64,000 bases of DNA, taken from the IMG/VR virus record IMGVR_UViG_3300045995_000473; one strand, written 5' to 3'. A model generated the notes under the pieces. The model was not told the DNA's origin. It saw only the letters and a program-made list of their open reading frames with translations, and did not search any database. Every line of letters begins with the position of its first letter. Positions within the stretch are counted from its first letter, which is position 1. The DNA comes from a virus. Shown here one piece after another: positions 1-64,000 of the stretch. Made by a program: the position numbers and the translations under genes.

Positions 1-745
1 TAGCGATACACCAGTTATGAAACAGGCTCAGATCACCAAATTCAGCAGCGGGTAATCCCGCGCCGTGGATCGGATGCGTCATAAAATCAATCAAGACATC
101 TTTTGGCGCCGCATCCTCAATACTGGAGGAATACCGGCATAGGCCGCGCACTTCAAAGCTGTAGTTTCCTAATGAGGCAATGCCGGACAGCTGGTGATTG
201 GCACTAGCCAGATAAGCCAGACCGCGATAATTCAGCGCATGATCAGCATGGTAGGTTGACATAAATCCCCACGCGGCTTGTGATGCACCCCCGTCAAAAA
301 TCGTCCAACCTCCTGCTGCAGTCAGAAGCTGTGCAACTAGCGCAGAAATCATTGCTGTCATCCCGCCGCCAATTGCAGAATTGACTGGTGATGAAGCATT
401 CCCAGTAACCGATGCAAGCGTGGCAAATTTGTTTTTATCCTGCCAAACCGCACCGATACTCACTTCACCTGAAGCACCGCCATGACACAGGCCGAGCGCG
501 ACCGTAGCTGAGTAGGTATACGTAGTATTTGAGGTCGTTACGCCACCACCCTTCCCGCCGGATGACTGGGTGCTTGTATGGGGGGTTGCAACAAAATCCA
601 GATAATCGATCAGATTTCCTGCGATACGAGTTTTACCGTACAGCAGCGGGATCGGCGTGCCATAGGACGATTGTTGAATCTGCATCGATCCGATGCGCGG
701 ATCCGTAGTCGCAATTGTTTGCCCGCCGCCAAATAAGTTGCCCAT
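1..745 (-). CDS. Tail tip/host-specificity protein, 5' part (truncated by window edge)
   Basis: Identical to 5' part of ORF 36207-38804. Confidence 0.85.
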   Translation of the reverse strand, partial: MGNLFGGGQTIATTDPRIGSMQIQQSSYGTPIPLLYGKTRIAGNLIDYLDFVATPHTSTQSSGGKGGGVTTSNTTYTYSATVALGLCHGGASGEVSIGAVWQDKNKFATLASVTGNASSPVNSAIGGGMTAMISALVAQLLTAAGGWTIFDGGASQAAWGFMSTYHADHALNYRGLAYLASANHQLSGIASLGNYSFEVRGLCRYSSSIEDAAPKDVLIDFMTHPIHGAGLPAAEFGDLSLFHNWCIA

Positions 746-1188
746 TATGCAGCCCTTCGCTTATATGACTTTTTAACTGCTGGACGAACACGCCAGACAC
801 TATCCAAGCGCCCGGCCAATTCGCCAGCCTGCCCATCACCCAGCACTACGCCCTGCCCGCGACAAGCATGAACGATCTCAGGCCAGATAGTGACGATCCC
901 GGCATGCGAGGCGCAGCGACCAAAGCGATACAGCACAATGTCATCCATCTCGGGGGTGCCATCCACACGATCACAATACTGCTCCAGTCCGGCAAGATAA
1001 CGCTCTTCATCTCGATGCAGCATCCAGTCCATCGGATAAGGACCAGGATCAATATGCGGAACGAGACCTGCATCCTCGAAAACTTCACAGAGCAGCATCA
1101 AGCAATCCACGCCAACGCCTTTAATTCGTCCGCGATGATGGTAAGGCGTGCAGAGCCAACCGCGCGCGATGTCAGTAACATGACTCAT
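745..1188 (-). CDS. NlpC/P60-family tail assembly peptidase
   Basis: GWLCTPYHHRGRIKGVGVDCLMLL and SHAGIV motifs; start re-set to ATG 1188, ATGA-overlapping the upstream stop. Confidence 0.85.
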   Translation of the reverse strand: MSHVTDIARGWLCTPYHHRGRIKGVGVDCLMLLCEVFEDAGLVPHIDPGPYPMDWMLHRDEERYLAGLEQYCDRVDGTPEMDDIVLYRFGRCASHAGIVTIWPEIVHACRGQGVVLGDGQAGELAGRLDSVWRVRPAVKKSYKRRAA

Positions 1189-2042
1189 AGCGCAGTCTCC
1201 GGGGTAGGTACAAAAGGCTGGCCGCGAAAGTTGGCCAGATTGCCAAATGCAGCACAAGCCGCAACGGTACGCGCGCAGCCAGGACAAGCAACCACGGCAT
1301 CACCTGCATGGACGGCAGCATTGAGTGGACGCATCAGGGTAAACACGCCTGACACATGATTAAGAATAGTCGATAGCGCACCCGCATTCGCACCTGATGT
1401 GAAGCGCAGCGTCCCGCCGTTAAAATAGCCTGCCGCCTGCCCCATGCCAGTGGCGACACTACGCAGGCTGGTGCTATCGAGCGAGACTGTTCCAGCAATC
1501 TCAAACGCGCCCTTGCTCAATCCGCAACCTGCATCAAACAGGCTATTCCCACAGGATGGCTGATAGACGTTGCGCGGCATCATCACATTAAGCCGTTCCA
1601 TGTCTGAGCGCACTTCCATGCGCACGGTGTCGCGGGTCAGTTCGTTGATCTGCAACATCCCCTCAAAACCATGCAGCACGCCGCCACTAGTATCAGTGGG
1701 TGCATTTGCCGGCATAAAGGCGCGCTGTAACAATAAGCGTGCGCCATCCAGTCCGCCGTTATGCGCGAATGGTAAGAACGGCAGACCCGACATCAGGTGA
1801 GCACCATCCGAATGGATGTCGAGCGTCATCACATCTACCTTAAAACCGATGGCGCGCTTGATTCGTCCGCGCACGAAGATCAGATCGGTGCTGGTAAATA
1901 CATGCCCACCGTAACTTAAATCCAGATCGTGCGAGGTGAAGCGATAAATCGTGTTATCGAGCAGCGTCAGGGTGTAGAGATCAGCTACATAAAACTGATT
2001 TTCAGCCAATAGGGAAATCAGCGCATTGCTGGCGGCTTTCAT
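1185..2042 (-). CDS. Tail tip protein, DUF2163/BR0599-like
   Basis: QPSCGNSLFDAGC and C-terminal GCARTVAACAAFGNLANFRGQPFVP; ATG 2042 overlaps upstream stop. Confidence 0.8.
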   Translation of the reverse strand: MKAASNALISLLAENQFYVADLYTLTLLDNTIYRFTSHDLDLSYGGHVFTSTDLIFVRGRIKRAIGFKVDVMTLDIHSDGAHLMSGLPFLPFAHNGGLDGARLLLQRAFMPANAPTDTSGGVLHGFEGMLQINELTRDTVRMEVRSDMERLNVMMPRNVYQPSCGNSLFDAGCGLSKGAFEIAGTVSLDSTSLRSVATGMGQAAGYFNGGTLRFTSGANAGALSTILNHVSGVFTLMRPLNAAVHAGDAVVACPGCARTVAACAAFGNLANFRGQPFVPTPETAL

Positions 2043-2704
2043 ATTTTTACCCCCAGCGAGCCGCGCAGTTCGCATTTTTTCAGTTCCCAAAGCTGATGCA
2101 TGAATTTGGAAAAATCTGCCTGATCAGCGACGAAACGGCAGCGGTAGTAATACGATCCGCTCCAGTAGATCGGCAAGCCCGCCGCCGGGGCGGTGGTAAA
2201 CGTTAGCAAGCCGGTCGCTGATACAGTGTAAGCACTGGTTTCGATCGCAGTTGACCACATCATTAGACCATCACCGGTCCACATCGGCGCGTCACCATAG
2301 GCCGACCATTCCATATGCGCGACGACCAAACTGGCATTGCTGACATTGCACACTGGCTCAGTGATCCCGCCATAGGTGCGCGTCAGCTGAAAGCTACGGG
2401 TTACACCATCACCAGTGCCAATCAACTCATTGATGACTCTGTTGTCGTCCGGATCGGAAAACAGGAAGTTATCGAATGAACCGCGCCGCGCCATGAAAAA
2501 CCCCATCAGGGTTTTCAATTCCGGGATTAAAAACGTGTCGCGCAAAAATTCAAACGACAGGCTGATATTCCAGATTGGAGTCGAATAATTGGCGCGGCGG
2601 ATTTCGCGTCCGCTGACTGAAGTCTTGATCACTGTGGAATAGATTGGCGATTTCTGCACGGGTAGCGCTAATCCGCGCAGTGTCGGGAATACGGCGGTAC
2701 TCAT
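2039..2704 (-). CDS. Distal tail protein, DUF2460-like
   Basis: KTSVSGREIRR, LMGFFMARRGSFDNFLFSDP, GTGDGVTRSFQL; directly after tape measure gene. Confidence 0.8.
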   Translation of the reverse strand: MSTAVFPTLRGLALPVQKSPIYSTVIKTSVSGREIRRANYSTPIWNISLSFEFLRDTFLIPELKTLMGFFMARRGSFDNFLFSDPDDNRVINELIGTGDGVTRSFQLTRTYGGITEPVCNVSNASLVVAHMEWSAYGDAPMWTGDGLMMWSTAIETSAYTVSATGLLTFTTAPAAGLPIYWSGSYYYRCRFVADQADFSKFMHQLWELKKCELRGSLGVKI

Positions 2705-5088
2705 GCGAGGCGCGACCCGTTGCGGATCTGCTGCTGGAGTGATTTAACCAACAGCCCGCCATGATCGTTAAATAATTGACGTACGCCACGCGCATCAACA
2801 GCACTGATATTGACCGTCACCCCGCCTCCGGCCGACCCGCCGCTGGCGATCATGTCGCGCAGTGGATTAGCAATATGCGCTGGTAGCACCATCTCTGACT
2901 GGTGCAATTGCGTCATTGGATTAACGCCCGCAGGGATGTCGTAACCGCCAGATGCCGAGGCGATATTTCCCGCGACATTGGCTACCACTGCAAATGCGCC
3001 TGCTGCCATCACGGGTGCCAGGAACGGACCCACGATTGGAATTTTTGAAATACTTGCATAGACATTTGAAAGAGTTTCCCAGGCTGAATTCAAAATATTT
3101 TTGATAGACGTCATGCCGTTGGTCATCAATGATTCAGTTGATGCTGTCTTTTCAATAACCCCGCGCGCCGCTGCACCAGCTGCTGAGGCTTGTGTTCTGA
3201 AAGCTTCATTCTTAACCCAATCCACTACCATTTTCACGCCCATATTGGCGAATTCAAGCACGATGGATTGCGCCAACTGCCGTATCGCTTTATGGAGTGT
3301 CAGTGTTCCCTGGATAATTCCGTTAATGGATTTCTCAAACGCGCCGGAAATCGGGTCAAACATTTTATCGAACTGCTTTTTCTGCTCTTCAGCCAGCTTA
3401 TCTGTGCGCTTTTTTTGTTCGATTTCCAGTGAAGAGCGCTGCTTTTCCATATCGAGATCGTGCTTGCGCTGAATTTCAGCGACTTTGTTCATCGCTTTCT
3501 GGTACTCAACCGGCTTATTTTTTACTAACTCAGCTTCAGCCTCTGCCGCTTTTTTCTCGATCTGAAAAAGCTCAGTATTCAAGCGCGTCTGCGAGTTGAT
3601 TTCATCAGCTGCGCTGATTTGCCCAAGTTGAGCTTGACGGCGGATCCGCTCAAGTTCGATGGAGATGGATTGCGCTGCAACACGCCCCTGCTCAGCCAGT
3701 GCTTCCTGACTCATTTTCAGAGCTTCTTCAGCTGCTTTTTTTGCAGCGGCATCTGCTGCTTTATTTTTTGTCGCAGGACCGCCCCCGGTGATTGGAGACG
3801 GATTATGATCGGAAACCTTAATTTTTGACTCACCCAAGATGATACGATCTATGTCATCACGTCCTTTTTGCGCGATGACGGACATGTTTTTCATACCCTC
3901 TTCGAGCACTATACTTGCACCATCTGCACCTTCTTTCCATGCAGCTTTTGCTCCCGAGAAATCAAGTTTCAGCGCCTTATTTGCTGCCTCTGCGAAAGCG
4001 ATGACGCGAGCTCCAGTCGCAGCAAGCGTCATTTTGATAAATTCAAAGGATTCCTGGAAGCCAATACGGAAACTGACCACTGCAATCTGAATCACTTTCA
4101 GCATGTTATGGAATAATTCCATTCCACTCATAGATTGGCTATTCGAGCCAAATACTGAATCAATTGCAGCACCTATCCCACTCATCACGTCCATGATGAT
4201 CTGCCCTACTACCTTTATGACATCACCAATAGCGGCGAAGGCCTCAGAAGCAATTGAAACCATTCCAGGAATAAGCTCGGTGAAACTAATAATACCCTGT
4301 GTTAAATACTGAAATCCTCCCTGCTTACGCGTTCTATCAATGGCATTTTCAAAGGCATCACCCATGTTTGAGATCGCACCTGCGTAGCTGTTCATCTTCG
4401 CCGCCGCAGTACCCGCACCTTCGCGCCCCATCTCATCAATCAACTGGCGCATTACGTCACGACCCATGGTGCCTTTTTCAGACATCACCTGAATTTCAGC
4501 CGCTGTCTTTCCAGTCGCTTTAGTCAAAAGATCGTAAACAGGGATACCCGCATCAATCATCTGCAGCGTGTCTTGCCCTTGCAGCTTACCGCGAGCCCAG
4601 GCTTGACCGAGTGCCAGTGTGACGCGCTCAGCAGTATCTGCACTCTTCCCGTATTTTGCCGACGCATCTGCGACCTTCTGCAACGTACCATCCATCGGAT
4701 CGAGGCCGAAGTTTTTCAGCTGCATAAATGCAGCCGTAGTCTGCTGTACGGAATAAGGGGTGTTTTGCGCGAACTGCTTGATCCAGTCGAATGATTCTTT
4801 TCCAGCTGCAGCTGAACCCATCACGGCATTAAGACGGATCTCTAGTTGTTCAAAGGTGCTGGCAACTTCGATCACATGCTGCACGCTCATCGCACTACCG
4901 ATGACGGCCCCTAGGCCGGCGATCTGGCTCATGGCATTACCGATGCTGGATTTAACTGAGGATTGCAGTTTCTCAAACTGCGAATTCATATTACTGACAG
5001 ACGACTGCACCTTCGACTGAAGGGCACTCATCCCGGCATCAAAATCTGCCGAGGCGATACCTATCCTGATCGAGATGTCATTTGCCAT
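2701..5088 (-). CDS. Tail tape measure protein
   Basis: 795 aa, Ala-rich helical; tape-measure motif FAQNTPYSVQQ...ALGQAWARGKLQGQD. Confidence 0.93.
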   Translation of the reverse strand: MANDISIRIGIASADFDAGMSALQSKVQSSVSNMNSQFEKLQSSVKSSIGNAMSQIAGLGAVIGSAMSVQHVIEVASTFEQLEIRLNAVMGSAAAGKESFDWIKQFAQNTPYSVQQTTAAFMQLKNFGLDPMDGTLQKVADASAKYGKSADTAERVTLALGQAWARGKLQGQDTLQMIDAGIPVYDLLTKATGKTAAEIQVMSEKGTMGRDVMRQLIDEMGREGAGTAAAKMNSYAGAISNMGDAFENAIDRTRKQGGFQYLTQGIISFTELIPGMVSIASEAFAAIGDVIKVVGQIIMDVMSGIGAAIDSVFGSNSQSMSGMELFHNMLKVIQIAVVSFRIGFQESFEFIKMTLAATGARVIAFAEAANKALKLDFSGAKAAWKEGADGASIVLEEGMKNMSVIAQKGRDDIDRIILGESKIKVSDHNPSPITGGGPATKNKAADAAAKKAAEEALKMSQEALAEQGRVAAQSISIELERIRRQAQLGQISAADEINSQTRLNTELFQIEKKAAEAEAELVKNKPVEYQKAMNKVAEIQRKHDLDMEKQRSSLEIEQKKRTDKLAEEQKKQFDKMFDPISGAFEKSINGIIQGTLTLHKAIRQLAQSIVLEFANMGVKMVVDWVKNEAFRTQASAAGAAARGVIEKTASTESLMTNGMTSIKNILNSAWETLSNVYASISKIPIVGPFLAPVMAAGAFAVVANVAGNIASASGGYDIPAGVNPMTQLHQSEMVLPAHIANPLRDMIASGGSAGGGVTVNISAVDARGVRQLFNDHGGLLVKSLQQQIRNGSRLA

Positions 5089-5090
5089 TA

Positions 5091-5348
5091 TTATCGCCCA
5101 CCGCTTTTTATAAAATCGTCCATCAATTTATCAAGGTCTTGCTGCTGCTGCGCTTCATCTGCATTTTCTTCATACTCTTTTGGCGCTTGCTGACGCTCAA
5201 AACCCATGAATTCCTGCAACATGAAACAGATGTCACCGAGAACAATGTGGGCTGGCGGGTGTTTGACCCAGTATTTAGTCAGCGCCGCCAGTTTGATCAA
5301 ATCAACGTGCCAGTCGATGTAGTCCCACGTCCAACCCATCGACACCAT
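5091..5348 (-). CDS. Tail assembly chaperone, frameshift-extension (gpT-like) frame
   Basis: Between chaperone and tape measure; frame stays open upstream to the GGGGGAA site at 5396-5402. Confidence 0.7.
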   Translation of the reverse strand: MVSMGWTWDYIDWHVDLIKLAALTKYWVKHPPAHIVLGDICFMLQEFMGFERQQAPKEYEENADEAQQQQDLDKLMDDFIKSGGR

Positions 5349-5374
5349 TAAATGGCAATAGACATCATCCCAGT

Positions 5375-5677
5375 CTATTGGCTCGCTGCCGGAGCTTCCC
5401 CCGATTGATTTTCCGTTCCGCTATTGCCCATCACTAGATTGAATGCGTCAGGCAGATTGGCAAGATCAAGTAATTCATCCAGCTTGGACTCTGTCATCTC
5501 AGGGTAATTGCGCTGTAATGACATCAGCACAATGTCTGCCATCACCAGCATATCTGCGCCTTTTTCCTTTCCGGAAAACAGGTCTTTGTACTTGCGTACA
5601 CAGGCCATCGGTACAGGCGGGGCGATGAATGTTTCGCCGCCCAGAATCAGTTCTTTACCAGCAATCAATTTGGCCAT
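5375..5677 (-). CDS. Tail assembly chaperone (gpG-like)
   Basis: 100 aa between tail tube and tape measure genes; ends just after a slippery run. Confidence 0.75.
   Translation of the reverse strand: MAKLIAGKELILGGETFIAPPVPMACVRKYKDLFSGKEKGADMLVMADIVLMSLQRNYPEMTESKLDELLDLANLPDAFNLVMGNSGTENQSGEAPAASQ
5396..5402 (-). other. Putative -1 programmed frameshift site GGGGGAA
   Basis: TCG GGG GAA; -1 frame reads GSSGSEPIDWDDVYCHLMVSMGW into ORF 5091-5348 without a stop. Confidence 0.7.
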
Positions 5678-5679
5678 GA

Positions 5680-6417
5680 TCAGTTAGCAATCGAGATTTC
5701 GCCCAGGGAATCGCTGTCATCTACCATCGCCTCAAAATCAAAGTTGGGGATGGTAAAATCTTCGATCTTGGTCGCCAGCAATGACAGTTTTGAGCTCACC
5801 AACTTGTTTAGCTTTACCGTTTTTGTCTTGCCGTTGAAGGTCTGGGTGAAGATACCCATAAAGGTTACAGTCGTACCAACTGGCTTATTTTGCAGGGCGA
5901 TTCGGCGACCGCCGGTAGCGCTGGTATAGGTATAGTCAACCAGCACATTCACTGCATTATCGGTGGCATTGAAAGTGTAGCTCCCAAAAGCGTCACAGCT
6001 ATATTCGCCGACTGCTGGCGTGGTAGTTACTTTCTTAAACGGAACACCGGTTTCGGCATGCACTACGCCAAGATCTGTACCGAAAGTGGCGACATGAGTA
6101 AGAACAACTGCACCGGCAGCAATAGCATGCGCTTCATCACTGGCCGTCAGCAGCTGGCCATCAATTGCCGTCTGACCAAAGAACACTTCATTCAGGACAT
6201 CTGCATTGAATCGCGCCACGGTTACCTTGCCGGTAACTTTTGCAGTACCACGCGCGATGATCGCGGCCAGATTGCCATCACCATACAGCGTCTTGGTCGT
6301 GAACTGCATATCCAGCGCCACGTCTTGCAACTTCGCCAGCTTGCGTGGGGTACCGTCAGAACCAATTACATAAAATGCACCAGCGCCAAATACTTCCATA
6401 CCCTGTTTAGTGCCCAT
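5680..6417 (-). CDS. Major tail tube protein
   Basis: 245 aa beta-rich; synteny between tail terminator and chaperones; C-terminal DFTIPNFDFEA. Confidence 0.7.
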   Translation of the reverse strand: MGTKQGMEVFGAGAFYVIGSDGTPRKLAKLQDVALDMQFTTKTLYGDGNLAAIIARGTAKVTGKVTVARFNADVLNEVFFGQTAIDGQLLTASDEAHAIAAGAVVLTHVATFGTDLGVVHAETGVPFKKVTTTPAVGEYSCDAFGSYTFNATDNAVNVLVDYTYTSATGGRRIALQNKPVGTTVTFMGIFTQTFNGKTKTVKLNKLVSSKLSLLATKIEDFTIPNFDFEAMVDDSDSLGEISIAN

Positions 6418-6432
6418 TTCAAATCTCCTTGA

Positions 6433-6897
6433 TTAAAAAACTACCGGCACAGAGGGCGCGGCTTCATTGCATAAATACTTGATTTCAAATTTAAGCTTGG
6501 CGACTACAGTCGGTGTTTCTCCGGTAAAGTCGTCAAGAATTTCCGTTCCGACCATCGCAACATCACGTGCCAGACCGCCTAGATTCCTGTCAGCCATCAT
6601 GGCCTGCTCGACTTGCAGTGAAATAGCATCAACTGCATCCTCTACATCGAAGCTAGTGCGGGTAATCGCATCCACCTCAAACTGAACTGATCGCAGCACA
6701 ATGCGCGATTCAGATTCGTGATCGTTTAAGCTACTTTTATTGCCAAATGAATCACCAACAGTCGTAAGTCGCAAAGCTGGTAGTTGATCGCTTGCCAACG
6801 GATTACCGCGACCAAAAACATTTGCCCCGGTGATCGATAAACCAGTCAGCCTGCTCTTTACTGCATCGCGGATCTGTTTACGCAAATGATCGGACAT
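6433..6897 (-). CDS. Tail terminator (gpU-like)
   Basis: MSDHLRKQIRDAVKSRLTG start; synteny. Confidence 0.6.
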   Translation of the reverse strand: MSDHLRKQIRDAVKSRLTGLSITGANVFGRGNPLASDQLPALRLTTVGDSFGNKSSLNDHESESRIVLRSVQFEVDAITRTSFDVEDAVDAISLQVEQAMMADRNLGGLARDVAMVGTEILDDFTGETPTVVAKLKFEIKYLCNEAAPSVPVVF

Positions 6898-7181
6898 CAG
6901 GATTTCTCCAACGGTAAAACAAGCATCCCGTAACCATCCGGCTGTACGGTCGTTATTTTGTAATTAACTCCGCGTACCGTTACGGAATCGCCACGCTTAA
7001 CACCAGAAAATTCAGTTGCAATCACCGTCAGCGCAGGCTTATTTCCTTCGACCATACTGAGCGGCTCAAGATAGGTAAGGTCAAACTTGGCAGAAATCGG
7101 CAAGCCTTTCCATTGCACAATCTCACCAAGATGCTTCGCGGAAACTGAATTCACGCGAGATTCCAGCGCAGCGAAGCTCAT
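6897..7181 (-). CDS. Head-tail joining/closure protein
   Basis: 94 aa with GVNYKITTVQPDGYGMLVLPL; synteny after capsid accessory gene. Confidence 0.6.
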   Translation of the reverse strand: MSFAALESRVNSVSAKHLGEIVQWKGLPISAKFDLTYLEPLSMVEGNKPALTVIATEFSGVKRGDSVTVRGVNYKITTVQPDGYGMLVLPLEKS

Positions 7182-7187
7182 GGCCTA

Positions 7188-7793
7188 TTACGCAGAGATC
7201 ACGCCGAATGTACGCAGCTTTGCTAGGATTGCGTTGATCTTTCCCTTGTTTGCATTGGACAGCGCAACGGCTGATGCAAGGTCTGTTGCGTTAGCTGTTG
7301 CAATATCCGCTTCAGCCGCTTGCGGGCCTTCGGATGCGTCAGTCACTGCCTCGTTAAGTACTACACGAGCGGTGGTATCACCGTTTACTTTAGCCACTTC
7401 CAGCACACCGATCAGGATGCCGACCGTACCGTCTGTATCAACGCGCTTGTTTGTGTCATCCCAATACGCCTTTACGCCTTGGGAACCGGTCGCGGTGGAT
7501 AGTGCAGTCAGATCAAATACGCCGCATCGTGCGAACGGGCCTGCTACACCGTTGGCCAAGTCGTTGATGGCAACACCAAAGATGCTACCTACTTGCGCGC
7601 CGTCTCCGGAGCTGACTGCATAGGGTGCGGTCAGGTCAAGCACGTCACCTTCATGGATGTAGTTCGCCGCCATGCCAACGCCGACAAAACCAAGCGCTGA
7701 GCTGGAGCCAGCATCCCAACCCATTGCCGTTGCGATGCCTGTAAAAGCCAAGCCAGCTAAAAGTGCTAGGCAAATCAATACTAATTTTTTCAT
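7188..7793 (-). CDS. DUF2190-like capsid accessory protein with hydrophobic N-terminal extension
   Basis: Core MAANYIHEGDVLDL...GVFDL...AYWDD; ATG 7793 has a GGAG RBS; N-terminus MKKLVLICLALLAGLAFTG. Confidence 0.7.
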   Translation of the reverse strand: MKKLVLICLALLAGLAFTGIATAMGWDAGSSSALGFVGVGMAANYIHEGDVLDLTAPYAVSSGDGAQVGSIFGVAINDLANGVAGPFARCGVFDLTALSTATGSQGVKAYWDDTNKRVDTDGTVGILIGVLEVAKVNGDTTARVVLNEAVTDASEGPQAAEADIATANATDLASAVALSNANKGKINAILAKLRTFGVISA

Positions 7794-7822
7794 TTCGTTC
7801 TCCAATATTTAGTTTCGGTCAG

Positions 7823-7841
7823 GCGGCGTTTAGTACGCCGC
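7823..7841. promoter_or_regulatory. GC-rich hairpin after capsid gene
   Basis: GCGGCGT-ttagt-ACGCCGC; no U-tract. Confidence 0.4.
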
Positions 7842-7850
7842 TATCACGGA

Positions 7851-9881
7851 TTAACCTGCGTAGGCGTTCTTTGCCAGTGTGCGGTGGTCCAGCGCTTTGA
7901 CTGCCGCATCCAGACGCACCTTGAACTCCACGCCGTCGATGTCCCAGCCGCCCTGCTGCTCCAGCGTCGGGGTACTAATTCCGTCAAGGTAGCTGACTTC
8001 TATGGTGTCGTGCATCGCCGGGTTGGCACAGCCGAACCAGTTGGTCGAGCTGGATGTGTCCAAACGTGCATCTTCGATGACTTCGAAGGTGCCACGTACG
8101 CTGTTTGGTGTAGTCTTGTCATTATTGGCGCCGACCTCAAATTCAGAGTTTGCCACCACGCGAGCTGTACCGCCCAGCGCCACAGGAACCAGCAGCTTGG
8201 CCAGCTTTAAGTTCAGCGCACCGCCGCCTGCAGTCTGCTTAGCCATCGCCACGCGCATCGCATCGACCGATGCGGTACTAATTGCGGCTGCGGTCGGCAG
8301 GTTGTTATGACCGGAATGGAACAGCGCCTTGCCGTCTTGCATGGTCGGGTTGCTCGTTAGGATGGCATAGACAAGATCACCTACCGTGCGGATCGCGGCA
8401 CGACCCATGCCAAGCGGTATCTTGCTAAATGCATCAAGGTCATCATTGATGATGGCCTGACGGGTCAGCATGAACTTGCGGCCATAGGTCGCCAGTTGCA
8501 CAGTCTCACCACGCTCGCCAACAGTGGCAAACTTGTACTCAGCGCCTTCCTTTACCTCAAGGAGCGTGGGGAAGTCGTTCAGACCAACGCGACGGCCTGC
8601 CTTGAAATCGGTCAGCGTGCCAATTGATGTCCACAACTGGAAGGTCTCTTCAGCCTCTTCGTATCCTTTGAGCATGGCCTTCTCTGCCACATTCGCCAGC
8701 AGTAGCGGGAAGTCGCTGGTAGAAGTAAATGCAGCGGCTACCACTTCCAGCTTGCTCTTACCGCGCACATCCACATGTTCGGCTGACAGACATTCGCGGG
8801 CCATATCCATCAGTGAATAGCCACGGAACTGGTTGGCACGGTCATCCTTTGCCAAATTAGCACGCGCCATGATGGCGGACTGCATACCGGCGCGGGCTTT
8901 CTCGCGATCGCCTTCCAGCATTACGATGTGCGTGCCGGCGATTGGTGATGCGCCTTTGCCCAGATGCGCGAGCAGCTTGGCATTAGCGTCCTGCACAGAA
9001 CAGCTTATGTCATTTTCGCAAGCGGACTGTACTTCGCCGATACCAGCAATGGTGCTGAATTTGGCAAAGGTGGCCTTTATCTCGGTGCGGCGAGCCGCAT
9101 CGGCAACCAGCGCAGCATTTGCGGCGGCCTTGATTTGTTCGTCGGTTGCGGCAGCAATTGATGCAGGTGCCGCCGGTTGATTTGCTCCGGGCATAACGGT
9201 CTCCTTGGAGGTTGGTGCGGCGGCTGCCGCGATTACATTGCCGGAAACGCCCGGCAAGGACTTAAACCGCGCAGCCAAAGCGGCGCGATCAAAACTGGCG
9301 GCCATGGGCATGGCCTGAATGATAGAAGTGACAAAGTTTTCAGCGAGTGCCTGTTCGGCGGTGTACCAGTGGTCTTCACCATCAGTGAGCAGTGCCAGCA
9401 TGGCTTCAGTTGTCTGTCCGCTCTTCGCGGCGTAACTGGTAGACATTGCTTGTGCCCAGGTATCAAGCATGTCAGCAAATTCACGCAAATCAGCGCTATT
9501 TCCTGACGCATAACCCCACGGCGCATGAATCATCATCAGCGCGTTTTCGGCCATCTCGACCGTATCGCCTGCCATAGCAATCAGGCTAGCGATACTGGCG
9601 GCGATGCCATCGATCACAATAGTAGTTACAGCTTTGTGGCGCTTGATGCTGTTATAGATAGCGATACCATCGGAAACAGAACCGCCAAATGAGTTGATGC
9701 GGATGGTGATCTGCTCGACATCGAGTGCGGAAATTTCGCGCACAAAGTCGCTGGCAACGACAGAATCTCCGTACCAGCTTTCGCCGATGTCGCCATAGAT
9801 CAGCACTTCAGCCGATTTCACGCCTTGCGCGGCAGCGCGAGCGCGGATGCTGTACCATTTTTGTGAATTTGCTTGCGGCAT
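7851..9881 (-). CDS. ClpP-type prohead protease fused to major capsid protein
   Basis: N-terminal INSFGGSV..GIAIYN, DGIAASIASLIAMAG, MMIHAPW; C-terminal capsid-like TSDFPLLL..., FKVRLDAAVKALDHR. Confidence 0.9.
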   Translation of the reverse strand: MPQANSQKWYSIRARAAAQGVKSAEVLIYGDIGESWYGDSVVASDFVREISALDVEQITIRINSFGGSVSDGIAIYNSIKRHKAVTTIVIDGIAASIASLIAMAGDTVEMAENALMMIHAPWGYASGNSADLREFADMLDTWAQAMSTSYAAKSGQTTEAMLALLTDGEDHWYTAEQALAENFVTSIIQAMPMAASFDRAALAARFKSLPGVSGNVIAAAAAPTSKETVMPGANQPAAPASIAAATDEQIKAAANAALVADAARRTEIKATFAKFSTIAGIGEVQSACENDISCSVQDANAKLLAHLGKGASPIAGTHIVMLEGDREKARAGMQSAIMARANLAKDDRANQFRGYSLMDMARECLSAEHVDVRGKSKLEVVAAAFTSTSDFPLLLANVAEKAMLKGYEEAEETFQLWTSIGTLTDFKAGRRVGLNDFPTLLEVKEGAEYKFATVGERGETVQLATYGRKFMLTRQAIINDDLDAFSKIPLGMGRAAIRTVGDLVYAILTSNPTMQDGKALFHSGHNNLPTAAAISTASVDAMRVAMAKQTAGGGALNLKLAKLLVPVALGGTARVVANSEFEVGANNDKTTPNSVRGTFEVIEDARLDTSSSTNWFGCANPAMHDTIEVSYLDGISTPTLEQQGGWDIDGVEFKVRLDAAVKALDHRTLAKNAYAG

Positions 9882-9920
9882 GTGTTACTCCTCAGTCGGT
9901 ACGGTAGTTTGCTAGGGTCA

Positions 9921-9954
9921 GAGTCTCATTTACAGGGGAAAATGAGACTATTTT
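9921..9954 (-). promoter_or_regulatory. 34-bp palindromic element upstream of protease-capsid gene (putative late-activator site)
   Basis: GAGTCTCATTTACAGGGGAAAATGAGACTATTTT; exact copy at 11794-11827. Confidence 0.65.
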
Positions 9955-11486
9955 CAAACGGTATGGTCTGGCGGTGCGGGAGAGGCTGCGACCGCCTTCT
10001 CGTTTGCTAAATCAGATCCGAATATCAGCTTTCTTTCTTTCACATCCTTACGAAATGCAGCGATCTGCTCCAGTACATCGCGCGGATTCGCCCCGCGTTT
10101 TCTCATTACTTCCACCTCGGAAGCAAAGCCGTCTTGCACCAGCTGATGCCAGGCGTTCGCTTCCTTGAGCGGATCGATCCACGGCATCGATTGCGCAACG
10201 AATAACGCATCATCTTCGCTATGCTGTTCAATGTCAGTCGGCATACGTACTACGCCGGACAGGTGCGCGGCCAGCACGAACTGCTGCCAGACTGGCTGCA
10301 CAAACTGGCCGACGAATTCATCGGTCAGTACGGCGTAATGGATCCACTGCTCGACCAGCTCCTGACGCTGCGCGGAATAGGTGCCGTTATAATCGCGTGA
10401 AATGCTGGAGTAGCTGCCGCCCAGCCCAGCAGCGACGGCGCGTAACTGGCCTTGCCGGAAGGTGACGACGTTTGGATTTGGACGGTTTGAGTCGATCAGA
10501 CCAATCTCTTCGCCAATGCCAAGGTTATCGATGATCGTTCCGGGAGACAGTGACAATTCACGCGGTAAGGCATTGCCGCTGGCATCCCGCTCGGTTGAGT
10601 TAGCTGGATCGTATAAATCTGGTGAGCCTTTTTTTACATAAGCCGTCAGTGCGGCGGCGATCTTTGCCGCTATGCGCTCGGATTCTTCGTAGTCCTTGAT
10701 GTCTTCCAGCCGGGTAATCACGCTTGCAAATTCCGACACGCCGCGCATCTGGCCGATGCGGTCTATCGAGGCTAGTTGCAACATGCGCGACGCGTCTATC
10801 AGCTTCAGGTCATTGGTCTGGGTGAGCGATACACGGTCATTTGGGAAAGTCTTCCAGACATAATAGCCGGTCGGTTTTCCCCAGGTATTGCGCTGGATTC
10901 CCTGGCTGATATTTTTCCCCAAGTCGTCATAACCCATAGGGATCATGTCTGCCTCAAACATCTCCAGCGAAAACGGCACGCGTGAACCGTGATCCAAAAA
11001 CTGCACCGGCCCGGTCAGCGACTGGGTAAATACCTCACCGTCACGCAGCCAGCTTTTCGCCATCATGCGCTGAACCTTCGACCAGTGATGACGCTGTGTT
11101 ACTTCTGGGCATAAACACCAATCGCGCCAGGAATCGCGCAGCGCCTTGGCATAGTCGTCGTTGATGCTGCCATCCTTGCGACGCGGTTGCGGCTCGATAC
11201 CGATACCGTTTGGCCCGACAACATTGTTGACCAGCGTGCGCAGTGCGCCACGCGCGATGTCATGATTCTGTTCCAGGTTACGCGCCAGCGTTCGTAGTGC
11301 GACGGCGCCTTGACGGACTTGCAAATCAGGAGAGCGCTGATCTTTGGCAAATTTGCGCAGGCGTGACGGCTGTGCGGCTTCATACTGGTTCAGCACGCGG
11401 CGCGCGCTGATGCGTTTCAGACCGGCGGATGGGTTGAAAAATGAAACGAGTTTATCGAAGGGATTCAGTTTGGCGTGTTGTGGCAT
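9954..11486 (-). CDS. Portal protein, lambda family
   Basis: LARNLEQNHDIARGAL, DGEVF, NYSA-like TYSAQRQELVE, WIDPLKEA; ATG 11486 with TAGGA RBS. Confidence 0.92.
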   Translation of the reverse strand: MPQHAKLNPFDKLVSFFNPSAGLKRISARRVLNQYEAAQPSRLRKFAKDQRSPDLQVRQGAVALRTLARNLEQNHDIARGALRTLVNNVVGPNGIGIEPQPRRKDGSINDDYAKALRDSWRDWCLCPEVTQRHHWSKVQRMMAKSWLRDGEVFTQSLTGPVQFLDHGSRVPFSLEMFEADMIPMGYDDLGKNISQGIQRNTWGKPTGYYVWKTFPNDRVSLTQTNDLKLIDASRMLQLASIDRIGQMRGVSEFASVITRLEDIKDYEESERIAAKIAAALTAYVKKGSPDLYDPANSTERDASGNALPRELSLSPGTIIDNLGIGEEIGLIDSNRPNPNVVTFRQGQLRAVAAGLGGSYSSISRDYNGTYSAQRQELVEQWIHYAVLTDEFVGQFVQPVWQQFVLAAHLSGVVRMPTDIEQHSEDDALFVAQSMPWIDPLKEANAWHQLVQDGFASEVEVMRKRGANPRDVLEQIAAFRKDVKERKLIFGSDLANEKAVAASPAPPDHTV

Positions 11487-11487
11487 A

Positions 11488-11748
11488 TCAGTTCCTACCA
11501 AACGAATCGCGGCGAACTGGTGCGTTGTTGAAACTCGCCACCGATACTGATAGCCCACCGATTCCTGCTGCGCGGTTGAGTTTGGCAACTTCACTGGCGG
11601 CGCGGCGCTCCCACTCCAGACGACCGGAACGAATCGCGCCCAGGTCTTCCATTTTCAGCATACGGTCGCCGAAGCGAACCTCTTTCCCTTCCAGTAGGGC
11701 GGATTCAGCAGTCAGATACTTGGCCAGCATGTCGGTAGCGGTGCTCAT
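11488..11748 (-). CDS. Head completion protein (gpW-like)
   Basis: YLTAESALLEGKEVRFGDRMLKMEDLGAIRSGRLEWE; directly before portal. Confidence 0.65.
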   Translation of the reverse strand: MSTATDMLAKYLTAESALLEGKEVRFGDRMLKMEDLGAIRSGRLEWERRAASEVAKLNRAAGIGGLSVSVASFNNAPVRRDSFGRN

Positions 11749-11793
11749 TCGGGAATCCTGTTGATTACAAGTTCGCCGAATTTAGTCGTGCTG

Positions 11794-11827
11794 GAGTCTC
11801 ATTTACAGGGGAAAATGAGACTATTTT
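11794..11827 (-). promoter_or_regulatory. 34-bp palindromic element upstream of gpW-portal genes
   Basis: Identical to 9921-9954. Confidence 0.65.
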
Positions 11828-12078
11828 TTATGCTGTGTAGTCTTGATTCTAGAAAACTCCACATCAGTTCGGATCACAATCTGATCCCTCGTGATAAATT
11901 TCGTCGGTTCCGGAATTTTTGTCCCCGCTTCGGTATTATTTTCGCAGGCGTAAAAAGTTGGCGAGCCATGCATGCCGTTGCGAATCTATTGAGCCATTAT
12001 TTCAGTACCGAAGGCGGCGCAACATTCATCGATAAAGGCTGCGACGGTAGGCATTAAATCGCGCAGCGGCTTACTCAT
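11821..12078 (-). pseudogene. Paralogue of ORF 15315-15572 interrupted by in-frame TAG
   Basis: MSKPLRDLMPTVAAFIDECCAAFGTEIMAQ*IRNGMHGSPTFYACENNTEAGTKIPEPTKFIT...; same 258-nt length; TAG at 11986-11988. Confidence 0.75.
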
Positions 12079-12347
12079 CAACCACCTTTCAAATAACGAT
12101 AAAACTGCGCCTTGCCAATGCCGTGCTTGCGGCACACCTCTGCCCGGTTGCGCCCGTCAAATTCGCGCAGCACCGATTCGCGCCGGGAGTCCCTGTCTAG
12201 CTTTGCGATATACACGGACTGCCCGCCGAAGTCGCTGCGGATCTGCTTCTCGATCTGTTCGGCGATATTTTCGGTAAACGAGTTTTCTGCCAGCGTATGC
12301 CGTAAAGCTGAAATTATGGTTTTTATCAGGTCGTCGCAGCAGTTCAT
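12078..12347 (-). CDS. Mor/C-family transcription activator-like HTH protein
   Basis: DFGGQSVYIAK...REFDGRNRAEVCRKHGIGKAQFYRYLK. Confidence 0.65.
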   Translation of the reverse strand: MNCCDDLIKTIISALRHTLAENSFTENIAEQIEKQIRSDFGGQSVYIAKLDRDSRRESVLREFDGRNRAEVCRKHGIGKAQFYRYLKGG

Positions 12348-14326
12348 TTAAATCCTCTCCATCCTTCTTTTACGAATTTGCTGCGCGGCACGGCCGGCTT
12401 TGGCGGCGATTTTTCTGAAGGCGTCTGCACTACTGGAATTCCGGACGCGATGATCTGATCCAGCGACGCCTCTACTTTTGCCACTTTGTATTCCCGTTCT
12501 AGCATCGCCGCCAGCCGCGCCCAGTATTTCGGGTCAGGGCGACCGGTGCGGCCACGCCCGAGATTGATGTCGCGATGCTGTCCGATGGCCCAGGCATAAA
12601 CGCAGGTATCGAGCGGCTCATTGCGCTTGTGCTTTTGTCCCAGGCGCGGGATATAGCGTTTCTTGTCCGGGTCGTATACCTCCGAGAGCAGACCGTCGTA
12701 GTATTCCGGCTCCAGCCCCTGCGGAAAGTTAAAGATGCATTCGCTTTGCTGACGCTCGCCGTCCGCGCCTAGGTTGGCGAAGATGAAATCCTTGCAGTGC
12801 TCTGTGCCGACGTTCCACAACATGTAGCCGGACTTGATGACCTTGCCGGTTTTGGTCTTGGTTGGACTGCTCCCGCTGGTGGCAATAGCGCGGCCGATTC
12901 GATTAGTTGCACCCTGAACTGAGTACACGGGGATTTTGTGCGTGCCGCGCATCACAAAATCTTTTACCTGCTCGCTACGGTGGCCACGGCTGTCGATGCC
13001 GGCGGCGCGGATGCGCATCTCGCGCCCATAACTGTTGATGCGCGGCATGTGCAGCCAGGCTTGCAGTTCGTCCCACACCTGCGGGCTGGTGGTATCGCCC
13101 TGTATCTCGATCCAGTCCACGATCCACAGGCGCGGCTGTGCGTCCGGAGTGGCAGGTGCGCCCCAGCCCAACAGTGTGACAGCCAGCCATTTATCCTGTG
13201 TGTCGATGCCGGCGGTAAGCGCGAGGCAGCCGGGCGGAATGACGCCGCGCCCGTGTTCGCCAGCGCGCTTCGACAGCTCATTCGGCTTGAGTTTGTCGGT
13301 CTGGTCTTCCCACGCTTCGCCCAGATTCTGGTTGATGAAGGTCTTTAGTGATTGCGGATCTTTGTGTACACGCTTGAATTGCAGCACCAGATCGAGCCAG
13401 GATGGGCCGAGGCCGATAGGCGCATACAGCGCGCTGATGTGGTAGCTACGCACACGGCGATCCGGATGTTCGGCGATCCAGATACCGCCTTCCAGCATCG
13501 CGGGCTTGTGATGCTCATCAATGATGCAGCCCTGCTCGCAGATGTATTGCGCGGCAGTGAGCGCAGTGTTGCTGCGCACATGTGACCAGCTCAATACCTG
13601 CCGTTCGCCGCAATGCGGGCAATGTATATGGTAGCGGCGCATGTCACCCGTCTCATAGCCGCGCTCGATCAGCGAAGCGCCCTTAATCGTCGGTGTGCTG
13701 GCGAACAGTAGCTTGTGGCGCATGAAAGATTTCACCCGGGAGCGCGCCAACTCTACTGGGTCGCCCTCTTCGCCAATCTGCGCTGGGAATCGGTCAAGAT
13801 CGTCCATCATCAGGTTGCGCACCGACTTTTGCGCGTAGCTATTGGGCGAATTTCCGCCCGCCAGGAACAGGATGCCGCCGGGAAAATCGATCAACTCCTT
13901 GCTGTGCGCCGCATCGCGTGAGCGCAGCCCGCCCAGCAGGTCGCGGATGCAGGCTGTGTCGGTCAGCAGCGGATTGAGCTTCTGCACCTTCCACGTATCG
14001 CGCGCCTCCAGGGTCGGCATCAGTACCATCACCGGTCCGGGCGCGTAATCCATCGTATAGCCCAGCCAGTTGACTGACATTTCAGTGACGCCGACCTGTG
14101 AGCTTTTCATGACCCACACCTCACGAACCGGTGAGTGCAGCGAAAGTGCATCCTGAATCTCGCGCAGCATCGGGTTGCGTGCCGTGCGCCAGCGCCCTAC
14201 TTCGCCGCTGCCTTTGCTGGACAGCATGCGGTGATTGTCCGCCCACTGCGAAACGGTGAGACGGCCGCGCGGGCGCACACCCTTTGCGGCGGCGGCCGAC
14301 ATGATGTGGCGGGCAGATAGGGTCAT
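12344..14326 (-). CDS. Terminase large subunit, lambda GpA family
   Basis: VMKSSQVGVTE, MMDDLDRFP, ASTPTIKG, CPHCG, AGIDTQD, RNEPLDTCVYA. Confidence 0.95.
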   Translation of the reverse strand: MTLSARHIMSAAAAKGVRPRGRLTVSQWADNHRMLSSKGSGEVGRWRTARNPMLREIQDALSLHSPVREVWVMKSSQVGVTEMSVNWLGYTMDYAPGPVMVLMPTLEARDTWKVQKLNPLLTDTACIRDLLGGLRSRDAAHSKELIDFPGGILFLAGGNSPNSYAQKSVRNLMMDDLDRFPAQIGEEGDPVELARSRVKSFMRHKLLFASTPTIKGASLIERGYETGDMRRYHIHCPHCGERQVLSWSHVRSNTALTAAQYICEQGCIIDEHHKPAMLEGGIWIAEHPDRRVRSYHISALYAPIGLGPSWLDLVLQFKRVHKDPQSLKTFINQNLGEAWEDQTDKLKPNELSKRAGEHGRGVIPPGCLALTAGIDTQDKWLAVTLLGWGAPATPDAQPRLWIVDWIEIQGDTTSPQVWDELQAWLHMPRINSYGREMRIRAAGIDSRGHRSEQVKDFVMRGTHKIPVYSVQGATNRIGRAIATSGSSPTKTKTGKVIKSGYMLWNVGTEHCKDFIFANLGADGERQQSECIFNFPQGLEPEYYDGLLSEVYDPDKKRYIPRLGQKHKRNEPLDTCVYAWAIGQHRDINLGRGRTGRPDPKYWARLAAMLEREYKVAKVEASLDQIIASGIPVVQTPSEKSPPKPAVPRSKFVKEGWRGFK

Positions 14327-14445
14327 GGCTATCCTTGCTGGTTGATCATGTTGACAACCTTCCGAATGGAGTGGCGTATAAAGGTGGAAGCCAACCTTGC
14401 TAGAATGGCTGTACCACTACATCCATTTTTCACAAGGCGACTTCC

Positions 14446-14649
14446 ATGAAACAAAATCCACACCCACAACTGATGAGCATGATCAAGGAAAGCGGTGGAC
14501 GGCTGACACTGCCCTACTACACCTTGAAAAATTTTTACTTTAAGAAAGGATGGGATGAGCTGACGGCGTGGGCTGGCGAGCATGGCGTTAAGATCTTTCC
14601 GAATCGCGTTCCACAAAGTCTGGATGACCCCGTTCGTCTTTCATTGTAA
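14446..14649 (+). CDS. Hypothetical protein on opposite strand within terminase operon
   Basis: 67-aa ORF with plausible composition; weak RBS. Confidence 0.4.
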   Translation: MKQNPHPQLMSMIKESGGRLTLPYYTLKNFYFKKGWDELTAWAGEHGVKIFPNRVPQSLDDPVRLSL

Positions 14650-14797
14650 GCCAGCGCAGGCCAAGGCTTTCGATGAACGACCGAACTTCAACTTCGGTTA
14701 CGTCTTCACGATGCAGGCTGCGAAATGTGGTGTATTGCGCGTTGGTCAGAATCACGCCGCGAATCTCGAAACTAGATGGCTGATCGTCGTGCTTCAT
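14588..14797 (-). CDS. Hypothetical protein
   Basis: ATG overlaps terS stop (ATGA). Confidence 0.5.
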   Translation of the reverse strand: MKHDDQPSSFEIRGVILTNAQYTTFRSLHREDVTEVEVRSFIESLGLRWLTMKDERGHPDFVERDSERS

Positions 14798-15318
14798 TCT
14801 GCTTTTCCCCATTTTAAAATCTTGTCCGCCAGATCCGTCAGCACCTGCTCGAACGACTCCACCAGCAGGGCGCGCACCGCTTCGGTATCGCTGAGCGGCA
14901 CCAGCTCAGGCGCGAGACGGTCCGGCAATATCTCCAGTGCAGCGCGAAACGATGCAGCCAGGTCGGCGGCGAACAGCCGCGCTTCTTCGGCATCCACTAG
15001 CTTGTTGATCAGCTTCTCATATTCAGCCTTTGCGGTAAGTGCCTTATATTTTTCATTGACGGCCTTTGAGGTCTGGTAGCTGTCACCGATGTGAGTTTCA
15101 TTATGAGCAGCCGACGCTTGCTGCTGATCGTTTTTAGTCGTCTCTGCTGCGTTGCGACTTGGATCAGATGTTTCCGTAATTAGCGATTTCGATTTTTCAA
15201 CATCAACCGATCCATCTGCCGTCATTACCAGCCGCCCAGCTTGTTTCAGCCGAGTGATGTAACTCTTATCCTTGCCGAGTAGCTTGGCAAATTCGGCCTG
15301 ACTGACAAAATTACTCAT
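14794..15318 (-). CDS. Terminase small subunit
   Basis: N-terminal HTH (SQAEFAKLLGKDKSYITRLKQAG), helical C-terminus; upstream of terL. Confidence 0.8.
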   Translation of the reverse strand: MSNFVSQAEFAKLLGKDKSYITRLKQAGRLVMTADGSVDVEKSKSLITETSDPSRNAAETTKNDQQQASAAHNETHIGDSYQTSKAVNEKYKALTAKAEYEKLINKLVDAEEARLFAADLAASFRAALEILPDRLAPELVPLSDTEAVRALLVESFEQVLTDLADKILKWGKAE

Positions 15319-15572
15319 TTTCGCTCTCTTTTCACTGAATCATTCTTGACTGATGGTCGGATCACCATATCCACACCAGTTATGCACTTAGTTGGCTCGG
15401 GCTCTTTTGTTCCGATCTCAATACCATTTTCACTAGCCCAAAAACTGGGCAAACCATTTACTCCAAGCCGAATCGATTTGTTGATGACATCAATACCAAA
15501 CGCTGCACGACACTCATCAATAAAAGCTGTCGTGGCAGGCATATCAGCGCGGAGATTTAAAGGTTTTGCCAT
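15315..15572 (-). CDS. Hypothetical phage protein
   Basis: 85 aa, coupled to terS; has an interrupted paralogue at 11821-12078. Confidence 0.7.
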   Translation of the reverse strand: MAKPLNLRADMPATTAFIDECRAAFGIDVINKSIRLGVNGLPSFWASENGIEIGTKEPEPTKCITGVDMVIRPSVKNDSVKRERK

Positions 15573-15581
15573 AGTTAAAAT

Positions 15582-15847
15582 CTGTCCTACTTGTCCTATA
15601 TGTCCGCGATCATCAAAAAACGCTGCAAGCCCCGTATTTATTAACTGTCCTACTTGTCCTATATGTCCGCGATAAAATATACGTATGCGCGCGAGATATA
15701 TGTGTGCGGCTATGCTCCAATTTCACATACGCACATACGCACATGCGCGATATATCGCGGACATCGCGAACATCGCGGACAGCCGCTAATTTGTTGGCTT
15801 GCAGGTGTCCGCGATATAGCGGACATATTAGAAATTAACGCGGACAC
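15582..15847. repeat. Iteron-like TGTCC(GCGAT) array, candidate origin or packaging region
   Basis: 29-bp direct repeat at 15582-15610 and 15645-15673; further TGTCCGCGAT/ATCGCGGACA units in both orientations to about 15847. Confidence 0.65.
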
Positions 15848-15849
15848 GC

Positions 15850-18294
15850 TCATAATTCGCACTTTTCAAAGGCTGTTTTAAATGCCTGAACGCTCCTGGT
15901 AAACCAAAGCGTTTCAGTTTCATCCAATTTTTGCGAAAATCCGCTCGCCTGTAACACTTCCGAAGGTGGGATGTATACGGTAACGGGGCGTCTACTCCCG
16001 TTCGGCGATAGAATCTGCACACGTTTTTTATCCCAGCCGGACATATGACAAACGGTTGAGGCAAAGCCCCGCTGATTCCGCTGATTTCGTTCATTGTTAT
16101 CTCGACACCAGCGCATATAGGCAGCAAACAAATCCATGCCATCACTCGGACAAACTGGATAGCCAAGCTCACCATCAAGGTATTGTTTGATAAATGCAAA
16201 CTCGTTAGACACACTGAGATCGATCAACCGTTGCTTTGAATCGGTCATCGGCGGGCGCTTTTTAGGGTGAAAATCACTCAGGTCAATTCCGAGCAGGTAA
16301 TCATAGAAAGCTTGAATACCGCCGTTTTCCATTTCAATAAAAACGTTGTCGTAATATTCTGCTGGTAGCATCGGCGGAGTCCATACCACCAGATGACGGC
16401 GATCATCATTTTCCAGCGGAAGCGGCTGCCCTTCGTTCGATAGATAGACCACATTGATGTGATTACGCTGGCGATAGGCCGCAATATTCTTTGGGTTGAT
16501 CCGGATCCATTCACCGGTAACTAATTCCTTGAGTTCATTCTTGATGTGCCACATCTCAGCACGGGTCACAACTTCCTCAGCAAGAATGAATAGCTTTGAG
16601 TCTGACCAATCGCTGTTGAACTTATCTTCCAGTCCACGCTGGTTAAGCACCGTCGAGTAATCACCATAGATTTTTGACAGCGCCTGGAATACGGTGGATT
16701 TACCCGTCCCTTGTGGCCCGTGCATGATGACCGCAGATGACATCTTTGCCCCGGGGTTTTGTAACGGGTAAGCCATCCAACACAACAGCCACTTATAAAC
16801 ATCATGAGAATTGCTTTCGCCGCTGCATAAATACTCAAGCAACTCCAACAAATAGACACATGAGCCGCGTTTAGGCTGGAGCGGCCATCCATTCCAGGTG
16901 TTCAATTGCACATTCGCATCATTCCCGGACGGGTCAAACCCGACCTGATCCAGAAAATATGCTCCCCGCTCCACCCAATCAGGATCACGCTTGACGTCAT
17001 CCCATCGCACCCCGGCAGGCAATAGCGCCTGCATCTGCTCCTTCATGACAACTTTGTTTGTCCACTTATCGAAAAGATATTTCCCTGTCCCGTCATCCAG
17101 TGGAACGAATCGTTCGATCGCCTCATTGATCGGCATCACGGATAAGGCTTTGCGCCGACCTCCATTTTCCCCGCCCCCCTGTGGTTGAGATCCCGCGCGC
17201 GGGACAGCATCGCGCCACTTCATTTCATCAAGTTTGGCATTGATTTGGTCAGCCAGCGTGAGGGGTAACCCCGTCATCACCAGCAGATCGTTGAAGTCGG
17301 TGAGTTTTTTCCCGCCTCGTTGATCGTTGCCAGCTGCATCTGTCGGAAACGTAGGCTTTACCCAGGCACTGTTTTCGATTGCAGCACAGGAAGCGGCTGC
17401 CGCTGCGCAGCCCGGATTTCCTTCAGTCAGATAGTCGTCATCGGCACAGAACAACAGGCGCAGACGCGGGTAATCTTTGGCAAGTTGCCGCCCAGCCTTG
17501 ATGAGATTATTTGCGCTGAAGGCATAAGCGATACTCTGTCCTGTTGCTTCATGCAGACTAGCCGCTGTGGCATACCCTTCCGCGATCAGCATAATTCCTT
17601 CACGTCGAACCGAACCGATCAGCCCGAACGTGCCGCCCATCGCCATACCAGTTGGCCAGAATTCTTTGTCACGCTCTATTTTGGTCCGGCGCGGATGCCC
17701 CTTCTCGTAGATGAACTGCAACCCCTGAATGACGCCCTTGGCATCATGCATCGGCACGATCAACGCGCCGGCTGCAGCCTTAATGCGGTAGAAATTTGAC
17801 TCATCGATACCTTCCAACGTCATATCGCTGGTATCGTCTGGCAAAATTCGCAGCCCATGCGGCTTGATCTGTTTGATATTCAAGTACTCGTGCGACTCGC
17901 ACGGGGTAGATTTTGCCCATACCGACGCCGCCCACTGGGCAGCACGCTTCACCTCTGACTTGCGAACTGCCTCTAGTTTTTTTTCAGCCTCCTTATGGGC
18001 GGCGCGCATTGCGGCACGATCATCATCGGTCAGCGCATCGTCATCATTTTTGCTGAAAGTGATCTTGCATTTCCCGTCATCGTTCCCGTGCCAGACGCCA
18101 TACACGCCGACGATGTAAGTCTTGCCAGAATTAGATTGCCACTCACGAAGCCGTGTCCAGCCGCGCTTTTCAGTACCTTCATCCTCAACCTTCCAGCGCT
18201 GAATCTTTGCATCAAAATTAAGTGGGGGTACGACAATCAATCCCGCATTGCGCAGCTGCTGAAGCACTTCGTCGTAGTTTGTCCAGGTAGTCAT
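15850..18294 (-). CDS. Primase-helicase (TOPRIM plus SF3-like ATPase)
   Basis: IAEGYATA, CADDD, LTDFNDL (TOPRIM); HGPQGTGKST Walker A; ILAEEV Walker B. Confidence 0.9.
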   Translation of the reverse strand: MTTWTNYDEVLQQLRNAGLIVVPPLNFDAKIQRWKVEDEGTEKRGWTRLREWQSNSGKTYIVGVYGVWHGNDDGKCKITFSKNDDDALTDDDRAAMRAAHKEAEKKLEAVRKSEVKRAAQWAASVWAKSTPCESHEYLNIKQIKPHGLRILPDDTSDMTLEGIDESNFYRIKAAAGALIVPMHDAKGVIQGLQFIYEKGHPRRTKIERDKEFWPTGMAMGGTFGLIGSVRREGIMLIAEGYATAASLHEATGQSIAYAFSANNLIKAGRQLAKDYPRLRLLFCADDDYLTEGNPGCAAAAASCAAIENSAWVKPTFPTDAAGNDQRGGKKLTDFNDLLVMTGLPLTLADQINAKLDEMKWRDAVPRAGSQPQGGGENGGRRKALSVMPINEAIERFVPLDDGTGKYLFDKWTNKVVMKEQMQALLPAGVRWDDVKRDPDWVERGAYFLDQVGFDPSGNDANVQLNTWNGWPLQPKRGSCVYLLELLEYLCSGESNSHDVYKWLLCWMAYPLQNPGAKMSSAVIMHGPQGTGKSTVFQALSKIYGDYSTVLNQRGLEDKFNSDWSDSKLFILAEEVVTRAEMWHIKNELKELVTGEWIRINPKNIAAYRQRNHINVVYLSNEGQPLPLENDDRRHLVVWTPPMLPAEYYDNVFIEMENGGIQAFYDYLLGIDLSDFHPKKRPPMTDSKQRLIDLSVSNEFAFIKQYLDGELGYPVCPSDGMDLFAAYMRWCRDNNERNQRNQRGFASTVCHMSGWDKKRVQILSPNGSRRPVTVYIPPSEVLQASGFSQKLDETETLWFTRSVQAFKTAFEKCEL

Positions 18295-19001
18295 CGTGCG
18301 GTACTCATAGCAGATGAAAATGCTGCATCAAAGTTTGGCTGAAAATCACGTGTAATAACCTCGTTCGCACTTCGCTCGAAGTCGATCACCTTTTTATAGG
18401 CGGCAGACTGAACAAAGATAAACATCGGCTTTATGGCCTGATGTGCAAAACGCTTATAGATACCGGGGTGCAAGTGGGTTGTAGTACCGACATGAACAAT
18501 AAAATATTTAATATGCATTGAGCGTTTTCCGCGCCATATCGTCATCCCATTGTGTAAAAAACCCAGCATCTCGCTGATTTCTTTTCGGCTTGGATTCCCG
18601 TAGGCATCAAGCTTGATTCCAGCACCGGGAATAGCGCGCCAGCCGTGCGGTAATCCACCAATGGTTTCAATCGCCTTTTCAAATGGCTTTCGGCCACGAA
18701 CTCCACCCTTGAAATGTTCTTTCAGCAATAATGACGGCGCGGTCCCACCAGCAGGCTTCATATCCTTTATTCCTACTGTCGCTATCAGGTCGCGTTTGTT
18801 CGCGATCTGGGTAAAAGTTGCACGCTTGACGTACGGGCTTGGTAAACTGAACACGCCAGCCATGTCCGACTGAAGCCGCGCCTCGACTGATTTTGCTGTC
18901 TTGGTGATCGCCAGCGCTGCCGCGAAAGGAAATTGTTCGCGCCCGATATTGCTCAGGCGACTTTTCAACTCTTCCATCCCCTCAATTTTTACCGTGATCA
19001 T
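18291..19001 (-). CDS. Phage protein resembling tail-completion (gpZ-like) proteins
   Basis: MITVKIEGMEELKSRL...PFAAALAITKTAK; basic composition. Confidence 0.45.
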   Translation of the reverse strand: MITVKIEGMEELKSRLSNIGREQFPFAAALAITKTAKSVEARLQSDMAGVFSLPSPYVKRATFTQIANKRDLIATVGIKDMKPAGGTAPSLLLKEHFKGGVRGRKPFEKAIETIGGLPHGWRAIPGAGIKLDAYGNPSRKEISEMLGFLHNGMTIWRGKRSMHIKYFIVHVGTTTHLHPGIYKRFAHQAIKPMFIFVQSAAYKKVIDFERSANEVITRDFQPNFDAAFSSAMSTAR

Positions 19002-19008
19002 GGCGAGC

Positions 19009-19212
19009 TCAATGGGCGATCGAGTTGACTAAGTTTGAAACTCCACACCCTAGCGCAACATCGAGGCTCGGATTACCCGCAGTGGATAAACCCAGGGAGT
19101 ACCTTAAAACCGGACGCTGTTGAGTGTTGCGTTGCAGAGTTGCAAGAGCGCGCAACTGTGACGCAATGCTGCGCTTACCAACCTGACGGGGAGCGGGGTT
19201 ATTGATCCTCAT
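19009..19212 (-). CDS. Hypothetical protein
   Basis: 67 aa, coupled to CII-like gene by ATGA overlap. Confidence 0.35.
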   Translation of the reverse strand: MRINNPAPRQVGKRSIASQLRALATLQRNTQQRPVLRYSLGLSTAGNPSLDVALGCGVSNLVNSIAH

Positions 19213-19655
19213 AGCTGTACTCCTTGCGCTTGCATCGCTGCAAGGATGGCTTCAAGCCTTCCGGACTGAGCGACCATCTCGGCGAGTTCCTTGCGGATGC
19301 TGCGCAGTTCGATGGCGGTTACCCTGCCATCAGCCAGTGAGTTGGTCACGCTCTTCAGGTAGCCTGCGAACTCCTCGCAGGTCTTGACGATCGCAGATGT
19401 GATGTCCTGATCAGCTACCTCAGGCAGTTGCAACGCCATGTGCCCGTTGTCCATACACAGCGTATGCAGTGCACGGTAGTCACCTGTCAGCATCATGATC
19501 TGCTCCATGTCGCGTACTGTGACGTGATTGGTCGCATCGTTTGGGTTTAACTTATGCGACAGAACTGATGGATTAACCTGCATCCGTGCAGCCAGGGCGC
19601 GGATCGCCCCCGGATATTCGTGTGCAGACAAATAGAGTGCATCGAGCATAGACAT
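19209..19655 (-). CDS. Phage regulatory protein, CII/YmfL-like
   Basis: YPGAIRALAARMQVNPSVLSHKLNPN; LADGRVTAIELRSI. Confidence 0.7.
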   Translation of the reverse strand: MSMLDALYLSAHEYPGAIRALAARMQVNPSVLSHKLNPNDATNHVTVRDMEQIMMLTGDYRALHTLCMDNGHMALQLPEVADQDITSAIVKTCEEFAGYLKSVTNSLADGRVTAIELRSIRKELAEMVAQSGRLEAILAAMQAQGVQL

Positions 19656-19964
19656 GGCATTACTCCCTTTATATTGACGTTGTAAGTGCGCTCTTATCGG
19701 CGCATCGTTGGAACATGAAAACGAATTAACTCATTGACCGGATCAATACCCTGCAAGCCGATAACATCGCGCTGATGCAGATGCTGGCAGCAGTCATCAG
19801 GCAAAGCGGACTGGACGTGCGCAGCGAATACCGTGCGCGTTGTGAGATCGTGAAGCGGATCACTGAACCGAATGCAGACGAAGATGCTTGCGCTATCCAG
19901 CGCACTGTAATGGGAAAGGTAGAACGAGTGGTACTAGGAGAACGCAATGCGCTCAATCCAGAAT

Positions 19965-19999
19965 AAAAAAATGCCACCGGCATTGCGACCGATGGCATT
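19965..19999 (-). terminator. Intrinsic terminator for leftward early transcript (tR1-like)
   Basis: ATGCCA..TGGCAT stem with A-tract on plus strand (U-tract on minus). Confidence 0.55.
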
Positions 20000-20148
20000 A
20001 ACCGCACAGAGGCTGCGCGGGCTTCGCTCAGGGAGTAGCACGAAGATGATAGAGGCGCGCTCACAGCGCAGCCTAGATAAAAGGTGGGTATCCACTGACG
20101 TGATAGGATTGAGTTCCTACACAACGATCCATAACGAAAGGGATACCC

Positions 20149-20379
20149 ATGATGATCTACTACCGATTCAGTACGCGCGCAGGGAATTTCTACATCCTGC
20201 AAAAGAATGGAATCTGGCATGCCATGTTCCAGGACGAAGACCTTGGGCCTTACGGCACTCCTCAGGAAGCACTGGACGATCTGGCAGGCGGTCATTCCGA
20301 CTGGCCTTCCTGCGGAGATCCTTCACGATTCGAACTTCCTTCCGAGCTGGAAGACTGGGAGTTGTTACACATCCGATAA
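20149..20379 (+). CDS. Hypothetical protein
   Basis: 76 aa acidic ORF with AAGGGA RBS. Confidence 0.6.
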   Translation: MMIYYRFSTRAGNFYILQKNGIWHAMFQDEDLGPYGTPQEALDDLAGGHSDWPSCGDPSRFELPSELEDWELLHIR

Positions 20380-20633
20380 ATACTCAGCATTTCCAGAAGA
20401 ACTTCTTCACGACTGAGGCCATCTTCCGAGCCGGATGGCAGGGAGTTGCTACGAAGCAGATAAGCGTTCAGTATTTGCTGAATAGATTCAGTGACTCTGA
20501 CCGCATCCCACAGCGGAAGAGCCAGTCTGACAATACCGCCATCCGGCATATTAAAACTGATGCCTATGACCTCGCCTTTGGTGCTGGTTGTTCCGCGCCA
20601 GGCGCACAACTTGAAATCTGGATGCAATGGCAT
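20292..20633 (-). CDS. Hypothetical protein following cro
   Basis: ATG abuts cro stop; similar to 22123-22527. Confidence 0.55.
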   Translation of the reverse strand: MPLHPDFKLCAWRGTTSTKGEVIGISFNMPDGGIVRLALPLWDAVRVTESIQQILNAYLLRSNSLPSGSEDGLSREEVLLEMLSIYRMCNNSQSSSSEGSSNREGSPQEGQSE

Positions 20634-20915
20634 TTACGCGGCCTCCTGTGTTTGATTGGATTCGCGGTCAGCCGATGCGCCAAACACATCCGGGCGCAAC
20701 TCGTACCGGGTTACCGCGCCATTGGTGATTTCTTCGATGGCCCGGCAGTGTTCAGCAGGCGGCGTGGGCGACTCGCTGTTCAGCCAGTTCCATACGTGCG
20801 CCTGAGCAACTTTGACCACAGTTCCGTTCTGCGCATGCCAGATCCTGATTTCAGCAGCTAGTTTTACCTGACCGCCAACGAGTTCAACTGACTTTAATAG
20901 TGGGGAAATTTTCAT
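20634..20915 (-). CDS. cro: Cro-like/YdaS-like HTH protein
   Basis: GGQVKLAAEI...QAHVWNWLN...PPAEHCRAIEEITNGAVTRYELRPDVFG; divergent from repressor. Confidence 0.8.
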   Translation of the reverse strand: MKISPLLKSVELVGGQVKLAAEIRIWHAQNGTVVKVAQAHVWNWLNSESPTPPAEHCRAIEEITNGAVTRYELRPDVFGASADRESNQTQEAA

Positions 20916-20929
20916 GATGCGCTCAGAAT

Positions 20930-20991
20930 ACAACGATACTTGTTGCAAGGTCAACAATTTTCATTGTTTGACTGCTTACAACTTTGTTTGT
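20930..20991. promoter_or_regulatory. Right operator: three ACAA-N6-TTGT sites with divergent promoters
   Basis: Sites at 20930, 20954, 20978 (24-bp period); PR-like TTGACC-N18-TATTCT on minus; PRM-like TTGACT-N17-TAAAAC on plus. Confidence 0.8.
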
Positions 20992-21003
20992 AAAACTGTA
21001 GTT

Positions 21004-21354
21004 ATGAATCTTTCAGAGCGAATTGTCCTAGCGCGGACACATGCGAAGCTAACACAAAGGCAATTAGCTGATTTATCTGGAGTCACTCAGCAGTCGATTT
21101 CATTGCTTGAAAAAGGAAAGCAGAAACAAACTACTGAGATCGTTTCAATAGCAGTGGCTTGCGGCGTGAGATCTGAATGGTTGGCTCTAGAGCAAGGCGA
21201 AATGGTAAACGGCTTGCATATTGAAGACGAACGCATCAAACGTGGCGTCACTATCCTGGAACAAATGCAGGCGGATAACCGACTAGACGACGCAATGGAG
21301 TTGCTTGATTCGATTGCTAAATTCAGCCGAAAAGCCAGTGGCGAGAACAAATAA
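21004..21354 (+). CDS. cI: CI-like XRE repressor without S24 peptidase domain
   Basis: HTH LTQRQLADLSGVTQQSISLLEKG, resembling 434 repressor TQQSIEQLENG; 116 aa. Confidence 0.85.
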   Translation: MNLSERIVLARTHAKLTQRQLADLSGVTQQSISLLEKGKQKQTTEIVSIAVACGVRSEWLALEQGEMVNGLHIEDERIKRGVTILEQMQADNRLDDAMELLDSIAKFSRKASGENK

Positions 21355-21404
21355 CGTAATTCAGCTGCAAATTCAATTAAAATTTGATTTTTAAAGAGGA
21401 TTTT

Positions 21405-21938
21405 ATGGCGCTTATTAAATGTACCGAATGCGGTAAGGAAGTTAGCGATCAGGCTAAGGCATGCCCGCAATGTGGTGCCAAGAAATTCAAGCCGAAGCCA
21501 GCGAAAAAACCTCTTGGACTTTTTGCATGGACAATGATCGCGGGATTTTCGGTTTTAGCCGCAGTTAGTTCATTCTTGCCAAAAAATACAACTCAAACAC
21601 CTACTCAAACACCAGAACAGATCGCCGCAAAGACTAAGAGAGATGGTCAGTTAGAGACTGGCGCATTAGGCGCAATTGCGCTAAAGAATCGCATGAAAGA
21701 CCCGGAGGCTTTCAATCTGACTGGCGCAAACGTCAAAGACAATGGCGCAACCTGCTACGAATACCGGGCTAAAAACGGCTTTGGTGCAATCTTTCCTGGC
21801 AGCGCTGTACTAACCAGCAAGGGCGATATCTATGTATCTGATCAAGGAGATAAATTTACCCGCGCCTGGAACAGGGAATGTGCAGGAAAATCAGGCGAGG
21901 ATATCAAATCAAAAGTCCGGATGATGGGCGTACTTTAA
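21405..21938 (+). CDS. Zinc-ribbon plus single-TM membrane protein
   Basis: CTECGKEVSDQAKACPQCG, hydrophobic FAWTMIAGFSVLAAVSSFL; AGAGGA RBS. Confidence 0.75.
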   Translation: MALIKCTECGKEVSDQAKACPQCGAKKFKPKPAKKPLGLFAWTMIAGFSVLAAVSSFLPKNTTQTPTQTPEQIAAKTKRDGQLETGALGAIALKNRMKDPEAFNLTGANVKDNGATCYEYRAKNGFGAIFPGSAVLTSKGDIYVSDQGDKFTRAWNRECAGKSGEDIKSKVRMMGVL

Positions 21939-21998
21939 TTAAACCGTGACAAATACACCAACCCCAGATCTATCACACATCCGGAACCAAAACGTGCC

Positions 21999-22259
21999 AT
22001 GAGTGTCATCGACTTCACCGACTATAAAAAGAATCTAGCCGGCAACACACCTAAAAAAATAACATTTAGGGGCGCTGTATACTTTGACGACACCAAGACT
22101 CCCTCTTCACTCAACTTCATTTTTACCATCGCAGATGGTGATGTTGCAGGAGTGATCGAAGCCGCAAAAGAATTCGGCGGCATACCCTATACCACCGATG
22201 ACGGGAAAACCCTTTTTCTTCCTTGGCCACCAGCAGCCATCGAGATTGAAGATATCTAG
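21999..22259 (+). CDS. Hypothetical protein
   Basis: 86-aa ORF downstream of cI operon. Confidence 0.55.
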   Translation: MSVIDFTDYKKNLAGNTPKKITFRGAVYFDDTKTPSSLNFIFTIADGDVAGVIEAAKEFGGIPYTTDDGKTLFLPWPPAAIEIEDI

Positions 22260-22527
22260 TGAAATCTTCGGCGCTATTCACTTTCACCCCTGAAGCCTGA
22301 ACGGAAGATATTTTCGACTGGCCGCGCTCTCTAACGTAGATCGCAAGGCTCTCCTGTAAAGCTTCAGCAATATTCCGTGCGCTTGCCTCATCAAGCGATA
22401 CACGTACCACCCCTCCTTCGCCCATCTCAAATATTACCCCGATCCGGCCAGCCCTCCTGTCAAACCGCGTGGCTCTACCCCACATCGCCCGTTTATAGCA
22501 ATTTGGCAACTTAAATAGCATTGTCAT
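22123..22527 (-). CDS. Hypothetical protein similar to 20292-20633
   Basis: IGVIFEMGEGGVVRVSL versus IGISFNMPDGGIVRLAL. Confidence 0.45.
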   Translation of the reverse strand: MTMLFKLPNCYKRAMWGRATRFDRRAGRIGVIFEMGEGGVVRVSLDEASARNIAEALQESLAIYVRERGQSKISSVQASGVKVNSAEDFTRYLQSRWLLVAKEEKGFSRHRWYRVCRRILLRLRSLLQHHHLRW

Positions 22528-22539
22528 ATCCTTAATTTT

Positions 22540-22570
22540 AACCGCCAGATGTCCTGACGGTTTTTATTTT
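22540..22570 (+). terminator. Intrinsic terminator upstream of PL
   Basis: AACCGCCAG-atgtc-CTGACGGTT followed by T-tract. Confidence 0.5.
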
Positions 22571-22579
22571 ACCTTAAAT

Positions 22580-22622
22580 ACAATTATTCTTGTTGACGTA
22601 TCAACAATTATAATTGTATAGT
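22580..22622 (+). promoter_or_regulatory. Left operator/promoter (PL-like) with two ACAA-N6-TTGT sites
   Basis: Sites 22580-22593 and 22604-22617 (24-bp period); TTGACG-N18-TATAGT. Confidence 0.75.
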
Positions 22623-22822
22623 ATCTCCCATACCGCAACCACAGCGGAGATGCGCTGCCAAGGTGACGCGAGCCGTAGTCCTCCATATCGGGGCCAACAC
22701 GAAAAAAAATGGATTCATGGAAGTTGACGGTGCAAGTCCATGTCTGAATAAACCGTACTGCCGGCAGCCAGATAAAACTGCCAACCAAGCAAAAACCGAC
22801 AAACTTACACAGGTAAATCATC

Positions 22823-23005
22823 ATGCCAAATTCAAAATTTAAATTTGAACTCGAACAACAGGTAACCATCACCGCCAGCGGCGAAACCGGTGAAGTAATT
22901 GGTCGCGCCGAATATGCGTATGCCGAAAAATCCTACTTTATTCGTTACAAATGCGGCAATGGCTGCGCGGTTGAAGCATGGTGGACTGAATCTGCGCTGT
23001 CTTAA
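22823..23005 (+). CDS. Hypothetical phage protein
   Basis: 60 aa; first ORF of rightward early operon. Confidence 0.65.
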   Translation: MPNSKFKFELEQQVTITASGETGEVIGRAEYAYAEKSYFIRYKCGNGCAVEAWWTESALS

Positions 23006-23058
23006 AACAAAACATACCTTTTAGATAACTAAAATTACTAATTGCGAAGGAAGAAATC

Positions 23059-23409
23059 ATGTCAAAACCTATCAACGAAACGCTGCGTCTGCTCAGCGGC
23101 GATACAGAGGGAAGCAACTTTCTCGATGATGTTTCCAACGCGATGGCCGAGCTGGTGACCGCCGTCGATTCCACCGGCAAAGGCGGCGAACTCAACATCA
23201 AGATCGTTCTGAAAAAAGCGACGCGCGGTGCTGTATCGGTAGCCGGTAAGTATTCGATCAAGAAACCGGTCACTGCGCCAGACGTTACGCTGCTGTTCAG
23301 TACGCCTGAAGGCAATCTGCTGACACAAGATCCACGTCAGCAAAATCTGGAGCTCAAAACCGTCGCCCAGGCCATTGCTGTACCACTCAAACAAGTAGGA
23401 GAAATGTAA
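23059..23409 (+). CDS. Hypothetical phage protein (partner of DUF2303 gene)
   Basis: 116 aa; AAGGAAG RBS; ends 2 nt before DUF2303 gene. Confidence 0.75.
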   Translation: MSKPINETLRLLSGDTEGSNFLDDVSNAMAELVTAVDSTGKGGELNIKIVLKKATRGAVSVAGKYSIKKPVTAPDVTLLFSTPEGNLLTQDPRQQNLELKTVAQAIAVPLKQVGEM

Positions 23410-23411
23410 TC

Positions 23412-24242
23412 ATGCAAGAAAATCAAGAAAATATCGCCGCTACAGTCGCGCGTGAAGCACGTAAGCCATTTCCTTTACCGGACAAACCAGCTTATGTCGC
23501 TGTTCCAGATGGCTGGAATCTTCAAGATACCGAAGCGCTTGATGCTTGTCCGCGCCGTAAAAAATCTACCGTCAGCCTGGACGACGACACCGGCTATATC
23601 GATTACATCAAGCGCCATGGCGCGCCTGACCTCACCACAATCTGGTGCGATGCAGATTATGAAAAAGGTCGTATCGGCTATACCTGCGTGCTGAATGATC
23701 ATGCTGGTGATGAAGGCGGTCAGGAATGGCGTGACCATATCGCCCGTTTTACTCCGGCTCAATCGGTAGAGTGGAAACGCTGGATCGACAAAGACGGCAA
23801 GGTTATGGATCAACTTGAGTTCGCGACATTCATCGAAAACAATCTAGCTGACATTGCAACCACTGAAGGCCTGCCATCTGGTACGGACATGTTGCACATG
23901 TCTACCAACCTTGAGATTACTCAGGACTCAAGCATCAAGAGCGCAATCCGCATGCAAAGCGGCGGTGTGCGCATTAGCTATATCGAGGATGAAAACGCCG
24001 AGACGGCCAAGTTCATGGAGGTTTACAGCCAGTTTGCCATCGGCATTCCGGTGTTTCGCGGCAGCGATGCATACCAGGTAAACGCCCGCCTTAAATATCG
24101 CCTGAACGGCGGAAAGCTCAAGTTCTGGTATGAGCTGATCCGCGCAGACAAGGTAATGGAAGCGTCAGCAAAAAGCCTGACAGTGAAGATTCAGGAACAA
24201 ACGACCTTTCCTATATTCCACGGCAATCCATTCGCAAGATAA
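23412..24242 (+). CDS. DUF2303 (YfdQ-like) family protein
   Basis: SVEWKRWI...MDQLEFATFIENNLADI, FAIGIPVFRG, ARLKYRL. Confidence 0.8.
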   Translation: MQENQENIAATVAREARKPFPLPDKPAYVAVPDGWNLQDTEALDACPRRKKSTVSLDDDTGYIDYIKRHGAPDLTTIWCDADYEKGRIGYTCVLNDHAGDEGGQEWRDHIARFTPAQSVEWKRWIDKDGKVMDQLEFATFIENNLADIATTEGLPSGTDMLHMSTNLEITQDSSIKSAIRMQSGGVRISYIEDENAETAKFMEVYSQFAIGIPVFRGSDAYQVNARLKYRLNGGKLKFWYELIRADKVMEASAKSLTVKIQEQTTFPIFHGNPFAR

Positions 24243-24287
24243 CTTAATACGCCCTGCCCGGCTTCGGGTAGGGAAAAGGAGAAAATC

Positions 24288-24722
24288 GTGCCTCAACTTC
24301 CACCAAAAGATCCGCCCCCAGACCCAGCAAATCAATATCTCCAAAAAATCGAGTTTGGCGGATTGATTTGGGAGAAGTCACGCCGATCTGATACCAATGA
24401 ATACACCGCTCATCATCCGGATATTGGAGATTTGCGCATATTCCAATATCCGAAAGAATCTTCATGCGACGGAGAATGGCTTTGGAATGCTGATATAGAC
24501 ATCCTATTTTCCAGGGATGACGCTCCAAAATATATAGAGACGCGCGTCAGCAATATCGTGGAAACAGCAGAAGAGGCAATGGCTCACTGCCTGCGCGCCA
24601 GGGAATACTTGATCGAGGACATCAAAAAACTATCAATGCATTTTAAAGTTGGCGGTTACCCCAGCGGGTTTGAAGATGGTCAGGCGGCACTTGCTAAAAA
24701 AATTGCTGCGGTGATGCCATGA
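24288..24722 (+). CDS. Hypothetical protein
   Basis: 144 aa, GTG start with AAGGAG RBS. Confidence 0.7.
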   Translation: MPQLPPKDPPPDPANQYLQKIEFGGLIWEKSRRSDTNEYTAHHPDIGDLRIFQYPKESSCDGEWLWNADIDILFSRDDAPKYIETRVSNIVETAEEAMAHCLRAREYLIEDIKKLSMHFKVGGYPSGFEDGQAALAKKIAAVMP

Positions 24723-24922
24723 CAGAAACGACTTTCTACGTGAACGTCTCTGCGGATCGGATGGATGTCTGTGATGGCGCCATCATCGCTTACATGATGA
24801 CCAATCCAGACTCCAGCGTCGATGACGCTTTAGATGCCATTTTTAATGTGGGTATGAATGTCGTCATCGCCATCAACCCAACTTTCCAAAACAATCAACC
24901 AGATGAGGTCTGCATATGCTGA
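24719..24922 (+). CDS. Hypothetical protein
   Basis: 67 aa, ATGA-coupled. Confidence 0.6.
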   Translation: MTETTFYVNVSADRMDVCDGAIIAYMMTNPDSSVDDALDAIFNVGMNVVIAINPTFQNNQPDEVCIC

Positions 24923-25071
24923 ACCGAGCAATCCTTGTTCCGCGCCGCAAGCCATATACGCAAACGCACTGGACTGTGCGTGTAATCCGCTGCATTCAAC
25001 ATTTCCGATACTACCGAAAACAGAGAATGTGCATCTCCGTTTCCTGGGCGCTTGCGAGGCACACACTATGA
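24916..25071 (+). CDS. Small basic hypothetical protein (not in ORF track)
   Basis: MLNRAILVPRRKPYTQTHW...SVSWALARHTL, 51 aa, GAGG RBS; stop overlaps next ATG. Confidence 0.55.
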   Translation: MLNRAILVPRRKPYTQTHWTVRVIRCIQHFRYYRKQRMCISVSWALARHTL

Positions 25072-25247
25072 GCACTCTTAACCTAAAAATTACCGCGTTA
25101 CGCCAAGCTGCAATCGATGCTGCGGTCGAACTAGACTGGACAAAAAATGAACCAGGTGTACAGCCTGAAATTCAAGAGCGAGCAGTCAGCATCATCCAGC
25201 GCGTGTTCGCAGCCTGCGAAGCTTTAGATGAGGCTGAAAAGCCATGA
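25068..25247 (+). CDS. Hypothetical protein
   Basis: MSTLNLKITALRQAAIDAAVEL..., ATGA-coupled at both ends. Confidence 0.55.
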   Translation: MSTLNLKITALRQAAIDAAVELDWTKNEPGVQPEIQERAVSIIQRVFAACEALDEAEKP

Positions 25248-25807
25248 GCAAGCCTAAAGCAAAGCGCGATAAAGCCTATCGCCCTAAAGGTGTGCGGATC
25301 CCGGTCACTAGTCTGCGTGATGAATTTGGCATTGTGCTGCACAGCTGCATCGTCGCTGCGCGCAATGGGCATTTCGATAAATCTCAATTTGACCGCATCG
25401 GGCAGGCGATCAATTGCGTATGGGGCGCGCTGTATTTAAAGCCGCCGAAAGACATCTCGGTGATGACGGTTGTTGAAGGTGCTATGCGCGCGATGAATGA
25501 TGTATCTGAGCGCGGCGATGCAACCGGACACTGGTTGCTGCGCGATTTTGAGCAGGCCGCCGTACTGGCAGGCATCCGCAAGATCGAAGAACAACTCCCC
25601 TACATGGACGTGATGATGCTGTATCGCGCCATGCAGGAAATGAAAACGCTCTCTCTCGCAGAACGCACGATTCGCTCGGAAGATATTCAATCCATCAATA
25701 TTCTCAACGAAAAAACGGGCGAAATTATCCGAATTGAAAGAGCAGCAGTAGGCAAGTTAACTAACCATAACAGCAAGGAGAATAGCAGTGAAACCAATCG
25801 AATTTGA
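25244..25807 (+). CDS. Hypothetical phage protein
   Basis: 187 aa, basic N-terminus, operon-coupled. Confidence 0.7.
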   Translation: MSKPKAKRDKAYRPKGVRIPVTSLRDEFGIVLHSCIVAARNGHFDKSQFDRIGQAINCVWGALYLKPPKDISVMTVVEGAMRAMNDVSERGDATGHWLLRDFEQAAVLAGIRKIEEQLPYMDVMMLYRAMQEMKTLSLAERTIRSEDIQSINILNEKTGEIIRIERAAVGKLTNHNSKENSSETNRI

Positions 25808-26351
25808 TCTTGGTGGCGGCGTAAAAATGGCGCTGCCTACCGAAACTGTCGTACGCAACCTACTCGACAGCCTACGCCAACAACCCAGCACTACCAAGTC
25901 CAGCAGCCCGAGAATAGGCGAATACCTGACAACGGAGGGCGGCATCTATGCCGGCGACATTCTGGGTGATGACAAGGTTTTGTACGGGCTAGTCATCAGC
26001 GAGGAAATCGAGATCGGCACGGCGATCTTTGGCCATGAGCATAACGGCGATCTGTCGCAATGGAATGGCCTGTCTAACACCAATACGCTGCTCGGAAAAT
26101 CACCAGCTGCCGACTTAGCTGCGAATTATGAGCGCAACGGGCATTGTGACTTTTATCTGCCTGCGCGCCGTGAGCTGATGATTGCGCTGGCGAATGTTCC
26201 GCAGCTGTTCAACCCGAAAGACTATTACTGGTCAAGCACCCCGCGCGGCAATGATTGTGCGTGGGCAGTGTACTTCGAGGGCGGCATCGTCCGCAACAAC
26301 ACTCGGGGCAACGAGTTCCGTGTTCGCCCCTTCCGCAGATTTACCCATTAA
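25788..26351 (+). CDS. DGR target protein 1, DUF1566-like C-type-lectin fold
   Basis: IGEYLTTEGGIYAG, FYLPARREL, YWSST...AWAVYF; 3' end is VR1; AAGGAG RBS. Confidence 0.88.
   Translation: MKPIEFDLGGGVKMALPTETVVRNLLDSLRQQPSTTKSSSPRIGEYLTTEGGIYAGDILGDDKVLYGLVISEEIEIGTAIFGHEHNGDLSQWNGLSNTNTLLGKSPAADLAANYERNGHCDFYLPARRELMIALANVPQLFNPKDYYWSSTPRGNDCAWAVYFEGGIVRNNTRGNEFRVRPFRRFTH
26260..26341 (+). repeat. DGR variable repeat VR1
   Basis: Aligns to TR 27350-27431 with 10 mismatches, 9 at TR adenines and one G>T. Confidence 0.93.
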
Positions 26352-26383
26352 CCCATTTATCAATTTTTAACAGGAGAATCACC

Positions 26384-26800
26384 ATGAACGAAAAGAAAAT
26401 CACGGTACCCAAAATAGGCGAACTTTGGGCAGAGCAAGGCGGTATTTATTGTGGTATGCGCCTCATAGGCGGCGAGGAACATCACGTTGTCACGCCTGCC
26501 GGTATTGATCACGACCTCACTGAAAAAAATTTTGCCGCAGCGGAATCTGCACAGTTCGGCGAAATCAACGGCCATAGCGATTGGCAGACTGGTGAGCAGG
26601 AAGATTACATGCTGGCATATGTCAACGCGCGCGCGCAATTCAAGTGCGACGGCGGCATGGATAGCGTTTACTGGACACGCTCTGTTCATCACGGCTGGGC
26701 GTGGGCAGTGGACTTCGAGAACGGCCTCGTCTACTACGACGTTCGGCGCAGCGAGTTCCGTGTTCGCCCCTTCCGCAGCTTCATCGCTTCATCAATTTAA
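26384..26800 (+). CDS. DGR target protein 2, DUF1566-like C-type-lectin fold
   Basis: ATG 26384 with AGGAG RBS; IGELWAEQGGIYCG, YWTRS..AWAVDF; 3' end is VR2. Confidence 0.9.
   Translation: MNEKKITVPKIGELWAEQGGIYCGMRLIGGEEHHVVTPAGIDHDLTEKNFAAAESAQFGEINGHSDWQTGEQEDYMLAYVNARAQFKCDGGMDSVYWTRSVHHGWAWAVDFENGLVYYDVRRSEFRVRPFRSFIASSI
26700..26785 (+). repeat. DGR variable repeat VR2
   Basis: Aligns to TR 27350-27435 with 13 mismatches, all at TR adenines. Confidence 0.96.
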
Positions 26801-26807
26801 CAATTTC

Positions 26808-26822
26808 GCGGGCGTAGCCCGC
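26808..26822. promoter_or_regulatory. DGR target-recognition hairpin/cruciform downstream of VR2
   Basis: GCGGGC-GTA-GCCCGC, 8 nt after target 2 stop. Confidence 0.7.
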
Positions 26823-26829
26823 TAAAACT

Positions 26830-27177
26830 ATGGCACTCCATACTGACACAGCAATTTACAAGGCGACTTACCAACTGGCACAGTTGGTGATGCAACTCGT
26901 AGCAAACATGCCCAGAAACTATAAGGCAGATTTCGGCGCTGAATTGAGAAGACGTTGCATGGGGCTGGTGATGCGTACCTACGAGGCGAATACGTCGCAG
27001 GAAAAGGCACCAATCCTAAGCAAAATGCGGCAGGAAGTTGAGGCGGTTAATCTGTCTCTTCGCCTTGCTGTTGACTTGCGTCTTATATCTCATAGTCAGT
27101 ATGGGAAAGCTATAGCCATCACGGCAAGCATTGGGAAGCAAGCTACCGGATGGCAGAGGAAATCGGAATGCGCTTGA
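26830..27177 (+). CDS. avd: Avd-like accessory variability determinant (four-helix bundle)
   Basis: 115 aa helical and basic; LRLAVDLRLIS..QY...IGKQATGW; between targets and TR. Confidence 0.85.
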   Translation: MALHTDTAIYKATYQLAQLVMQLVANMPRNYKADFGAELRRRCMGLVMRTYEANTSQEKAPILSKMRQEVEAVNLSLRLAVDLRLISHSQYGKAIAITASIGKQATGWQRKSECA

Positions 27178-27446
27178 CGCCGACTTTGCCAAGGCAATTT
27201 GGACAACGCGCTATGAATCTGGTCGAGCCGCTAGGGTACGCCCTACCGCCATGCGCATCAGAAATATCGTCGGCGAATGCCGAAATGATTTCGCGCAGTT
27301 TTCTAATTGAAGCAATGCCTCGATTTGAAAACGTGAATAGCTTGAATATCGTGGGCAGTGGACTTCGAGAACGGCAACGTCAACAACAACAATCGGAACA
27401 ACGAGTTCCGTGTTCGCCCCTTCCGCAAATTCAACCGAGATTTTCT
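27178..27446 (+). ncRNA. Putative DGR template RNA region (avd-RT spacer including TR)
   Basis: Hairpins TAGGG-TACG-CCCTA (27232-27245) and TCGGC-GAAT-GCCGA (27270-27283) upstream of TR. Confidence 0.6.
27350..27435 (+). repeat. DGR template repeat TR
   Basis: AAC-rich (GAG AAC GGC AAC GTC AAC AAC AAC AAT CGG AAC AAC GAG); matches both VRs outside adenines. Confidence 0.96.
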
Positions 27447-28547
27447 ATGGATACTGAATATTCAATCGAATTACTGGCCGAGGCATATAAAGACTGCCGC
27501 CGCCATAAACGCAACACAGACAGCGCACTCCGCTTTGAGCAGAATCTTGAGCACAACCTGATTGCTTTGCACGATGAACTGTCAGACGGCTCATATAAGC
27601 CAGGGAAAAGCATCTGCTTTGTCATCACCAAACCAAAGCCGCGCGAAGTATGGGCAGCGGACTTTCGCGACCGCATCGTGCATCACCTTCTCTACAACCG
27701 CCTTGCGCCGATATTCCACGCCAGATTTATTGTTGATAGCTGCGCCTGCATACCGGGTCGAGGCACGCTATACGGCGCAAAACGGCTTGAATCGAAGGTG
27801 CGCAGCATCACTCAGAACTGGAGCAAACATGCGTATTACCTGAAACTGGATCTGGCCAACTTCTTTGTCAGCATCGACAAGAATATCTTGCGCAAACTGA
27901 TCGCAAAGCGTGTCACCGAACCGTGGTGGATGCAGCTAGCCGACACGATCCTGTTTCACGATCCGCGCCAAAACTATGAGCTGCGCGGTGAGCCTCGCAT
28001 GCTCGACTTGGTGCCGTCACACAAACGTTTAACCAACCACCCAGCACACCTCGGCTTGCCGATTGGTAATCTCAGCAGCCAGTTCTTCGCCAATATCTAC
28101 CTGGACGAGTTAGACCAGTTCTGCAAACACAAGCTACAGGCGCGCCACTATATCCGCTATGTGGACGACTTCCTGATTCTGCATGAATCACCGCAATGGC
28201 TCAACGCGGCCAAAGCCGAGATTGAAGAGTTTCTGTTCGACGAATTGCGTGCCAAGATTAACCCATCAAAAACCATCCTGCAGCCGGTGTCGCGCGGCGT
28301 CGACTTTGTTGGACAAGTAATTCGGCCTTGGCATAGAACGACGCGCAAACGCACCATCAATGAGGCGATGCGCCGCGTCAGCACTGTCGATAGCGCAGAA
28401 CTCTACGAAACAGCGAATAGCTACTTTGGGCTTATGCGTCAGGCTACTCACAGCTATCACCAAAGAGTATTGCTATCGAATGTCCTGCGTAAACGCGGCC
28501 ATACGATCAGTGCCAATTTAACCAAGACTTATAGGAAAACAGCATGA
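27447..28547 (+). CDS. DGR reverse transcriptase
   Basis: ADFRDRIVHH, YLKLDLANFF, GLPIGNLSSQFFANIYL (DGR-type GxxxSQ), YIRYVDDF; likely start MDTEYS, 366 aa. Confidence 0.95.
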   Translation: MDTEYSIELLAEAYKDCRRHKRNTDSALRFEQNLEHNLIALHDELSDGSYKPGKSICFVITKPKPREVWAADFRDRIVHHLLYNRLAPIFHARFIVDSCACIPGRGTLYGAKRLESKVRSITQNWSKHAYYLKLDLANFFVSIDKNILRKLIAKRVTEPWWMQLADTILFHDPRQNYELRGEPRMLDLVPSHKRLTNHPAHLGLPIGNLSSQFFANIYLDELDQFCKHKLQARHYIRYVDDFLILHESPQWLNAAKAEIEEFLFDELRAKINPSKTILQPVSRGVDFVGQVIRPWHRTTRKRTINEAMRRVSTVDSAELYETANSYFGLMRQATHSYHQRVLLSNVLRKRGHTISANLTKTYRKTA

Positions 28548-28810
28548 CTGAACTAACCCTATTTTTATCTACCGCCTCGCTAGTCTTTGCGCTGGGGCTG
28601 CAACAGCTCAACGTACAGGGTCATCATTACATGCTGGCAGCGCTAACTAGTTTCCTAATCGGCGGCGCACAGATCTACCTGTGGCGCACTATGCCAGGCG
28701 CATCCGGAAGCGAGATCATTGCCACCCTATGCGGCGGCCCGGTCGGGATTCTGGCAGCAATGTACTCACACCCTAGGTTAGTTCGGTTTTTATTGCGGAG
28801 AAAATCATGA
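28544..28810 (+). CDS. Small multi-TM membrane protein
   Basis: Three hydrophobic segments in 88 aa; ATGA-coupled to RT. Confidence 0.7.
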   Translation: MTELTLFLSTASLVFALGLQQLNVQGHHYMLAALTSFLIGGAQIYLWRTMPGASGSEIIATLCGGPVGILAAMYSHPRLVRFLLRRKS

Positions 28811-29250
28811 TCACTCCTCAATATATTCTCGACATTAATGAAGAAATCATCGTCGATAATTTCGCTGGCGGAGGTGGTGCATCTACGGGTATTGAACTAG
28901 CGCTGGGGCGCCATGTAGATGTGGCTATCAATCACGATCCAGAAGCCGTATCTATGCATCAAGCAAATCACCCGCAGACGGTACACCACTGCGAATCGGT
29001 ATGGGAAGTTAACCCGCGCGAAGTCATGCCAGGACGCTCAATCGGTCTGCTCTGGCTGTCACCGGACTGCAAGCACCACAGTAAGGCTAAGGGCGGAAAG
29101 CCAGTAGAGAAGAACATTCGCGGCCTCGCTTGGGTGGCACTGCGCTGGATAGCGGTACGCAAACCACGCGTCATCATGCTTGAAAACGTCGAAGAATTTC
29201 AAAAGTGGGGCCCGCTACCAAAATATCAATCGCAGGGAGCATCGGCATGA
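28807..29250 (+). pseudogene. Truncated C5 DNA cytosine methyltransferase (N-terminal part only)
   Basis: DNFAGGGG (motif I), SPDC (IV), ENV (VI), then stop at 147 aa; no TRD or motifs IX-X. Confidence 0.75.
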
Positions 29251-29480
29251 ATGACATTGAAAATCAGGTAATCAATTGCATCGCAGATCAGACCGGCCAC
29301 GATCCGGAACATATTAATCCATCTGACACGCTCCATTCTCTAGAAATGGATGAGATTGATCGGTGCGAACTGGCGATGATGATTGAGGATCATTTCGATA
29401 TCGTAATCAAGGATGCAGACGCTGAAAAATGGAGATCCGTACAGGACGTAATCAATCACATGATAAGGGCAAAACCATGA
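29247..29480 (+). CDS. Acyl-carrier-protein homologue lacking the phosphopantetheine serine
   Basis: 77 aa; LEMDEIDRCELAMMIEDHFDIVIKDADAEKWRSVQDVI aligns with AcpP [38 protein letters not shown]. Confidence 0.85.
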   Translation: MNDIENQVINCIADQTGHDPEHINPSDTLHSLEMDEIDRCELAMMIEDHFDIVIKDADAEKWRSVQDVINHMIRAKP

Positions 29481-30187
29481 GCGACGTATGCACAGAGCAG
29501 CGCTTCCTTACAGATGCCGCGCAGCATGAAATGACGATCATCCGCGATGATGGTGTGCACCGGCACATTCAATTCAAGCGGCCCGGTACCAGATGCTACC
29601 AGTTCGACCTGATCACATGGCCGGGATACCTATGCTACACGGGCGATATGGGAACCTATGTATTCACTCGGCTGCGCGATATGTTTGAGTTCTTTCGCAC
29701 CGACCGCGCCCACCTGCGACTTAAAGACGGGCAGACGCTGGCAATCAATCCGGGCTATTGGGGTGAAAAGCTTGAGGCGGTTGATAAGTGTGACGGCTTC
29801 AAAGAGTTCAGCGAAGAAAAGTTTAAGCGCTCTGTGATGGAGTATCTAGTTCGATGGATTCGTGAAAACTACAGTGATACCGACAAGGACGAGCGGCGCG
29901 AACTATGGGATGAGGTAATGAGTCAGGTTATCGATGTTGATGATGACAATAGCGGGAGCCGTAAGCAGGCCGCAGTGCACGACTTTACACGCCATGTAAA
30001 TCAGGCCCTTGACTTTGAATTCGTGGACTTCTGGGAGCACGACCTTACCGACTATTCATTCCGATTTATGTGGTGCTGCTATGCGGTGGCATGGGGCGTG
30101 CAGAAATACGACGAAAAGAAGGCAGAGCCATGCGCTCATGTTGTTTGCGAGGCCGATGTATGTGCAAAGTGTGGGGATGCAGCATGA
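29477..30187 (+). CDS. Phage hypothetical protein
   Basis: IRDDGVHRHIQFKRPG...LITWPGYLCYTGDMGTYVF; ATGA-coupled. Confidence 0.75.
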   Translation: MSDVCTEQRFLTDAAQHEMTIIRDDGVHRHIQFKRPGTRCYQFDLITWPGYLCYTGDMGTYVFTRLRDMFEFFRTDRAHLRLKDGQTLAINPGYWGEKLEAVDKCDGFKEFSEEKFKRSVMEYLVRWIRENYSDTDKDERRELWDEVMSQVIDVDDDNSGSRKQAAVHDFTRHVNQALDFEFVDFWEHDLTDYSFRFMWCCYAVAWGVQKYDEKKAEPCAHVVCEADVCAKCGDAA

Positions 30188-30212
30188 AGGAATTTATAAA
30201 GGATGGTGTGTG

Positions 30213-30437
30213 ATGAGCATGTTCATCTCTAGCAATGAACTCGCTGAGCTAACTGGCTACAAGGTTGGGTTCTATCAAGCACAGTGGCTCAAGGATCACG
30301 GCTACCCGTATGAGCTGACAATCAGCGGGAAACCACGTGTCCTGCGCGCATTCGTTGAAAAGCGCCTCGGGCTTGCCAGCGTAATTCCAAAGTCGCAAAC
30401 TGAGCCTGACTTTTCATCCTGGAAGAGAGCCGCATAA
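30213..30437 (+). CDS. Excisionase-like protein (DUF4224-like)
   Basis: FISSNELAELTGYK...QAQWLKDHGYPY...GKPRVLR; stop overlaps integrase start. Confidence 0.75.
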   Translation: MSMFISSNELAELTGYKVGFYQAQWLKDHGYPYELTISGKPRVLRAFVEKRLGLASVIPKSQTEPDFSSWKRAA

Positions 30438-31504
30438 TGGTTGGGAAACGCAAGACCGCATCATCGCTACCTCCGCGCATGTATGTCTATAAAGGTAAGC
30501 GTAAGGACACTTATTACACCATCACGGCTGACAACAAACGTCTTAATCTCGGACATGAGCTGCTGCTGGCTAAGCGCAAGCTGCTTGAGCTCGAAGAAGG
30601 CCGAAGCATATCCGGAACAATCGGCGAGCTGCTGGATGACTATCTCAAAGAGGTTAAAGCCAAGGTTGAGAATGGCAAACGCTCTGCCCTGACGCTGCGT
30701 GACAATGAAGCGGAGATCACTCAACTCAAAAAAGCATTTGGCGGTATGCAGCCGAAGGATTTACAACCTGCGCACGTATGGGCTTATCTGCACAAATTCA
30801 GGGGAAAAGACGCACCGGTTCGCGCAAATCGCGAGGTTTCTTACCTACAGGCATCATTCAATTGGGCGCGAGGACAAGGAATCGTGCGAGATAACCCTTG
30901 TGTCGGCGTACAGCGCAACGAAGAGGAGTCGCGAACCCGTATGGTCAGCGACAGAGAGCTAGACGCCTTTGTGGCATTCTGCCGCACTAATGGCCATCTT
31001 GATGATGCCAGCGAGCGCAAAGATAGCAGCGACGCAGGATTGCGCATTGCTCTGTGCGCCCGTATCGCCTATCTGACAGGGAAAGCACAGGCACAAGTGC
31101 TAAGTATTCATAAAAACCAGATAACTGATGAAGGTATTTTATTTGGCCAACGCAAACGCGGCGCTGCAACACTGGTTGAGTGGACGCCGACGCTGCGCGC
31201 TACGGTAACTGAATGCCAGGCACTCCCCAGCAAGATAATCAGCATGTATCTGATACATAGCCGCAGTGGGCAGCCATACAGCACACAAGGATTCAAAGCT
31301 ATGTGGCAGCGTCTAATGAAGGCGTGGCTGGAATCAGATGAGAGTAATGTGAGGTTCACTTTTCATGATCTACGCGCAAAAGCTGTCACAGATCTGATTG
31401 AAGATGGCCGAAAAGCCAGTGAATTAACCGGGCATAGAACTGAGAGTATTCCGGCTAAAGTATATGACCGCAGAGCTGTTAGAAAATCGAAGGCGGTGAA
31501 ATGA
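30437..31504 (+). CDS. int: Tyrosine integrase
   Basis: Catalytic-box-like FTFHDLRAKAVT and LTGHRTE...KVYDR; adjacent to att core. Confidence 0.92.
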   Translation: MVGKRKTASSLPPRMYVYKGKRKDTYYTITADNKRLNLGHELLLAKRKLLELEEGRSISGTIGELLDDYLKEVKAKVENGKRSALTLRDNEAEITQLKKAFGGMQPKDLQPAHVWAYLHKFRGKDAPVRANREVSYLQASFNWARGQGIVRDNPCVGVQRNEEESRTRMVSDRELDAFVAFCRTNGHLDDASERKDSSDAGLRIALCARIAYLTGKAQAQVLSIHKNQITDEGILFGQRKRGAATLVEWTPTLRATVTECQALPSKIISMYLIHSRSGQPYSTQGFKAMWQRLMKAWLESDESNVRFTFHDLRAKAVTDLIEDGRKASELTGHRTESIPAKVYDRRAVRKSKAVK

Positions 31505-31555
31505 TCTTACAAAATTCGCGTTTTATCTTACAAAAAGCGTAAATGATAGAAATGA

Positions 31556-31588
31556 AAAACCCGCTAACTCATTGAATTAGCGGGTTTT
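31556..31588. terminator. Bidirectional intrinsic terminator
   Basis: AAAACCCGCTAA-ctcattgaa-TTAGCGGGTTTT. Confidence 0.8.
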
Positions 31589-31591
31589 ATT

Positions 31592-31638
31592 TGGGGTGGC
31601 TGATGGGGCTCGAACCCACGACAACAGGAATCACAATC
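31592..31638 (-). other. att core: 3' half of tRNA-His(GTG), not a full tRNA
   Basis: Minus strand GATTGTGATTCCTGTTGTCGTGGGTTCGAGCCCCATCAGCCACCCCA (anticodon loop, T-arm, CCA); 5' half absent. Confidence 0.9.
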
Positions 31639-31755
31639 AGATTGTAAAATTATTGTAATCAATTAGTTATCAATGATAATTTGTAAGATACAGCATCAAT
31701 AAAGCCAATAAATACAATGGCTGATTTTTGCATCTTACAAATTTTTCAAGTATTT

Positions 31756-32307
31756 TTAACCACGATTTACTGTCGCGATATTCGGATCTGCCTGCATTTT
31801 CCCGCGATACCATGAAGCGACGCCAAGCACTGTTGACATTGCTGCCATTATCGCTGCGATTGACGCAATCATTGCTGGCAAGTAGCTTAATACTTCAGGC
31901 TTAACATTAAAGAACATCACCCCGAGGTAAGCAACCACTACTGTCATCCCTGTGAGCACTGCGAGCAGCGCATAACTGAACCCAATGGCAGGCCGCCACG
32001 AATATGTCGGCCAGTGTTCAGACGCTGCCTCGGTCTGTATCGATTTATTGATGTCGGATGCGTTCTGCACGGCCAGTTGCTGGAATGATACTTCCTGAGA
32101 CAGTACGGCCTGCCGGTATTGCAACACCAGCGCAGGGTCAGCCTGAAGAGCAGCAAGGGCTTGATCGCCCGTCGGCTTGCCCGTTACTGTCTGCGCGATC
32201 TCGATCGCCTTCTGCGCTACCTGTTCCGCTTTATCGCTTCCCGTTACCCACTTCGTAATCTGTGGCACGAACTGGGCAAGGGACATTGCAATCGTAATCG
32301 GGTCCAT
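31756..32307 (-). CDS. Holin-like protein (GTA 3TM-holin type)
   Basis: EHWPTYSWRPAIG followed by two TM helices; follows endolysin. Confidence 0.6.
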   Translation of the reverse strand: MDPITIAMSLAQFVPQITKWVTGSDKAEQVAQKAIEIAQTVTGKPTGDQALAALQADPALVLQYRQAVLSQEVSFQQLAVQNASDINKSIQTEAASEHWPTYSWRPAIGFSYALLAVLTGMTVVVAYLGVMFFNVKPEVLSYLPAMIASIAAIMAAMSTVLGVASWYRGKMQADPNIATVNRG

Positions 32308-32308
32308 C

Positions 32309-32758
32309 TTAGGCCACCTTTAAACCGGCGAACGTACCGGATGAGTTGATCGTCAGGAGCTGGTTGCGCATCGTATCGGCAATGCCAATGTGCACCCAAC
32401 CCTCACCGGTTGAGGGGTTGTAAAATTCAAGGATAAGCTGATCGTACTGAATGTGCGCCTCACGGATCATGTGAATTACATCGAGCAGTGTCAGACCTTG
32501 TACGTGGAAGTCGCAGGCCAGCCCTTTGGTGTGTGCACTCGTCGGCTTGCTGCCGACCATATTATTAAGGTCGGGACAACGATAGCCAGATGAGATACTA
32601 ATCGGCCGCCCTATCACGGCCCTGACCTCTTCCATCTTTGCCGCGAGTTTGGTGAGATTCGCCAGGATAAATACATTCGGAGAATTGTCGATCCCTCGTC
32701 GTGCAGCTGTTTGTGATACGGTGAATTCTTCCACCATGAAGTGTTCGCTCAGTTTCAT
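32309..32758 (-). CDS. Endolysin, peptidase M15A family
   Basis: KLSEHFMVEEF, ISSGYRC, SAHTKGLACD, YDQLILEF, WVHIG. Confidence 0.88.
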   Translation of the reverse strand: MKLSEHFMVEEFTVSQTAARRGIDNSPNVFILANLTKLAAKMEEVRAVIGRPISISSGYRCPDLNNMVGSKPTSAHTKGLACDFHVQGLTLLDVIHMIREAHIQYDQLILEFYNPSTGEGWVHIGIADTMRNQLLTINSSGTFAGLKVA

Positions 32759-33009
32759 TTGTCAGCCTTTCCATCTAGTTTGTTTTCAATTCGATCAAGC
32801 TTTTTAAAAATCGCATCGCCCCAAGAACTCAGTTCAGCGCGCTTGACATACTCGCCGACCACCAGCGTCTCCATGCTATGCACTTTGTCACTCAGAGCCG
32901 CATCTTGCGCATGTAAAGATTTGACGGAATCATTAAGCCCTTTGACAAACATGCCGCCAAAAAAAGCCACGATAGCAAGAAGAGTTTCGATTATTGAGTG
33001 GGTATCCAT
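32755..33009 (-). CDS. Single-TM coiled-coil protein (holin/antiholin-like)
   Basis: N-terminal TM IIETLLAIVAFFGGMFV; ends KLDGKADK; upstream of endolysin. Confidence 0.6.
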   Translation of the reverse strand: MDTHSIIETLLAIVAFFGGMFVKGLNDSVKSLHAQDAALSDKVHSMETLVVGEYVKRAELSSWGDAIFKKLDRIENKLDGKADK

Positions 33010-33026
33010 GGTTTTCGTCTAGTTAG

Positions 33027-33404
33027 TTAATTGGTTATTAAATGCCACGGATCACCGGGCTTATGGCCTGAGATGGAAATCCACTTGTAATCGAGCATCT
33101 GACGTGGAATGACCGATCGCTGACGGCAATCAAGGATGTATCCAGCAGACTCGCAAACGAGGTGGTATTCCCCAGTTTCGACTTGGCAAAAAACGAGGCG
33201 GTTTTCAATGCCTAGTTCATCCAGCTTGCCACGGCACAGCAGTGCAAAGCCGTCGCAGTCGTCATGAACTTTGCCGTCAGGGCCAGCATGCGCCGCCATC
33301 TCCTTCGGTGTTGCCCAGTAGTCGATGCAGCCCCATGCAGCGAGGTCTGACTCATAGACGAAGTTATCTAACACCTCGCGGAATACATCATCGAGCGCGC
33401 TCAT
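33027..33404 (-). CDS. Transglutaminase-like cysteine peptidase (BTLCP-like) catalytic domain
   Basis: DYWATP, DDCDGFA (Cys), EYHLV (His), ILDCR (Asp). Confidence 0.7.
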   Translation of the reverse strand: MSALDDVFREVLDNFVYESDLAAWGCIDYWATPKEMAAHAGPDGKVHDDCDGFALLCRGKLDELGIENRLVFCQVETGEYHLVCESAGYILDCRQRSVIPRQMLDYKWISISGHKPGDPWHLITN

Positions 33405-33529
33405 CAGCAGTTCACCCCGCGACTATGTGCCGCCGCACAACCGGATGGCGGCGCAACCTCATCGCCAGTAACGAATGGGGTTGGGGAGCAGGCGGAAAGA
33501 AAAATAGCCAGTAAAATATAACGCATCAT
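33404..33529 (-). CDS. Small lipoprotein (not in ORF track)
   Basis: MMRYILLAIFLSAC|SPTPFVTGDEVAPPSGCAAAHSRGVNC; lipobox LSAC, GAGG RBS; TGATG overlap with next gene. Confidence 0.75.
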   Translation of the reverse strand: MMRYILLAIFLSACSPTPFVTGDEVAPPSGCAAAHSRGVNC

Positions 33530-33542
33530 TTCCTCACTTAAA

Positions 33543-36197
33543 TTAGACTACTGGCTCAATACTGCGCAGCTCGCCGCGTACCACTTCAGACATACGATTC
33601 CCACCCAATGTATTCGGGTGTAGTAATGCCCCATCGTCATTGATAAACGTGCGGATGTTTGTCGCGTTCCAGCCTGATTTACCTTGCGTGTCGATGCAGG
33701 GTATCCCGTGATATTTGCAGGCAATGCGAATCGCATCCGCATAATCTCGCGTGGTTAATCCAATCGAATTTGTGTATGCATTAGTCCAAAATGGGGACGC
33801 TGTAACGCGGGCGTACAGCTCACCGTAGGTTGTCGTCATCATTACAATGCGAGACGCGGGGAAACGAGTTAGCAGCTTCGTTACCAGTGTATAAATCGCA
33901 CCATAAAAGGTAGTTGGATCAGTTGATGCTACAGTCCCGAGAGGAATATTTTGCGCCCAGTCATTTGTGCCGCCGAGTACTGTTATCAAATCCATTGGCG
34001 TTGGAATTGCATTAATTCGAGCATCTTGACACATTGCGGTAGTGCTCCCAGATGCGCCGCTTAATGTTGTCCCAGATACACCAAAATTTGTATGAGTCAT
34101 CCCTAATGACATTGCTACATTTGGCTGCCACGCATTTTGGTTGGTAATGCTATCGCCAAGTGACGCCCACAGCTTTCCAGCCCATAGCGTTACAGGAGTC
34201 GAGTTAACAGGGAAAATAATCTCGCCATTGGTTAGCGCTAAATTGTATCCGTAGGCTTGATATGCCGTTGCCGATGCCCCGATTTCAAGTTGGAAGCTGG
34301 TGATATCTACCGTAGACAATGTGACGCGAACGAACGCTACACCTGAGGGAGCAGTAAATGCGAATGACGCAGCAGATGCGCCACCAGCAACTACGTTTTT
34401 ATTCGCGTCAAAATAGGTGGTAAAGCGCATCCCATTACCGCCAGACCCTTTTCCGTAGTACTGTGTTCCTGCAACTACAGGAATAAAGTCAGAAATCGCG
34501 AATGTAGGCTGTGTACCGACAATCGTTCCATCCGACCCCATAAAGCTATTCGCAACAAACCCCGATGCAAACCGATTAAAGCGATTTTTTCCTACTTGAA
34601 AGAAGTTAGTCTTTAACGGAGATACAGCACTATCTGCAAGTTTTGCATTAGTCACTGCCGCTGCTGCGAGCTTTAAGCTGGAAATAATCCCGTCAGCAGG
34701 AATCGGCGGGATTATCAACTCACCGTTTGGGCCGTAGACCATGAAACCAAATGTCTCATAGGCGGTTGATGCGCTTCCAAGTTCAAATTGTGCTGCCGCA
34801 AGATCAGCGGTGCTGAAAGTCAGTCTGACATAAGAAACACCAGCCGGAACGGTAATCTGCGTGGAGTTTGCACTTGCTCCCCCAGCGACAAAGCCCTTTC
34901 CTGAATCGAAAAAGGTTGTGAAGCGCATGGTTTTATTTGCCGTATATACAGATCCAGATTGCACCTTTATATAATCCGTTACGAAAAATGTCGGCTGTGA
35001 TCCAAATATTCCGCCGTCCGCACCCATAAACGAATTTGCGAGGATTGTCGCTTTATTGAAAAGGTTCCTACCGGGCGTTATAAAGTTTGTAAGGTCAGGA
35101 GAAATCGAGCCAATTGCGTGCATCAGGTTCGTTAAAGAACGCGCCTTTATCTCGGATGGGAGAAGATAAACACCATACGCCTCATATGATGTAGTGACAG
35201 ATCCAGCCTCAATCTGGAAGTTTGTATTTATTGCTGAAAAGGATACTCGTATAAATGCCGCACCTGCTGGTGCAGTGAGTGTGTGATTTGTATCTGTGTT
35301 AGACGTTCCGGATATGAATACCTTCGCTGAGGTATACCATGCGATATAGAATTTCTCGGACACGGTATAAACCGACCCTGCAACTACCAGGATGTAGCCT
35401 GAGCAGTTATATAAAGCATTGACTTGCAACGCCCCAGTTGTGGCCAGAACAAAGTTACCGGGCGCAAAATCCGAGGCGGAGGGATTGAATAAGTTTTTAC
35501 CTATTGCAAGATCAGCCTTTAACAGCAAGGAAGAGATAACTGCATCGTATGCTGACTTGCTAGGATATGTGGCAATCAGTGTTGATACAGTCACGGCATC
35601 GATCCTGCGATACTCGTACGCCGCGATAGAGCCTGTTCCTTGAACCTTGAAGTACGCGCCATTGGCTACCGCAGCGCGACCAGTTGGCTCGTCCACATAA
35701 ACACCAGCCTGAATCAATGATGCATCACGCGCGGCCTCTGCTGCCGTTTTAGCAACGGCAGATAGACCGGCTTGTGTCGTAGAAATTACAGCCTGCTCTG
35801 TGGCAATTATCACCTGTGGAGCGACAGCCGCAATACCTGCTGCGGCGCCTTCGATTTGCGCCTGTTCTTTTGTCGCGCCCTGGTGAATAATCCATTTCCC
35901 AGCCGCATAATCAGTAGCAAACACGCCAGCGATATGCGCCATCATGCTGCGATAAATAATCCCGCCCTGCGAAGCTAACACTTCCGCGTTATAGCTTGCC
36001 CCGGTTGCCCATGCGCCCATATCTGGATAGACCAGCGGCACATCTGCCAGGCCAAGCGCAGCGCGAGCAGTGGCAGATGTGCCATCACCACCTAGCAGAC
36101 CGCGCTGAAAATCCAGCGTCTGACCAAGTTTTGCTTTGAACTGCGCCTGAGTAACCGCAGGGTCAAGCAATTCGGAATTTGCGGGTAAAGTCGGCAT
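33543..36197 (-). CDS. Tail fibre/spike with three tandem beta-domains and C-terminal SGNH/GDSL esterase
   Basis: Three GKNLFN...TAPAGAAFIRVSF...FQIEAG..T.YE.YG repeats; LGDSIT, GVSG, GTND, D..LHPN blocks. Confidence 0.85.
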   Translation of the reverse strand: MPTLPANSELLDPAVTQAQFKAKLGQTLDFQRGLLGGDGTSATARAALGLADVPLVYPDMGAWATGASYNAEVLASQGGIIYRSMMAHIAGVFATDYAAGKWIIHQGATKEQAQIEGAAAGIAAVAPQVIIATEQAVISTTQAGLSAVAKTAAEAARDASLIQAGVYVDEPTGRAAVANGAYFKVQGTGSIAAYEYRRIDAVTVSTLIATYPSKSAYDAVISSLLLKADLAIGKNLFNPSASDFAPGNFVLATTGALQVNALYNCSGYILVVAGSVYTVSEKFYIAWYTSAKVFISGTSNTDTNHTLTAPAGAAFIRVSFSAINTNFQIEAGSVTTSYEAYGVYLLPSEIKARSLTNLMHAIGSISPDLTNFITPGRNLFNKATILANSFMGADGGIFGSQPTFFVTDYIKVQSGSVYTANKTMRFTTFFDSGKGFVAGGASANSTQITVPAGVSYVRLTFSTADLAAAQFELGSASTAYETFGFMVYGPNGELIIPPIPADGIISSLKLAAAAVTNAKLADSAVSPLKTNFFQVGKNRFNRFASGFVANSFMGSDGTIVGTQPTFAISDFIPVVAGTQYYGKGSGGNGMRFTTYFDANKNVVAGGASAASFAFTAPSGVAFVRVTLSTVDITSFQLEIGASATAYQAYGYNLALTNGEIIFPVNSTPVTLWAGKLWASLGDSITNQNAWQPNVAMSLGMTHTNFGVSGTTLSGASGSTTAMCQDARINAIPTPMDLITVLGGTNDWAQNIPLGTVASTDPTTFYGAIYTLVTKLLTRFPASRIVMMTTTYGELYARVTASPFWTNAYTNSIGLTTRDYADAIRIACKYHGIPCIDTQGKSGWNATNIRTFINDDGALLHPNTLGGNRMSEVVRGELRSIEPVV

Positions 36198-36206
36198 GAT
36201 TCGTCC

Positions 36207-38804
36207 TTATAAAGTTGATTTGGTAAATTCGGTTGAGTAATTCCAGGTCGTGCCGCCCCACTGGTCGCGTGCGCAGACGCGCAGGTAATAGGTCACGCCT
36301 GATGTCAGTCCGGCAATAACGCAGTTATTCGCTGTACCGGTATAAGCCAGCGTGCCCGCGCCAGGCGTGAATCCGCTGGTGGTGCTGATATGCGCCTGGT
36401 AATCCTTGAGATCTGTATCGGTATGCGCAGTCCATCCAAGCGTAATATCACCGACGGTCGCAACTGCACCGAGACCCATCACGGCGGATGGGATCGGATT
36501 GCTGAAGGCGATCTGCGAATAACCGGATAATTGACCGTTTGCACTTGCGGCGACCTTCAGCTCGAAATCGCGCCCAACATAACCATCGGTGATCGCATCT
36601 GCCAGCGAGTAGCTGAATTGAGTTGCAGTGGTCGTAATTACATGACGAAGCACACCGCCGGCCCATACATCTACATCGTAAAAAGCCGCGCCCGCAACCG
36701 CTGTCCATTGCGCAGTAAAATTCAGGCCGGTGAATGGTAGTTGCAGACCGAGATTCGCAGGGCCAGAAGGAAGTCCGCCAGTGACGATATGCGTGTAGGT
36801 GTTCACGTCAGCTAGATTTTCTTCCGCCTGCCCCCAAAGGTTGAAGCTGGTGAATTTGAAATACAGTGTTTTACCGACCAGATTGGCTGCAAGCGATTGT
36901 TTATAGATAGCCTGATCCAGCCGGGCAAAAGCCGCACCGACACTATGTGAGGCTGGCGTTGTGCCATATAAGCCACGGCGCAGATAGCTTAACGAGTAGC
37001 GCTGTGCGGCGGTCAGTGCAGCATCGCGGTAGGCGAATAATTCGCCGCCCAGGTAGCACAGCGTAATATAAGCATCCACATCAAACTGGCTGCCACCGTG
37101 CATCTGATCGGTGGTGAGTAAATCCGCGATGACGGTATTCGTCACATCAGGATTCGCCGTCGGCGCAGCAATCGCAGTGTTCAGCGTGCCGTAGCGCGCG
37201 CCGCCGACGATCTGACCGGTCTTCTGATAGCTCGACCCGTCTAGCGACAGCCAGATATTGCAGCCGCCCCAATTAACTCCACCGGCGACCGCACACCAAA
37301 GCTCATTGATACCGTTTGTCAACGCCAAAGGTGGCTCAATCATCAACGGCGCAGTAACGTGTCCAGGTGCAGCGGAAGCATTCGGCATTCCGCCGGTCGT
37401 CAACTGGCCATTACCCAGCATGGCAGAGGCAGACACGCCATAGACCAACTCTTCAGCCAGTACGGTTATTTCACCATCTTCGGCCTCATCGGTACTGATG
37501 ATACGCACGGGATACTCAATCAATCCCAGCTGCGATTCGTTCAGCGCCACAATATCCATCGGCTCAAGGCGAGCATAATTCCATCCCAGGCGGAATTCAT
37601 ATTCATTCCGGACATAGATCCCACGCTGTAACTTCATCTGTGCGCAGCGCGCAGCTACAGCAGGAGCCGCGATAAAATCCCATTTTGCTGTTTGTGCTGG
37701 ACGCAAACCATACTGCTCAATACAAGCCTGATCCTTTACTGTCACGGTAGTCAGGTTGTAGTCATTCGCCCGGCTGTTGTATTCAGCCTGAATCTCATTA
37801 AAGGCATCCACCTGAGCCTTGCGACGCACGATCACCGGCTGCTCTTTGTCCAGGTAGTCATCATCAGTCAGGTGATAAACCGGCGTGACATTCGGCATAT
37901 AAGTTACCCCGTTGCCTGTTACAGCTTCCTCGCCGTAAGGGATAACTTTCAACAACCCATCAGAATAGACCGGTGCACAGGCCAGTGCATCCATGATGTT
38001 GGTCCAATGATCAGCAGCGGATTTTTGAGCAATAAAGGCGGGTGAAATAAACAAGCTGTTAGCGATACACCAGTTATGAAACAGGCTCAGATCACCAAAT
38101 TCAGCAGCGGGTAATCCCGCGCCGTGGATCGGATGCGTCATAAAATCAATCAAGACATCTTTTGGCGCCGCATCCTCAATACTGGAGGAATACCGGCATA
38201 GGCCGCGCACTTCAAAGCTGTAGTTTCCTAATGAGGCAATGCCGGACAGCTGGTGATTGGCACTAGCCAGATAAGCCAGACCGCGATAATTCAGCGCATG
38301 ATCAGCATGGTAGGTTGACATAAATCCCCACGCGGCTTGTGATGCACCCCCGTCAAAAATCGTCCAACCTCCTGCTGCAGTCAGAAGCTGTGCAACTAGC
38401 GCAGAAATCATTGCTGTCATCCCGCCGCCAATTGCAGAATTGACTGGTGATGAAGCATTCCCAGTAACCGATGCAAGCGTGGCAAATTTGTTTTTATCCT
38501 GCCAAACCGCACCGATACTCACTTCACCTGAAGCACCGCCATGACACAGGCCGAGCGCGACCGTAGCTGAGTAGGTATACGTAGTATTTGAGGTCGTTAC
38601 GCCACCACCCTTCCCGCCGGATGACTGGGTGCTTGTATGGGGGGTTGCAACAAAATCCAGATAATCGATCAGATTTCCTGCGATACGAGTTTTACCGTAC
38701 AGCAGCGGGATCGGCGTGCCATAGGACGATTGTTGAATCTGCATCGATCCGATGCGCGGATCCGTAGTCGCAATTGTTTGCCCGCCGCCAAATAAGTTGC
38801 CCAT
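36207..38804 (-). CDS. Tail tip/host-specificity protein with C-terminal FN3-like domain
   Basis: SSYGTPIPLLYGKTRIAGNLI, YRGLAY, NYSFEVRG; C-terminal VTYYLRVCARD. Confidence 0.85.
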   Translation of the reverse strand: MGNLFGGGQTIATTDPRIGSMQIQQSSYGTPIPLLYGKTRIAGNLIDYLDFVATPHTSTQSSGGKGGGVTTSNTTYTYSATVALGLCHGGASGEVSIGAVWQDKNKFATLASVTGNASSPVNSAIGGGMTAMISALVAQLLTAAGGWTIFDGGASQAAWGFMSTYHADHALNYRGLAYLASANHQLSGIASLGNYSFEVRGLCRYSSSIEDAAPKDVLIDFMTHPIHGAGLPAAEFGDLSLFHNWCIANSLFISPAFIAQKSAADHWTNIMDALACAPVYSDGLLKVIPYGEEAVTGNGVTYMPNVTPVYHLTDDDYLDKEQPVIVRRKAQVDAFNEIQAEYNSRANDYNLTTVTVKDQACIEQYGLRPAQTAKWDFIAAPAVAARCAQMKLQRGIYVRNEYEFRLGWNYARLEPMDIVALNESQLGLIEYPVRIISTDEAEDGEITVLAEELVYGVSASAMLGNGQLTTGGMPNASAAPGHVTAPLMIEPPLALTNGINELWCAVAGGVNWGGCNIWLSLDGSSYQKTGQIVGGARYGTLNTAIAAPTANPDVTNTVIADLLTTDQMHGGSQFDVDAYITLCYLGGELFAYRDAALTAAQRYSLSYLRRGLYGTTPASHSVGAAFARLDQAIYKQSLAANLVGKTLYFKFTSFNLWGQAEENLADVNTYTHIVTGGLPSGPANLGLQLPFTGLNFTAQWTAVAGAAFYDVDVWAGGVLRHVITTTATQFSYSLADAITDGYVGRDFELKVAASANGQLSGYSQIAFSNPIPSAVMGLGAVATVGDITLGWTAHTDTDLKDYQAHISTTSGFTPGAGTLAYTGTANNCVIAGLTSGVTYYLRVCARDQWGGTTWNYSTEFTKSTL

Positions 38805-39247
38805 TATGCAGCCCTTCGCTTATATGACTTTTTAACTGCTGGACGAACACGCCAGACACTATCCAAGCGCCCGGCCAATTCGCCAGCCTGCCCATCACCC
38901 AGCACTACGCCCTGCCCGCGACAAGCATGAACGATCTCAGGCCAGATAGTGACGATCCCGGCATGCGAGGCGCAGCGACCAAAGCGATACAGCACAATGT
39001 CATCCATCTCGGGGGTGCCATCCACACGATCACAATACTGCTCCAGTCCGGCAAGATAACGCTCTTCATCTCGATGCAGCATCCAGTCCATCGGATAAGG
39101 ACCAGGATCAATATGCGGAACGAGACCTGCATCCTCGAAAACTTCACAGAGCAGCATCAAGCAATCCACGCCAACGCCTTTAATTCGTCCGCGATGATGG
39201 TAAGGCGTGCAGAGCCAACCGCGCGCGATGTCAGTAACATGACTCAT
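38804..39247 (-). CDS. NlpC/P60 tail peptidase (copy 2)
   Basis: Copy of 745-1188. Confidence 0.85.
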   Translation of the reverse strand: MSHVTDIARGWLCTPYHHRGRIKGVGVDCLMLLCEVFEDAGLVPHIDPGPYPMDWMLHRDEERYLAGLEQYCDRVDGTPEMDDIVLYRFGRCASHAGIVTIWPEIVHACRGQGVVLGDGQAGELAGRLDSVWRVRPAVKKSYKRRAA

Positions 39248-40101
39248 AGCGCAGTCTCCGGGGTAGGTACAAAAGGCTGGCCGCGAAAGTTGGCCAGATT
39301 GCCAAATGCAGCACAAGCCGCAACGGTACGCGCGCAGCCAGGACAAGCAACCACGGCATCACCTGCATGGACGGCAGCATTGAGTGGACGCATCAGGGTA
39401 AACACGCCTGACACATGATTAAGAATAGTCGATAGCGCACCCGCATTCGCACCTGATGTGAAGCGCAGCGTCCCGCCGTTAAAATAGCCTGCCGCCTGCC
39501 CCATGCCAGTGGCGACACTACGCAGGCTGGTGCTATCGAGCGAGACTGTTCCAGCAATCTCAAACGCGCCCTTGCTCAATCCGCAACCTGCATCAAACAG
39601 GCTATTCCCACAGGATGGCTGATAGACGTTGCGCGGCATCATCACATTAAGCCGTTCCATGTCTGAGCGCACTTCCATGCGCACGGTGTCGCGGGTCAGT
39701 TCGTTGATCTGCAACATCCCCTCAAAACCATGCAGCACGCCGCCACTAGTATCAGTGGGTGCATTTGCCGGCATAAAGGCGCGCTGTAACAATAAGCGTG
39801 CGCCATCCAGTCCGCCGTTATGCGCGAATGGTAAGAACGGCAGACCCGACATCAGGTGAGCACCATCCGAATGGATGTCGAGCGTCATCACATCTACCTT
39901 AAAACCGATGGCGCGCTTGATTCGTCCGCGCACGAAGATCAGATCGGTGCTGGTAAATACATGCCCACCGTAACTTAAATCCAGATCGTGCGAGGTGAAG
40001 CGATAAATCGTGTTATCGAGCAGCGTCAGGGTGTAGAGATCAGCTACATAAAACTGATTTTCAGCCAATAGGGAAATCAGCGCATTGCTGGCGGCTTTCA
40101 T
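39244..40101 (-). CDS. DUF2163-like tail tip protein (copy 2)
   Basis: Copy of 1185-2042. Confidence 0.8.
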   Translation of the reverse strand: MKAASNALISLLAENQFYVADLYTLTLLDNTIYRFTSHDLDLSYGGHVFTSTDLIFVRGRIKRAIGFKVDVMTLDIHSDGAHLMSGLPFLPFAHNGGLDGARLLLQRAFMPANAPTDTSGGVLHGFEGMLQINELTRDTVRMEVRSDMERLNVMMPRNVYQPSCGNSLFDAGCGLSKGAFEIAGTVSLDSTSLRSVATGMGQAAGYFNGGTLRFTSGANAGALSTILNHVSGVFTLMRPLNAAVHAGDAVVACPGCARTVAACAAFGNLANFRGQPFVPTPETAL

Positions 40102-40763
40102 ATTTTTACCCCCAGCGAGCCGCGCAGTTCGCATTTTTTCAGTTCCCAAAGCTGATGCATGAATTTGGAAAAATCTGCCTGATCAGCGACGAAACGGCAG
40201 CGGTAGTAATACGATCCGCTCCAGTAGATCGGCAAGCCCGCCGCCGGGGCGGTGGTAAACGTTAGCAAGCCGGTCGCTGATACAGTGTAAGCACTGGTTT
40301 CGATCGCAGTTGACCACATCATTAGACCATCACCGGTCCACATCGGCGCGTCACCATAGGCCGACCATTCCATATGCGCGACGACCAAACTGGCATTGCT
40401 GACATTGCACACTGGCTCAGTGATCCCGCCATAGGTGCGCGTCAGCTGAAAGCTACGGGTTACACCATCACCAGTGCCAATCAACTCATTGATGACTCTG
40501 TTGTCGTCCGGATCGGAAAACAGGAAGTTATCGAATGAACCGCGCCGCGCCATGAAAAACCCCATCAGGGTTTTCAATTCCGGGATTAAAAACGTGTCGC
40601 GCAAAAATTCAAACGACAGGCTGATATTCCAGATTGGAGTCGAATAATTGGCGCGGCGGATTTCGCGTCCGCTGACTGAAGTCTTGATCACTGTGGAATA
40701 GATTGGCGATTTCTGCACGGGTAGCGCTAATCCGCGCAGTGTCGGGAATACGGCGGTACTCAT
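40098..40763 (-). CDS. DUF2460-like distal tail protein (copy 2)
   Basis: Copy of 2039-2704. Confidence 0.8.
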   Translation of the reverse strand: MSTAVFPTLRGLALPVQKSPIYSTVIKTSVSGREIRRANYSTPIWNISLSFEFLRDTFLIPELKTLMGFFMARRGSFDNFLFSDPDDNRVINELIGTGDGVTRSFQLTRTYGGITEPVCNVSNASLVVAHMEWSAYGDAPMWTGDGLMMWSTAIETSAYTVSATGLLTFTTAPAAGLPIYWSGSYYYRCRFVADQADFSKFMHQLWELKKCELRGSLGVKI

Positions 40764-43147
40764 GCGAGGCGCGACCCGTTGCGGATCTGCTGCTGGAGTG
40801 ATTTAACCAACAGCCCGCCATGATCGTTAAATAATTGACGTACGCCACGCGCATCAACAGCACTGATATTGACCGTCACCCCGCCTCCGGCCGACCCGCC
40901 GCTGGCGATCATGTCGCGCAGTGGATTAGCAATATGCGCTGGTAGCACCATCTCTGACTGGTGCAATTGCGTCATTGGATTAACGCCCGCAGGGATGTCG
41001 TAACCGCCAGATGCCGAGGCGATATTTCCCGCGACATTGGCTACCACTGCAAATGCGCCTGCTGCCATCACGGGTGCCAGGAACGGACCCACGATTGGAA
41101 TTTTTGAAATACTTGCATAGACATTTGAAAGAGTTTCCCAGGCTGAATTCAAAATATTTTTGATAGACGTCATGCCGTTGGTCATCAATGATTCAGTTGA
41201 TGCTGTCTTTTCAATAACCCCGCGCGCCGCTGCACCAGCTGCTGAGGCTTGTGTTCTGAAAGCTTCATTCTTAACCCAATCCACTACCATTTTCACGCCC
41301 ATATTGGCGAATTCAAGCACGATGGATTGCGCCAACTGCCGTATCGCTTTATGGAGTGTCAGTGTTCCCTGGATAATTCCGTTAATGGATTTCTCAAACG
41401 CGCCGGAAATCGGGTCAAACATTTTATCGAACTGCTTTTTCTGCTCTTCAGCCAGCTTATCTGTGCGCTTTTTTTGTTCGATTTCCAGTGAAGAGCGCTG
41501 CTTTTCCATATCGAGATCGTGCTTGCGCTGAATTTCAGCGACTTTGTTCATCGCTTTCTGGTACTCAACCGGCTTATTTTTTACTAACTCAGCTTCAGCC
41601 TCTGCCGCTTTTTTCTCGATCTGAAAAAGCTCAGTATTCAAGCGCGTCTGCGAGTTGATTTCATCAGCTGCGCTGATTTGCCCAAGTTGAGCTTGACGGC
41701 GGATCCGCTCAAGTTCGATGGAGATGGATTGCGCTGCAACACGCCCCTGCTCAGCCAGTGCTTCCTGACTCATTTTCAGAGCTTCTTCAGCTGCTTTTTT
41801 TGCAGCGGCATCTGCTGCTTTATTTTTTGTCGCAGGACCGCCCCCGGTGATTGGAGACGGATTATGATCGGAAACCTTAATTTTTGACTCACCCAAGATG
41901 ATACGATCTATGTCATCACGTCCTTTTTGCGCGATGACGGACATGTTTTTCATACCCTCTTCGAGCACTATACTTGCACCATCTGCACCTTCTTTCCATG
42001 CAGCTTTTGCTCCCGAGAAATCAAGTTTCAGCGCCTTATTTGCTGCCTCTGCGAAAGCGATGACGCGAGCTCCAGTCGCAGCAAGCGTCATTTTGATAAA
42101 TTCAAAGGATTCCTGGAAGCCAATACGGAAACTGACCACTGCAATCTGAATCACTTTCAGCATGTTATGGAATAATTCCATTCCACTCATAGATTGGCTA
42201 TTCGAGCCAAATACTGAATCAATTGCAGCACCTATCCCACTCATCACGTCCATGATGATCTGCCCTACTACCTTTATGACATCACCAATAGCGGCGAAGG
42301 CCTCAGAAGCAATTGAAACCATTCCAGGAATAAGCTCGGTGAAACTAATAATACCCTGTGTTAAATACTGAAATCCTCCCTGCTTACGCGTTCTATCAAT
42401 GGCATTTTCAAAGGCATCACCCATGTTTGAGATCGCACCTGCGTAGCTGTTCATCTTCGCCGCCGCAGTACCCGCACCTTCGCGCCCCATCTCATCAATC
42501 AACTGGCGCATTACGTCACGACCCATGGTGCCTTTTTCAGACATCACCTGAATTTCAGCCGCTGTCTTTCCAGTCGCTTTAGTCAAAAGATCGTAAACAG
42601 GGATACCCGCATCAATCATCTGCAGCGTGTCTTGCCCTTGCAGCTTACCGCGAGCCCAGGCTTGACCGAGTGCCAGTGTGACGCGCTCAGCAGTATCTGC
42701 ACTCTTCCCGTATTTTGCCGACGCATCTGCGACCTTCTGCAACGTACCATCCATCGGATCGAGGCCGAAGTTTTTCAGCTGCATAAATGCAGCCGTAGTC
42801 TGCTGTACGGAATAAGGGGTGTTTTGCGCGAACTGCTTGATCCAGTCGAATGATTCTTTTCCAGCTGCAGCTGAACCCATCACGGCATTAAGACGGATCT
42901 CTAGTTGTTCAAAGGTGCTGGCAACTTCGATCACATGCTGCACGCTCATCGCACTACCGATGACGGCCCCTAGGCCGGCGATCTGGCTCATGGCATTACC
43001 GATGCTGGATTTAACTGAGGATTGCAGTTTCTCAAACTGCGAATTCATATTACTGACAGACGACTGCACCTTCGACTGAAGGGCACTCATCCCGGCATCA
43101 AAATCTGCCGAGGCGATACCTATCCTGATCGAGATGTCATTTGCCAT
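40760..43147 (-). CDS. Tape measure protein (copy 2)
   Basis: Copy of 2701-5088. Confidence 0.93.
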   Translation of the reverse strand: MANDISIRIGIASADFDAGMSALQSKVQSSVSNMNSQFEKLQSSVKSSIGNAMSQIAGLGAVIGSAMSVQHVIEVASTFEQLEIRLNAVMGSAAAGKESFDWIKQFAQNTPYSVQQTTAAFMQLKNFGLDPMDGTLQKVADASAKYGKSADTAERVTLALGQAWARGKLQGQDTLQMIDAGIPVYDLLTKATGKTAAEIQVMSEKGTMGRDVMRQLIDEMGREGAGTAAAKMNSYAGAISNMGDAFENAIDRTRKQGGFQYLTQGIISFTELIPGMVSIASEAFAAIGDVIKVVGQIIMDVMSGIGAAIDSVFGSNSQSMSGMELFHNMLKVIQIAVVSFRIGFQESFEFIKMTLAATGARVIAFAEAANKALKLDFSGAKAAWKEGADGASIVLEEGMKNMSVIAQKGRDDIDRIILGESKIKVSDHNPSPITGGGPATKNKAADAAAKKAAEEALKMSQEALAEQGRVAAQSISIELERIRRQAQLGQISAADEINSQTRLNTELFQIEKKAAEAEAELVKNKPVEYQKAMNKVAEIQRKHDLDMEKQRSSLEIEQKKRTDKLAEEQKKQFDKMFDPISGAFEKSINGIIQGTLTLHKAIRQLAQSIVLEFANMGVKMVVDWVKNEAFRTQASAAGAAARGVIEKTASTESLMTNGMTSIKNILNSAWETLSNVYASISKIPIVGPFLAPVMAAGAFAVVANVAGNIASASGGYDIPAGVNPMTQLHQSEMVLPAHIANPLRDMIASGGSAGGGVTVNISAVDARGVRQLFNDHGGLLVKSLQQQIRNGSRLA

Positions 43148-43149
43148 TA

Positions 43150-43407
43150 TTATCGCCCACCGCTTTTTATAAAATCGTCCATCAATTTATCAAGGTCTTG
43201 CTGCTGCTGCGCTTCATCTGCATTTTCTTCATACTCTTTTGGCGCTTGCTGACGCTCAAAACCCATGAATTCCTGCAACATGAAACAGATGTCACCGAGA
43301 ACAATGTGGGCTGGCGGGTGTTTGACCCAGTATTTAGTCAGCGCCGCCAGTTTGATCAAATCAACGTGCCAGTCGATGTAGTCCCACGTCCAACCCATCG
43401 ACACCAT
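43150..43407 (-). CDS. Chaperone extension frame (copy 2)
   Basis: Copy of 5091-5348. Confidence 0.7.
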   Translation of the reverse strand: MVSMGWTWDYIDWHVDLIKLAALTKYWVKHPPAHIVLGDICFMLQEFMGFERQQAPKEYEENADEAQQQQDLDKLMDDFIKSGGR

Positions 43408-43433
43408 TAAATGGCAATAGACATCATCCCAGT

Positions 43434-43736
43434 CTATTGGCTCGCTGCCGGAGCTTCCCCCGATTGATTTTCCGTTCCGCTATTGCCCATCACTAGATTG
43501 AATGCGTCAGGCAGATTGGCAAGATCAAGTAATTCATCCAGCTTGGACTCTGTCATCTCAGGGTAATTGCGCTGTAATGACATCAGCACAATGTCTGCCA
43601 TCACCAGCATATCTGCGCCTTTTTCCTTTCCGGAAAACAGGTCTTTGTACTTGCGTACACAGGCCATCGGTACAGGCGGGGCGATGAATGTTTCGCCGCC
43701 CAGAATCAGTTCTTTACCAGCAATCAATTTGGCCAT
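43434..43736 (-). CDS. Tail assembly chaperone (copy 2)
   Basis: Copy of 5375-5677. Confidence 0.75.
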   Translation of the reverse strand: MAKLIAGKELILGGETFIAPPVPMACVRKYKDLFSGKEKGADMLVMADIVLMSLQRNYPEMTESKLDELLDLANLPDAFNLVMGNSGTENQSGEAPAASQ

Positions 43737-43738
43737 GA

Positions 43739-44476
43739 TCAGTTAGCAATCGAGATTTCGCCCAGGGAATCGCTGTCATCTACCATCGCCTCAAAATCAA
43801 AGTTGGGGATGGTAAAATCTTCGATCTTGGTCGCCAGCAATGACAGTTTTGAGCTCACCAACTTGTTTAGCTTTACCGTTTTTGTCTTGCCGTTGAAGGT
43901 CTGGGTGAAGATACCCATAAAGGTTACAGTCGTACCAACTGGCTTATTTTGCAGGGCGATTCGGCGACCGCCGGTAGCGCTGGTATAGGTATAGTCAACC
44001 AGCACATTCACTGCATTATCGGTGGCATTGAAAGTGTAGCTCCCAAAAGCGTCACAGCTATATTCGCCGACTGCTGGCGTGGTAGTTACTTTCTTAAACG
44101 GAACACCGGTTTCGGCATGCACTACGCCAAGATCTGTACCGAAAGTGGCGACATGAGTAAGAACAACTGCACCGGCAGCAATAGCATGCGCTTCATCACT
44201 GGCCGTCAGCAGCTGGCCATCAATTGCCGTCTGACCAAAGAACACTTCATTCAGGACATCTGCATTGAATCGCGCCACGGTTACCTTGCCGGTAACTTTT
44301 GCAGTACCACGCGCGATGATCGCGGCCAGATTGCCATCACCATACAGCGTCTTGGTCGTGAACTGCATATCCAGCGCCACGTCTTGCAACTTCGCCAGCT
44401 TGCGTGGGGTACCGTCAGAACCAATTACATAAAATGCACCAGCGCCAAATACTTCCATACCCTGTTTAGTGCCCAT
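43739..44476 (-). CDS. Major tail tube protein (copy 2)
   Basis: Copy of 5680-6417. Confidence 0.7.
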   Translation of the reverse strand: MGTKQGMEVFGAGAFYVIGSDGTPRKLAKLQDVALDMQFTTKTLYGDGNLAAIIARGTAKVTGKVTVARFNADVLNEVFFGQTAIDGQLLTASDEAHAIAAGAVVLTHVATFGTDLGVVHAETGVPFKKVTTTPAVGEYSCDAFGSYTFNATDNAVNVLVDYTYTSATGGRRIALQNKPVGTTVTFMGIFTQTFNGKTKTVKLNKLVSSKLSLLATKIEDFTIPNFDFEAMVDDSDSLGEISIAN

Positions 44477-44491
44477 TTCAAATCTCCTTGA

Positions 44492-44956
44492 TTAAAAAAC
44501 TACCGGCACAGAGGGCGCGGCTTCATTGCATAAATACTTGATTTCAAATTTAAGCTTGGCGACTACAGTCGGTGTTTCTCCGGTAAAGTCGTCAAGAATT
44601 TCCGTTCCGACCATCGCAACATCACGTGCCAGACCGCCTAGATTCCTGTCAGCCATCATGGCCTGCTCGACTTGCAGTGAAATAGCATCAACTGCATCCT
44701 CTACATCGAAGCTAGTGCGGGTAATCGCATCCACCTCAAACTGAACTGATCGCAGCACAATGCGCGATTCAGATTCGTGATCGTTTAAGCTACTTTTATT
44801 GCCAAATGAATCACCAACAGTCGTAAGTCGCAAAGCTGGTAGTTGATCGCTTGCCAACGGATTACCGCGACCAAAAACATTTGCCCCGGTGATCGATAAA
44901 CCAGTCAGCCTGCTCTTTACTGCATCGCGGATCTGTTTACGCAAATGATCGGACAT
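44492..44956 (-). CDS. Tail terminator (copy 2)
   Basis: Copy of 6433-6897. Confidence 0.6.
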   Translation of the reverse strand: MSDHLRKQIRDAVKSRLTGLSITGANVFGRGNPLASDQLPALRLTTVGDSFGNKSSLNDHESESRIVLRSVQFEVDAITRTSFDVEDAVDAISLQVEQAMMADRNLGGLARDVAMVGTEILDDFTGETPTVVAKLKFEIKYLCNEAAPSVPVVF

Positions 44957-45240
44957 CAGGATTTCTCCAACGGTAAAACAAGCATCCCGTAACCATCCGG
45001 CTGTACGGTCGTTATTTTGTAATTAACTCCGCGTACCGTTACGGAATCGCCACGCTTAACACCAGAAAATTCAGTTGCAATCACCGTCAGCGCAGGCTTA
45101 TTTCCTTCGACCATACTGAGCGGCTCAAGATAGGTAAGGTCAAACTTGGCAGAAATCGGCAAGCCTTTCCATTGCACAATCTCACCAAGATGCTTCGCGG
45201 AAACTGAATTCACGCGAGATTCCAGCGCAGCGAAGCTCAT
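44956..45240 (-). CDS. Head-tail joining protein (copy 2)
   Basis: Copy of 6897-7181. Confidence 0.6.
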   Translation of the reverse strand: MSFAALESRVNSVSAKHLGEIVQWKGLPISAKFDLTYLEPLSMVEGNKPALTVIATEFSGVKRGDSVTVRGVNYKITTVQPDGYGMLVLPLEKS

Positions 45241-45246
45241 GGCCTA

Positions 45247-45852
45247 TTACGCAGAGATCACGCCGAATGTACGCAGCTTTGCTAGGATTGCGTTGATCTT
45301 TCCCTTGTTTGCATTGGACAGCGCAACGGCTGATGCAAGGTCTGTTGCGTTAGCTGTTGCAATATCCGCTTCAGCCGCTTGCGGGCCTTCGGATGCGTCA
45401 GTCACTGCCTCGTTAAGTACTACACGAGCGGTGGTATCACCGTTTACTTTAGCCACTTCCAGCACACCGATCAGGATGCCGACCGTACCGTCTGTATCAA
45501 CGCGCTTGTTTGTGTCATCCCAATACGCCTTTACGCCTTGGGAACCGGTCGCGGTGGATAGTGCAGTCAGATCAAATACGCCGCATCGTGCGAACGGGCC
45601 TGCTACACCGTTGGCCAAGTCGTTGATGGCAACACCAAAGATGCTACCTACTTGCGCGCCGTCTCCGGAGCTGACTGCATAGGGTGCGGTCAGGTCAAGC
45701 ACGTCACCTTCATGGATGTAGTTCGCCGCCATGCCAACGCCGACAAAACCAAGCGCTGAGCTGGAGCCAGCATCCCAACCCATTGCCGTTGCGATGCCTG
45801 TAAAAGCCAAGCCAGCTAAAAGTGCTAGGCAAATCAATACTAATTTTTTCAT
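45247..45852 (-). CDS. DUF2190-like capsid accessory protein (copy 2)
   Basis: Copy of 7188-7793. Confidence 0.7.
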   Translation of the reverse strand: MKKLVLICLALLAGLAFTGIATAMGWDAGSSSALGFVGVGMAANYIHEGDVLDLTAPYAVSSGDGAQVGSIFGVAINDLANGVAGPFARCGVFDLTALSTATGSQGVKAYWDDTNKRVDTDGTVGILIGVLEVAKVNGDTTARVVLNEAVTDASEGPQAAEADIATANATDLASAVALSNANKGKINAILAKLRTFGVISA

Positions 45853-45909
45853 TTCGTTCTCCAATATTTAGTTTCGGTCAGGCGGCGTTTAGTACGCCGC
45901 TATCACGGA

Positions 45910-47940
45910 TTAACCTGCGTAGGCGTTCTTTGCCAGTGTGCGGTGGTCCAGCGCTTTGACTGCCGCATCCAGACGCACCTTGAACTCCACGCCGTCGATG
46001 TCCCAGCCGCCCTGCTGCTCCAGCGTCGGGGTACTAATTCCGTCAAGGTAGCTGACTTCTATGGTGTCGTGCATCGCCGGGTTGGCACAGCCGAACCAGT
46101 TGGTCGAGCTGGATGTGTCCAAACGTGCATCTTCGATGACTTCGAAGGTGCCACGTACGCTGTTTGGTGTAGTCTTGTCATTATTGGCGCCGACCTCAAA
46201 TTCAGAGTTTGCCACCACGCGAGCTGTACCGCCCAGCGCCACAGGAACCAGCAGCTTGGCCAGCTTTAAGTTCAGCGCACCGCCGCCTGCAGTCTGCTTA
46301 GCCATCGCCACGCGCATCGCATCGACCGATGCGGTACTAATTGCGGCTGCGGTCGGCAGGTTGTTATGACCGGAATGGAACAGCGCCTTGCCGTCTTGCA
46401 TGGTCGGGTTGCTCGTTAGGATGGCATAGACAAGATCACCTACCGTGCGGATCGCGGCACGACCCATGCCAAGCGGTATCTTGCTAAATGCATCAAGGTC
46501 ATCATTGATGATGGCCTGACGGGTCAGCATGAACTTGCGGCCATAGGTCGCCAGTTGCACAGTCTCACCACGCTCGCCAACAGTGGCAAACTTGTACTCA
46601 GCGCCTTCCTTTACCTCAAGGAGCGTGGGGAAGTCGTTCAGACCAACGCGACGGCCTGCCTTGAAATCGGTCAGCGTGCCAATTGATGTCCACAACTGGA
46701 AGGTCTCTTCAGCCTCTTCGTATCCTTTGAGCATGGCCTTCTCTGCCACATTCGCCAGCAGTAGCGGGAAGTCGCTGGTAGAAGTAAATGCAGCGGCTAC
46801 CACTTCCAGCTTGCTCTTACCGCGCACATCCACATGTTCGGCTGACAGACATTCGCGGGCCATATCCATCAGTGAATAGCCACGGAACTGGTTGGCACGG
46901 TCATCCTTTGCCAAATTAGCACGCGCCATGATGGCGGACTGCATACCGGCGCGGGCTTTCTCGCGATCGCCTTCCAGCATTACGATGTGCGTGCCGGCGA
47001 TTGGTGATGCGCCTTTGCCCAGATGCGCGAGCAGCTTGGCATTAGCGTCCTGCACAGAACAGCTTATGTCATTTTCGCAAGCGGACTGTACTTCGCCGAT
47101 ACCAGCAATGGTGCTGAATTTGGCAAAGGTGGCCTTTATCTCGGTGCGGCGAGCCGCATCGGCAACCAGCGCAGCATTTGCGGCGGCCTTGATTTGTTCG
47201 TCGGTTGCGGCAGCAATTGATGCAGGTGCCGCCGGTTGATTTGCTCCGGGCATAACGGTCTCCTTGGAGGTTGGTGCGGCGGCTGCCGCGATTACATTGC
47301 CGGAAACGCCCGGCAAGGACTTAAACCGCGCAGCCAAAGCGGCGCGATCAAAACTGGCGGCCATGGGCATGGCCTGAATGATAGAAGTGACAAAGTTTTC
47401 AGCGAGTGCCTGTTCGGCGGTGTACCAGTGGTCTTCACCATCAGTGAGCAGTGCCAGCATGGCTTCAGTTGTCTGTCCGCTCTTCGCGGCGTAACTGGTA
47501 GACATTGCTTGTGCCCAGGTATCAAGCATGTCAGCAAATTCACGCAAATCAGCGCTATTTCCTGACGCATAACCCCACGGCGCATGAATCATCATCAGCG
47601 CGTTTTCGGCCATCTCGACCGTATCGCCTGCCATAGCAATCAGGCTAGCGATACTGGCGGCGATGCCATCGATCACAATAGTAGTTACAGCTTTGTGGCG
47701 CTTGATGCTGTTATAGATAGCGATACCATCGGAAACAGAACCGCCAAATGAGTTGATGCGGATGGTGATCTGCTCGACATCGAGTGCGGAAATTTCGCGC
47801 ACAAAGTCGCTGGCAACGACAGAATCTCCGTACCAGCTTTCGCCGATGTCGCCATAGATCAGCACTTCAGCCGATTTCACGCCTTGCGCGGCAGCGCGAG
47901 CGCGGATGCTGTACCATTTTTGTGAATTTGCTTGCGGCAT
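45910..47940 (-). CDS. ClpP protease-major capsid fusion (copy 2)
   Basis: Copy of 7851-9881. Confidence 0.9.
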   Translation of the reverse strand: MPQANSQKWYSIRARAAAQGVKSAEVLIYGDIGESWYGDSVVASDFVREISALDVEQITIRINSFGGSVSDGIAIYNSIKRHKAVTTIVIDGIAASIASLIAMAGDTVEMAENALMMIHAPWGYASGNSADLREFADMLDTWAQAMSTSYAAKSGQTTEAMLALLTDGEDHWYTAEQALAENFVTSIIQAMPMAASFDRAALAARFKSLPGVSGNVIAAAAAPTSKETVMPGANQPAAPASIAAATDEQIKAAANAALVADAARRTEIKATFAKFSTIAGIGEVQSACENDISCSVQDANAKLLAHLGKGASPIAGTHIVMLEGDREKARAGMQSAIMARANLAKDDRANQFRGYSLMDMARECLSAEHVDVRGKSKLEVVAAAFTSTSDFPLLLANVAEKAMLKGYEEAEETFQLWTSIGTLTDFKAGRRVGLNDFPTLLEVKEGAEYKFATVGERGETVQLATYGRKFMLTRQAIINDDLDAFSKIPLGMGRAAIRTVGDLVYAILTSNPTMQDGKALFHSGHNNLPTAAAISTASVDAMRVAMAKQTAGGGALNLKLAKLLVPVALGGTARVVANSEFEVGANNDKTTPNSVRGTFEVIEDARLDTSSSTNWFGCANPAMHDTIEVSYLDGISTPTLEQQGGWDIDGVEFKVRLDAAVKALDHRTLAKNAYAG

Positions 47941-48012
47941 GTGTTACTCCTCAGTCGGTACGGTAGTTTGCTAGGGTCAGAGTCTCATTTACAGGGGAAA
48001 ATGAGACTATTT

Positions 48013-49545
48013 TCAAACGGTATGGTCTGGCGGTGCGGGAGAGGCTGCGACCGCCTTCTCGTTTGCTAAATCAGATCCGAATATCAGCTTTCTTTCTTTC
48101 ACATCCTTACGAAATGCAGCGATCTGCTCCAGTACATCGCGCGGATTCGCCCCGCGTTTTCTCATTACTTCCACCTCGGAAGCAAAGCCGTCTTGCACCA
48201 GCTGATGCCAGGCGTTCGCTTCCTTGAGCGGATCGATCCACGGCATCGATTGCGCAACGAATAACGCATCATCTTCGCTATGCTGTTCAATGTCAGTCGG
48301 CATACGTACTACGCCGGACAGGTGCGCGGCCAGCACGAACTGCTGCCAGACTGGCTGCACAAACTGGCCGACGAATTCATCGGTCAGTACGGCGTAATGG
48401 ATCCACTGCTCGACCAGCTCCTGACGCTGCGCGGAATAGGTGCCGTTATAATCGCGTGAAATGCTGGAGTAGCTGCCGCCCAGCCCAGCAGCGACGGCGC
48501 GTAACTGGCCTTGCCGGAAGGTGACGACGTTTGGATTTGGACGGTTTGAGTCGATCAGACCAATCTCTTCGCCAATGCCAAGGTTATCGATGATCGTTCC
48601 GGGAGACAGTGACAATTCACGCGGTAAGGCATTGCCGCTGGCATCCCGCTCGGTTGAGTTAGCTGGATCGTATAAATCTGGTGAGCCTTTTTTTACATAA
48701 GCCGTCAGTGCGGCGGCGATCTTTGCCGCTATGCGCTCGGATTCTTCGTAGTCCTTGATGTCTTCCAGCCGGGTAATCACGCTTGCAAATTCCGACACGC
48801 CGCGCATCTGGCCGATGCGGTCTATCGAGGCTAGTTGCAACATGCGCGACGCGTCTATCAGCTTCAGGTCATTGGTCTGGGTGAGCGATACACGGTCATT
48901 TGGGAAAGTCTTCCAGACATAATAGCCGGTCGGTTTTCCCCAGGTATTGCGCTGGATTCCCTGGCTGATATTTTTCCCCAAGTCGTCATAACCCATAGGG
49001 ATCATGTCTGCCTCAAACATCTCCAGCGAAAACGGCACGCGTGAACCGTGATCCAAAAACTGCACCGGCCCGGTCAGCGACTGGGTAAATACCTCACCGT
49101 CACGCAGCCAGCTTTTCGCCATCATGCGCTGAACCTTCGACCAGTGATGACGCTGTGTTACTTCTGGGCATAAACACCAATCGCGCCAGGAATCGCGCAG
49201 CGCCTTGGCATAGTCGTCGTTGATGCTGCCATCCTTGCGACGCGGTTGCGGCTCGATACCGATACCGTTTGGCCCGACAACATTGTTGACCAGCGTGCGC
49301 AGTGCGCCACGCGCGATGTCATGATTCTGTTCCAGGTTACGCGCCAGCGTTCGTAGTGCGACGGCGCCTTGACGGACTTGCAAATCAGGAGAGCGCTGAT
49401 CTTTGGCAAATTTGCGCAGGCGTGACGGCTGTGCGGCTTCATACTGGTTCAGCACGCGGCGCGCGCTGATGCGTTTCAGACCGGCGGATGGGTTGAAAAA
49501 TGAAACGAGTTTATCGAAGGGATTCAGTTTGGCGTGTTGTGGCAT
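48013..49545 (-). CDS. Portal protein (copy 2)
   Basis: Copy of 9954-11486. Confidence 0.92.
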   Translation of the reverse strand: MPQHAKLNPFDKLVSFFNPSAGLKRISARRVLNQYEAAQPSRLRKFAKDQRSPDLQVRQGAVALRTLARNLEQNHDIARGALRTLVNNVVGPNGIGIEPQPRRKDGSINDDYAKALRDSWRDWCLCPEVTQRHHWSKVQRMMAKSWLRDGEVFTQSLTGPVQFLDHGSRVPFSLEMFEADMIPMGYDDLGKNISQGIQRNTWGKPTGYYVWKTFPNDRVSLTQTNDLKLIDASRMLQLASIDRIGQMRGVSEFASVITRLEDIKDYEESERIAAKIAAALTAYVKKGSPDLYDPANSTERDASGNALPRELSLSPGTIIDNLGIGEEIGLIDSNRPNPNVVTFRQGQLRAVAAGLGGSYSSISRDYNGTYSAQRQELVEQWIHYAVLTDEFVGQFVQPVWQQFVLAAHLSGVVRMPTDIEQHSEDDALFVAQSMPWIDPLKEANAWHQLVQDGFASEVEVMRKRGANPRDVLEQIAAFRKDVKERKLIFGSDLANEKAVAASPAPPDHTV

Positions 49546-49546
49546 A

Positions 49547-49807
49547 TCAGTTCCTACCAAACGAATCGCGGCGAACTGGTGCGTTGTTGAAACTCGCCAC
49601 CGATACTGATAGCCCACCGATTCCTGCTGCGCGGTTGAGTTTGGCAACTTCACTGGCGGCGCGGCGCTCCCACTCCAGACGACCGGAACGAATCGCGCCC
49701 AGGTCTTCCATTTTCAGCATACGGTCGCCGAAGCGAACCTCTTTCCCTTCCAGTAGGGCGGATTCAGCAGTCAGATACTTGGCCAGCATGTCGGTAGCGG
49801 TGCTCAT
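49547..49807 (-). CDS. gpW-like head completion protein (copy 2)
   Basis: Copy of 11488-11748. Confidence 0.65.
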   Translation of the reverse strand: MSTATDMLAKYLTAESALLEGKEVRFGDRMLKMEDLGAIRSGRLEWERRAASEVAKLNRAAGIGGLSVSVASFNNAPVRRDSFGRN

Positions 49808-49879
49808 TCGGGAATCCTGTTGATTACAAGTTCGCCGAATTTAGTCGTGCTGGAGTCTCATTTACAGGGGAAAATGAGA

Positions 49880-50137
49880 CTATTTTTTATGCTGTGTAGT
49901 CTTGATTCTAGAAAACTCCACATCAGTTCGGATCACAATCTGATCCCTCGTGATAAATTTCGTCGGTTCCGGAATTTTTGTCCCCGCTTCGGTATTATTT
50001 TCGCAGGCGTAAAAAGTTGGCGAGCCATGCATGCCGTTGCGAATCTATTGAGCCATTATTTCAGTACCGAAGGCGGCGCAACATTCATCGATAAAGGCTG
50101 CGACGGTAGGCATTAAATCGCGCAGCGGCTTACTCAT
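49880..50137 (-). pseudogene. TAG-interrupted paralogue (copy 2)
   Basis: Copy of 11821-12078; same TAG present. Confidence 0.75.
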
Positions 50138-50406
50138 CAACCACCTTTCAAATAACGATAAAACTGCGCCTTGCCAATGCCGTGCTTGCGGCACACCTCT
50201 GCCCGGTTGCGCCCGTCAAATTCGCGCAGCACCGATTCGCGCCGGGAGTCCCTGTCTAGCTTTGCGATATACACGGACTGCCCGCCGAAGTCGCTGCGGA
50301 TCTGCTTCTCGATCTGTTCGGCGATATTTTCGGTAAACGAGTTTTCTGCCAGCGTATGCCGTAAAGCTGAAATTATGGTTTTTATCAGGTCGTCGCAGCA
50401 GTTCAT
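50137..50406 (-). CDS. Mor-like activator (copy 2)
   Basis: Copy of 12078-12347. Confidence 0.65.
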   Translation of the reverse strand: MNCCDDLIKTIISALRHTLAENSFTENIAEQIEKQIRSDFGGQSVYIAKLDRDSRRESVLREFDGRNRAEVCRKHGIGKAQFYRYLKGG

Positions 50407-52385
50407 TTAAATCCTCTCCATCCTTCTTTTACGAATTTGCTGCGCGGCACGGCCGGCTTTGGCGGCGATTTTTCTGAAGGCGTCTGCACTACTGGAATTC
50501 CGGACGCGATGATCTGATCCAGCGACGCCTCTACTTTTGCCACTTTGTATTCCCGTTCTAGCATCGCCGCCAGCCGCGCCCAGTATTTCGGGTCAGGGCG
50601 ACCGGTGCGGCCACGCCCGAGATTGATGTCGCGATGCTGTCCGATGGCCCAGGCATAAACGCAGGTATCGAGCGGCTCATTGCGCTTGTGCTTTTGTCCC
50701 AGGCGCGGGATATAGCGTTTCTTGTCCGGGTCGTATACCTCCGAGAGCAGACCGTCGTAGTATTCCGGCTCCAGCCCCTGCGGAAAGTTAAAGATGCATT
50801 CGCTTTGCTGACGCTCGCCGTCCGCGCCTAGGTTGGCGAAGATGAAATCCTTGCAGTGCTCTGTGCCGACGTTCCACAACATGTAGCCGGACTTGATGAC
50901 CTTGCCGGTTTTGGTCTTGGTTGGACTGCTCCCGCTGGTGGCAATAGCGCGGCCGATTCGATTAGTTGCACCCTGAACTGAGTACACGGGGATTTTGTGC
51001 GTGCCGCGCATCACAAAATCTTTTACCTGCTCGCTACGGTGGCCACGGCTGTCGATGCCGGCGGCGCGGATGCGCATCTCGCGCCCATAACTGTTGATGC
51101 GCGGCATGTGCAGCCAGGCTTGCAGTTCGTCCCACACCTGCGGGCTGGTGGTATCGCCCTGTATCTCGATCCAGTCCACGATCCACAGGCGCGGCTGTGC
51201 GTCCGGAGTGGCAGGTGCGCCCCAGCCCAACAGTGTGACAGCCAGCCATTTATCCTGTGTGTCGATGCCGGCGGTAAGCGCGAGGCAGCCGGGCGGAATG
51301 ACGCCGCGCCCGTGTTCGCCAGCGCGCTTCGACAGCTCATTCGGCTTGAGTTTGTCGGTCTGGTCTTCCCACGCTTCGCCCAGATTCTGGTTGATGAAGG
51401 TCTTTAGTGATTGCGGATCTTTGTGTACACGCTTGAATTGCAGCACCAGATCGAGCCAGGATGGGCCGAGGCCGATAGGCGCATACAGCGCGCTGATGTG
51501 GTAGCTACGCACACGGCGATCCGGATGTTCGGCGATCCAGATACCGCCTTCCAGCATCGCGGGCTTGTGATGCTCATCAATGATGCAGCCCTGCTCGCAG
51601 ATGTATTGCGCGGCAGTGAGCGCAGTGTTGCTGCGCACATGTGACCAGCTCAATACCTGCCGTTCGCCGCAATGCGGGCAATGTATATGGTAGCGGCGCA
51701 TGTCACCCGTCTCATAGCCGCGCTCGATCAGCGAAGCGCCCTTAATCGTCGGTGTGCTGGCGAACAGTAGCTTGTGGCGCATGAAAGATTTCACCCGGGA
51801 GCGCGCCAACTCTACTGGGTCGCCCTCTTCGCCAATCTGCGCTGGGAATCGGTCAAGATCGTCCATCATCAGGTTGCGCACCGACTTTTGCGCGTAGCTA
51901 TTGGGCGAATTTCCGCCCGCCAGGAACAGGATGCCGCCGGGAAAATCGATCAACTCCTTGCTGTGCGCCGCATCGCGTGAGCGCAGCCCGCCCAGCAGGT
52001 CGCGGATGCAGGCTGTGTCGGTCAGCAGCGGATTGAGCTTCTGCACCTTCCACGTATCGCGCGCCTCCAGGGTCGGCATCAGTACCATCACCGGTCCGGG
52101 CGCGTAATCCATCGTATAGCCCAGCCAGTTGACTGACATTTCAGTGACGCCGACCTGTGAGCTTTTCATGACCCACACCTCACGAACCGGTGAGTGCAGC
52201 GAAAGTGCATCCTGAATCTCGCGCAGCATCGGGTTGCGTGCCGTGCGCCAGCGCCCTACTTCGCCGCTGCCTTTGCTGGACAGCATGCGGTGATTGTCCG
52301 CCCACTGCGAAACGGTGAGACGGCCGCGCGGGCGCACACCCTTTGCGGCGGCGGCCGACATGATGTGGCGGGCAGATAGGGTCAT
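50403..52385 (-). CDS. Terminase large subunit (copy 2)
   Basis: Copy of 12344-14326. Confidence 0.95.
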   Translation of the reverse strand: MTLSARHIMSAAAAKGVRPRGRLTVSQWADNHRMLSSKGSGEVGRWRTARNPMLREIQDALSLHSPVREVWVMKSSQVGVTEMSVNWLGYTMDYAPGPVMVLMPTLEARDTWKVQKLNPLLTDTACIRDLLGGLRSRDAAHSKELIDFPGGILFLAGGNSPNSYAQKSVRNLMMDDLDRFPAQIGEEGDPVELARSRVKSFMRHKLLFASTPTIKGASLIERGYETGDMRRYHIHCPHCGERQVLSWSHVRSNTALTAAQYICEQGCIIDEHHKPAMLEGGIWIAEHPDRRVRSYHISALYAPIGLGPSWLDLVLQFKRVHKDPQSLKTFINQNLGEAWEDQTDKLKPNELSKRAGEHGRGVIPPGCLALTAGIDTQDKWLAVTLLGWGAPATPDAQPRLWIVDWIEIQGDTTSPQVWDELQAWLHMPRINSYGREMRIRAAGIDSRGHRSEQVKDFVMRGTHKIPVYSVQGATNRIGRAIATSGSSPTKTKTGKVIKSGYMLWNVGTEHCKDFIFANLGADGERQQSECIFNFPQGLEPEYYDGLLSEVYDPDKKRYIPRLGQKHKRNEPLDTCVYAWAIGQHRDINLGRGRTGRPDPKYWARLAAMLEREYKVAKVEASLDQIIASGIPVVQTPSEKSPPKPAVPRSKFVKEGWRGFK

Positions 52386-52852
52386 GGCTATCCTTGCTGG
52401 TTGATCATGTTGACAACCTTCCGAATGGAGTGGCGTATAAAGGTGGAAGCCAACCTTGCTAGAATGGCTGTACCACTACATCCATTTTTCACAAGGCGAC
52501 TTCCATGAAACAAAATCCACACCCACAACTGATGAGCATGATCAAGGAAAGCGGTGGACGGCTGACACTGCCCTACTACACCTTGAAAAATTTTTACTTT
52601 AAGAAAGGATGGGATGAGCTGACGGCGTGGGCTGGCGAGCATGGCGTTAAGATCTTTCCGAATCGCGTTCCACAAAGTCTGGATGACCCCGTTCGTCTTT
52701 CATTGTAAGCCAGCGCAGGCCAAGGCTTTCGATGAACGACCGAACTTCAACTTCGGTTACGTCTTCACGATGCAGGCTGCGAAATGTGGTGTATTGCGCG
52801 TTGGTCAGAATCACGCCGCGAATCTCGAAACTAGATGGCTGATCGTCGTGCT

Positions 52853-53377
52853 TCATTCTGCTTTTCCCCATTTTAAAATCTTGTCCGCCAGATCCGTCAG
52901 CACCTGCTCGAACGACTCCACCAGCAGGGCGCGCACCGCTTCGGTATCGCTGAGCGGCACCAGCTCAGGCGCGAGACGGTCCGGCAATATCTCCAGTGCA
53001 GCGCGAAACGATGCAGCCAGGTCGGCGGCGAACAGCCGCGCTTCTTCGGCATCCACTAGCTTGTTGATCAGCTTCTCATATTCAGCCTTTGCGGTAAGTG
53101 CCTTATATTTTTCATTGACGGCCTTTGAGGTCTGGTAGCTGTCACCGATGTGAGTTTCATTATGAGCAGCCGACGCTTGCTGCTGATCGTTTTTAGTCGT
53201 CTCTGCTGCGTTGCGACTTGGATCAGATGTTTCCGTAATTAGCGATTTCGATTTTTCAACATCAACCGATCCATCTGCCGTCATTACCAGCCGCCCAGCT
53301 TGTTTCAGCCGAGTGATGTAACTCTTATCCTTGCCGAGTAGCTTGGCAAATTCGGCCTGACTGACAAAATTACTCAT
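52853..53377 (-). CDS. Terminase small subunit (copy 2)
   Basis: Copy of 14794-15318. Confidence 0.8.
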   Translation of the reverse strand: MSNFVSQAEFAKLLGKDKSYITRLKQAGRLVMTADGSVDVEKSKSLITETSDPSRNAAETTKNDQQQASAAHNETHIGDSYQTSKAVNEKYKALTAKAEYEKLINKLVDAEEARLFAADLAASFRAALEILPDRLAPELVPLSDTEAVRALLVESFEQVLTDLADKILKWGKAE

Positions 53378-53631
53378 TTTCGCTCTCTTTTCACTGAATC
53401 ATTCTTGACTGATGGTCGGATCACCATATCCACACCAGTTATGCACTTAGTTGGCTCGGGCTCTTTTGTTCCGATCTCAATACCATTTTCACTAGCCCAA
53501 AAACTGGGCAAACCATTTACTCCAAGCCGAATCGATTTGTTGATGACATCAATACCAAACGCTGCACGACACTCATCAATAAAAGCTGTCGTGGCAGGCA
53601 TATCAGCGCGGAGATTTAAAGGTTTTGCCAT
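53374..53631 (-). CDS. Hypothetical phage protein (copy 2)
   Basis: Copy of 15315-15572. Confidence 0.7.
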   Translation of the reverse strand: MAKPLNLRADMPATTAFIDECRAAFGIDVINKSIRLGVNGLPSFWASENGIEIGTKEPEPTKCITGVDMVIRPSVKNDSVKRERK

Positions 53632-53640
53632 AGTTAAAAT

Positions 53641-53906
53641 CTGTCCTACTTGTCCTATATGTCCGCGATCATCAAAAAACGCTGCAAGCCCCGTATTTAT
53701 TAACTGTCCTACTTGTCCTATATGTCCGCGATAAAATATACGTATGCGCGCGAGATATATGTGTGCGGCTATGCTCCAATTTCACATACGCACATACGCA
53801 CATGCGCGATATATCGCGGACATCGCGAACATCGCGGACAGCCGCTAATTTGTTGGCTTGCAGGTGTCCGCGATATAGCGGACATATTAGAAATTAACGC
53901 GGACAC
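53641..53906. repeat. Iteron-like array (copy 2)
   Basis: Copy of 15582-15847. Confidence 0.65.
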
Positions 53907-53908
53907 GC

Positions 53909-56353
53909 TCATAATTCGCACTTTTCAAAGGCTGTTTTAAATGCCTGAACGCTCCTGGTAAACCAAAGCGTTTCAGTTTCATCCAATTTTTGCGAAAATC
54001 CGCTCGCCTGTAACACTTCCGAAGGTGGGATGTATACGGTAACGGGGCGTCTACTCCCGTTCGGCGATAGAATCTGCACACGTTTTTTATCCCAGCCGGA
54101 CATATGACAAACGGTTGAGGCAAAGCCCCGCTGATTCCGCTGATTTCGTTCATTGTTATCTCGACACCAGCGCATATAGGCAGCAAACAAATCCATGCCA
54201 TCACTCGGACAAACTGGATAGCCAAGCTCACCATCAAGGTATTGTTTGATAAATGCAAACTCGTTAGACACACTGAGATCGATCAACCGTTGCTTTGAAT
54301 CGGTCATCGGCGGGCGCTTTTTAGGGTGAAAATCACTCAGGTCAATTCCGAGCAGGTAATCATAGAAAGCTTGAATACCGCCGTTTTCCATTTCAATAAA
54401 AACGTTGTCGTAATATTCTGCTGGTAGCATCGGCGGAGTCCATACCACCAGATGACGGCGATCATCATTTTCCAGCGGAAGCGGCTGCCCTTCGTTCGAT
54501 AGATAGACCACATTGATGTGATTACGCTGGCGATAGGCCGCAATATTCTTTGGGTTGATCCGGATCCATTCACCGGTAACTAATTCCTTGAGTTCATTCT
54601 TGATGTGCCACATCTCAGCACGGGTCACAACTTCCTCAGCAAGAATGAATAGCTTTGAGTCTGACCAATCGCTGTTGAACTTATCTTCCAGTCCACGCTG
54701 GTTAAGCACCGTCGAGTAATCACCATAGATTTTTGACAGCGCCTGGAATACGGTGGATTTACCCGTCCCTTGTGGCCCGTGCATGATGACCGCAGATGAC
54801 ATCTTTGCCCCGGGGTTTTGTAACGGGTAAGCCATCCAACACAACAGCCACTTATAAACATCATGAGAATTGCTTTCGCCGCTGCATAAATACTCAAGCA
54901 ACTCCAACAAATAGACACATGAGCCGCGTTTAGGCTGGAGCGGCCATCCATTCCAGGTGTTCAATTGCACATTCGCATCATTCCCGGACGGGTCAAACCC
55001 GACCTGATCCAGAAAATATGCTCCCCGCTCCACCCAATCAGGATCACGCTTGACGTCATCCCATCGCACCCCGGCAGGCAATAGCGCCTGCATCTGCTCC
55101 TTCATGACAACTTTGTTTGTCCACTTATCGAAAAGATATTTCCCTGTCCCGTCATCCAGTGGAACGAATCGTTCGATCGCCTCATTGATCGGCATCACGG
55201 ATAAGGCTTTGCGCCGACCTCCATTTTCCCCGCCCCCCTGTGGTTGAGATCCCGCGCGCGGGACAGCATCGCGCCACTTCATTTCATCAAGTTTGGCATT
55301 GATTTGGTCAGCCAGCGTGAGGGGTAACCCCGTCATCACCAGCAGATCGTTGAAGTCGGTGAGTTTTTTCCCGCCTCGTTGATCGTTGCCAGCTGCATCT
55401 GTCGGAAACGTAGGCTTTACCCAGGCACTGTTTTCGATTGCAGCACAGGAAGCGGCTGCCGCTGCGCAGCCCGGATTTCCTTCAGTCAGATAGTCGTCAT
55501 CGGCACAGAACAACAGGCGCAGACGCGGGTAATCTTTGGCAAGTTGCCGCCCAGCCTTGATGAGATTATTTGCGCTGAAGGCATAAGCGATACTCTGTCC
55601 TGTTGCTTCATGCAGACTAGCCGCTGTGGCATACCCTTCCGCGATCAGCATAATTCCTTCACGTCGAACCGAACCGATCAGCCCGAACGTGCCGCCCATC
55701 GCCATACCAGTTGGCCAGAATTCTTTGTCACGCTCTATTTTGGTCCGGCGCGGATGCCCCTTCTCGTAGATGAACTGCAACCCCTGAATGACGCCCTTGG
55801 CATCATGCATCGGCACGATCAACGCGCCGGCTGCAGCCTTAATGCGGTAGAAATTTGACTCATCGATACCTTCCAACGTCATATCGCTGGTATCGTCTGG
55901 CAAAATTCGCAGCCCATGCGGCTTGATCTGTTTGATATTCAAGTACTCGTGCGACTCGCACGGGGTAGATTTTGCCCATACCGACGCCGCCCACTGGGCA
56001 GCACGCTTCACCTCTGACTTGCGAACTGCCTCTAGTTTTTTTTCAGCCTCCTTATGGGCGGCGCGCATTGCGGCACGATCATCATCGGTCAGCGCATCGT
56101 CATCATTTTTGCTGAAAGTGATCTTGCATTTCCCGTCATCGTTCCCGTGCCAGACGCCATACACGCCGACGATGTAAGTCTTGCCAGAATTAGATTGCCA
56201 CTCACGAAGCCGTGTCCAGCCGCGCTTTTCAGTACCTTCATCCTCAACCTTCCAGCGCTGAATCTTTGCATCAAAATTAAGTGGGGGTACGACAATCAAT
56301 CCCGCATTGCGCAGCTGCTGAAGCACTTCGTCGTAGTTTGTCCAGGTAGTCAT
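53909..56353 (-). CDS. Primase-helicase (copy 2)
   Basis: Copy of 15850-18294. Confidence 0.9.
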   Translation of the reverse strand: MTTWTNYDEVLQQLRNAGLIVVPPLNFDAKIQRWKVEDEGTEKRGWTRLREWQSNSGKTYIVGVYGVWHGNDDGKCKITFSKNDDDALTDDDRAAMRAAHKEAEKKLEAVRKSEVKRAAQWAASVWAKSTPCESHEYLNIKQIKPHGLRILPDDTSDMTLEGIDESNFYRIKAAAGALIVPMHDAKGVIQGLQFIYEKGHPRRTKIERDKEFWPTGMAMGGTFGLIGSVRREGIMLIAEGYATAASLHEATGQSIAYAFSANNLIKAGRQLAKDYPRLRLLFCADDDYLTEGNPGCAAAAASCAAIENSAWVKPTFPTDAAGNDQRGGKKLTDFNDLLVMTGLPLTLADQINAKLDEMKWRDAVPRAGSQPQGGGENGGRRKALSVMPINEAIERFVPLDDGTGKYLFDKWTNKVVMKEQMQALLPAGVRWDDVKRDPDWVERGAYFLDQVGFDPSGNDANVQLNTWNGWPLQPKRGSCVYLLELLEYLCSGESNSHDVYKWLLCWMAYPLQNPGAKMSSAVIMHGPQGTGKSTVFQALSKIYGDYSTVLNQRGLEDKFNSDWSDSKLFILAEEVVTRAEMWHIKNELKELVTGEWIRINPKNIAAYRQRNHINVVYLSNEGQPLPLENDDRRHLVVWTPPMLPAEYYDNVFIEMENGGIQAFYDYLLGIDLSDFHPKKRPPMTDSKQRLIDLSVSNEFAFIKQYLDGELGYPVCPSDGMDLFAAYMRWCRDNNERNQRNQRGFASTVCHMSGWDKKRVQILSPNGSRRPVTVYIPPSEVLQASGFSQKLDETETLWFTRSVQAFKTAFEKCEL

Positions 56354-57060
56354 CGTGCGGTACTCATAGCAGATGAAAATGCTGCATCAAAGTTTGGCTG
56401 AAAATCACGTGTAATAACCTCGTTCGCACTTCGCTCGAAGTCGATCACCTTTTTATAGGCGGCAGACTGAACAAAGATAAACATCGGCTTTATGGCCTGA
56501 TGTGCAAAACGCTTATAGATACCGGGGTGCAAGTGGGTTGTAGTACCGACATGAACAATAAAATATTTAATATGCATTGAGCGTTTTCCGCGCCATATCG
56601 TCATCCCATTGTGTAAAAAACCCAGCATCTCGCTGATTTCTTTTCGGCTTGGATTCCCGTAGGCATCAAGCTTGATTCCAGCACCGGGAATAGCGCGCCA
56701 GCCGTGCGGTAATCCACCAATGGTTTCAATCGCCTTTTCAAATGGCTTTCGGCCACGAACTCCACCCTTGAAATGTTCTTTCAGCAATAATGACGGCGCG
56801 GTCCCACCAGCAGGCTTCATATCCTTTATTCCTACTGTCGCTATCAGGTCGCGTTTGTTCGCGATCTGGGTAAAAGTTGCACGCTTGACGTACGGGCTTG
56901 GTAAACTGAACACGCCAGCCATGTCCGACTGAAGCCGCGCCTCGACTGATTTTGCTGTCTTGGTGATCGCCAGCGCTGCCGCGAAAGGAAATTGTTCGCG
57001 CCCGATATTGCTCAGGCGACTTTTCAACTCTTCCATCCCCTCAATTTTTACCGTGATCAT
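56350..57060 (-). CDS. gpZ-like phage protein (copy 2)
   Basis: Copy of 18291-19001. Confidence 0.45.
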   Translation of the reverse strand: MITVKIEGMEELKSRLSNIGREQFPFAAALAITKTAKSVEARLQSDMAGVFSLPSPYVKRATFTQIANKRDLIATVGIKDMKPAGGTAPSLLLKEHFKGGVRGRKPFEKAIETIGGLPHGWRAIPGAGIKLDAYGNPSRKEISEMLGFLHNGMTIWRGKRSMHIKYFIVHVGTTTHLHPGIYKRFAHQAIKPMFIFVQSAAYKKVIDFERSANEVITRDFQPNFDAAFSSAMSTAR

Positions 57061-57267
57061 GGCGAGCTCAATGGGCGATCGAGTTGACTAAGTTTGAAAC
57101 TCCACACCCTAGCGCAACATCGAGGCTCGGATTACCCGCAGTGGATAAACCCAGGGAGTACCTTAAAACCGGACGCTGTTGAGTGTTGCGTTGCAGAGTT
57201 GCAAGAGCGCGCAACTGTGACGCAATGCTGCGCTTACCAACCTGACGGGGAGCGGGGTTATTGATCC

Positions 57268-57714
57268 TCATAGCTGTACTCCTTGCGCTTGCATCGCTGC
57301 AAGGATGGCTTCAAGCCTTCCGGACTGAGCGACCATCTCGGCGAGTTCCTTGCGGATGCTGCGCAGTTCGATGGCGGTTACCCTGCCATCAGCCAGTGAG
57401 TTGGTCACGCTCTTCAGGTAGCCTGCGAACTCCTCGCAGGTCTTGACGATCGCAGATGTGATGTCCTGATCAGCTACCTCAGGCAGTTGCAACGCCATGT
57501 GCCCGTTGTCCATACACAGCGTATGCAGTGCACGGTAGTCACCTGTCAGCATCATGATCTGCTCCATGTCGCGTACTGTGACGTGATTGGTCGCATCGTT
57601 TGGGTTTAACTTATGCGACAGAACTGATGGATTAACCTGCATCCGTGCAGCCAGGGCGCGGATCGCCCCCGGATATTCGTGTGCAGACAAATAGAGTGCA
57701 TCGAGCATAGACAT
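57268..57714 (-). CDS. CII-like regulator (copy 2)
   Basis: Copy of 19209-19655. Confidence 0.7.
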   Translation of the reverse strand: MSMLDALYLSAHEYPGAIRALAARMQVNPSVLSHKLNPNDATNHVTVRDMEQIMMLTGDYRALHTLCMDNGHMALQLPEVADQDITSAIVKTCEEFAGYLKSVTNSLADGRVTAIELRSIRKELAEMVAQSGRLEAILAAMQAQGVQL

Positions 57715-58207
57715 GGCATTACTCCCTTTATATTGACGTTGTAAGTGCGCTCTTATCGGCGCATCGTTGGAACATGAAAACGAATTAACTCATTGACCGG
57801 ATCAATACCCTGCAAGCCGATAACATCGCGCTGATGCAGATGCTGGCAGCAGTCATCAGGCAAAGCGGACTGGACGTGCGCAGCGAATACCGTGCGCGTT
57901 GTGAGATCGTGAAGCGGATCACTGAACCGAATGCAGACGAAGATGCTTGCGCTATCCAGCGCACTGTAATGGGAAAGGTAGAACGAGTGGTACTAGGAGA
58001 ACGCAATGCGCTCAATCCAGAATAAAAAAATGCCACCGGCATTGCGACCGATGGCATTAACCGCACAGAGGCTGCGCGGGCTTCGCTCAGGGAGTAGCAC
58101 GAAGATGATAGAGGCGCGCTCACAGCGCAGCCTAGATAAAAGGTGGGTATCCACTGACGTGATAGGATTGAGTTCCTACACAACGATCCATAACGAAAGG
58201 GATACCC

Positions 58208-58438
58208 ATGATGATCTACTACCGATTCAGTACGCGCGCAGGGAATTTCTACATCCTGCAAAAGAATGGAATCTGGCATGCCATGTTCCAGGACGAAGAC
58301 CTTGGGCCTTACGGCACTCCTCAGGAAGCACTGGACGATCTGGCAGGCGGTCATTCCGACTGGCCTTCCTGCGGAGATCCTTCACGATTCGAACTTCCTT
58401 CCGAGCTGGAAGACTGGGAGTTGTTACACATCCGATAA
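58208..58438 (+). CDS. Hypothetical protein (copy 2)
   Basis: Copy of 20149-20379. Confidence 0.6.
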   Translation: MMIYYRFSTRAGNFYILQKNGIWHAMFQDEDLGPYGTPQEALDDLAGGHSDWPSCGDPSRFELPSELEDWELLHIR

Positions 58439-58692
58439 ATACTCAGCATTTCCAGAAGAACTTCTTCACGACTGAGGCCATCTTCCGAGCCGGATGGCAG
58501 GGAGTTGCTACGAAGCAGATAAGCGTTCAGTATTTGCTGAATAGATTCAGTGACTCTGACCGCATCCCACAGCGGAAGAGCCAGTCTGACAATACCGCCA
58601 TCCGGCATATTAAAACTGATGCCTATGACCTCGCCTTTGGTGCTGGTTGTTCCGCGCCAGGCGCACAACTTGAAATCTGGATGCAATGGCAT
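58351..58692 (-). CDS. Hypothetical protein (copy 2)
   Basis: Copy of 20292-20633. Confidence 0.55.
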   Translation of the reverse strand: MPLHPDFKLCAWRGTTSTKGEVIGISFNMPDGGIVRLALPLWDAVRVTESIQQILNAYLLRSNSLPSGSEDGLSREEVLLEMLSIYRMCNNSQSSSSEGSSNREGSPQEGQSE

Positions 58693-58974
58693 TTACGCGG
58701 CCTCCTGTGTTTGATTGGATTCGCGGTCAGCCGATGCGCCAAACACATCCGGGCGCAACTCGTACCGGGTTACCGCGCCATTGGTGATTTCTTCGATGGC
58801 CCGGCAGTGTTCAGCAGGCGGCGTGGGCGACTCGCTGTTCAGCCAGTTCCATACGTGCGCCTGAGCAACTTTGACCACAGTTCCGTTCTGCGCATGCCAG
58901 ATCCTGATTTCAGCAGCTAGTTTTACCTGACCGCCAACGAGTTCAACTGACTTTAATAGTGGGGAAATTTTCAT
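58693..58974 (-). CDS. cro: Cro-like protein (copy 2)
   Basis: Copy of 20634-20915. Confidence 0.8.
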   Translation of the reverse strand: MKISPLLKSVELVGGQVKLAAEIRIWHAQNGTVVKVAQAHVWNWLNSESPTPPAEHCRAIEEITNGAVTRYELRPDVFGASADRESNQTQEAA

Positions 58975-58988
58975 GATGCGCTCAGAAT

Positions 58989-59050
58989 ACAACGATACTT
59001 GTTGCAAGGTCAACAATTTTCATTGTTTGACTGCTTACAACTTTGTTTGT
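58989..59050. promoter_or_regulatory. Right operator (copy 2)
   Basis: Copy of 20930-20991. Confidence 0.8.
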
Positions 59051-59062
59051 AAAACTGTAGTT

Positions 59063-59413
59063 ATGAATCTTTCAGAGCGAATTGTCCTAGCGCGGACACA
59101 TGCGAAGCTAACACAAAGGCAATTAGCTGATTTATCTGGAGTCACTCAGCAGTCGATTTCATTGCTTGAAAAAGGAAAGCAGAAACAAACTACTGAGATC
59201 GTTTCAATAGCAGTGGCTTGCGGCGTGAGATCTGAATGGTTGGCTCTAGAGCAAGGCGAAATGGTAAACGGCTTGCATATTGAAGACGAACGCATCAAAC
59301 GTGGCGTCACTATCCTGGAACAAATGCAGGCGGATAACCGACTAGACGACGCAATGGAGTTGCTTGATTCGATTGCTAAATTCAGCCGAAAAGCCAGTGG
59401 CGAGAACAAATAA
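59063..59413 (+). CDS. cI: CI-like repressor (copy 2)
   Basis: Copy of 21004-21354. Confidence 0.85.
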   Translation: MNLSERIVLARTHAKLTQRQLADLSGVTQQSISLLEKGKQKQTTEIVSIAVACGVRSEWLALEQGEMVNGLHIEDERIKRGVTILEQMQADNRLDDAMELLDSIAKFSRKASGENK

Positions 59414-59463
59414 CGTAATTCAGCTGCAAATTCAATTAAAATTTGATTTTTAAAGAGGATTTT

Positions 59464-59997
59464 ATGGCGCTTATTAAATGTACCGAATGCGGTAAGGAAG
59501 TTAGCGATCAGGCTAAGGCATGCCCGCAATGTGGTGCCAAGAAATTCAAGCCGAAGCCAGCGAAAAAACCTCTTGGACTTTTTGCATGGACAATGATCGC
59601 GGGATTTTCGGTTTTAGCCGCAGTTAGTTCATTCTTGCCAAAAAATACAACTCAAACACCTACTCAAACACCAGAACAGATCGCCGCAAAGACTAAGAGA
59701 GATGGTCAGTTAGAGACTGGCGCATTAGGCGCAATTGCGCTAAAGAATCGCATGAAAGACCCGGAGGCTTTCAATCTGACTGGCGCAAACGTCAAAGACA
59801 ATGGCGCAACCTGCTACGAATACCGGGCTAAAAACGGCTTTGGTGCAATCTTTCCTGGCAGCGCTGTACTAACCAGCAAGGGCGATATCTATGTATCTGA
59901 TCAAGGAGATAAATTTACCCGCGCCTGGAACAGGGAATGTGCAGGAAAATCAGGCGAGGATATCAAATCAAAAGTCCGGATGATGGGCGTACTTTAA
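59464..59997 (+). CDS. Zinc-ribbon membrane protein (copy 2)
   Basis: Copy of 21405-21938. Confidence 0.75.
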   Translation: MALIKCTECGKEVSDQAKACPQCGAKKFKPKPAKKPLGLFAWTMIAGFSVLAAVSSFLPKNTTQTPTQTPEQIAAKTKRDGQLETGALGAIALKNRMKDPEAFNLTGANVKDNGATCYEYRAKNGFGAIFPGSAVLTSKGDIYVSDQGDKFTRAWNRECAGKSGEDIKSKVRMMGVL

Positions 59998-60057
59998 TTA
60001 AACCGTGACAAATACACCAACCCCAGATCTATCACACATCCGGAACCAAAACGTGCC

Positions 60058-60318
60058 ATGAGTGTCATCGACTTCACCGACTATAAAAAGAATCTAGCCG
60101 GCAACACACCTAAAAAAATAACATTTAGGGGCGCTGTATACTTTGACGACACCAAGACTCCCTCTTCACTCAACTTCATTTTTACCATCGCAGATGGTGA
60201 TGTTGCAGGAGTGATCGAAGCCGCAAAAGAATTCGGCGGCATACCCTATACCACCGATGACGGGAAAACCCTTTTTCTTCCTTGGCCACCAGCAGCCATC
60301 GAGATTGAAGATATCTAG
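60058..60318 (+). CDS. Hypothetical protein (copy 2)
   Basis: Copy of 21999-22259. Confidence 0.55.
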   Translation: MSVIDFTDYKKNLAGNTPKKITFRGAVYFDDTKTPSSLNFIFTIADGDVAGVIEAAKEFGGIPYTTDDGKTLFLPWPPAAIEIEDI

Positions 60319-60638
60319 TGAAATCTTCGGCGCTATTCACTTTCACCCCTGAAGCCTGAACGGAAGATATTTTCGACTGGCCGCGCTCTCTAACGTAGAT
60401 CGCAAGGCTCTCCTGTAAAGCTTCAGCAATATTCCGTGCGCTTGCCTCATCAAGCGATACACGTACCACCCCTCCTTCGCCCATCTCAAATATTACCCCG
60501 ATCCGGCCAGCCCTCCTGTCAAACCGCGTGGCTCTACCCCACATCGCCCGTTTATAGCAATTTGGCAACTTAAATAGCATTGTCATATCCTTAATTTTAA
60601 CCGCCAGATGTCCTGACGGTTTTTATTTTACCTTAAAT

Positions 60639-60681
60639 ACAATTATTCTTGTTGACGTATCAACAATTATAATTGTATAGT
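60639..60681 (+). promoter_or_regulatory. Left operator/promoter (copy 2)
   Basis: Copy of 22580-22622. Confidence 0.75.
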
Positions 60682-60881
60682 ATCTCCCATACCGCAACCA
60701 CAGCGGAGATGCGCTGCCAAGGTGACGCGAGCCGTAGTCCTCCATATCGGGGCCAACACGAAAAAAAATGGATTCATGGAAGTTGACGGTGCAAGTCCAT
60801 GTCTGAATAAACCGTACTGCCGGCAGCCAGATAAAACTGCCAACCAAGCAAAAACCGACAAACTTACACAGGTAAATCATC

Positions 60882-61064
60882 ATGCCAAATTCAAAATTTA
60901 AATTTGAACTCGAACAACAGGTAACCATCACCGCCAGCGGCGAAACCGGTGAAGTAATTGGTCGCGCCGAATATGCGTATGCCGAAAAATCCTACTTTAT
61001 TCGTTACAAATGCGGCAATGGCTGCGCGGTTGAAGCATGGTGGACTGAATCTGCGCTGTCTTAA
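60882..61064 (+). CDS. Hypothetical protein (copy 2)
   Basis: Copy of 22823-23005. Confidence 0.65.
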   Translation: MPNSKFKFELEQQVTITASGETGEVIGRAEYAYAEKSYFIRYKCGNGCAVEAWWTESALS

Positions 61065-61117
61065 AACAAAACATACCTTTTAGATAACTAAAATTACTAA
61101 TTGCGAAGGAAGAAATC

Positions 61118-61468
61118 ATGTCAAAACCTATCAACGAAACGCTGCGTCTGCTCAGCGGCGATACAGAGGGAAGCAACTTTCTCGATGATGTTTCCAACGC
61201 GATGGCCGAGCTGGTGACCGCCGTCGATTCCACCGGCAAAGGCGGCGAACTCAACATCAAGATCGTTCTGAAAAAAGCGACGCGCGGTGCTGTATCGGTA
61301 GCCGGTAAGTATTCGATCAAGAAACCGGTCACTGCGCCAGACGTTACGCTGCTGTTCAGTACGCCTGAAGGCAATCTGCTGACACAAGATCCACGTCAGC
61401 AAAATCTGGAGCTCAAAACCGTCGCCCAGGCCATTGCTGTACCACTCAAACAAGTAGGAGAAATGTAA
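61118..61468 (+). CDS. Hypothetical protein (copy 2)
   Basis: Copy of 23059-23409. Confidence 0.75.
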   Translation: MSKPINETLRLLSGDTEGSNFLDDVSNAMAELVTAVDSTGKGGELNIKIVLKKATRGAVSVAGKYSIKKPVTAPDVTLLFSTPEGNLLTQDPRQQNLELKTVAQAIAVPLKQVGEM

Positions 61469-61470
61469 TC

Positions 61471-62301
61471 ATGCAAGAAAATCAAGAAAATATCGCCGCT
61501 ACAGTCGCGCGTGAAGCACGTAAGCCATTTCCTTTACCGGACAAACCAGCTTATGTCGCTGTTCCAGATGGCTGGAATCTTCAAGATACCGAAGCGCTTG
61601 ATGCTTGTCCGCGCCGTAAAAAATCTACCGTCAGCCTGGACGACGACACCGGCTATATCGATTACATCAAGCGCCATGGCGCGCCTGACCTCACCACAAT
61701 CTGGTGCGATGCAGATTATGAAAAAGGTCGTATCGGCTATACCTGCGTGCTGAATGATCATGCTGGTGATGAAGGCGGTCAGGAATGGCGTGACCATATC
61801 GCCCGTTTTACTCCGGCTCAATCGGTAGAGTGGAAACGCTGGATCGACAAAGACGGCAAGGTTATGGATCAACTTGAGTTCGCGACATTCATCGAAAACA
61901 ATCTAGCTGACATTGCAACCACTGAAGGCCTGCCATCTGGTACGGACATGTTGCACATGTCTACCAACCTTGAGATTACTCAGGACTCAAGCATCAAGAG
62001 CGCAATCCGCATGCAAAGCGGCGGTGTGCGCATTAGCTATATCGAGGATGAAAACGCCGAGACGGCCAAGTTCATGGAGGTTTACAGCCAGTTTGCCATC
62101 GGCATTCCGGTGTTTCGCGGCAGCGATGCATACCAGGTAAACGCCCGCCTTAAATATCGCCTGAACGGCGGAAAGCTCAAGTTCTGGTATGAGCTGATCC
62201 GCGCAGACAAGGTAATGGAAGCGTCAGCAAAAAGCCTGACAGTGAAGATTCAGGAACAAACGACCTTTCCTATATTCCACGGCAATCCATTCGCAAGATA
62301 A
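61471..62301 (+). CDS. DUF2303 protein (copy 2)
   Basis: Copy of 23412-24242. Confidence 0.8.
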   Translation: MQENQENIAATVAREARKPFPLPDKPAYVAVPDGWNLQDTEALDACPRRKKSTVSLDDDTGYIDYIKRHGAPDLTTIWCDADYEKGRIGYTCVLNDHAGDEGGQEWRDHIARFTPAQSVEWKRWIDKDGKVMDQLEFATFIENNLADIATTEGLPSGTDMLHMSTNLEITQDSSIKSAIRMQSGGVRISYIEDENAETAKFMEVYSQFAIGIPVFRGSDAYQVNARLKYRLNGGKLKFWYELIRADKVMEASAKSLTVKIQEQTTFPIFHGNPFAR

Positions 62302-62346
62302 CTTAATACGCCCTGCCCGGCTTCGGGTAGGGAAAAGGAGAAAATC

Positions 62347-62781
62347 GTGCCTCAACTTCCACCAAAAGATCCGCCCCCAGACCCAGCAAATCAATATCTC
62401 CAAAAAATCGAGTTTGGCGGATTGATTTGGGAGAAGTCACGCCGATCTGATACCAATGAATACACCGCTCATCATCCGGATATTGGAGATTTGCGCATAT
62501 TCCAATATCCGAAAGAATCTTCATGCGACGGAGAATGGCTTTGGAATGCTGATATAGACATCCTATTTTCCAGGGATGACGCTCCAAAATATATAGAGAC
62601 GCGCGTCAGCAATATCGTGGAAACAGCAGAAGAGGCAATGGCTCACTGCCTGCGCGCCAGGGAATACTTGATCGAGGACATCAAAAAACTATCAATGCAT
62701 TTTAAAGTTGGCGGTTACCCCAGCGGGTTTGAAGATGGTCAGGCGGCACTTGCTAAAAAAATTGCTGCGGTGATGCCATGA
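62347..62781 (+). CDS. Hypothetical protein (copy 2)
   Basis: Copy of 24288-24722. Confidence 0.7.
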   Translation: MPQLPPKDPPPDPANQYLQKIEFGGLIWEKSRRSDTNEYTAHHPDIGDLRIFQYPKESSCDGEWLWNADIDILFSRDDAPKYIETRVSNIVETAEEAMAHCLRAREYLIEDIKKLSMHFKVGGYPSGFEDGQAALAKKIAAVMP

Positions 62782-62981
62782 CAGAAACGACTTTCTACGT
62801 GAACGTCTCTGCGGATCGGATGGATGTCTGTGATGGCGCCATCATCGCTTACATGATGACCAATCCAGACTCCAGCGTCGATGACGCTTTAGATGCCATT
62901 TTTAATGTGGGTATGAATGTCGTCATCGCCATCAACCCAACTTTCCAAAACAATCAACCAGATGAGGTCTGCATATGCTGA
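62778..62981 (+). CDS. Hypothetical protein (copy 2)
   Basis: Copy of 24719-24922. Confidence 0.6.
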   Translation: MTETTFYVNVSADRMDVCDGAIIAYMMTNPDSSVDDALDAIFNVGMNVVIAINPTFQNNQPDEVCIC

Positions 62982-63302
62982 ACCGAGCAATCCTTGTTCC
63001 GCGCCGCAAGCCATATACGCAAACGCACTGGACTGTGCGTGTAATCCGCTGCATTCAACATTTCCGATACTACCGAAAACAGAGAATGTGCATCTCCGTT
63101 TCCTGGGCGCTTGCGAGGCACACACTATGAGCACTCTTAACCTAAAAATTACCGCGTTACGCCAAGCTGCAATCGATGCTGCGGTCGAACTAGACTGGAC
63201 AAAAAATGAACCAGGTGTACAGCCTGAAATTCAAGAGCGAGCAGTCAGCATCATCCAGCGCGTGTTCGCAGCCTGCGAAGCTTTAGATGAGGCTGAAAAG
63301 CC

Positions 63303-63866
63303 ATGAGCAAGCCTAAAGCAAAGCGCGATAAAGCCTATCGCCCTAAAGGTGTGCGGATCCCGGTCACTAGTCTGCGTGATGAATTTGGCATTGTGCTGCA
63401 CAGCTGCATCGTCGCTGCGCGCAATGGGCATTTCGATAAATCTCAATTTGACCGCATCGGGCAGGCGATCAATTGCGTATGGGGCGCGCTGTATTTAAAG
63501 CCGCCGAAAGACATCTCGGTGATGACGGTTGTTGAAGGTGCTATGCGCGCGATGAATGATGTATCTGAGCGCGGCGATGCAACCGGACACTGGTTGCTGC
63601 GCGATTTTGAGCAGGCCGCCGTACTGGCAGGCATCCGCAAGATCGAAGAACAACTCCCCTACATGGACGTGATGATGCTGTATCGCGCCATGCAGGAAAT
63701 GAAAACGCTCTCTCTCGCAGAACGCACGATTCGCTCGGAAGATATTCAATCCATCAATATTCTCAACGAAAAAACGGGCGAAATTATCCGAATTGAAAGA
63801 GCAGCAGTAGGCAAGTTAACTAACCATAACAGCAAGGAGAATAGCAGTGAAACCAATCGAATTTGA
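63303..63866 (+). CDS. Hypothetical protein (copy 2)
   Basis: Copy of 25244-25807. Confidence 0.7.
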   Translation: MSKPKAKRDKAYRPKGVRIPVTSLRDEFGIVLHSCIVAARNGHFDKSQFDRIGQAINCVWGALYLKPPKDISVMTVVEGAMRAMNDVSERGDATGHWLLRDFEQAAVLAGIRKIEEQLPYMDVMMLYRAMQEMKTLSLAERTIRSEDIQSINILNEKTGEIIRIERAAVGKLTNHNSKENSSETNRI

Positions 63867-64000
63867 TCTTGGTGGCGGCGTAAAAATGGCGCTGCCTACC
63901 GAAACTGTCGTACGCAACCTACTCGACAGCCTACGCCAACAACCCAGCACTACCAAGTCCAGCAGCCCGAGAATAGGCGAATACCTGACAACGGAGGGCG
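63847..64000 (+). CDS. DGR target protein 1, 5' part (copy 2, truncated by window edge before VR1)
   Basis: Copy of 25788-25941. Confidence 0.85.
   Translation, partial: MKPIEFDLGGGVKMALPTETVVRNLLDSLRQQPSTTKSSSPRIGEYLTTEG

Follow-up and report, generated by a model that had tools for sequence, protein, structure and literature searches.

The DGR Cassette

Positions 25788-28547 of the window, by which we mean the whole 64,000-nucleotide stretch of viral DNA that was analyzed (IMG/VR record IMGVR_UViG_3300045995_000473), are occupied by a complete DGR, all of it on the plus strand, that consists of two target genes, a bAvd gene, an RT-15 RNA, a TR and a DGR-type reverse transcriptase (RT). The phage itself is temperate, with a circular genome of 38,059 bp. 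The order target1-target2-avd-TR-RT in the initial annotation was borne out: target 1 (25788-26351; 187 aa, with a GTG start and an AAGGAG ribosome-binding site) is followed by target 2 (26384-26800; 138 aa), Avd (26830-27177), the TR (27350-27435) and the RT (27447-28547; 366 aa), and every reading frame of the cassette is intact. Avd is a bAvd-like four-helix bundle (Pfam bAvd 52.4 bits, cut-off 40) for which there was no sequence match among solved structures. The RT (Pfam RVT_1 67.6 bits) has intact catalytic motifs, IGNLSSQ and YVDD, and its best solved relative is the RT of BPP-1 (8ub7, E 8.9e-44). The RT-15 structured RNA (Rfam RF03018; 27168-27352) scored 122.6 bits versus a gathering score of 82 (E 1.7e-29); it lies 5' of the TR, its 3' end coincides with the TR start, and it held the same position in all seven of the DGR-bearing relatives tested. 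The interval between the TR and the start of the RT gene is just 12 nt.

The TR has 25 adenines, and eight AAY codons fall within 27370-27402, ahead of the putative IMH* core at 27403-27426. Both this codon count and the number of protein variants that it permits per target (15^8 = 2.56e9) agreed with what had been annotated, and the 3' edge of the TR core holds an AAA as well as an AAC. In target 1, VR1 spans 26260-26345 (mutagenized core 26280-26312; putative IMH core 26313-26336), and in target 2, VR2 spans 26700-26785 (mutagenized core 26720-26752; putative IMH core 26753-26776). As originally counted, VR2 differs from the TR at 13 positions over an 86-nt register (26700-26785), all 13 at TR adenines. 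The same register for VR1 gave 12 mismatches, 10 at adenines, the two others being G>T at 26271 and C>T at 26342; the earlier count of 10 mismatches with 9 at adenines was reproduced over a shorter span (27350-27431). A 24-nt GC-rich core is identical in VR1, VR2 and the TR, with the differences between VRs and TR lying beyond it, and the presumed IMH boundary is marked by R184, which is conserved although the TR codes for K. When the complete 38,059-bp genome was scanned on its two strands with an A-tolerant scoring scheme, only VR1, VR2 and the TR came up; there was no third VR, and none in any tail gene, consistent with the initial report of no VR in the tail fiber.

A GC-rich inverted repeat (26808-26822), with a 6-bp stem and a 3-nt loop, lies 32 nt past the IMH core of VR2 and is absent after VR1 and the TR. 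It is a candidate target hairpin/cruciform by analogy with BPP-1, in which experiments showed that the hairpin is required for efficient homing (PMC3240598). In most of the related loci that were scanned, the avd-proximal VR had a hairpin at +30 to +34, with stems that differed in sequence, and a hairpin never followed the TR.

Genome Context

The genes are ordered cI, recombination genes, targets-avd-TR-RT, and xis-int, so that a cI-like HTH gene (20914-21354, plus strand), a Cro/YdaS-like gene (20634-20957, minus strand) and a putative operator-bearing promoter lie upstream of the cassette and xis/int downstream. The best promoter-like match within 22000-32000, TTGACG-18-TATAGT at 22593-22622, is overlapped by operator-like palindromes (the whole site being 22560-22622, plus strand), and the palindrome has a near-repeat of 16-17 nt at 20951, within the divergent cro/cI region. 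Based on synteny with lambda and these operator-like repeats, the promoter is likely the pL-type start of a plus-strand early-left operon. Tail and lysis genes occupy the strand opposite to the cassette and are separated from it by int and a convergent terminator-like hairpin. The targets are, as first proposed, distant from the tail genes, and they lie in the probable early-left operon, which ends in xis/int. The phage is a siphovirus with its own J-like tail protein and an 884-aa fiber, neither of which has a VR. A small protein with two TM segments (28544-28810) overlaps the RT stop; it is conserved in two relatives and present in few loci only. The sequence was not found in the RNA runs that were searched.

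Activity of the DGR and Asymmetry of the Two VRs

The DGR is active, as three alleles of target 2 (P0121, P0122 and P0124), compared at the protein level, are the same at all other residues and differ solely at the eight AAY-coded positions (residues 113, 115, 117-120, 122 and 123). For two of the three, the listed source is a contig of 76,390 bp, approximately twice the length of the 38,059-bp genome. Pattern searches of viral and metagenome contigs for the DNA of the other two alleles yielded just the contig of the relative L001 or more distant relatives. A variant VR2 was also present on a 79-nt contig in the likely source sample (run X1, a riverine metagenome), and its four listed changes were all at TR-A positions; this evidence comes from Logan contigs with many gaps, and so shows the presence of one VR2 variant, and neither frequencies nor VR1 coverage. 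A-specific variation, put forward in the initial annotation as a check on the DGR, was found in both sources, for VR2 only, and VR2 is being rewritten now in the sampled population.

Target 1 has no allelic variants on record for this phage, its cluster being a single sequence on 2 contigs, and VR1 is invariant in the genome copies whose VR2 varies. Based on about three genome copies and database cluster counts, VR1 appears static at present, though it has varied over the history of the family. The description of the cassette as dual-target consequently holds by sequence, in that two VRs match the TR, but only VR2 has been seen to diversify now, since target 1 is without alleles and VR1 is without the GC hairpin.

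The Target Proteins

The two targets are paralogs (33% identical, E 9e-17), as annotated. Target 1 has an N-terminal beta-beta-alpha module (residues 1-30), a flexible, low-confidence linker and a DUF1566/C-type-lectin domain, the last of which makes up the whole of target 2. The DUF1566/CLec assignment that had been expected from HMMER and Foldseek was largely borne out: the AF2 model of target 1 (pLDDT 89) had its best PDB match to the C-terminal domain of Legionella Lcl (8q4e, E 3.8e-7), with many weaker matches to other C-type lectins (E > 0.01), and a search of the AFDB clusters produced DUF1566/Lcl_C entries only, none of which pointed to a function, while the Pfam Lcl_C scores were sub-threshold (32.7 bits for target 1, just below the cut-off of 34.9, and 26.7 bits for target 2). 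A protein-atlas search with the first 42 residues of target 1 produced no match of use, neither target matched Mtd, and a conserved Cys is absent from the target family.

Target 1 belongs to a family of more than 438 full-length homologs, and the family of target 2 is also conserved. The absence of a signal peptide or TM helix, an early observation on the two proteins, extends to the family: by simple hydropathy and motif rules, as distinct from a trained predictor, none of 120 target 1 homologs has a signal peptide, lipobox, Tat motif or TM-grade hydrophobic window. C-type-lectin folds usually bind extracellular ligands, and phage DUF1566 domains are often the tips of long fiber-like proteins (Peptidase S74, collagen-repeat and tail-fiber entries). 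Among the papers searched, none dealt with what small phage DUF1566 proteins do.

A Conserved Lineage in Temperate Phages

The cassette is a member of a conserved DGR lineage of temperate phages in Beta- and Gammaproteobacteria. Among related loci with Avd and RT, A-biased VRs were present in 44 of 44, two or three VRs in 43 of the 44, and because all 44 cassettes share the A bias, the TR/VR pattern is far beyond chance. At loci with identifiable flanking genes, it was between recombination genes and xis/int that the cassette lay, and it never adjoined tail genes. The same order occurs in Alcaligenes, Bordetella and Gallionella prophages (a Gallionella prophage being the nearest relative of our phage) and in phages Magia and Cruim01. 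The gene 3' of the RT varies among loci (MTase, SSB or small ORFs), with no linked effector domain in most. Nucleotide searches with the DGR and head genes against GenBank phages produced no matches.

The RT is 62-66% identical to those of Magia, vB_Sb_QDWS (Shewanella), Cruim01, Haboob and phPA-G (Pseudomonas). The cultured phages Magia (Burkholderia cenocepacia, MT701587) and Cruim01 have the same order of short lectin-fold targets, Avd, RT-15 RNA, TR and RT, after recombination genes, and in Magia the cassette also precedes the integrase, as it does here. In the annotation of Magia, the targets are no more than short reading frames that have IMH-like regions (PMC7883833), and the Cruim01 paper did not mention a DGR. 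Magia is a myophage and ours a siphovirus, with hosts of different lineages, yet the position of the module is the same. What our phage adds to the Magia group is a set of alleles that directly attest activity, and the asymmetry between its VRs.

Comparison with Other DGRs

The DGR of BPP-1 (mtd-avd-TR-brt) has much in common with this one: a bAvd, adenine-specific transfer from TR to VR, and a target whose C-terminus carries the VR in a C-type-lectin fold. Its GC-rich IMH and the GC hairpin that follows its VR have candidate counterparts here. The differences are two targets per TR, an RT-15 RNA 5' of the TR, and the 12 nt between TR and RT. In addition, Mtd is a tail-fiber tip protein encoded with the tail genes, whereas the targets here are leaderless DUF1566 proteins of 138-187 aa in an early-left operon, and are neither encoded with nor homologous to tail-fiber/Mtd proteins, as BPP-1-type targets would be.

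The targets belong in category d of Wu et al. 2018, the CLec2 VRs (DUF1566/DUF823/Fib_succ_major), exemplified by Legionella LdtA, in which short proteins with no domain other than DUF1566 account for about half of the targets; two targets occur in about 13% of DGRs (PMC5758913). As in that category, the VRs here overlap a DUF1566-type domain in a short, single-domain target. This layout was already cataloged and is common in related phages, and our DGR is a new member; as for the use of a DGR apart from tropism switching that was put forward initially, the layout is not novel, given the short DUF1566 targets of category d (PMC5758913) and the annotation of the lineage in Magia (PMC7883833). 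LdtA is a lipoprotein of the cell surface, where the outer membrane anchors it (PMC5758913). Unlike LdtA, the target family of our phage is devoid of lipobox, Tat motif and signal peptide (0/120 homologs). Putative antigen sensors of multicellular bacteria reportedly include DGR targets that are cytoplasmic and linked to STAND NTPases. A role in regulatory pathways inside cells was proposed for cyanobacterial DGR targets (PMC7517822). Those targets are cellular, multi-domain proteins with signaling/NTPase modules, in contrast to the phage-encoded, single-domain targets here, which have no effector domain.

A Possible Target 1-Target 2 Heterodimer

Modeling of the two targets as a complex gave an ipSAE of 0.66, compared to 0.00 for the best control. 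Of 80 solved complexes, 58 attained this mark, as did 2 of 110 mismatched pairs. The runs shared at least 91% of their contacts, the partner pLDDT was 90, and many interface residues are invariant or near-invariant columns in both target families. The model suggests that targets 1 and 2 form a heterodimer in which conserved helices make the contact and the two variable strands lie next to each other, the caveat being that the chains are paralogous and the model may reproduce a homodimer-like interface.

The contacts in the model include several variable residues (165, 167 and 169 of target 1; 115 and 117 of target 2), which would be awkward if these are buried.

Function of the Targets and Mechanism of Diversification

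Considering these lines of evidence together, we think it probable, with a fair degree of doubt, that this functional DGR of a conserved temperate-phage lineage rewrites soluble, leaderless, lectin-fold proteins of the early operon whose most likely service is as variable ligand binders outside the virion. By the mechanism of BPP-1, a transcript with the RT-15 RNA and TR would be reverse-transcribed by the RT plus Avd, TR adenines would be copied at random into the cDNA, and the cDNA would be written over the target gene's 3' end at the IMH, potentially aided by the GC hairpin. The targets would then be a variable ligand-binding module produced early in infection or induction, acting inside the cell or once it has lysed. 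That they serve within the cell and apart from the virion is plausible.

It would not be far-fetched to see the targets as detachable virion adhesins, with the N-terminal module of target 1 docking to the tail or head, whether or not target 2 takes part, and with receptor specificity switched by the DGR as in BPP-1, their genes being outside the late operon by happenstance. Their DUF1566 fold is like that at the tips of long phage fiber-like proteins and in the Legionella Lcl adhesin domain, the module on its low-confidence linker could dock, and a change of host range was proposed by the Magia authors (PMC7883833). Still, a virion adhesin is rather unlikely considering that at every locus with identifiable flanks the cassette is in the recombination-to-integrase arm, that this position is kept across phages of different tail type, and that in our phage, which has its own J-like tail protein and 884-aa fiber, both VR-free, tail and lysis genes run on the other strand, with int and the convergent terminator-like hairpin in between.

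A more elaborate form of the non-virion binder is a speculative idea to which we give a low chance of being correct: targets 1 and 2 would be a two-chain variable binder in the style of antibody heavy and light chains, with one TR writing both halves of a composite 16-residue surface. It would be made inside the infected cell from the repressor-controlled early operon and bind fast-changing proteins of the host or rival phages, e.g., defense sensors.

Prophages often carry defense genes in the accessory zone near int, which is where this cassette resides, and a lysogen-expressed defense or exclusion module would have the prophage's variable sensor recognize proteins of incoming phages and protect the host. 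DGR-based immunity has been proposed (PMC10053308), and the two-TM protein that overlaps the RT stop, conserved in two relatives, is a further point in its favor. However, the operator-like sites of the promoter are common to the cI/cro region, and the cassette genes are therefore probably repressed in lysogens; moreover, most loci have no linked effector domain, the gene after the RT varies and the TM protein is in few loci, all of which make a defense module very improbable. That the cassette is a decaying relic without present function is scarcely credible: two relatives (L001 and L077) have deleted the Avd-TR-RT core and retained the targets, and VR1 has two non-adenine mismatches and no hairpin, but no reading frame or RT catalytic motif is broken, and the three VR2 alleles, distinct at A-coded positions alone on an otherwise identical background, contradict a relic for VR2.

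DGRs are textbook phage receptor-switching tools; those of this widespread lineage instead sit in an early operon, and what they rewrite are small lectin-fold proteins with no leader. The phage of this window is a natural allelic series, with three VR2 alleles in an otherwise identical background, and has an internal contrast between a VR2 with hairpin and variation and a VR1 with no hairpin that is static, while the target 1-target 2 heterodimer is a testable structural hypothesis. The two-chain binder, if true, would be a phage-side counterpart of adaptive recognition. If the targets act intracellularly, DGR-made binder libraries would join the repertoire of phage-host and phage-phage conflict, and the targets would be compact scaffolds for the evolution of binders in vivo.

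The retroelement and its RNA

The window carries a complete diversity-generating retroelement (DGR) on its plus strand. Gene calls and Pfam confirmed the order proposed in the initial annotation: target 1 (25788-26351), target 2 (26384-26800), the accessory protein bAvd (26830-27177; Pfam, 52.4 bits), the template repeat (TR, 27350-27435) and the reverse transcriptase (RT). The RT runs from an ATG at 27447 to 28547, has intact IGNLSSQ and YVDD motifs, and finds its closest solved relative in the RT of Bordetella phage BPP-1 (8ub7, E 8.9e-44). Our recount agreed that all 13 mismatches between the TR and the variable repeat of target 2 (VR2) lie at TR adenines. For VR1, of target 1, the earlier figure of 10 mismatches, 9 at adenines, held over the first 82 nt, but over 86 nt there were 12, of which 10 were at adenines. 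The TR core has the eight AAY codons previously counted and, consistent with the reported lack of a VR in the tail fibre, an A-tolerant scan of both strands found no VR beyond VR1 and VR2. VR1, VR2 and the TR have the same 24-nt GC-rich core (starting at 26313, 26753 and 27403), 3' of which the sequences diverge. The IMH/IMH* boundary was placed at this core on the basis of family conservation, as the family conserves arginine at residue 184 of target 1 (at least 90%), whereas the TR codes for lysine there; mismatches beyond the core on its 3' side are therefore probably a matter of IMH versus IMH* and not the result of mutagenesis.

The 185-nt stretch that separates avd from the TR, overlooked in the initial annotation, was identified as Rfam RT-15 (RF03018; 27168-27352, 122.6 bits, E 1.7e-29), which belongs to the motifs that Weinberg et al. 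found associated with RTs (PMC5737381), and RT-15 occupies the same position in 7/7 DGR-bearing relatives tested. This structured RNA sits 5' of the TR, from which the RT start codon is only 12 nt away, whereas the spacer RNA of BPP-1 is 3' of its TR.

Genomic setting

In its 64 kb the window covers a circular genome of 38,059 bp 1.68 times over; comparing the window with itself, positions i and i+38059 are identical at 25,941/25,941 comparable bases. The host is likely a Gallionella-like betaproteobacterium of river or groundwater habitats. A lambda-like late region on the minus strand encodes the large terminase, portal, protease/major-capsid fusion, decoration protein, tail terminator, tape measure, distal tail and tail assembly proteins and a lysis cassette, and the same strand has a J-like tail protein (36207-38804) and an 884-aa fibre (33543-36197). 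The immunity region comprises a minus-strand Cro/YdaS-like gene (20634-20957) and a plus-strand cI-like HTH gene (20914-21354). Directly 3' of this repressor, on the same strand, is a 184-aa zinc-ribbon protein (21384-21938), whose position, that of rexAB in lambda, makes it a candidate lysogen-expressed accessory gene.

From ~22.6 kb, a string of plus-strand genes includes DUF2303, several ORFs without assignment, the DGR, a two-TM protein, a methyltransferase fragment and an ACP-like ORF, and terminates in an excisionase and then the integrase (30437-31504). The best sigma-70-like site within 22-32 kb (22593-22622) is overlapped by palindromic operator-like sequences, one of which has a near-copy at 20951 in the cro/cI divergent region. 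The arrangement matches the pL operon of lambda, and this synteny and the operator-like sites, rather than transcripts, are the basis for considering the operon to be probably early and repressor-controlled. The two-TM protein (28544-28810; 88 aa, holin-like, phrog_30225/7045) overlaps the RT stop codon (ATGA); it is kept in two related loci, L001 (95%) and L060 (42%), and missing from most cassettes. Within 28807-29480 it is followed by a 147-aa C5 DNA methyltransferase ORF, which matches only the N-terminal part of family profiles and may be a truncated methylase, and then the ACP-like ORF of 91 aa (phrog_5934).

Conservation among relatives

More than 438 homologues match target 1 in length, named examples being from Gallionella, Alcaligenes, Bordetella, Achromobacter, Pseudothauera and Burkholderiaceae, and the family alignment shows conservation at all but the VR-coded columns. 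Among 60 related loci, retrieved from one-genome-per-species contigs, A-biased VRs were present in 44/44 of those with Avd and RT. Their pooled mismatches fell at adenines 1,199 times versus 167 elsewhere, ~100 of the 167 coming from three poor alignments. Two VRs were found in 34 of these loci, three in nine, and one in a single locus at a contig edge. The third VRs (L006 5672-6118; L014 4865-4950; L018 5060-5158; L023 4984-5082; L037 6122-6230; L043 275-387; L049 5371-5473) have A-only mismatches and represent remote DUF1566 targets served by the same TR; several share its operon at a distance of ~5 kb on the upstream side.

In prophages of Alcaligenes, Bordetella and Gallionella, the gene order proceeds from cI (S24) via ERF or RecT, YqaJ and SSB to the target(s), Avd, RT, (xis), integrase and then host genes. 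The same lineage, with RTs 62-66% identical, occurs in the cultured phages Magia, vB_E192a, vB_PL1, Cruim01, Haboob, phPA-G, LPPA56 and Shewanella vB_Sb_QDWS. It is already known through the annotation of Magia, whose authors pointed to a possible DGR and placed its targets in short reading frames (PMC7883833), and in which a nuclease, RecT, ATPase, regulator, lectin-fold target, second ORF, Avd and RT precede the integrase. Magia is a myophage, whereas the window phage is a siphovirus, and both have the DGR module in the same arm; the module therefore travels with the early/integration arm and not with the tail type. Placement in the early arm is conserved.

Two relatives, L001 and L077, have lost the Avd-TR-RT core and kept the targets. 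In L001, a close relative (~88% nucleotide identity), both targets are retained and ~1 kb (9056-10092) replaces Avd, the TR and most of the RT; this replacement matches C4 antisense RNA (RF01695) at 9227-9304 and has an HNH-like ORF at 9566-10087. Loci of Trinickia and relatives (L038, L044, L046, L047, L051-L053, L056-L059) have two to four tandem target-1-like paralogues, with no Avd or RT within 10 kb of the arrays.

Activity and the difference between VR1 and VR2

The 90%-identity cluster of target 2 contains P0121 (the window's copy) and P0122, each listed from a contig of 76,390 bp, and P0124, from a 38,310-bp contig. These proteins are identical everywhere except at the eight AAY-coded positions, where the three alleles read N-L-YYDV-RS, G-Y-SDSD-TN and D-T-YYDG-YN. 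Being ~2 x 38,059 bp, the 76,390-bp contig probably holds two genome copies, which are 100% identical over the part shown in the window. A variant of VR2, 79 nt long and at a depth of 24.6, was found among contigs from the likely source run, alongside the main contig at 88.7; all four changes listed for the variant are at TR-adenine positions. The A-specific variation anticipated in the initial annotation was therefore found for VR2, which is currently diversified. The target 1 cluster is one sequence, on two contigs, and hence there is no VR1 allele on record for the same genome copies.

A GC-rich inverted repeat with a 6-bp stem and 3-nt loop (26808-26822) is situated 32 nt 3' of the VR2 IMH core, and no comparable repeat follows VR1 or the TR in the window. 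Most related loci scanned have such a hairpin at +30 to +34 of the avd-proximal VR, the stems differing in sequence with complementarity kept; the TR never has one, and the upstream target does in some lineages only (L003, L009, L012, L013, L018, L023, L045). In BPP-1, a GC hairpin/cruciform 4-34 bp after the VR is needed for efficient homing (PMC3240598). The simplest reading of this asymmetry, which rests on few genome copies and not reads, is that in the window phage VR2 would have all that a target site needs, whereas VR1 would be weak or no longer in use.

Fold and pairing of the targets

As was proposed initially, the targets are paralogues (33% identical) and have the fold that was expected of them: both match Pfam Lcl_C (DUF1566), sub-threshold. 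An AlphaFold2 model of target 1, from 52 homologues (pLDDT 89), comprises a small beta-beta-alpha module (3-30), a low-confidence linker (32-37) and a C-type-lectin-type domain. Among solved structures it is closest to the C-terminal domain of Legionella Lcl (8q4e, E 3.8e-7), below which are many weaker C-type lectin matches (E > 0.01), and its AFDB matches are exclusively DUF1566/Lcl_C entries. The variable residues are 165, 167, 169-172, 174 and 175 of target 1 and 113, 115, 117-120, 122 and 123 of target 2. The absence of a signal peptide or TM helix extends to the family, as 120 target-1 homologues had no signal-peptide-grade hydrophobic N-terminus of the usual kind, lipobox, Tat motif or TM-grade segment; their cysteines number 0 to 4, none conserved. 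The targets are leaderless lectin-fold proteins. Two target-1 homologues, P0025 and P0087, end in a target-2-type tail (…SVIASSI and …FIASTL), which suggests that VR/IMH ends have been exchanged between the two targets.

Since nearly every cassette has at least two targets, their pairing was modelled. The complex gave an ipSAE of 0.66 (0.66-0.69 in three runs; best control 0.00), a mark reached by 58/80 solved complexes and 2/110 mismatched pairs, counts that apply only roughly because the alignments supplied were our own. At least 91% of contacts recur between runs, with a partner pLDDT of 90. The interface is formed by a conserved helix (target 1, 127-137; target 2, 72-81) and the first VR strand (165-169; 114-117), and many of its residues are on invariant or nearly invariant columns, while some variable residues are also among the contacts. 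The model supports a pseudo-symmetric dimer with adjacent variable strands, although a homodimer interface may be mimicked because the chains are paralogous.

What the targets may do

We infer early, repressor-controlled expression, a non-virion location and heterodimerisation, and we lean toward the targets being a variable binding module whose action takes place off the virion, either within infected or induced cells or once these have lysed. The specific role suggested initially, engagement of proteins of host defence or of competing phages, fits the evidence but is speculative. Among viral models, the same fold forms the C-terminal tip of long fibre-like proteins in some cases and a small stand-alone protein in others; that the targets are a detachable virion adhesin, encoded away from the tail genes in the early arm, we consider rather unlikely. 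Still less probable for genes in a putatively early operon is a defence sensor expressed by the lysogen, and a dead relic deserves very little credence beside the diversified VR2.

Short DUF1566-only targets and two-target cassettes were catalogued by Wu et al. (PMC5758913), and non-structural viral DGR targets were mentioned by Roux et al. (PMC8144416). To these the window adds an allelic series showing activity, a contrast between VR1 and VR2 tied to the hairpin, and a control-tested prediction of a heterodimer.

Follow-up and report, generated by a model that had tools for sequence, protein, structure and literature searches.

Why does a temperate phage keep an acyl carrier protein (ACP) that has lost the residue to which the cofactor is attached? 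The question is raised by a 77-residue protein encoded in the IMG/VR virus record IMGVR_UViG_3300045995_000473, of which we analyzed a stretch of 64,000 nucleotides (the window). Ser36 of E. coli AcpP carries 4'-phosphopantetheine; the phage protein has glutamate at the aligned position. The original prediction, made from the DNA letters and open reading frames, saw in the protein an acidic decoy that could titrate ACP-binding host proteins.

The gene belongs to a lambda-like temperate phage with a genome of 38 kb. The window covers a genome unit of exactly 38,059 bp 1.7 times over: positions 1 to 25941 are identical to positions 38060 to 64000, and the ORF coordinates recur at +38,059. It represents a circular or concatemeric phage genome, and its unique sequence is shorter than 64 kb. 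The phage genes include those for a gpA terminase, a lambda-type portal, a ClpP-capsid fusion, a tape measure protein, a tail fiber with an SGNH esterase, CI- and CII-like regulators, a primase-helicase, a DUF4224 excisionase-like protein, and an integrase, and the phage carries a DGR with two Lcl_C-type targets. The capsid fusion is a single ORF for 676 residues (7851 to 9881, minus strand), in which a ClpP-type prohead protease domain is joined to a major capsid protein domain. The 884-residue tail fiber-like protein (33543 to 36197, minus strand) has a GDSL/SGNH esterase domain at its end and is probably a receptor-modifying (deacetylase-type) tail enzyme. The ACP ORF lies within a long plus-strand gene block that extends from about 23.4 kb to the integrase, and the top promoter-like site of the region is at 22593 to 22622. 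No tRNA was found in the 38,059-bp genome unit. Pfam scans of 36 ORFs, a set that includes most larger ORFs of the 38-kb genome, detected no PPTase, Fab, or acyltransferase genes, and precomputed Pfam matches gave no acyl-handling genes at the loci of relatives. One relative that retains the serine (L024) is a prophage adjoining purA and hisZ (L024 12054 to 14234). Its purA product is 80% identical to that of a Methylobacillus MAG and 75 to 78% identical to those of Thiobacillaceae and Nitrosomonas, which points to betaproteobacterial hosts for this phage group.

The phage protein is an ACP homologue. It matches the Pfam PP-binding family (PF00550) with 43.2 bits (E-value of 4.7e-11; gathering cut-off, 20.8 bits) over profile positions 2 to 66 of 67, and PHROG 5934, annotated "acyl carrier protein," at 5.5e-12. 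All ACP models of NCBIfam matched as well, each below its equivalog cut-off (for TIGR00517, 51.2 versus 70.45 bits). In a phmmer search of the PDB the alignment with E. coli AcpP (1l0i and 1l0h) spanned the whole protein at about 33% identity, and the identities fall exactly where they had been predicted, at D35, D38, E41, L42, M44, E47, F50, D51, I54, D56, A59, E60, K61, V65, Q66, and I69. Glu36 aligns to Ser36 of AcpP and to the serine of four other solved ACPs, which confirms the proposed change of the DSL motif to DEI. The AF2 model, built from an 89-sequence alignment, has a mean pLDDT of 93.5 and places helices at residues 3 to 16, 36 to 50, 56 to 59, and 65 to 75, so that helix II starts at Glu36. 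Foldseek matched the model to AcpP chains at TM scores of 0.82 to 0.90, including chains in complexes with FabZ, FabH, LpxD, BioH, and AcpS, and to many phage ACP-fold proteins; the structural matches were all ACPs. The frame is intact, it is preceded by a ribosome-binding box, and it overlaps both the upstream and the downstream ORF by an ATGA stop/start, in agreement with the coupling on both sides that had been read from the DNA (Table 1). A megablast search with positions 28500 to 30500 gave no match among GenBank phages, a tblastn search of phages with the protein returned distant ACPs only (30 to 41% identity), and PADLOC gave no match for the ACP, its neighbors, or the KTSC and 268-residue proteins of relatives.

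Table 1. Coordinates of the ACP gene, its flanks, and associated features (positions in the window unless a relative is named)
Feature	Position	Strand	Remark
C5 cytosine DNA methyltransferase, N-terminal fragment, 147 aa	28807..29250	+	Frame ends inside the ACP cassette leader; ATGA overlap with the ACP ORF
ACP cassette leader	29233..29246	+	GGGAG ribosome-binding box at 29235-29239, 7 nt before the ATG
ACP-fold (PP-binding) protein without the cofactor serine, 77 aa	29247..29480	+	ATG at 29247; TGA at 29478-29480
Codon 36, GAG (Glu)	29352..29354	+	Aligned to Ser36 of AcpP
Codons 39-40, CGG TGC (Arg-Cys)	29361..29366	+	Accompany Glu36
Codon 62, TGG (Trp)	29430..29432	+	Ile62 in E. coli AcpP; invariant in the family
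phiTE_072-like protein (PHROG 4657), 236 aa	29477..30187	+	Downstream of the ACP gene; ATGA overlap
DGR 111-nt repeat, first copy	26256-26366		
DGR 111-nt repeat, second copy	26696-26806		80% identity to the first
DGR 111-nt repeat, third copy	27346-27456		72% identity to the first
KTSC-domain gene, relative L001	5750-6001		Directly before and overlapping the ACP gene
KTSC-domain gene, relative L007	2787-3047		Directly before and overlapping the ACP gene
KTSC-domain gene, relative L024	6744-7004		Directly before and overlapping the ACP gene

Compared with E. coli AcpP, the phage protein has the same length, the four-helix fold (TM score of 0.85 to 0.9), and the docking residues D35, D38, E41, M44, E47, D56, and E60. 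It differs in having Glu for Ser36 and Trp for Ile62, and its genome has no fab or PPTase genes. The features of a functional carrier are missing, namely, the serine of the D-S-L motif, a score above the TIGR00517 cut-off, and the company of fab, PPTase, or acyl-handling genes; what is present is a phage-encoded ACP fold with its docking helix intact, an acidic residue at the serine site, and no partner enzyme. The lost serine and the retained residues support the prediction of an ACP homologue with an intact acidic docking helix that would not be loadable with 4'-phosphopantetheine at the canonical site. Without such loading the protein would not be an acyl carrier, and we regard it, on its sequence, as a member of the ACP superfamily that has apparently lost the carrier function.

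What could an ACP do that carries nothing? We hypothesize that it is a cofactor-less look-alike that acts purely by binding, a reading to which we give about an even chance. The acidic face of helices II and III, which ACPs use for client docking, would be retained whole, and the look-alike would bind through this face to a component of the host rather than to a phage partner. In its most probable form it would be a permanently apo-like competitor or modulator of at least one ACP-binding host protein. The conservation of helix II could, however, reflect the stability of the fold as much as docking.

The distribution of the gene bears on this hypothesis. A search of 5.8 billion proteins yielded a family of 13 full-length clusters and one fragment; a scan of viral contigs added one viral locus, a scan of genome contigs gave no family locus, and a scan of metagenome contigs recovered one locus that was already in the set. 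Residue 36 occurs in three states in this family. Eight clusters have serine in the motif D-S-I/V-D-x-V, with the codon TCG invariant among them; four have glutamate in the motif D-E-I-D-R-C, encoded by GAG; and one (P0283) has glutamine in the motif D-Q-I-D-R-I, encoded by CAG. The step from TCG to GAG takes two base changes. Codons 39 and 40 differ as well, reading ACG GTC/GTT or GCG GTT in the Ser alleles and CGG TGC in the Glu alleles, and Arg39 is retained although its codon differs, being CGG where residue 36 is Glu and AGA where it is Gln. Among 13 to 14 family members no change was seen at D35, D38, E47, D48, D56, or E60 and hardly any at E41 and M44; the ends of the proteins vary. One ACP copy was seen per phage genome.

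The original prediction had allowed for a one-off mutation, recognizable by close homologues that keep the serine. Several close homologues, 68 to 73% identical to the window protein, do retain it, but the glutamate is no one-off: it is found in four clusters and several samples, with glutamine in a fifth cluster. Ser-less alleles are present in several freshwater samples, and three of the Glu clusters come from several independent samples. A piece of one wetland contig is identical to the window across codon 36, and in two more diverged alleles, with 7 and 15 differences from the window, none of the differences listed falls at codon 36 or at codons 39 and 40. Between Ser-less pairs (dS of 0.4 to 2.3) the dN/dS ratio is 0.10 to 0.165 by the Nei-Gojobori method, no higher than between Ser-type pairs (0.13 to 0.32); synonymous changes occur in the codons that flank codon 36, and GAG itself is fixed. 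This purifying selection, together with an unchanged codon 36 in contigs of other studies, argues that the Ser-less state is old, inherited, and selected. A literature search found no published description of Ser-less phage ACPs or of phage ACP mimics.

The selected sequence sits in a shuffled neighborhood. Across the xis-int region (L023 393 to 1758 versus window 30219 to 31584), the window and a sister phage (L023) share 96.3% identity; their ACP genes share 76.6%. The left boundary of the homology lies at 29233, 14 nt before the ATG, and includes the ribosome-binding box. The 236-residue downstream protein of the window is absent from L023. The upstream ORFs of the two phages differ, yet their last five residues, encoded by the cassette leader, are identical. 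The upstream ORF of the window codes for a methyltransferase fragment with motifs I to VI only (SAM-binding, catalytic-Cys, and ENV); it covers about the first 115 to 130 positions of models that are 310 to 460 long and lacks the whole C-terminal half, and a related contig (run X4) skips positions 28811 to 29209. From the sequence, the methyltransferase ORF looks truncated at the cassette junction. The comparison with L023 shows a self-contained mobile accessory cassette with its own ribosome-binding site that moves between phage backgrounds.

The neighbors of the cassette vary accordingly across the family. The downstream gene has five forms, encoding the phiTE_072-like protein (the window and the contig of the Ser allele P0005), a protein of 266 to 268 residues (L001, L007, and L012), a 196-residue zinc-finger protein (L024), another protein (L013), or DUF4224 (L023). 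The upstream gene has at least four, among them the methyltransferase fragment and a gene for a KTSC-domain protein (L001, L007, and L024). The KTSC proteins have 83 to 86 residues and about 80% mutual identity, and their gene, which precedes both Ser and Glu alleles, is the sole recurrent neighbor of the ACP gene. At one of these loci (L007, positions 929 to 2704), a 591-residue YqaJ-type exonuclease encoded beside RecT has a precomputed match to the family of T7 gp5.9, a RecBCD inhibitor, and may thus be a fusion of a recombinase-exonuclease with an anti-RecBCD module.

We also considered a connection with the DGR. As had been noted, the ACP gene lies downstream of the RT ORF, at a distance of 700 nt from the end of the latter (28547). 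Of the three 111-nt repeats of the DGR, two are variable regions, one at the end of each Lcl_C-type target gene, and one is the template region, which lies between avd and RT. The ACP gene has no similarity to these TR/VR repeats. The DGR cassette and the ACP gene are all that the window phage and a second phage (L002) have in common within a 12-kb locus, and their order differs between the two. We rejected a DGR role for the ACP gene because of the lack of repeat similarity, the difference in order, and the location of other Ser-less ACPs in loci without a DGR, and we regard the linkage as a sign that an accessory region has a common ancestry.

Could the protein instead serve a specific partner? 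A structural or adaptor subunit would stabilize or activate a particular phage or host protein without a cofactor, much as mitochondrial ACP serves complex I or the Fe-S machinery, and would not be an inhibitor. The Ser-less mACP of Plasmodium has just such an essential scaffold role, binding Isd11-Nfs1 (PMC8547962), and the phage ACP gene is always coupled by a stop/start overlap to some neighbor, in three lineages to the preceding KTSC-domain gene. However, the coupling to specific neighbors is not conserved in relatives, no neighbor is conserved family-wide, and the window has neither a KTSC homologue nor a homologue of the 266- to 268-residue protein. The 236-residue neighbor, which we considered as an ACP client, was dropped since no ACP gene lies upstream of its nearest homologues (94% and 83% identity). 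It belongs to a very large phage and prophage family (1387 matches at an E-value of ≤1e-5; Atlas neighbor "Phage_phiTE_072"). Its sequence has a W-C-C-Y-A motif, which is conserved, and a tail rich in Cys. Neither Pfam nor NCBIfam gave a match, and the confident AF2 model of the protein (pLDDT of 90.6) matched nothing in the PDB and only uncharacterized proteins in AFDB. An adaptor role is thus unlikely in our judgment. With a sequence kept under selection while its neighbors shuffle, the simplest account would be that the look-alike acts alone, on a target supplied by the host.

The Ser and Ser-less alleles belong to one gene pool. The Ser allele P0005 is 87% identical to the Glu allele P0002, and over residues 42 to 73 the identity is 100%, whereas residues 34 to 41 of P0005 form a Ser-type patch. 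A Glu allele (P0003) and P0005 come from one and the same run. The identity over residues 42 to 73 indicates that the two states have been exchanged within one gene pool; the patch at residues 34 to 41 appears to have moved between backgrounds by intragenic recombination or reversal, two routes that we judged from protein sequences only. The two states are interchangeable enough for coexistence, which weakens the idea that the glutamate is indispensable. Given the near-copy Ser allele and the 8 of 13 members that keep serine in the same contexts, the family may tolerate the loss of serine, which would then not be what the protein is for, and the Gln36 allele speaks against a negative charge or a phosphomimic being strictly required.

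Alternatively, the family could consist of orphan phage carriers that are loaded by the host AcpS. The Glu and Gln alleles would then be loss-of-function or dominant-negative variants, persisting in a dispensable gene or as regulators of the Ser form. The invariant TCG of the Ser-type members fits such a family, as do the Ser-type orphan ACPs of many phages (e.g., Bajun, GAP32, and RHph_X2_30/24) and the recombination of Ser and Glu alleles in the same context. Nevertheless, we consider this account rather improbable. A dispensable or broken gene would drift or decay, but the Ser-less alleles are under purifying selection as strong as that on the Ser alleles, over dS values above 1, which disfavors null alleles. 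With a single ACP copy seen per genome, there is moreover no Ser form for the Glu form to regulate.

Replacement of the serine by an acidic residue recurs beyond the family. In 92 representatives of other short ACP-like clusters, obtained by an exhaustive profile-free search, the serine column contains Glu in six and Asp in five and no further non-Ser residue. The nearest relatives of the Ser-less outgroup clusters are mostly of the Ser type (8 of 11 compared), which points to several independent losses of the serine; the number of losses, read from the states of nearest neighbors, is a rough lower bound, because the tree of the 89 ACP-like proteins has poor resolution, with 50 of its 86 inner branches open. 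Both of the Ser-less outgroup clusters that we examined are on phage-like contigs. Of the ACP homologues in GenBank phages, five retain D-S-L, and that of Pseudomonas phage Lu11 reads D-E-T-D. The orphan phage ACPs of PHROG 5934 are likewise small, acidic ACP-fold proteins without partner enzymes, and an acidic residue at the serine site recurs among them. What sets our family apart is its setting in small temperate lambda-like phages of freshwater bacteria and the Ser/Glu/Gln polymorphism in one gene pool. Trp62 is shared more widely, being present in 34 of 80 aligned outgroup ACP-like sequences with or without the serine. Ile62 of AcpP lines the acyl pocket, so a bulky Trp would suit a protein that does not bury an acyl chain. 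We take this as a lead only; Trp62 may be the signature of a subgroup of phage-type ACPs in which the acyl pocket is filled.

The acidity of the protein calls to mind the nucleic acid mimics of the Ocr, ArdA, Gam, and T7 gp5.9 type, and the ACP fold could be a mere scaffold for blocking a host nuclease or restriction system. The protein is small, with a net charge of −12 and a pI of 4.4; in relatives its gene directly follows RecT and the YqaJ exonuclease with the gp5.9-like domain, and in the window it abuts the truncated DNA methyltransferase. Yet DNA mimics present an elongated, B-DNA-like acidic surface and are usually dimers, whereas the phage protein is modeled as a compact, monomer-type four-helix bundle that matches the ACP fold only, and its invariant residues are those specific to ACP-client docking. 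We know of no DNA mimic with an ACP fold and regard this explanation as very improbable. A sequencing or assembly error or a decaying pseudogene is refuted by the two base changes that would be needed, the same codon in contigs from several studies, the intact frame, the confident fold prediction, and the low dN/dS of the Ser-less alleles.

How might a cofactor-less look-alike that acts by binding affect its host? Host ACP is among the most abundant proteins of the cell, and a simple competitor would therefore need a high copy number or a much higher affinity. Precedent for an effect by binding alone comes from E. coli apo-ACP, an ACP without the prosthetic group, which is reported to inhibit glycerol-3-phosphate acyltransferase and growth more strongly than holo-ACP (PMC3896788). 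Whereas apo-ACP is a short-lived precursor open to conversion by AcpS, the phage protein would by analogy be genetically locked in the unloaded state, with an extra negative charge at the site. The decoy of the original prediction, which would be made early and titrate ACP-binding host proteins, perhaps with ACP-dependent toxins or defense effectors among them, is a plausible conjecture. SpoT, one of the targets it suggested, is reported not to bind apo-ACP (review, PMC3896788) and is therefore an unlikely one.

The closest natural parallel is the mACP of Plasmodium and other Apicomplexa, an ACP homologue that has lost the conserved serine and works by protein binding alone (PMC8547962), as the phage protein may do by analogy. 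The apicomplexan proteins have Phe at the serine position (Cys or Gly in Toxoplasma), bind the LYR protein Isd11, and operate in a eukaryotic organelle (PMC8547962), whereas the phage family has Glu or Gln at this site and a phage setting. The authors of the Plasmodium study found no Ser-less ACP outside the Apicomplexa and one chromerid (PMC8547962).

The coexistence of the three alleles invites a bolder version of the binding hypothesis, which we think quite unlikely as it stands: the switch between Ser, Glu, and Gln at residue 36 would be a balanced polymorphism in a conflict between phage and host, and the look-alike a host-takeover or counter-defense factor that acts on an ACP-binding host protein. 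Residue 36, by making the protein either loadable by AcpS or permanently unloaded and phosphate-like, would then decide which host variants are targeted or whether a sensor detects the protein. If this were true, serine-less ACP look-alikes would constitute a widespread, undescribed class of phage effectors.

ACP is a hub of fatty acid, phospholipid, lipid A, lipoate, biotin, and acyl-homoserine-lactone synthesis, and it also binds several nonmetabolic proteins. The locus described here contributes a natural polymorphism at the cofactor site, a mobile cassette without a partner, and a measurement of the selection on Ser-less alleles; with Ser, Glu, and Gln alleles in near-identical backgrounds, a length of 77 residues, and no partner gene, it provides a convenient entry point. 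If phage proteins imitate ACP without carrying anything, they would have a compact and general means of interfering with this hub.
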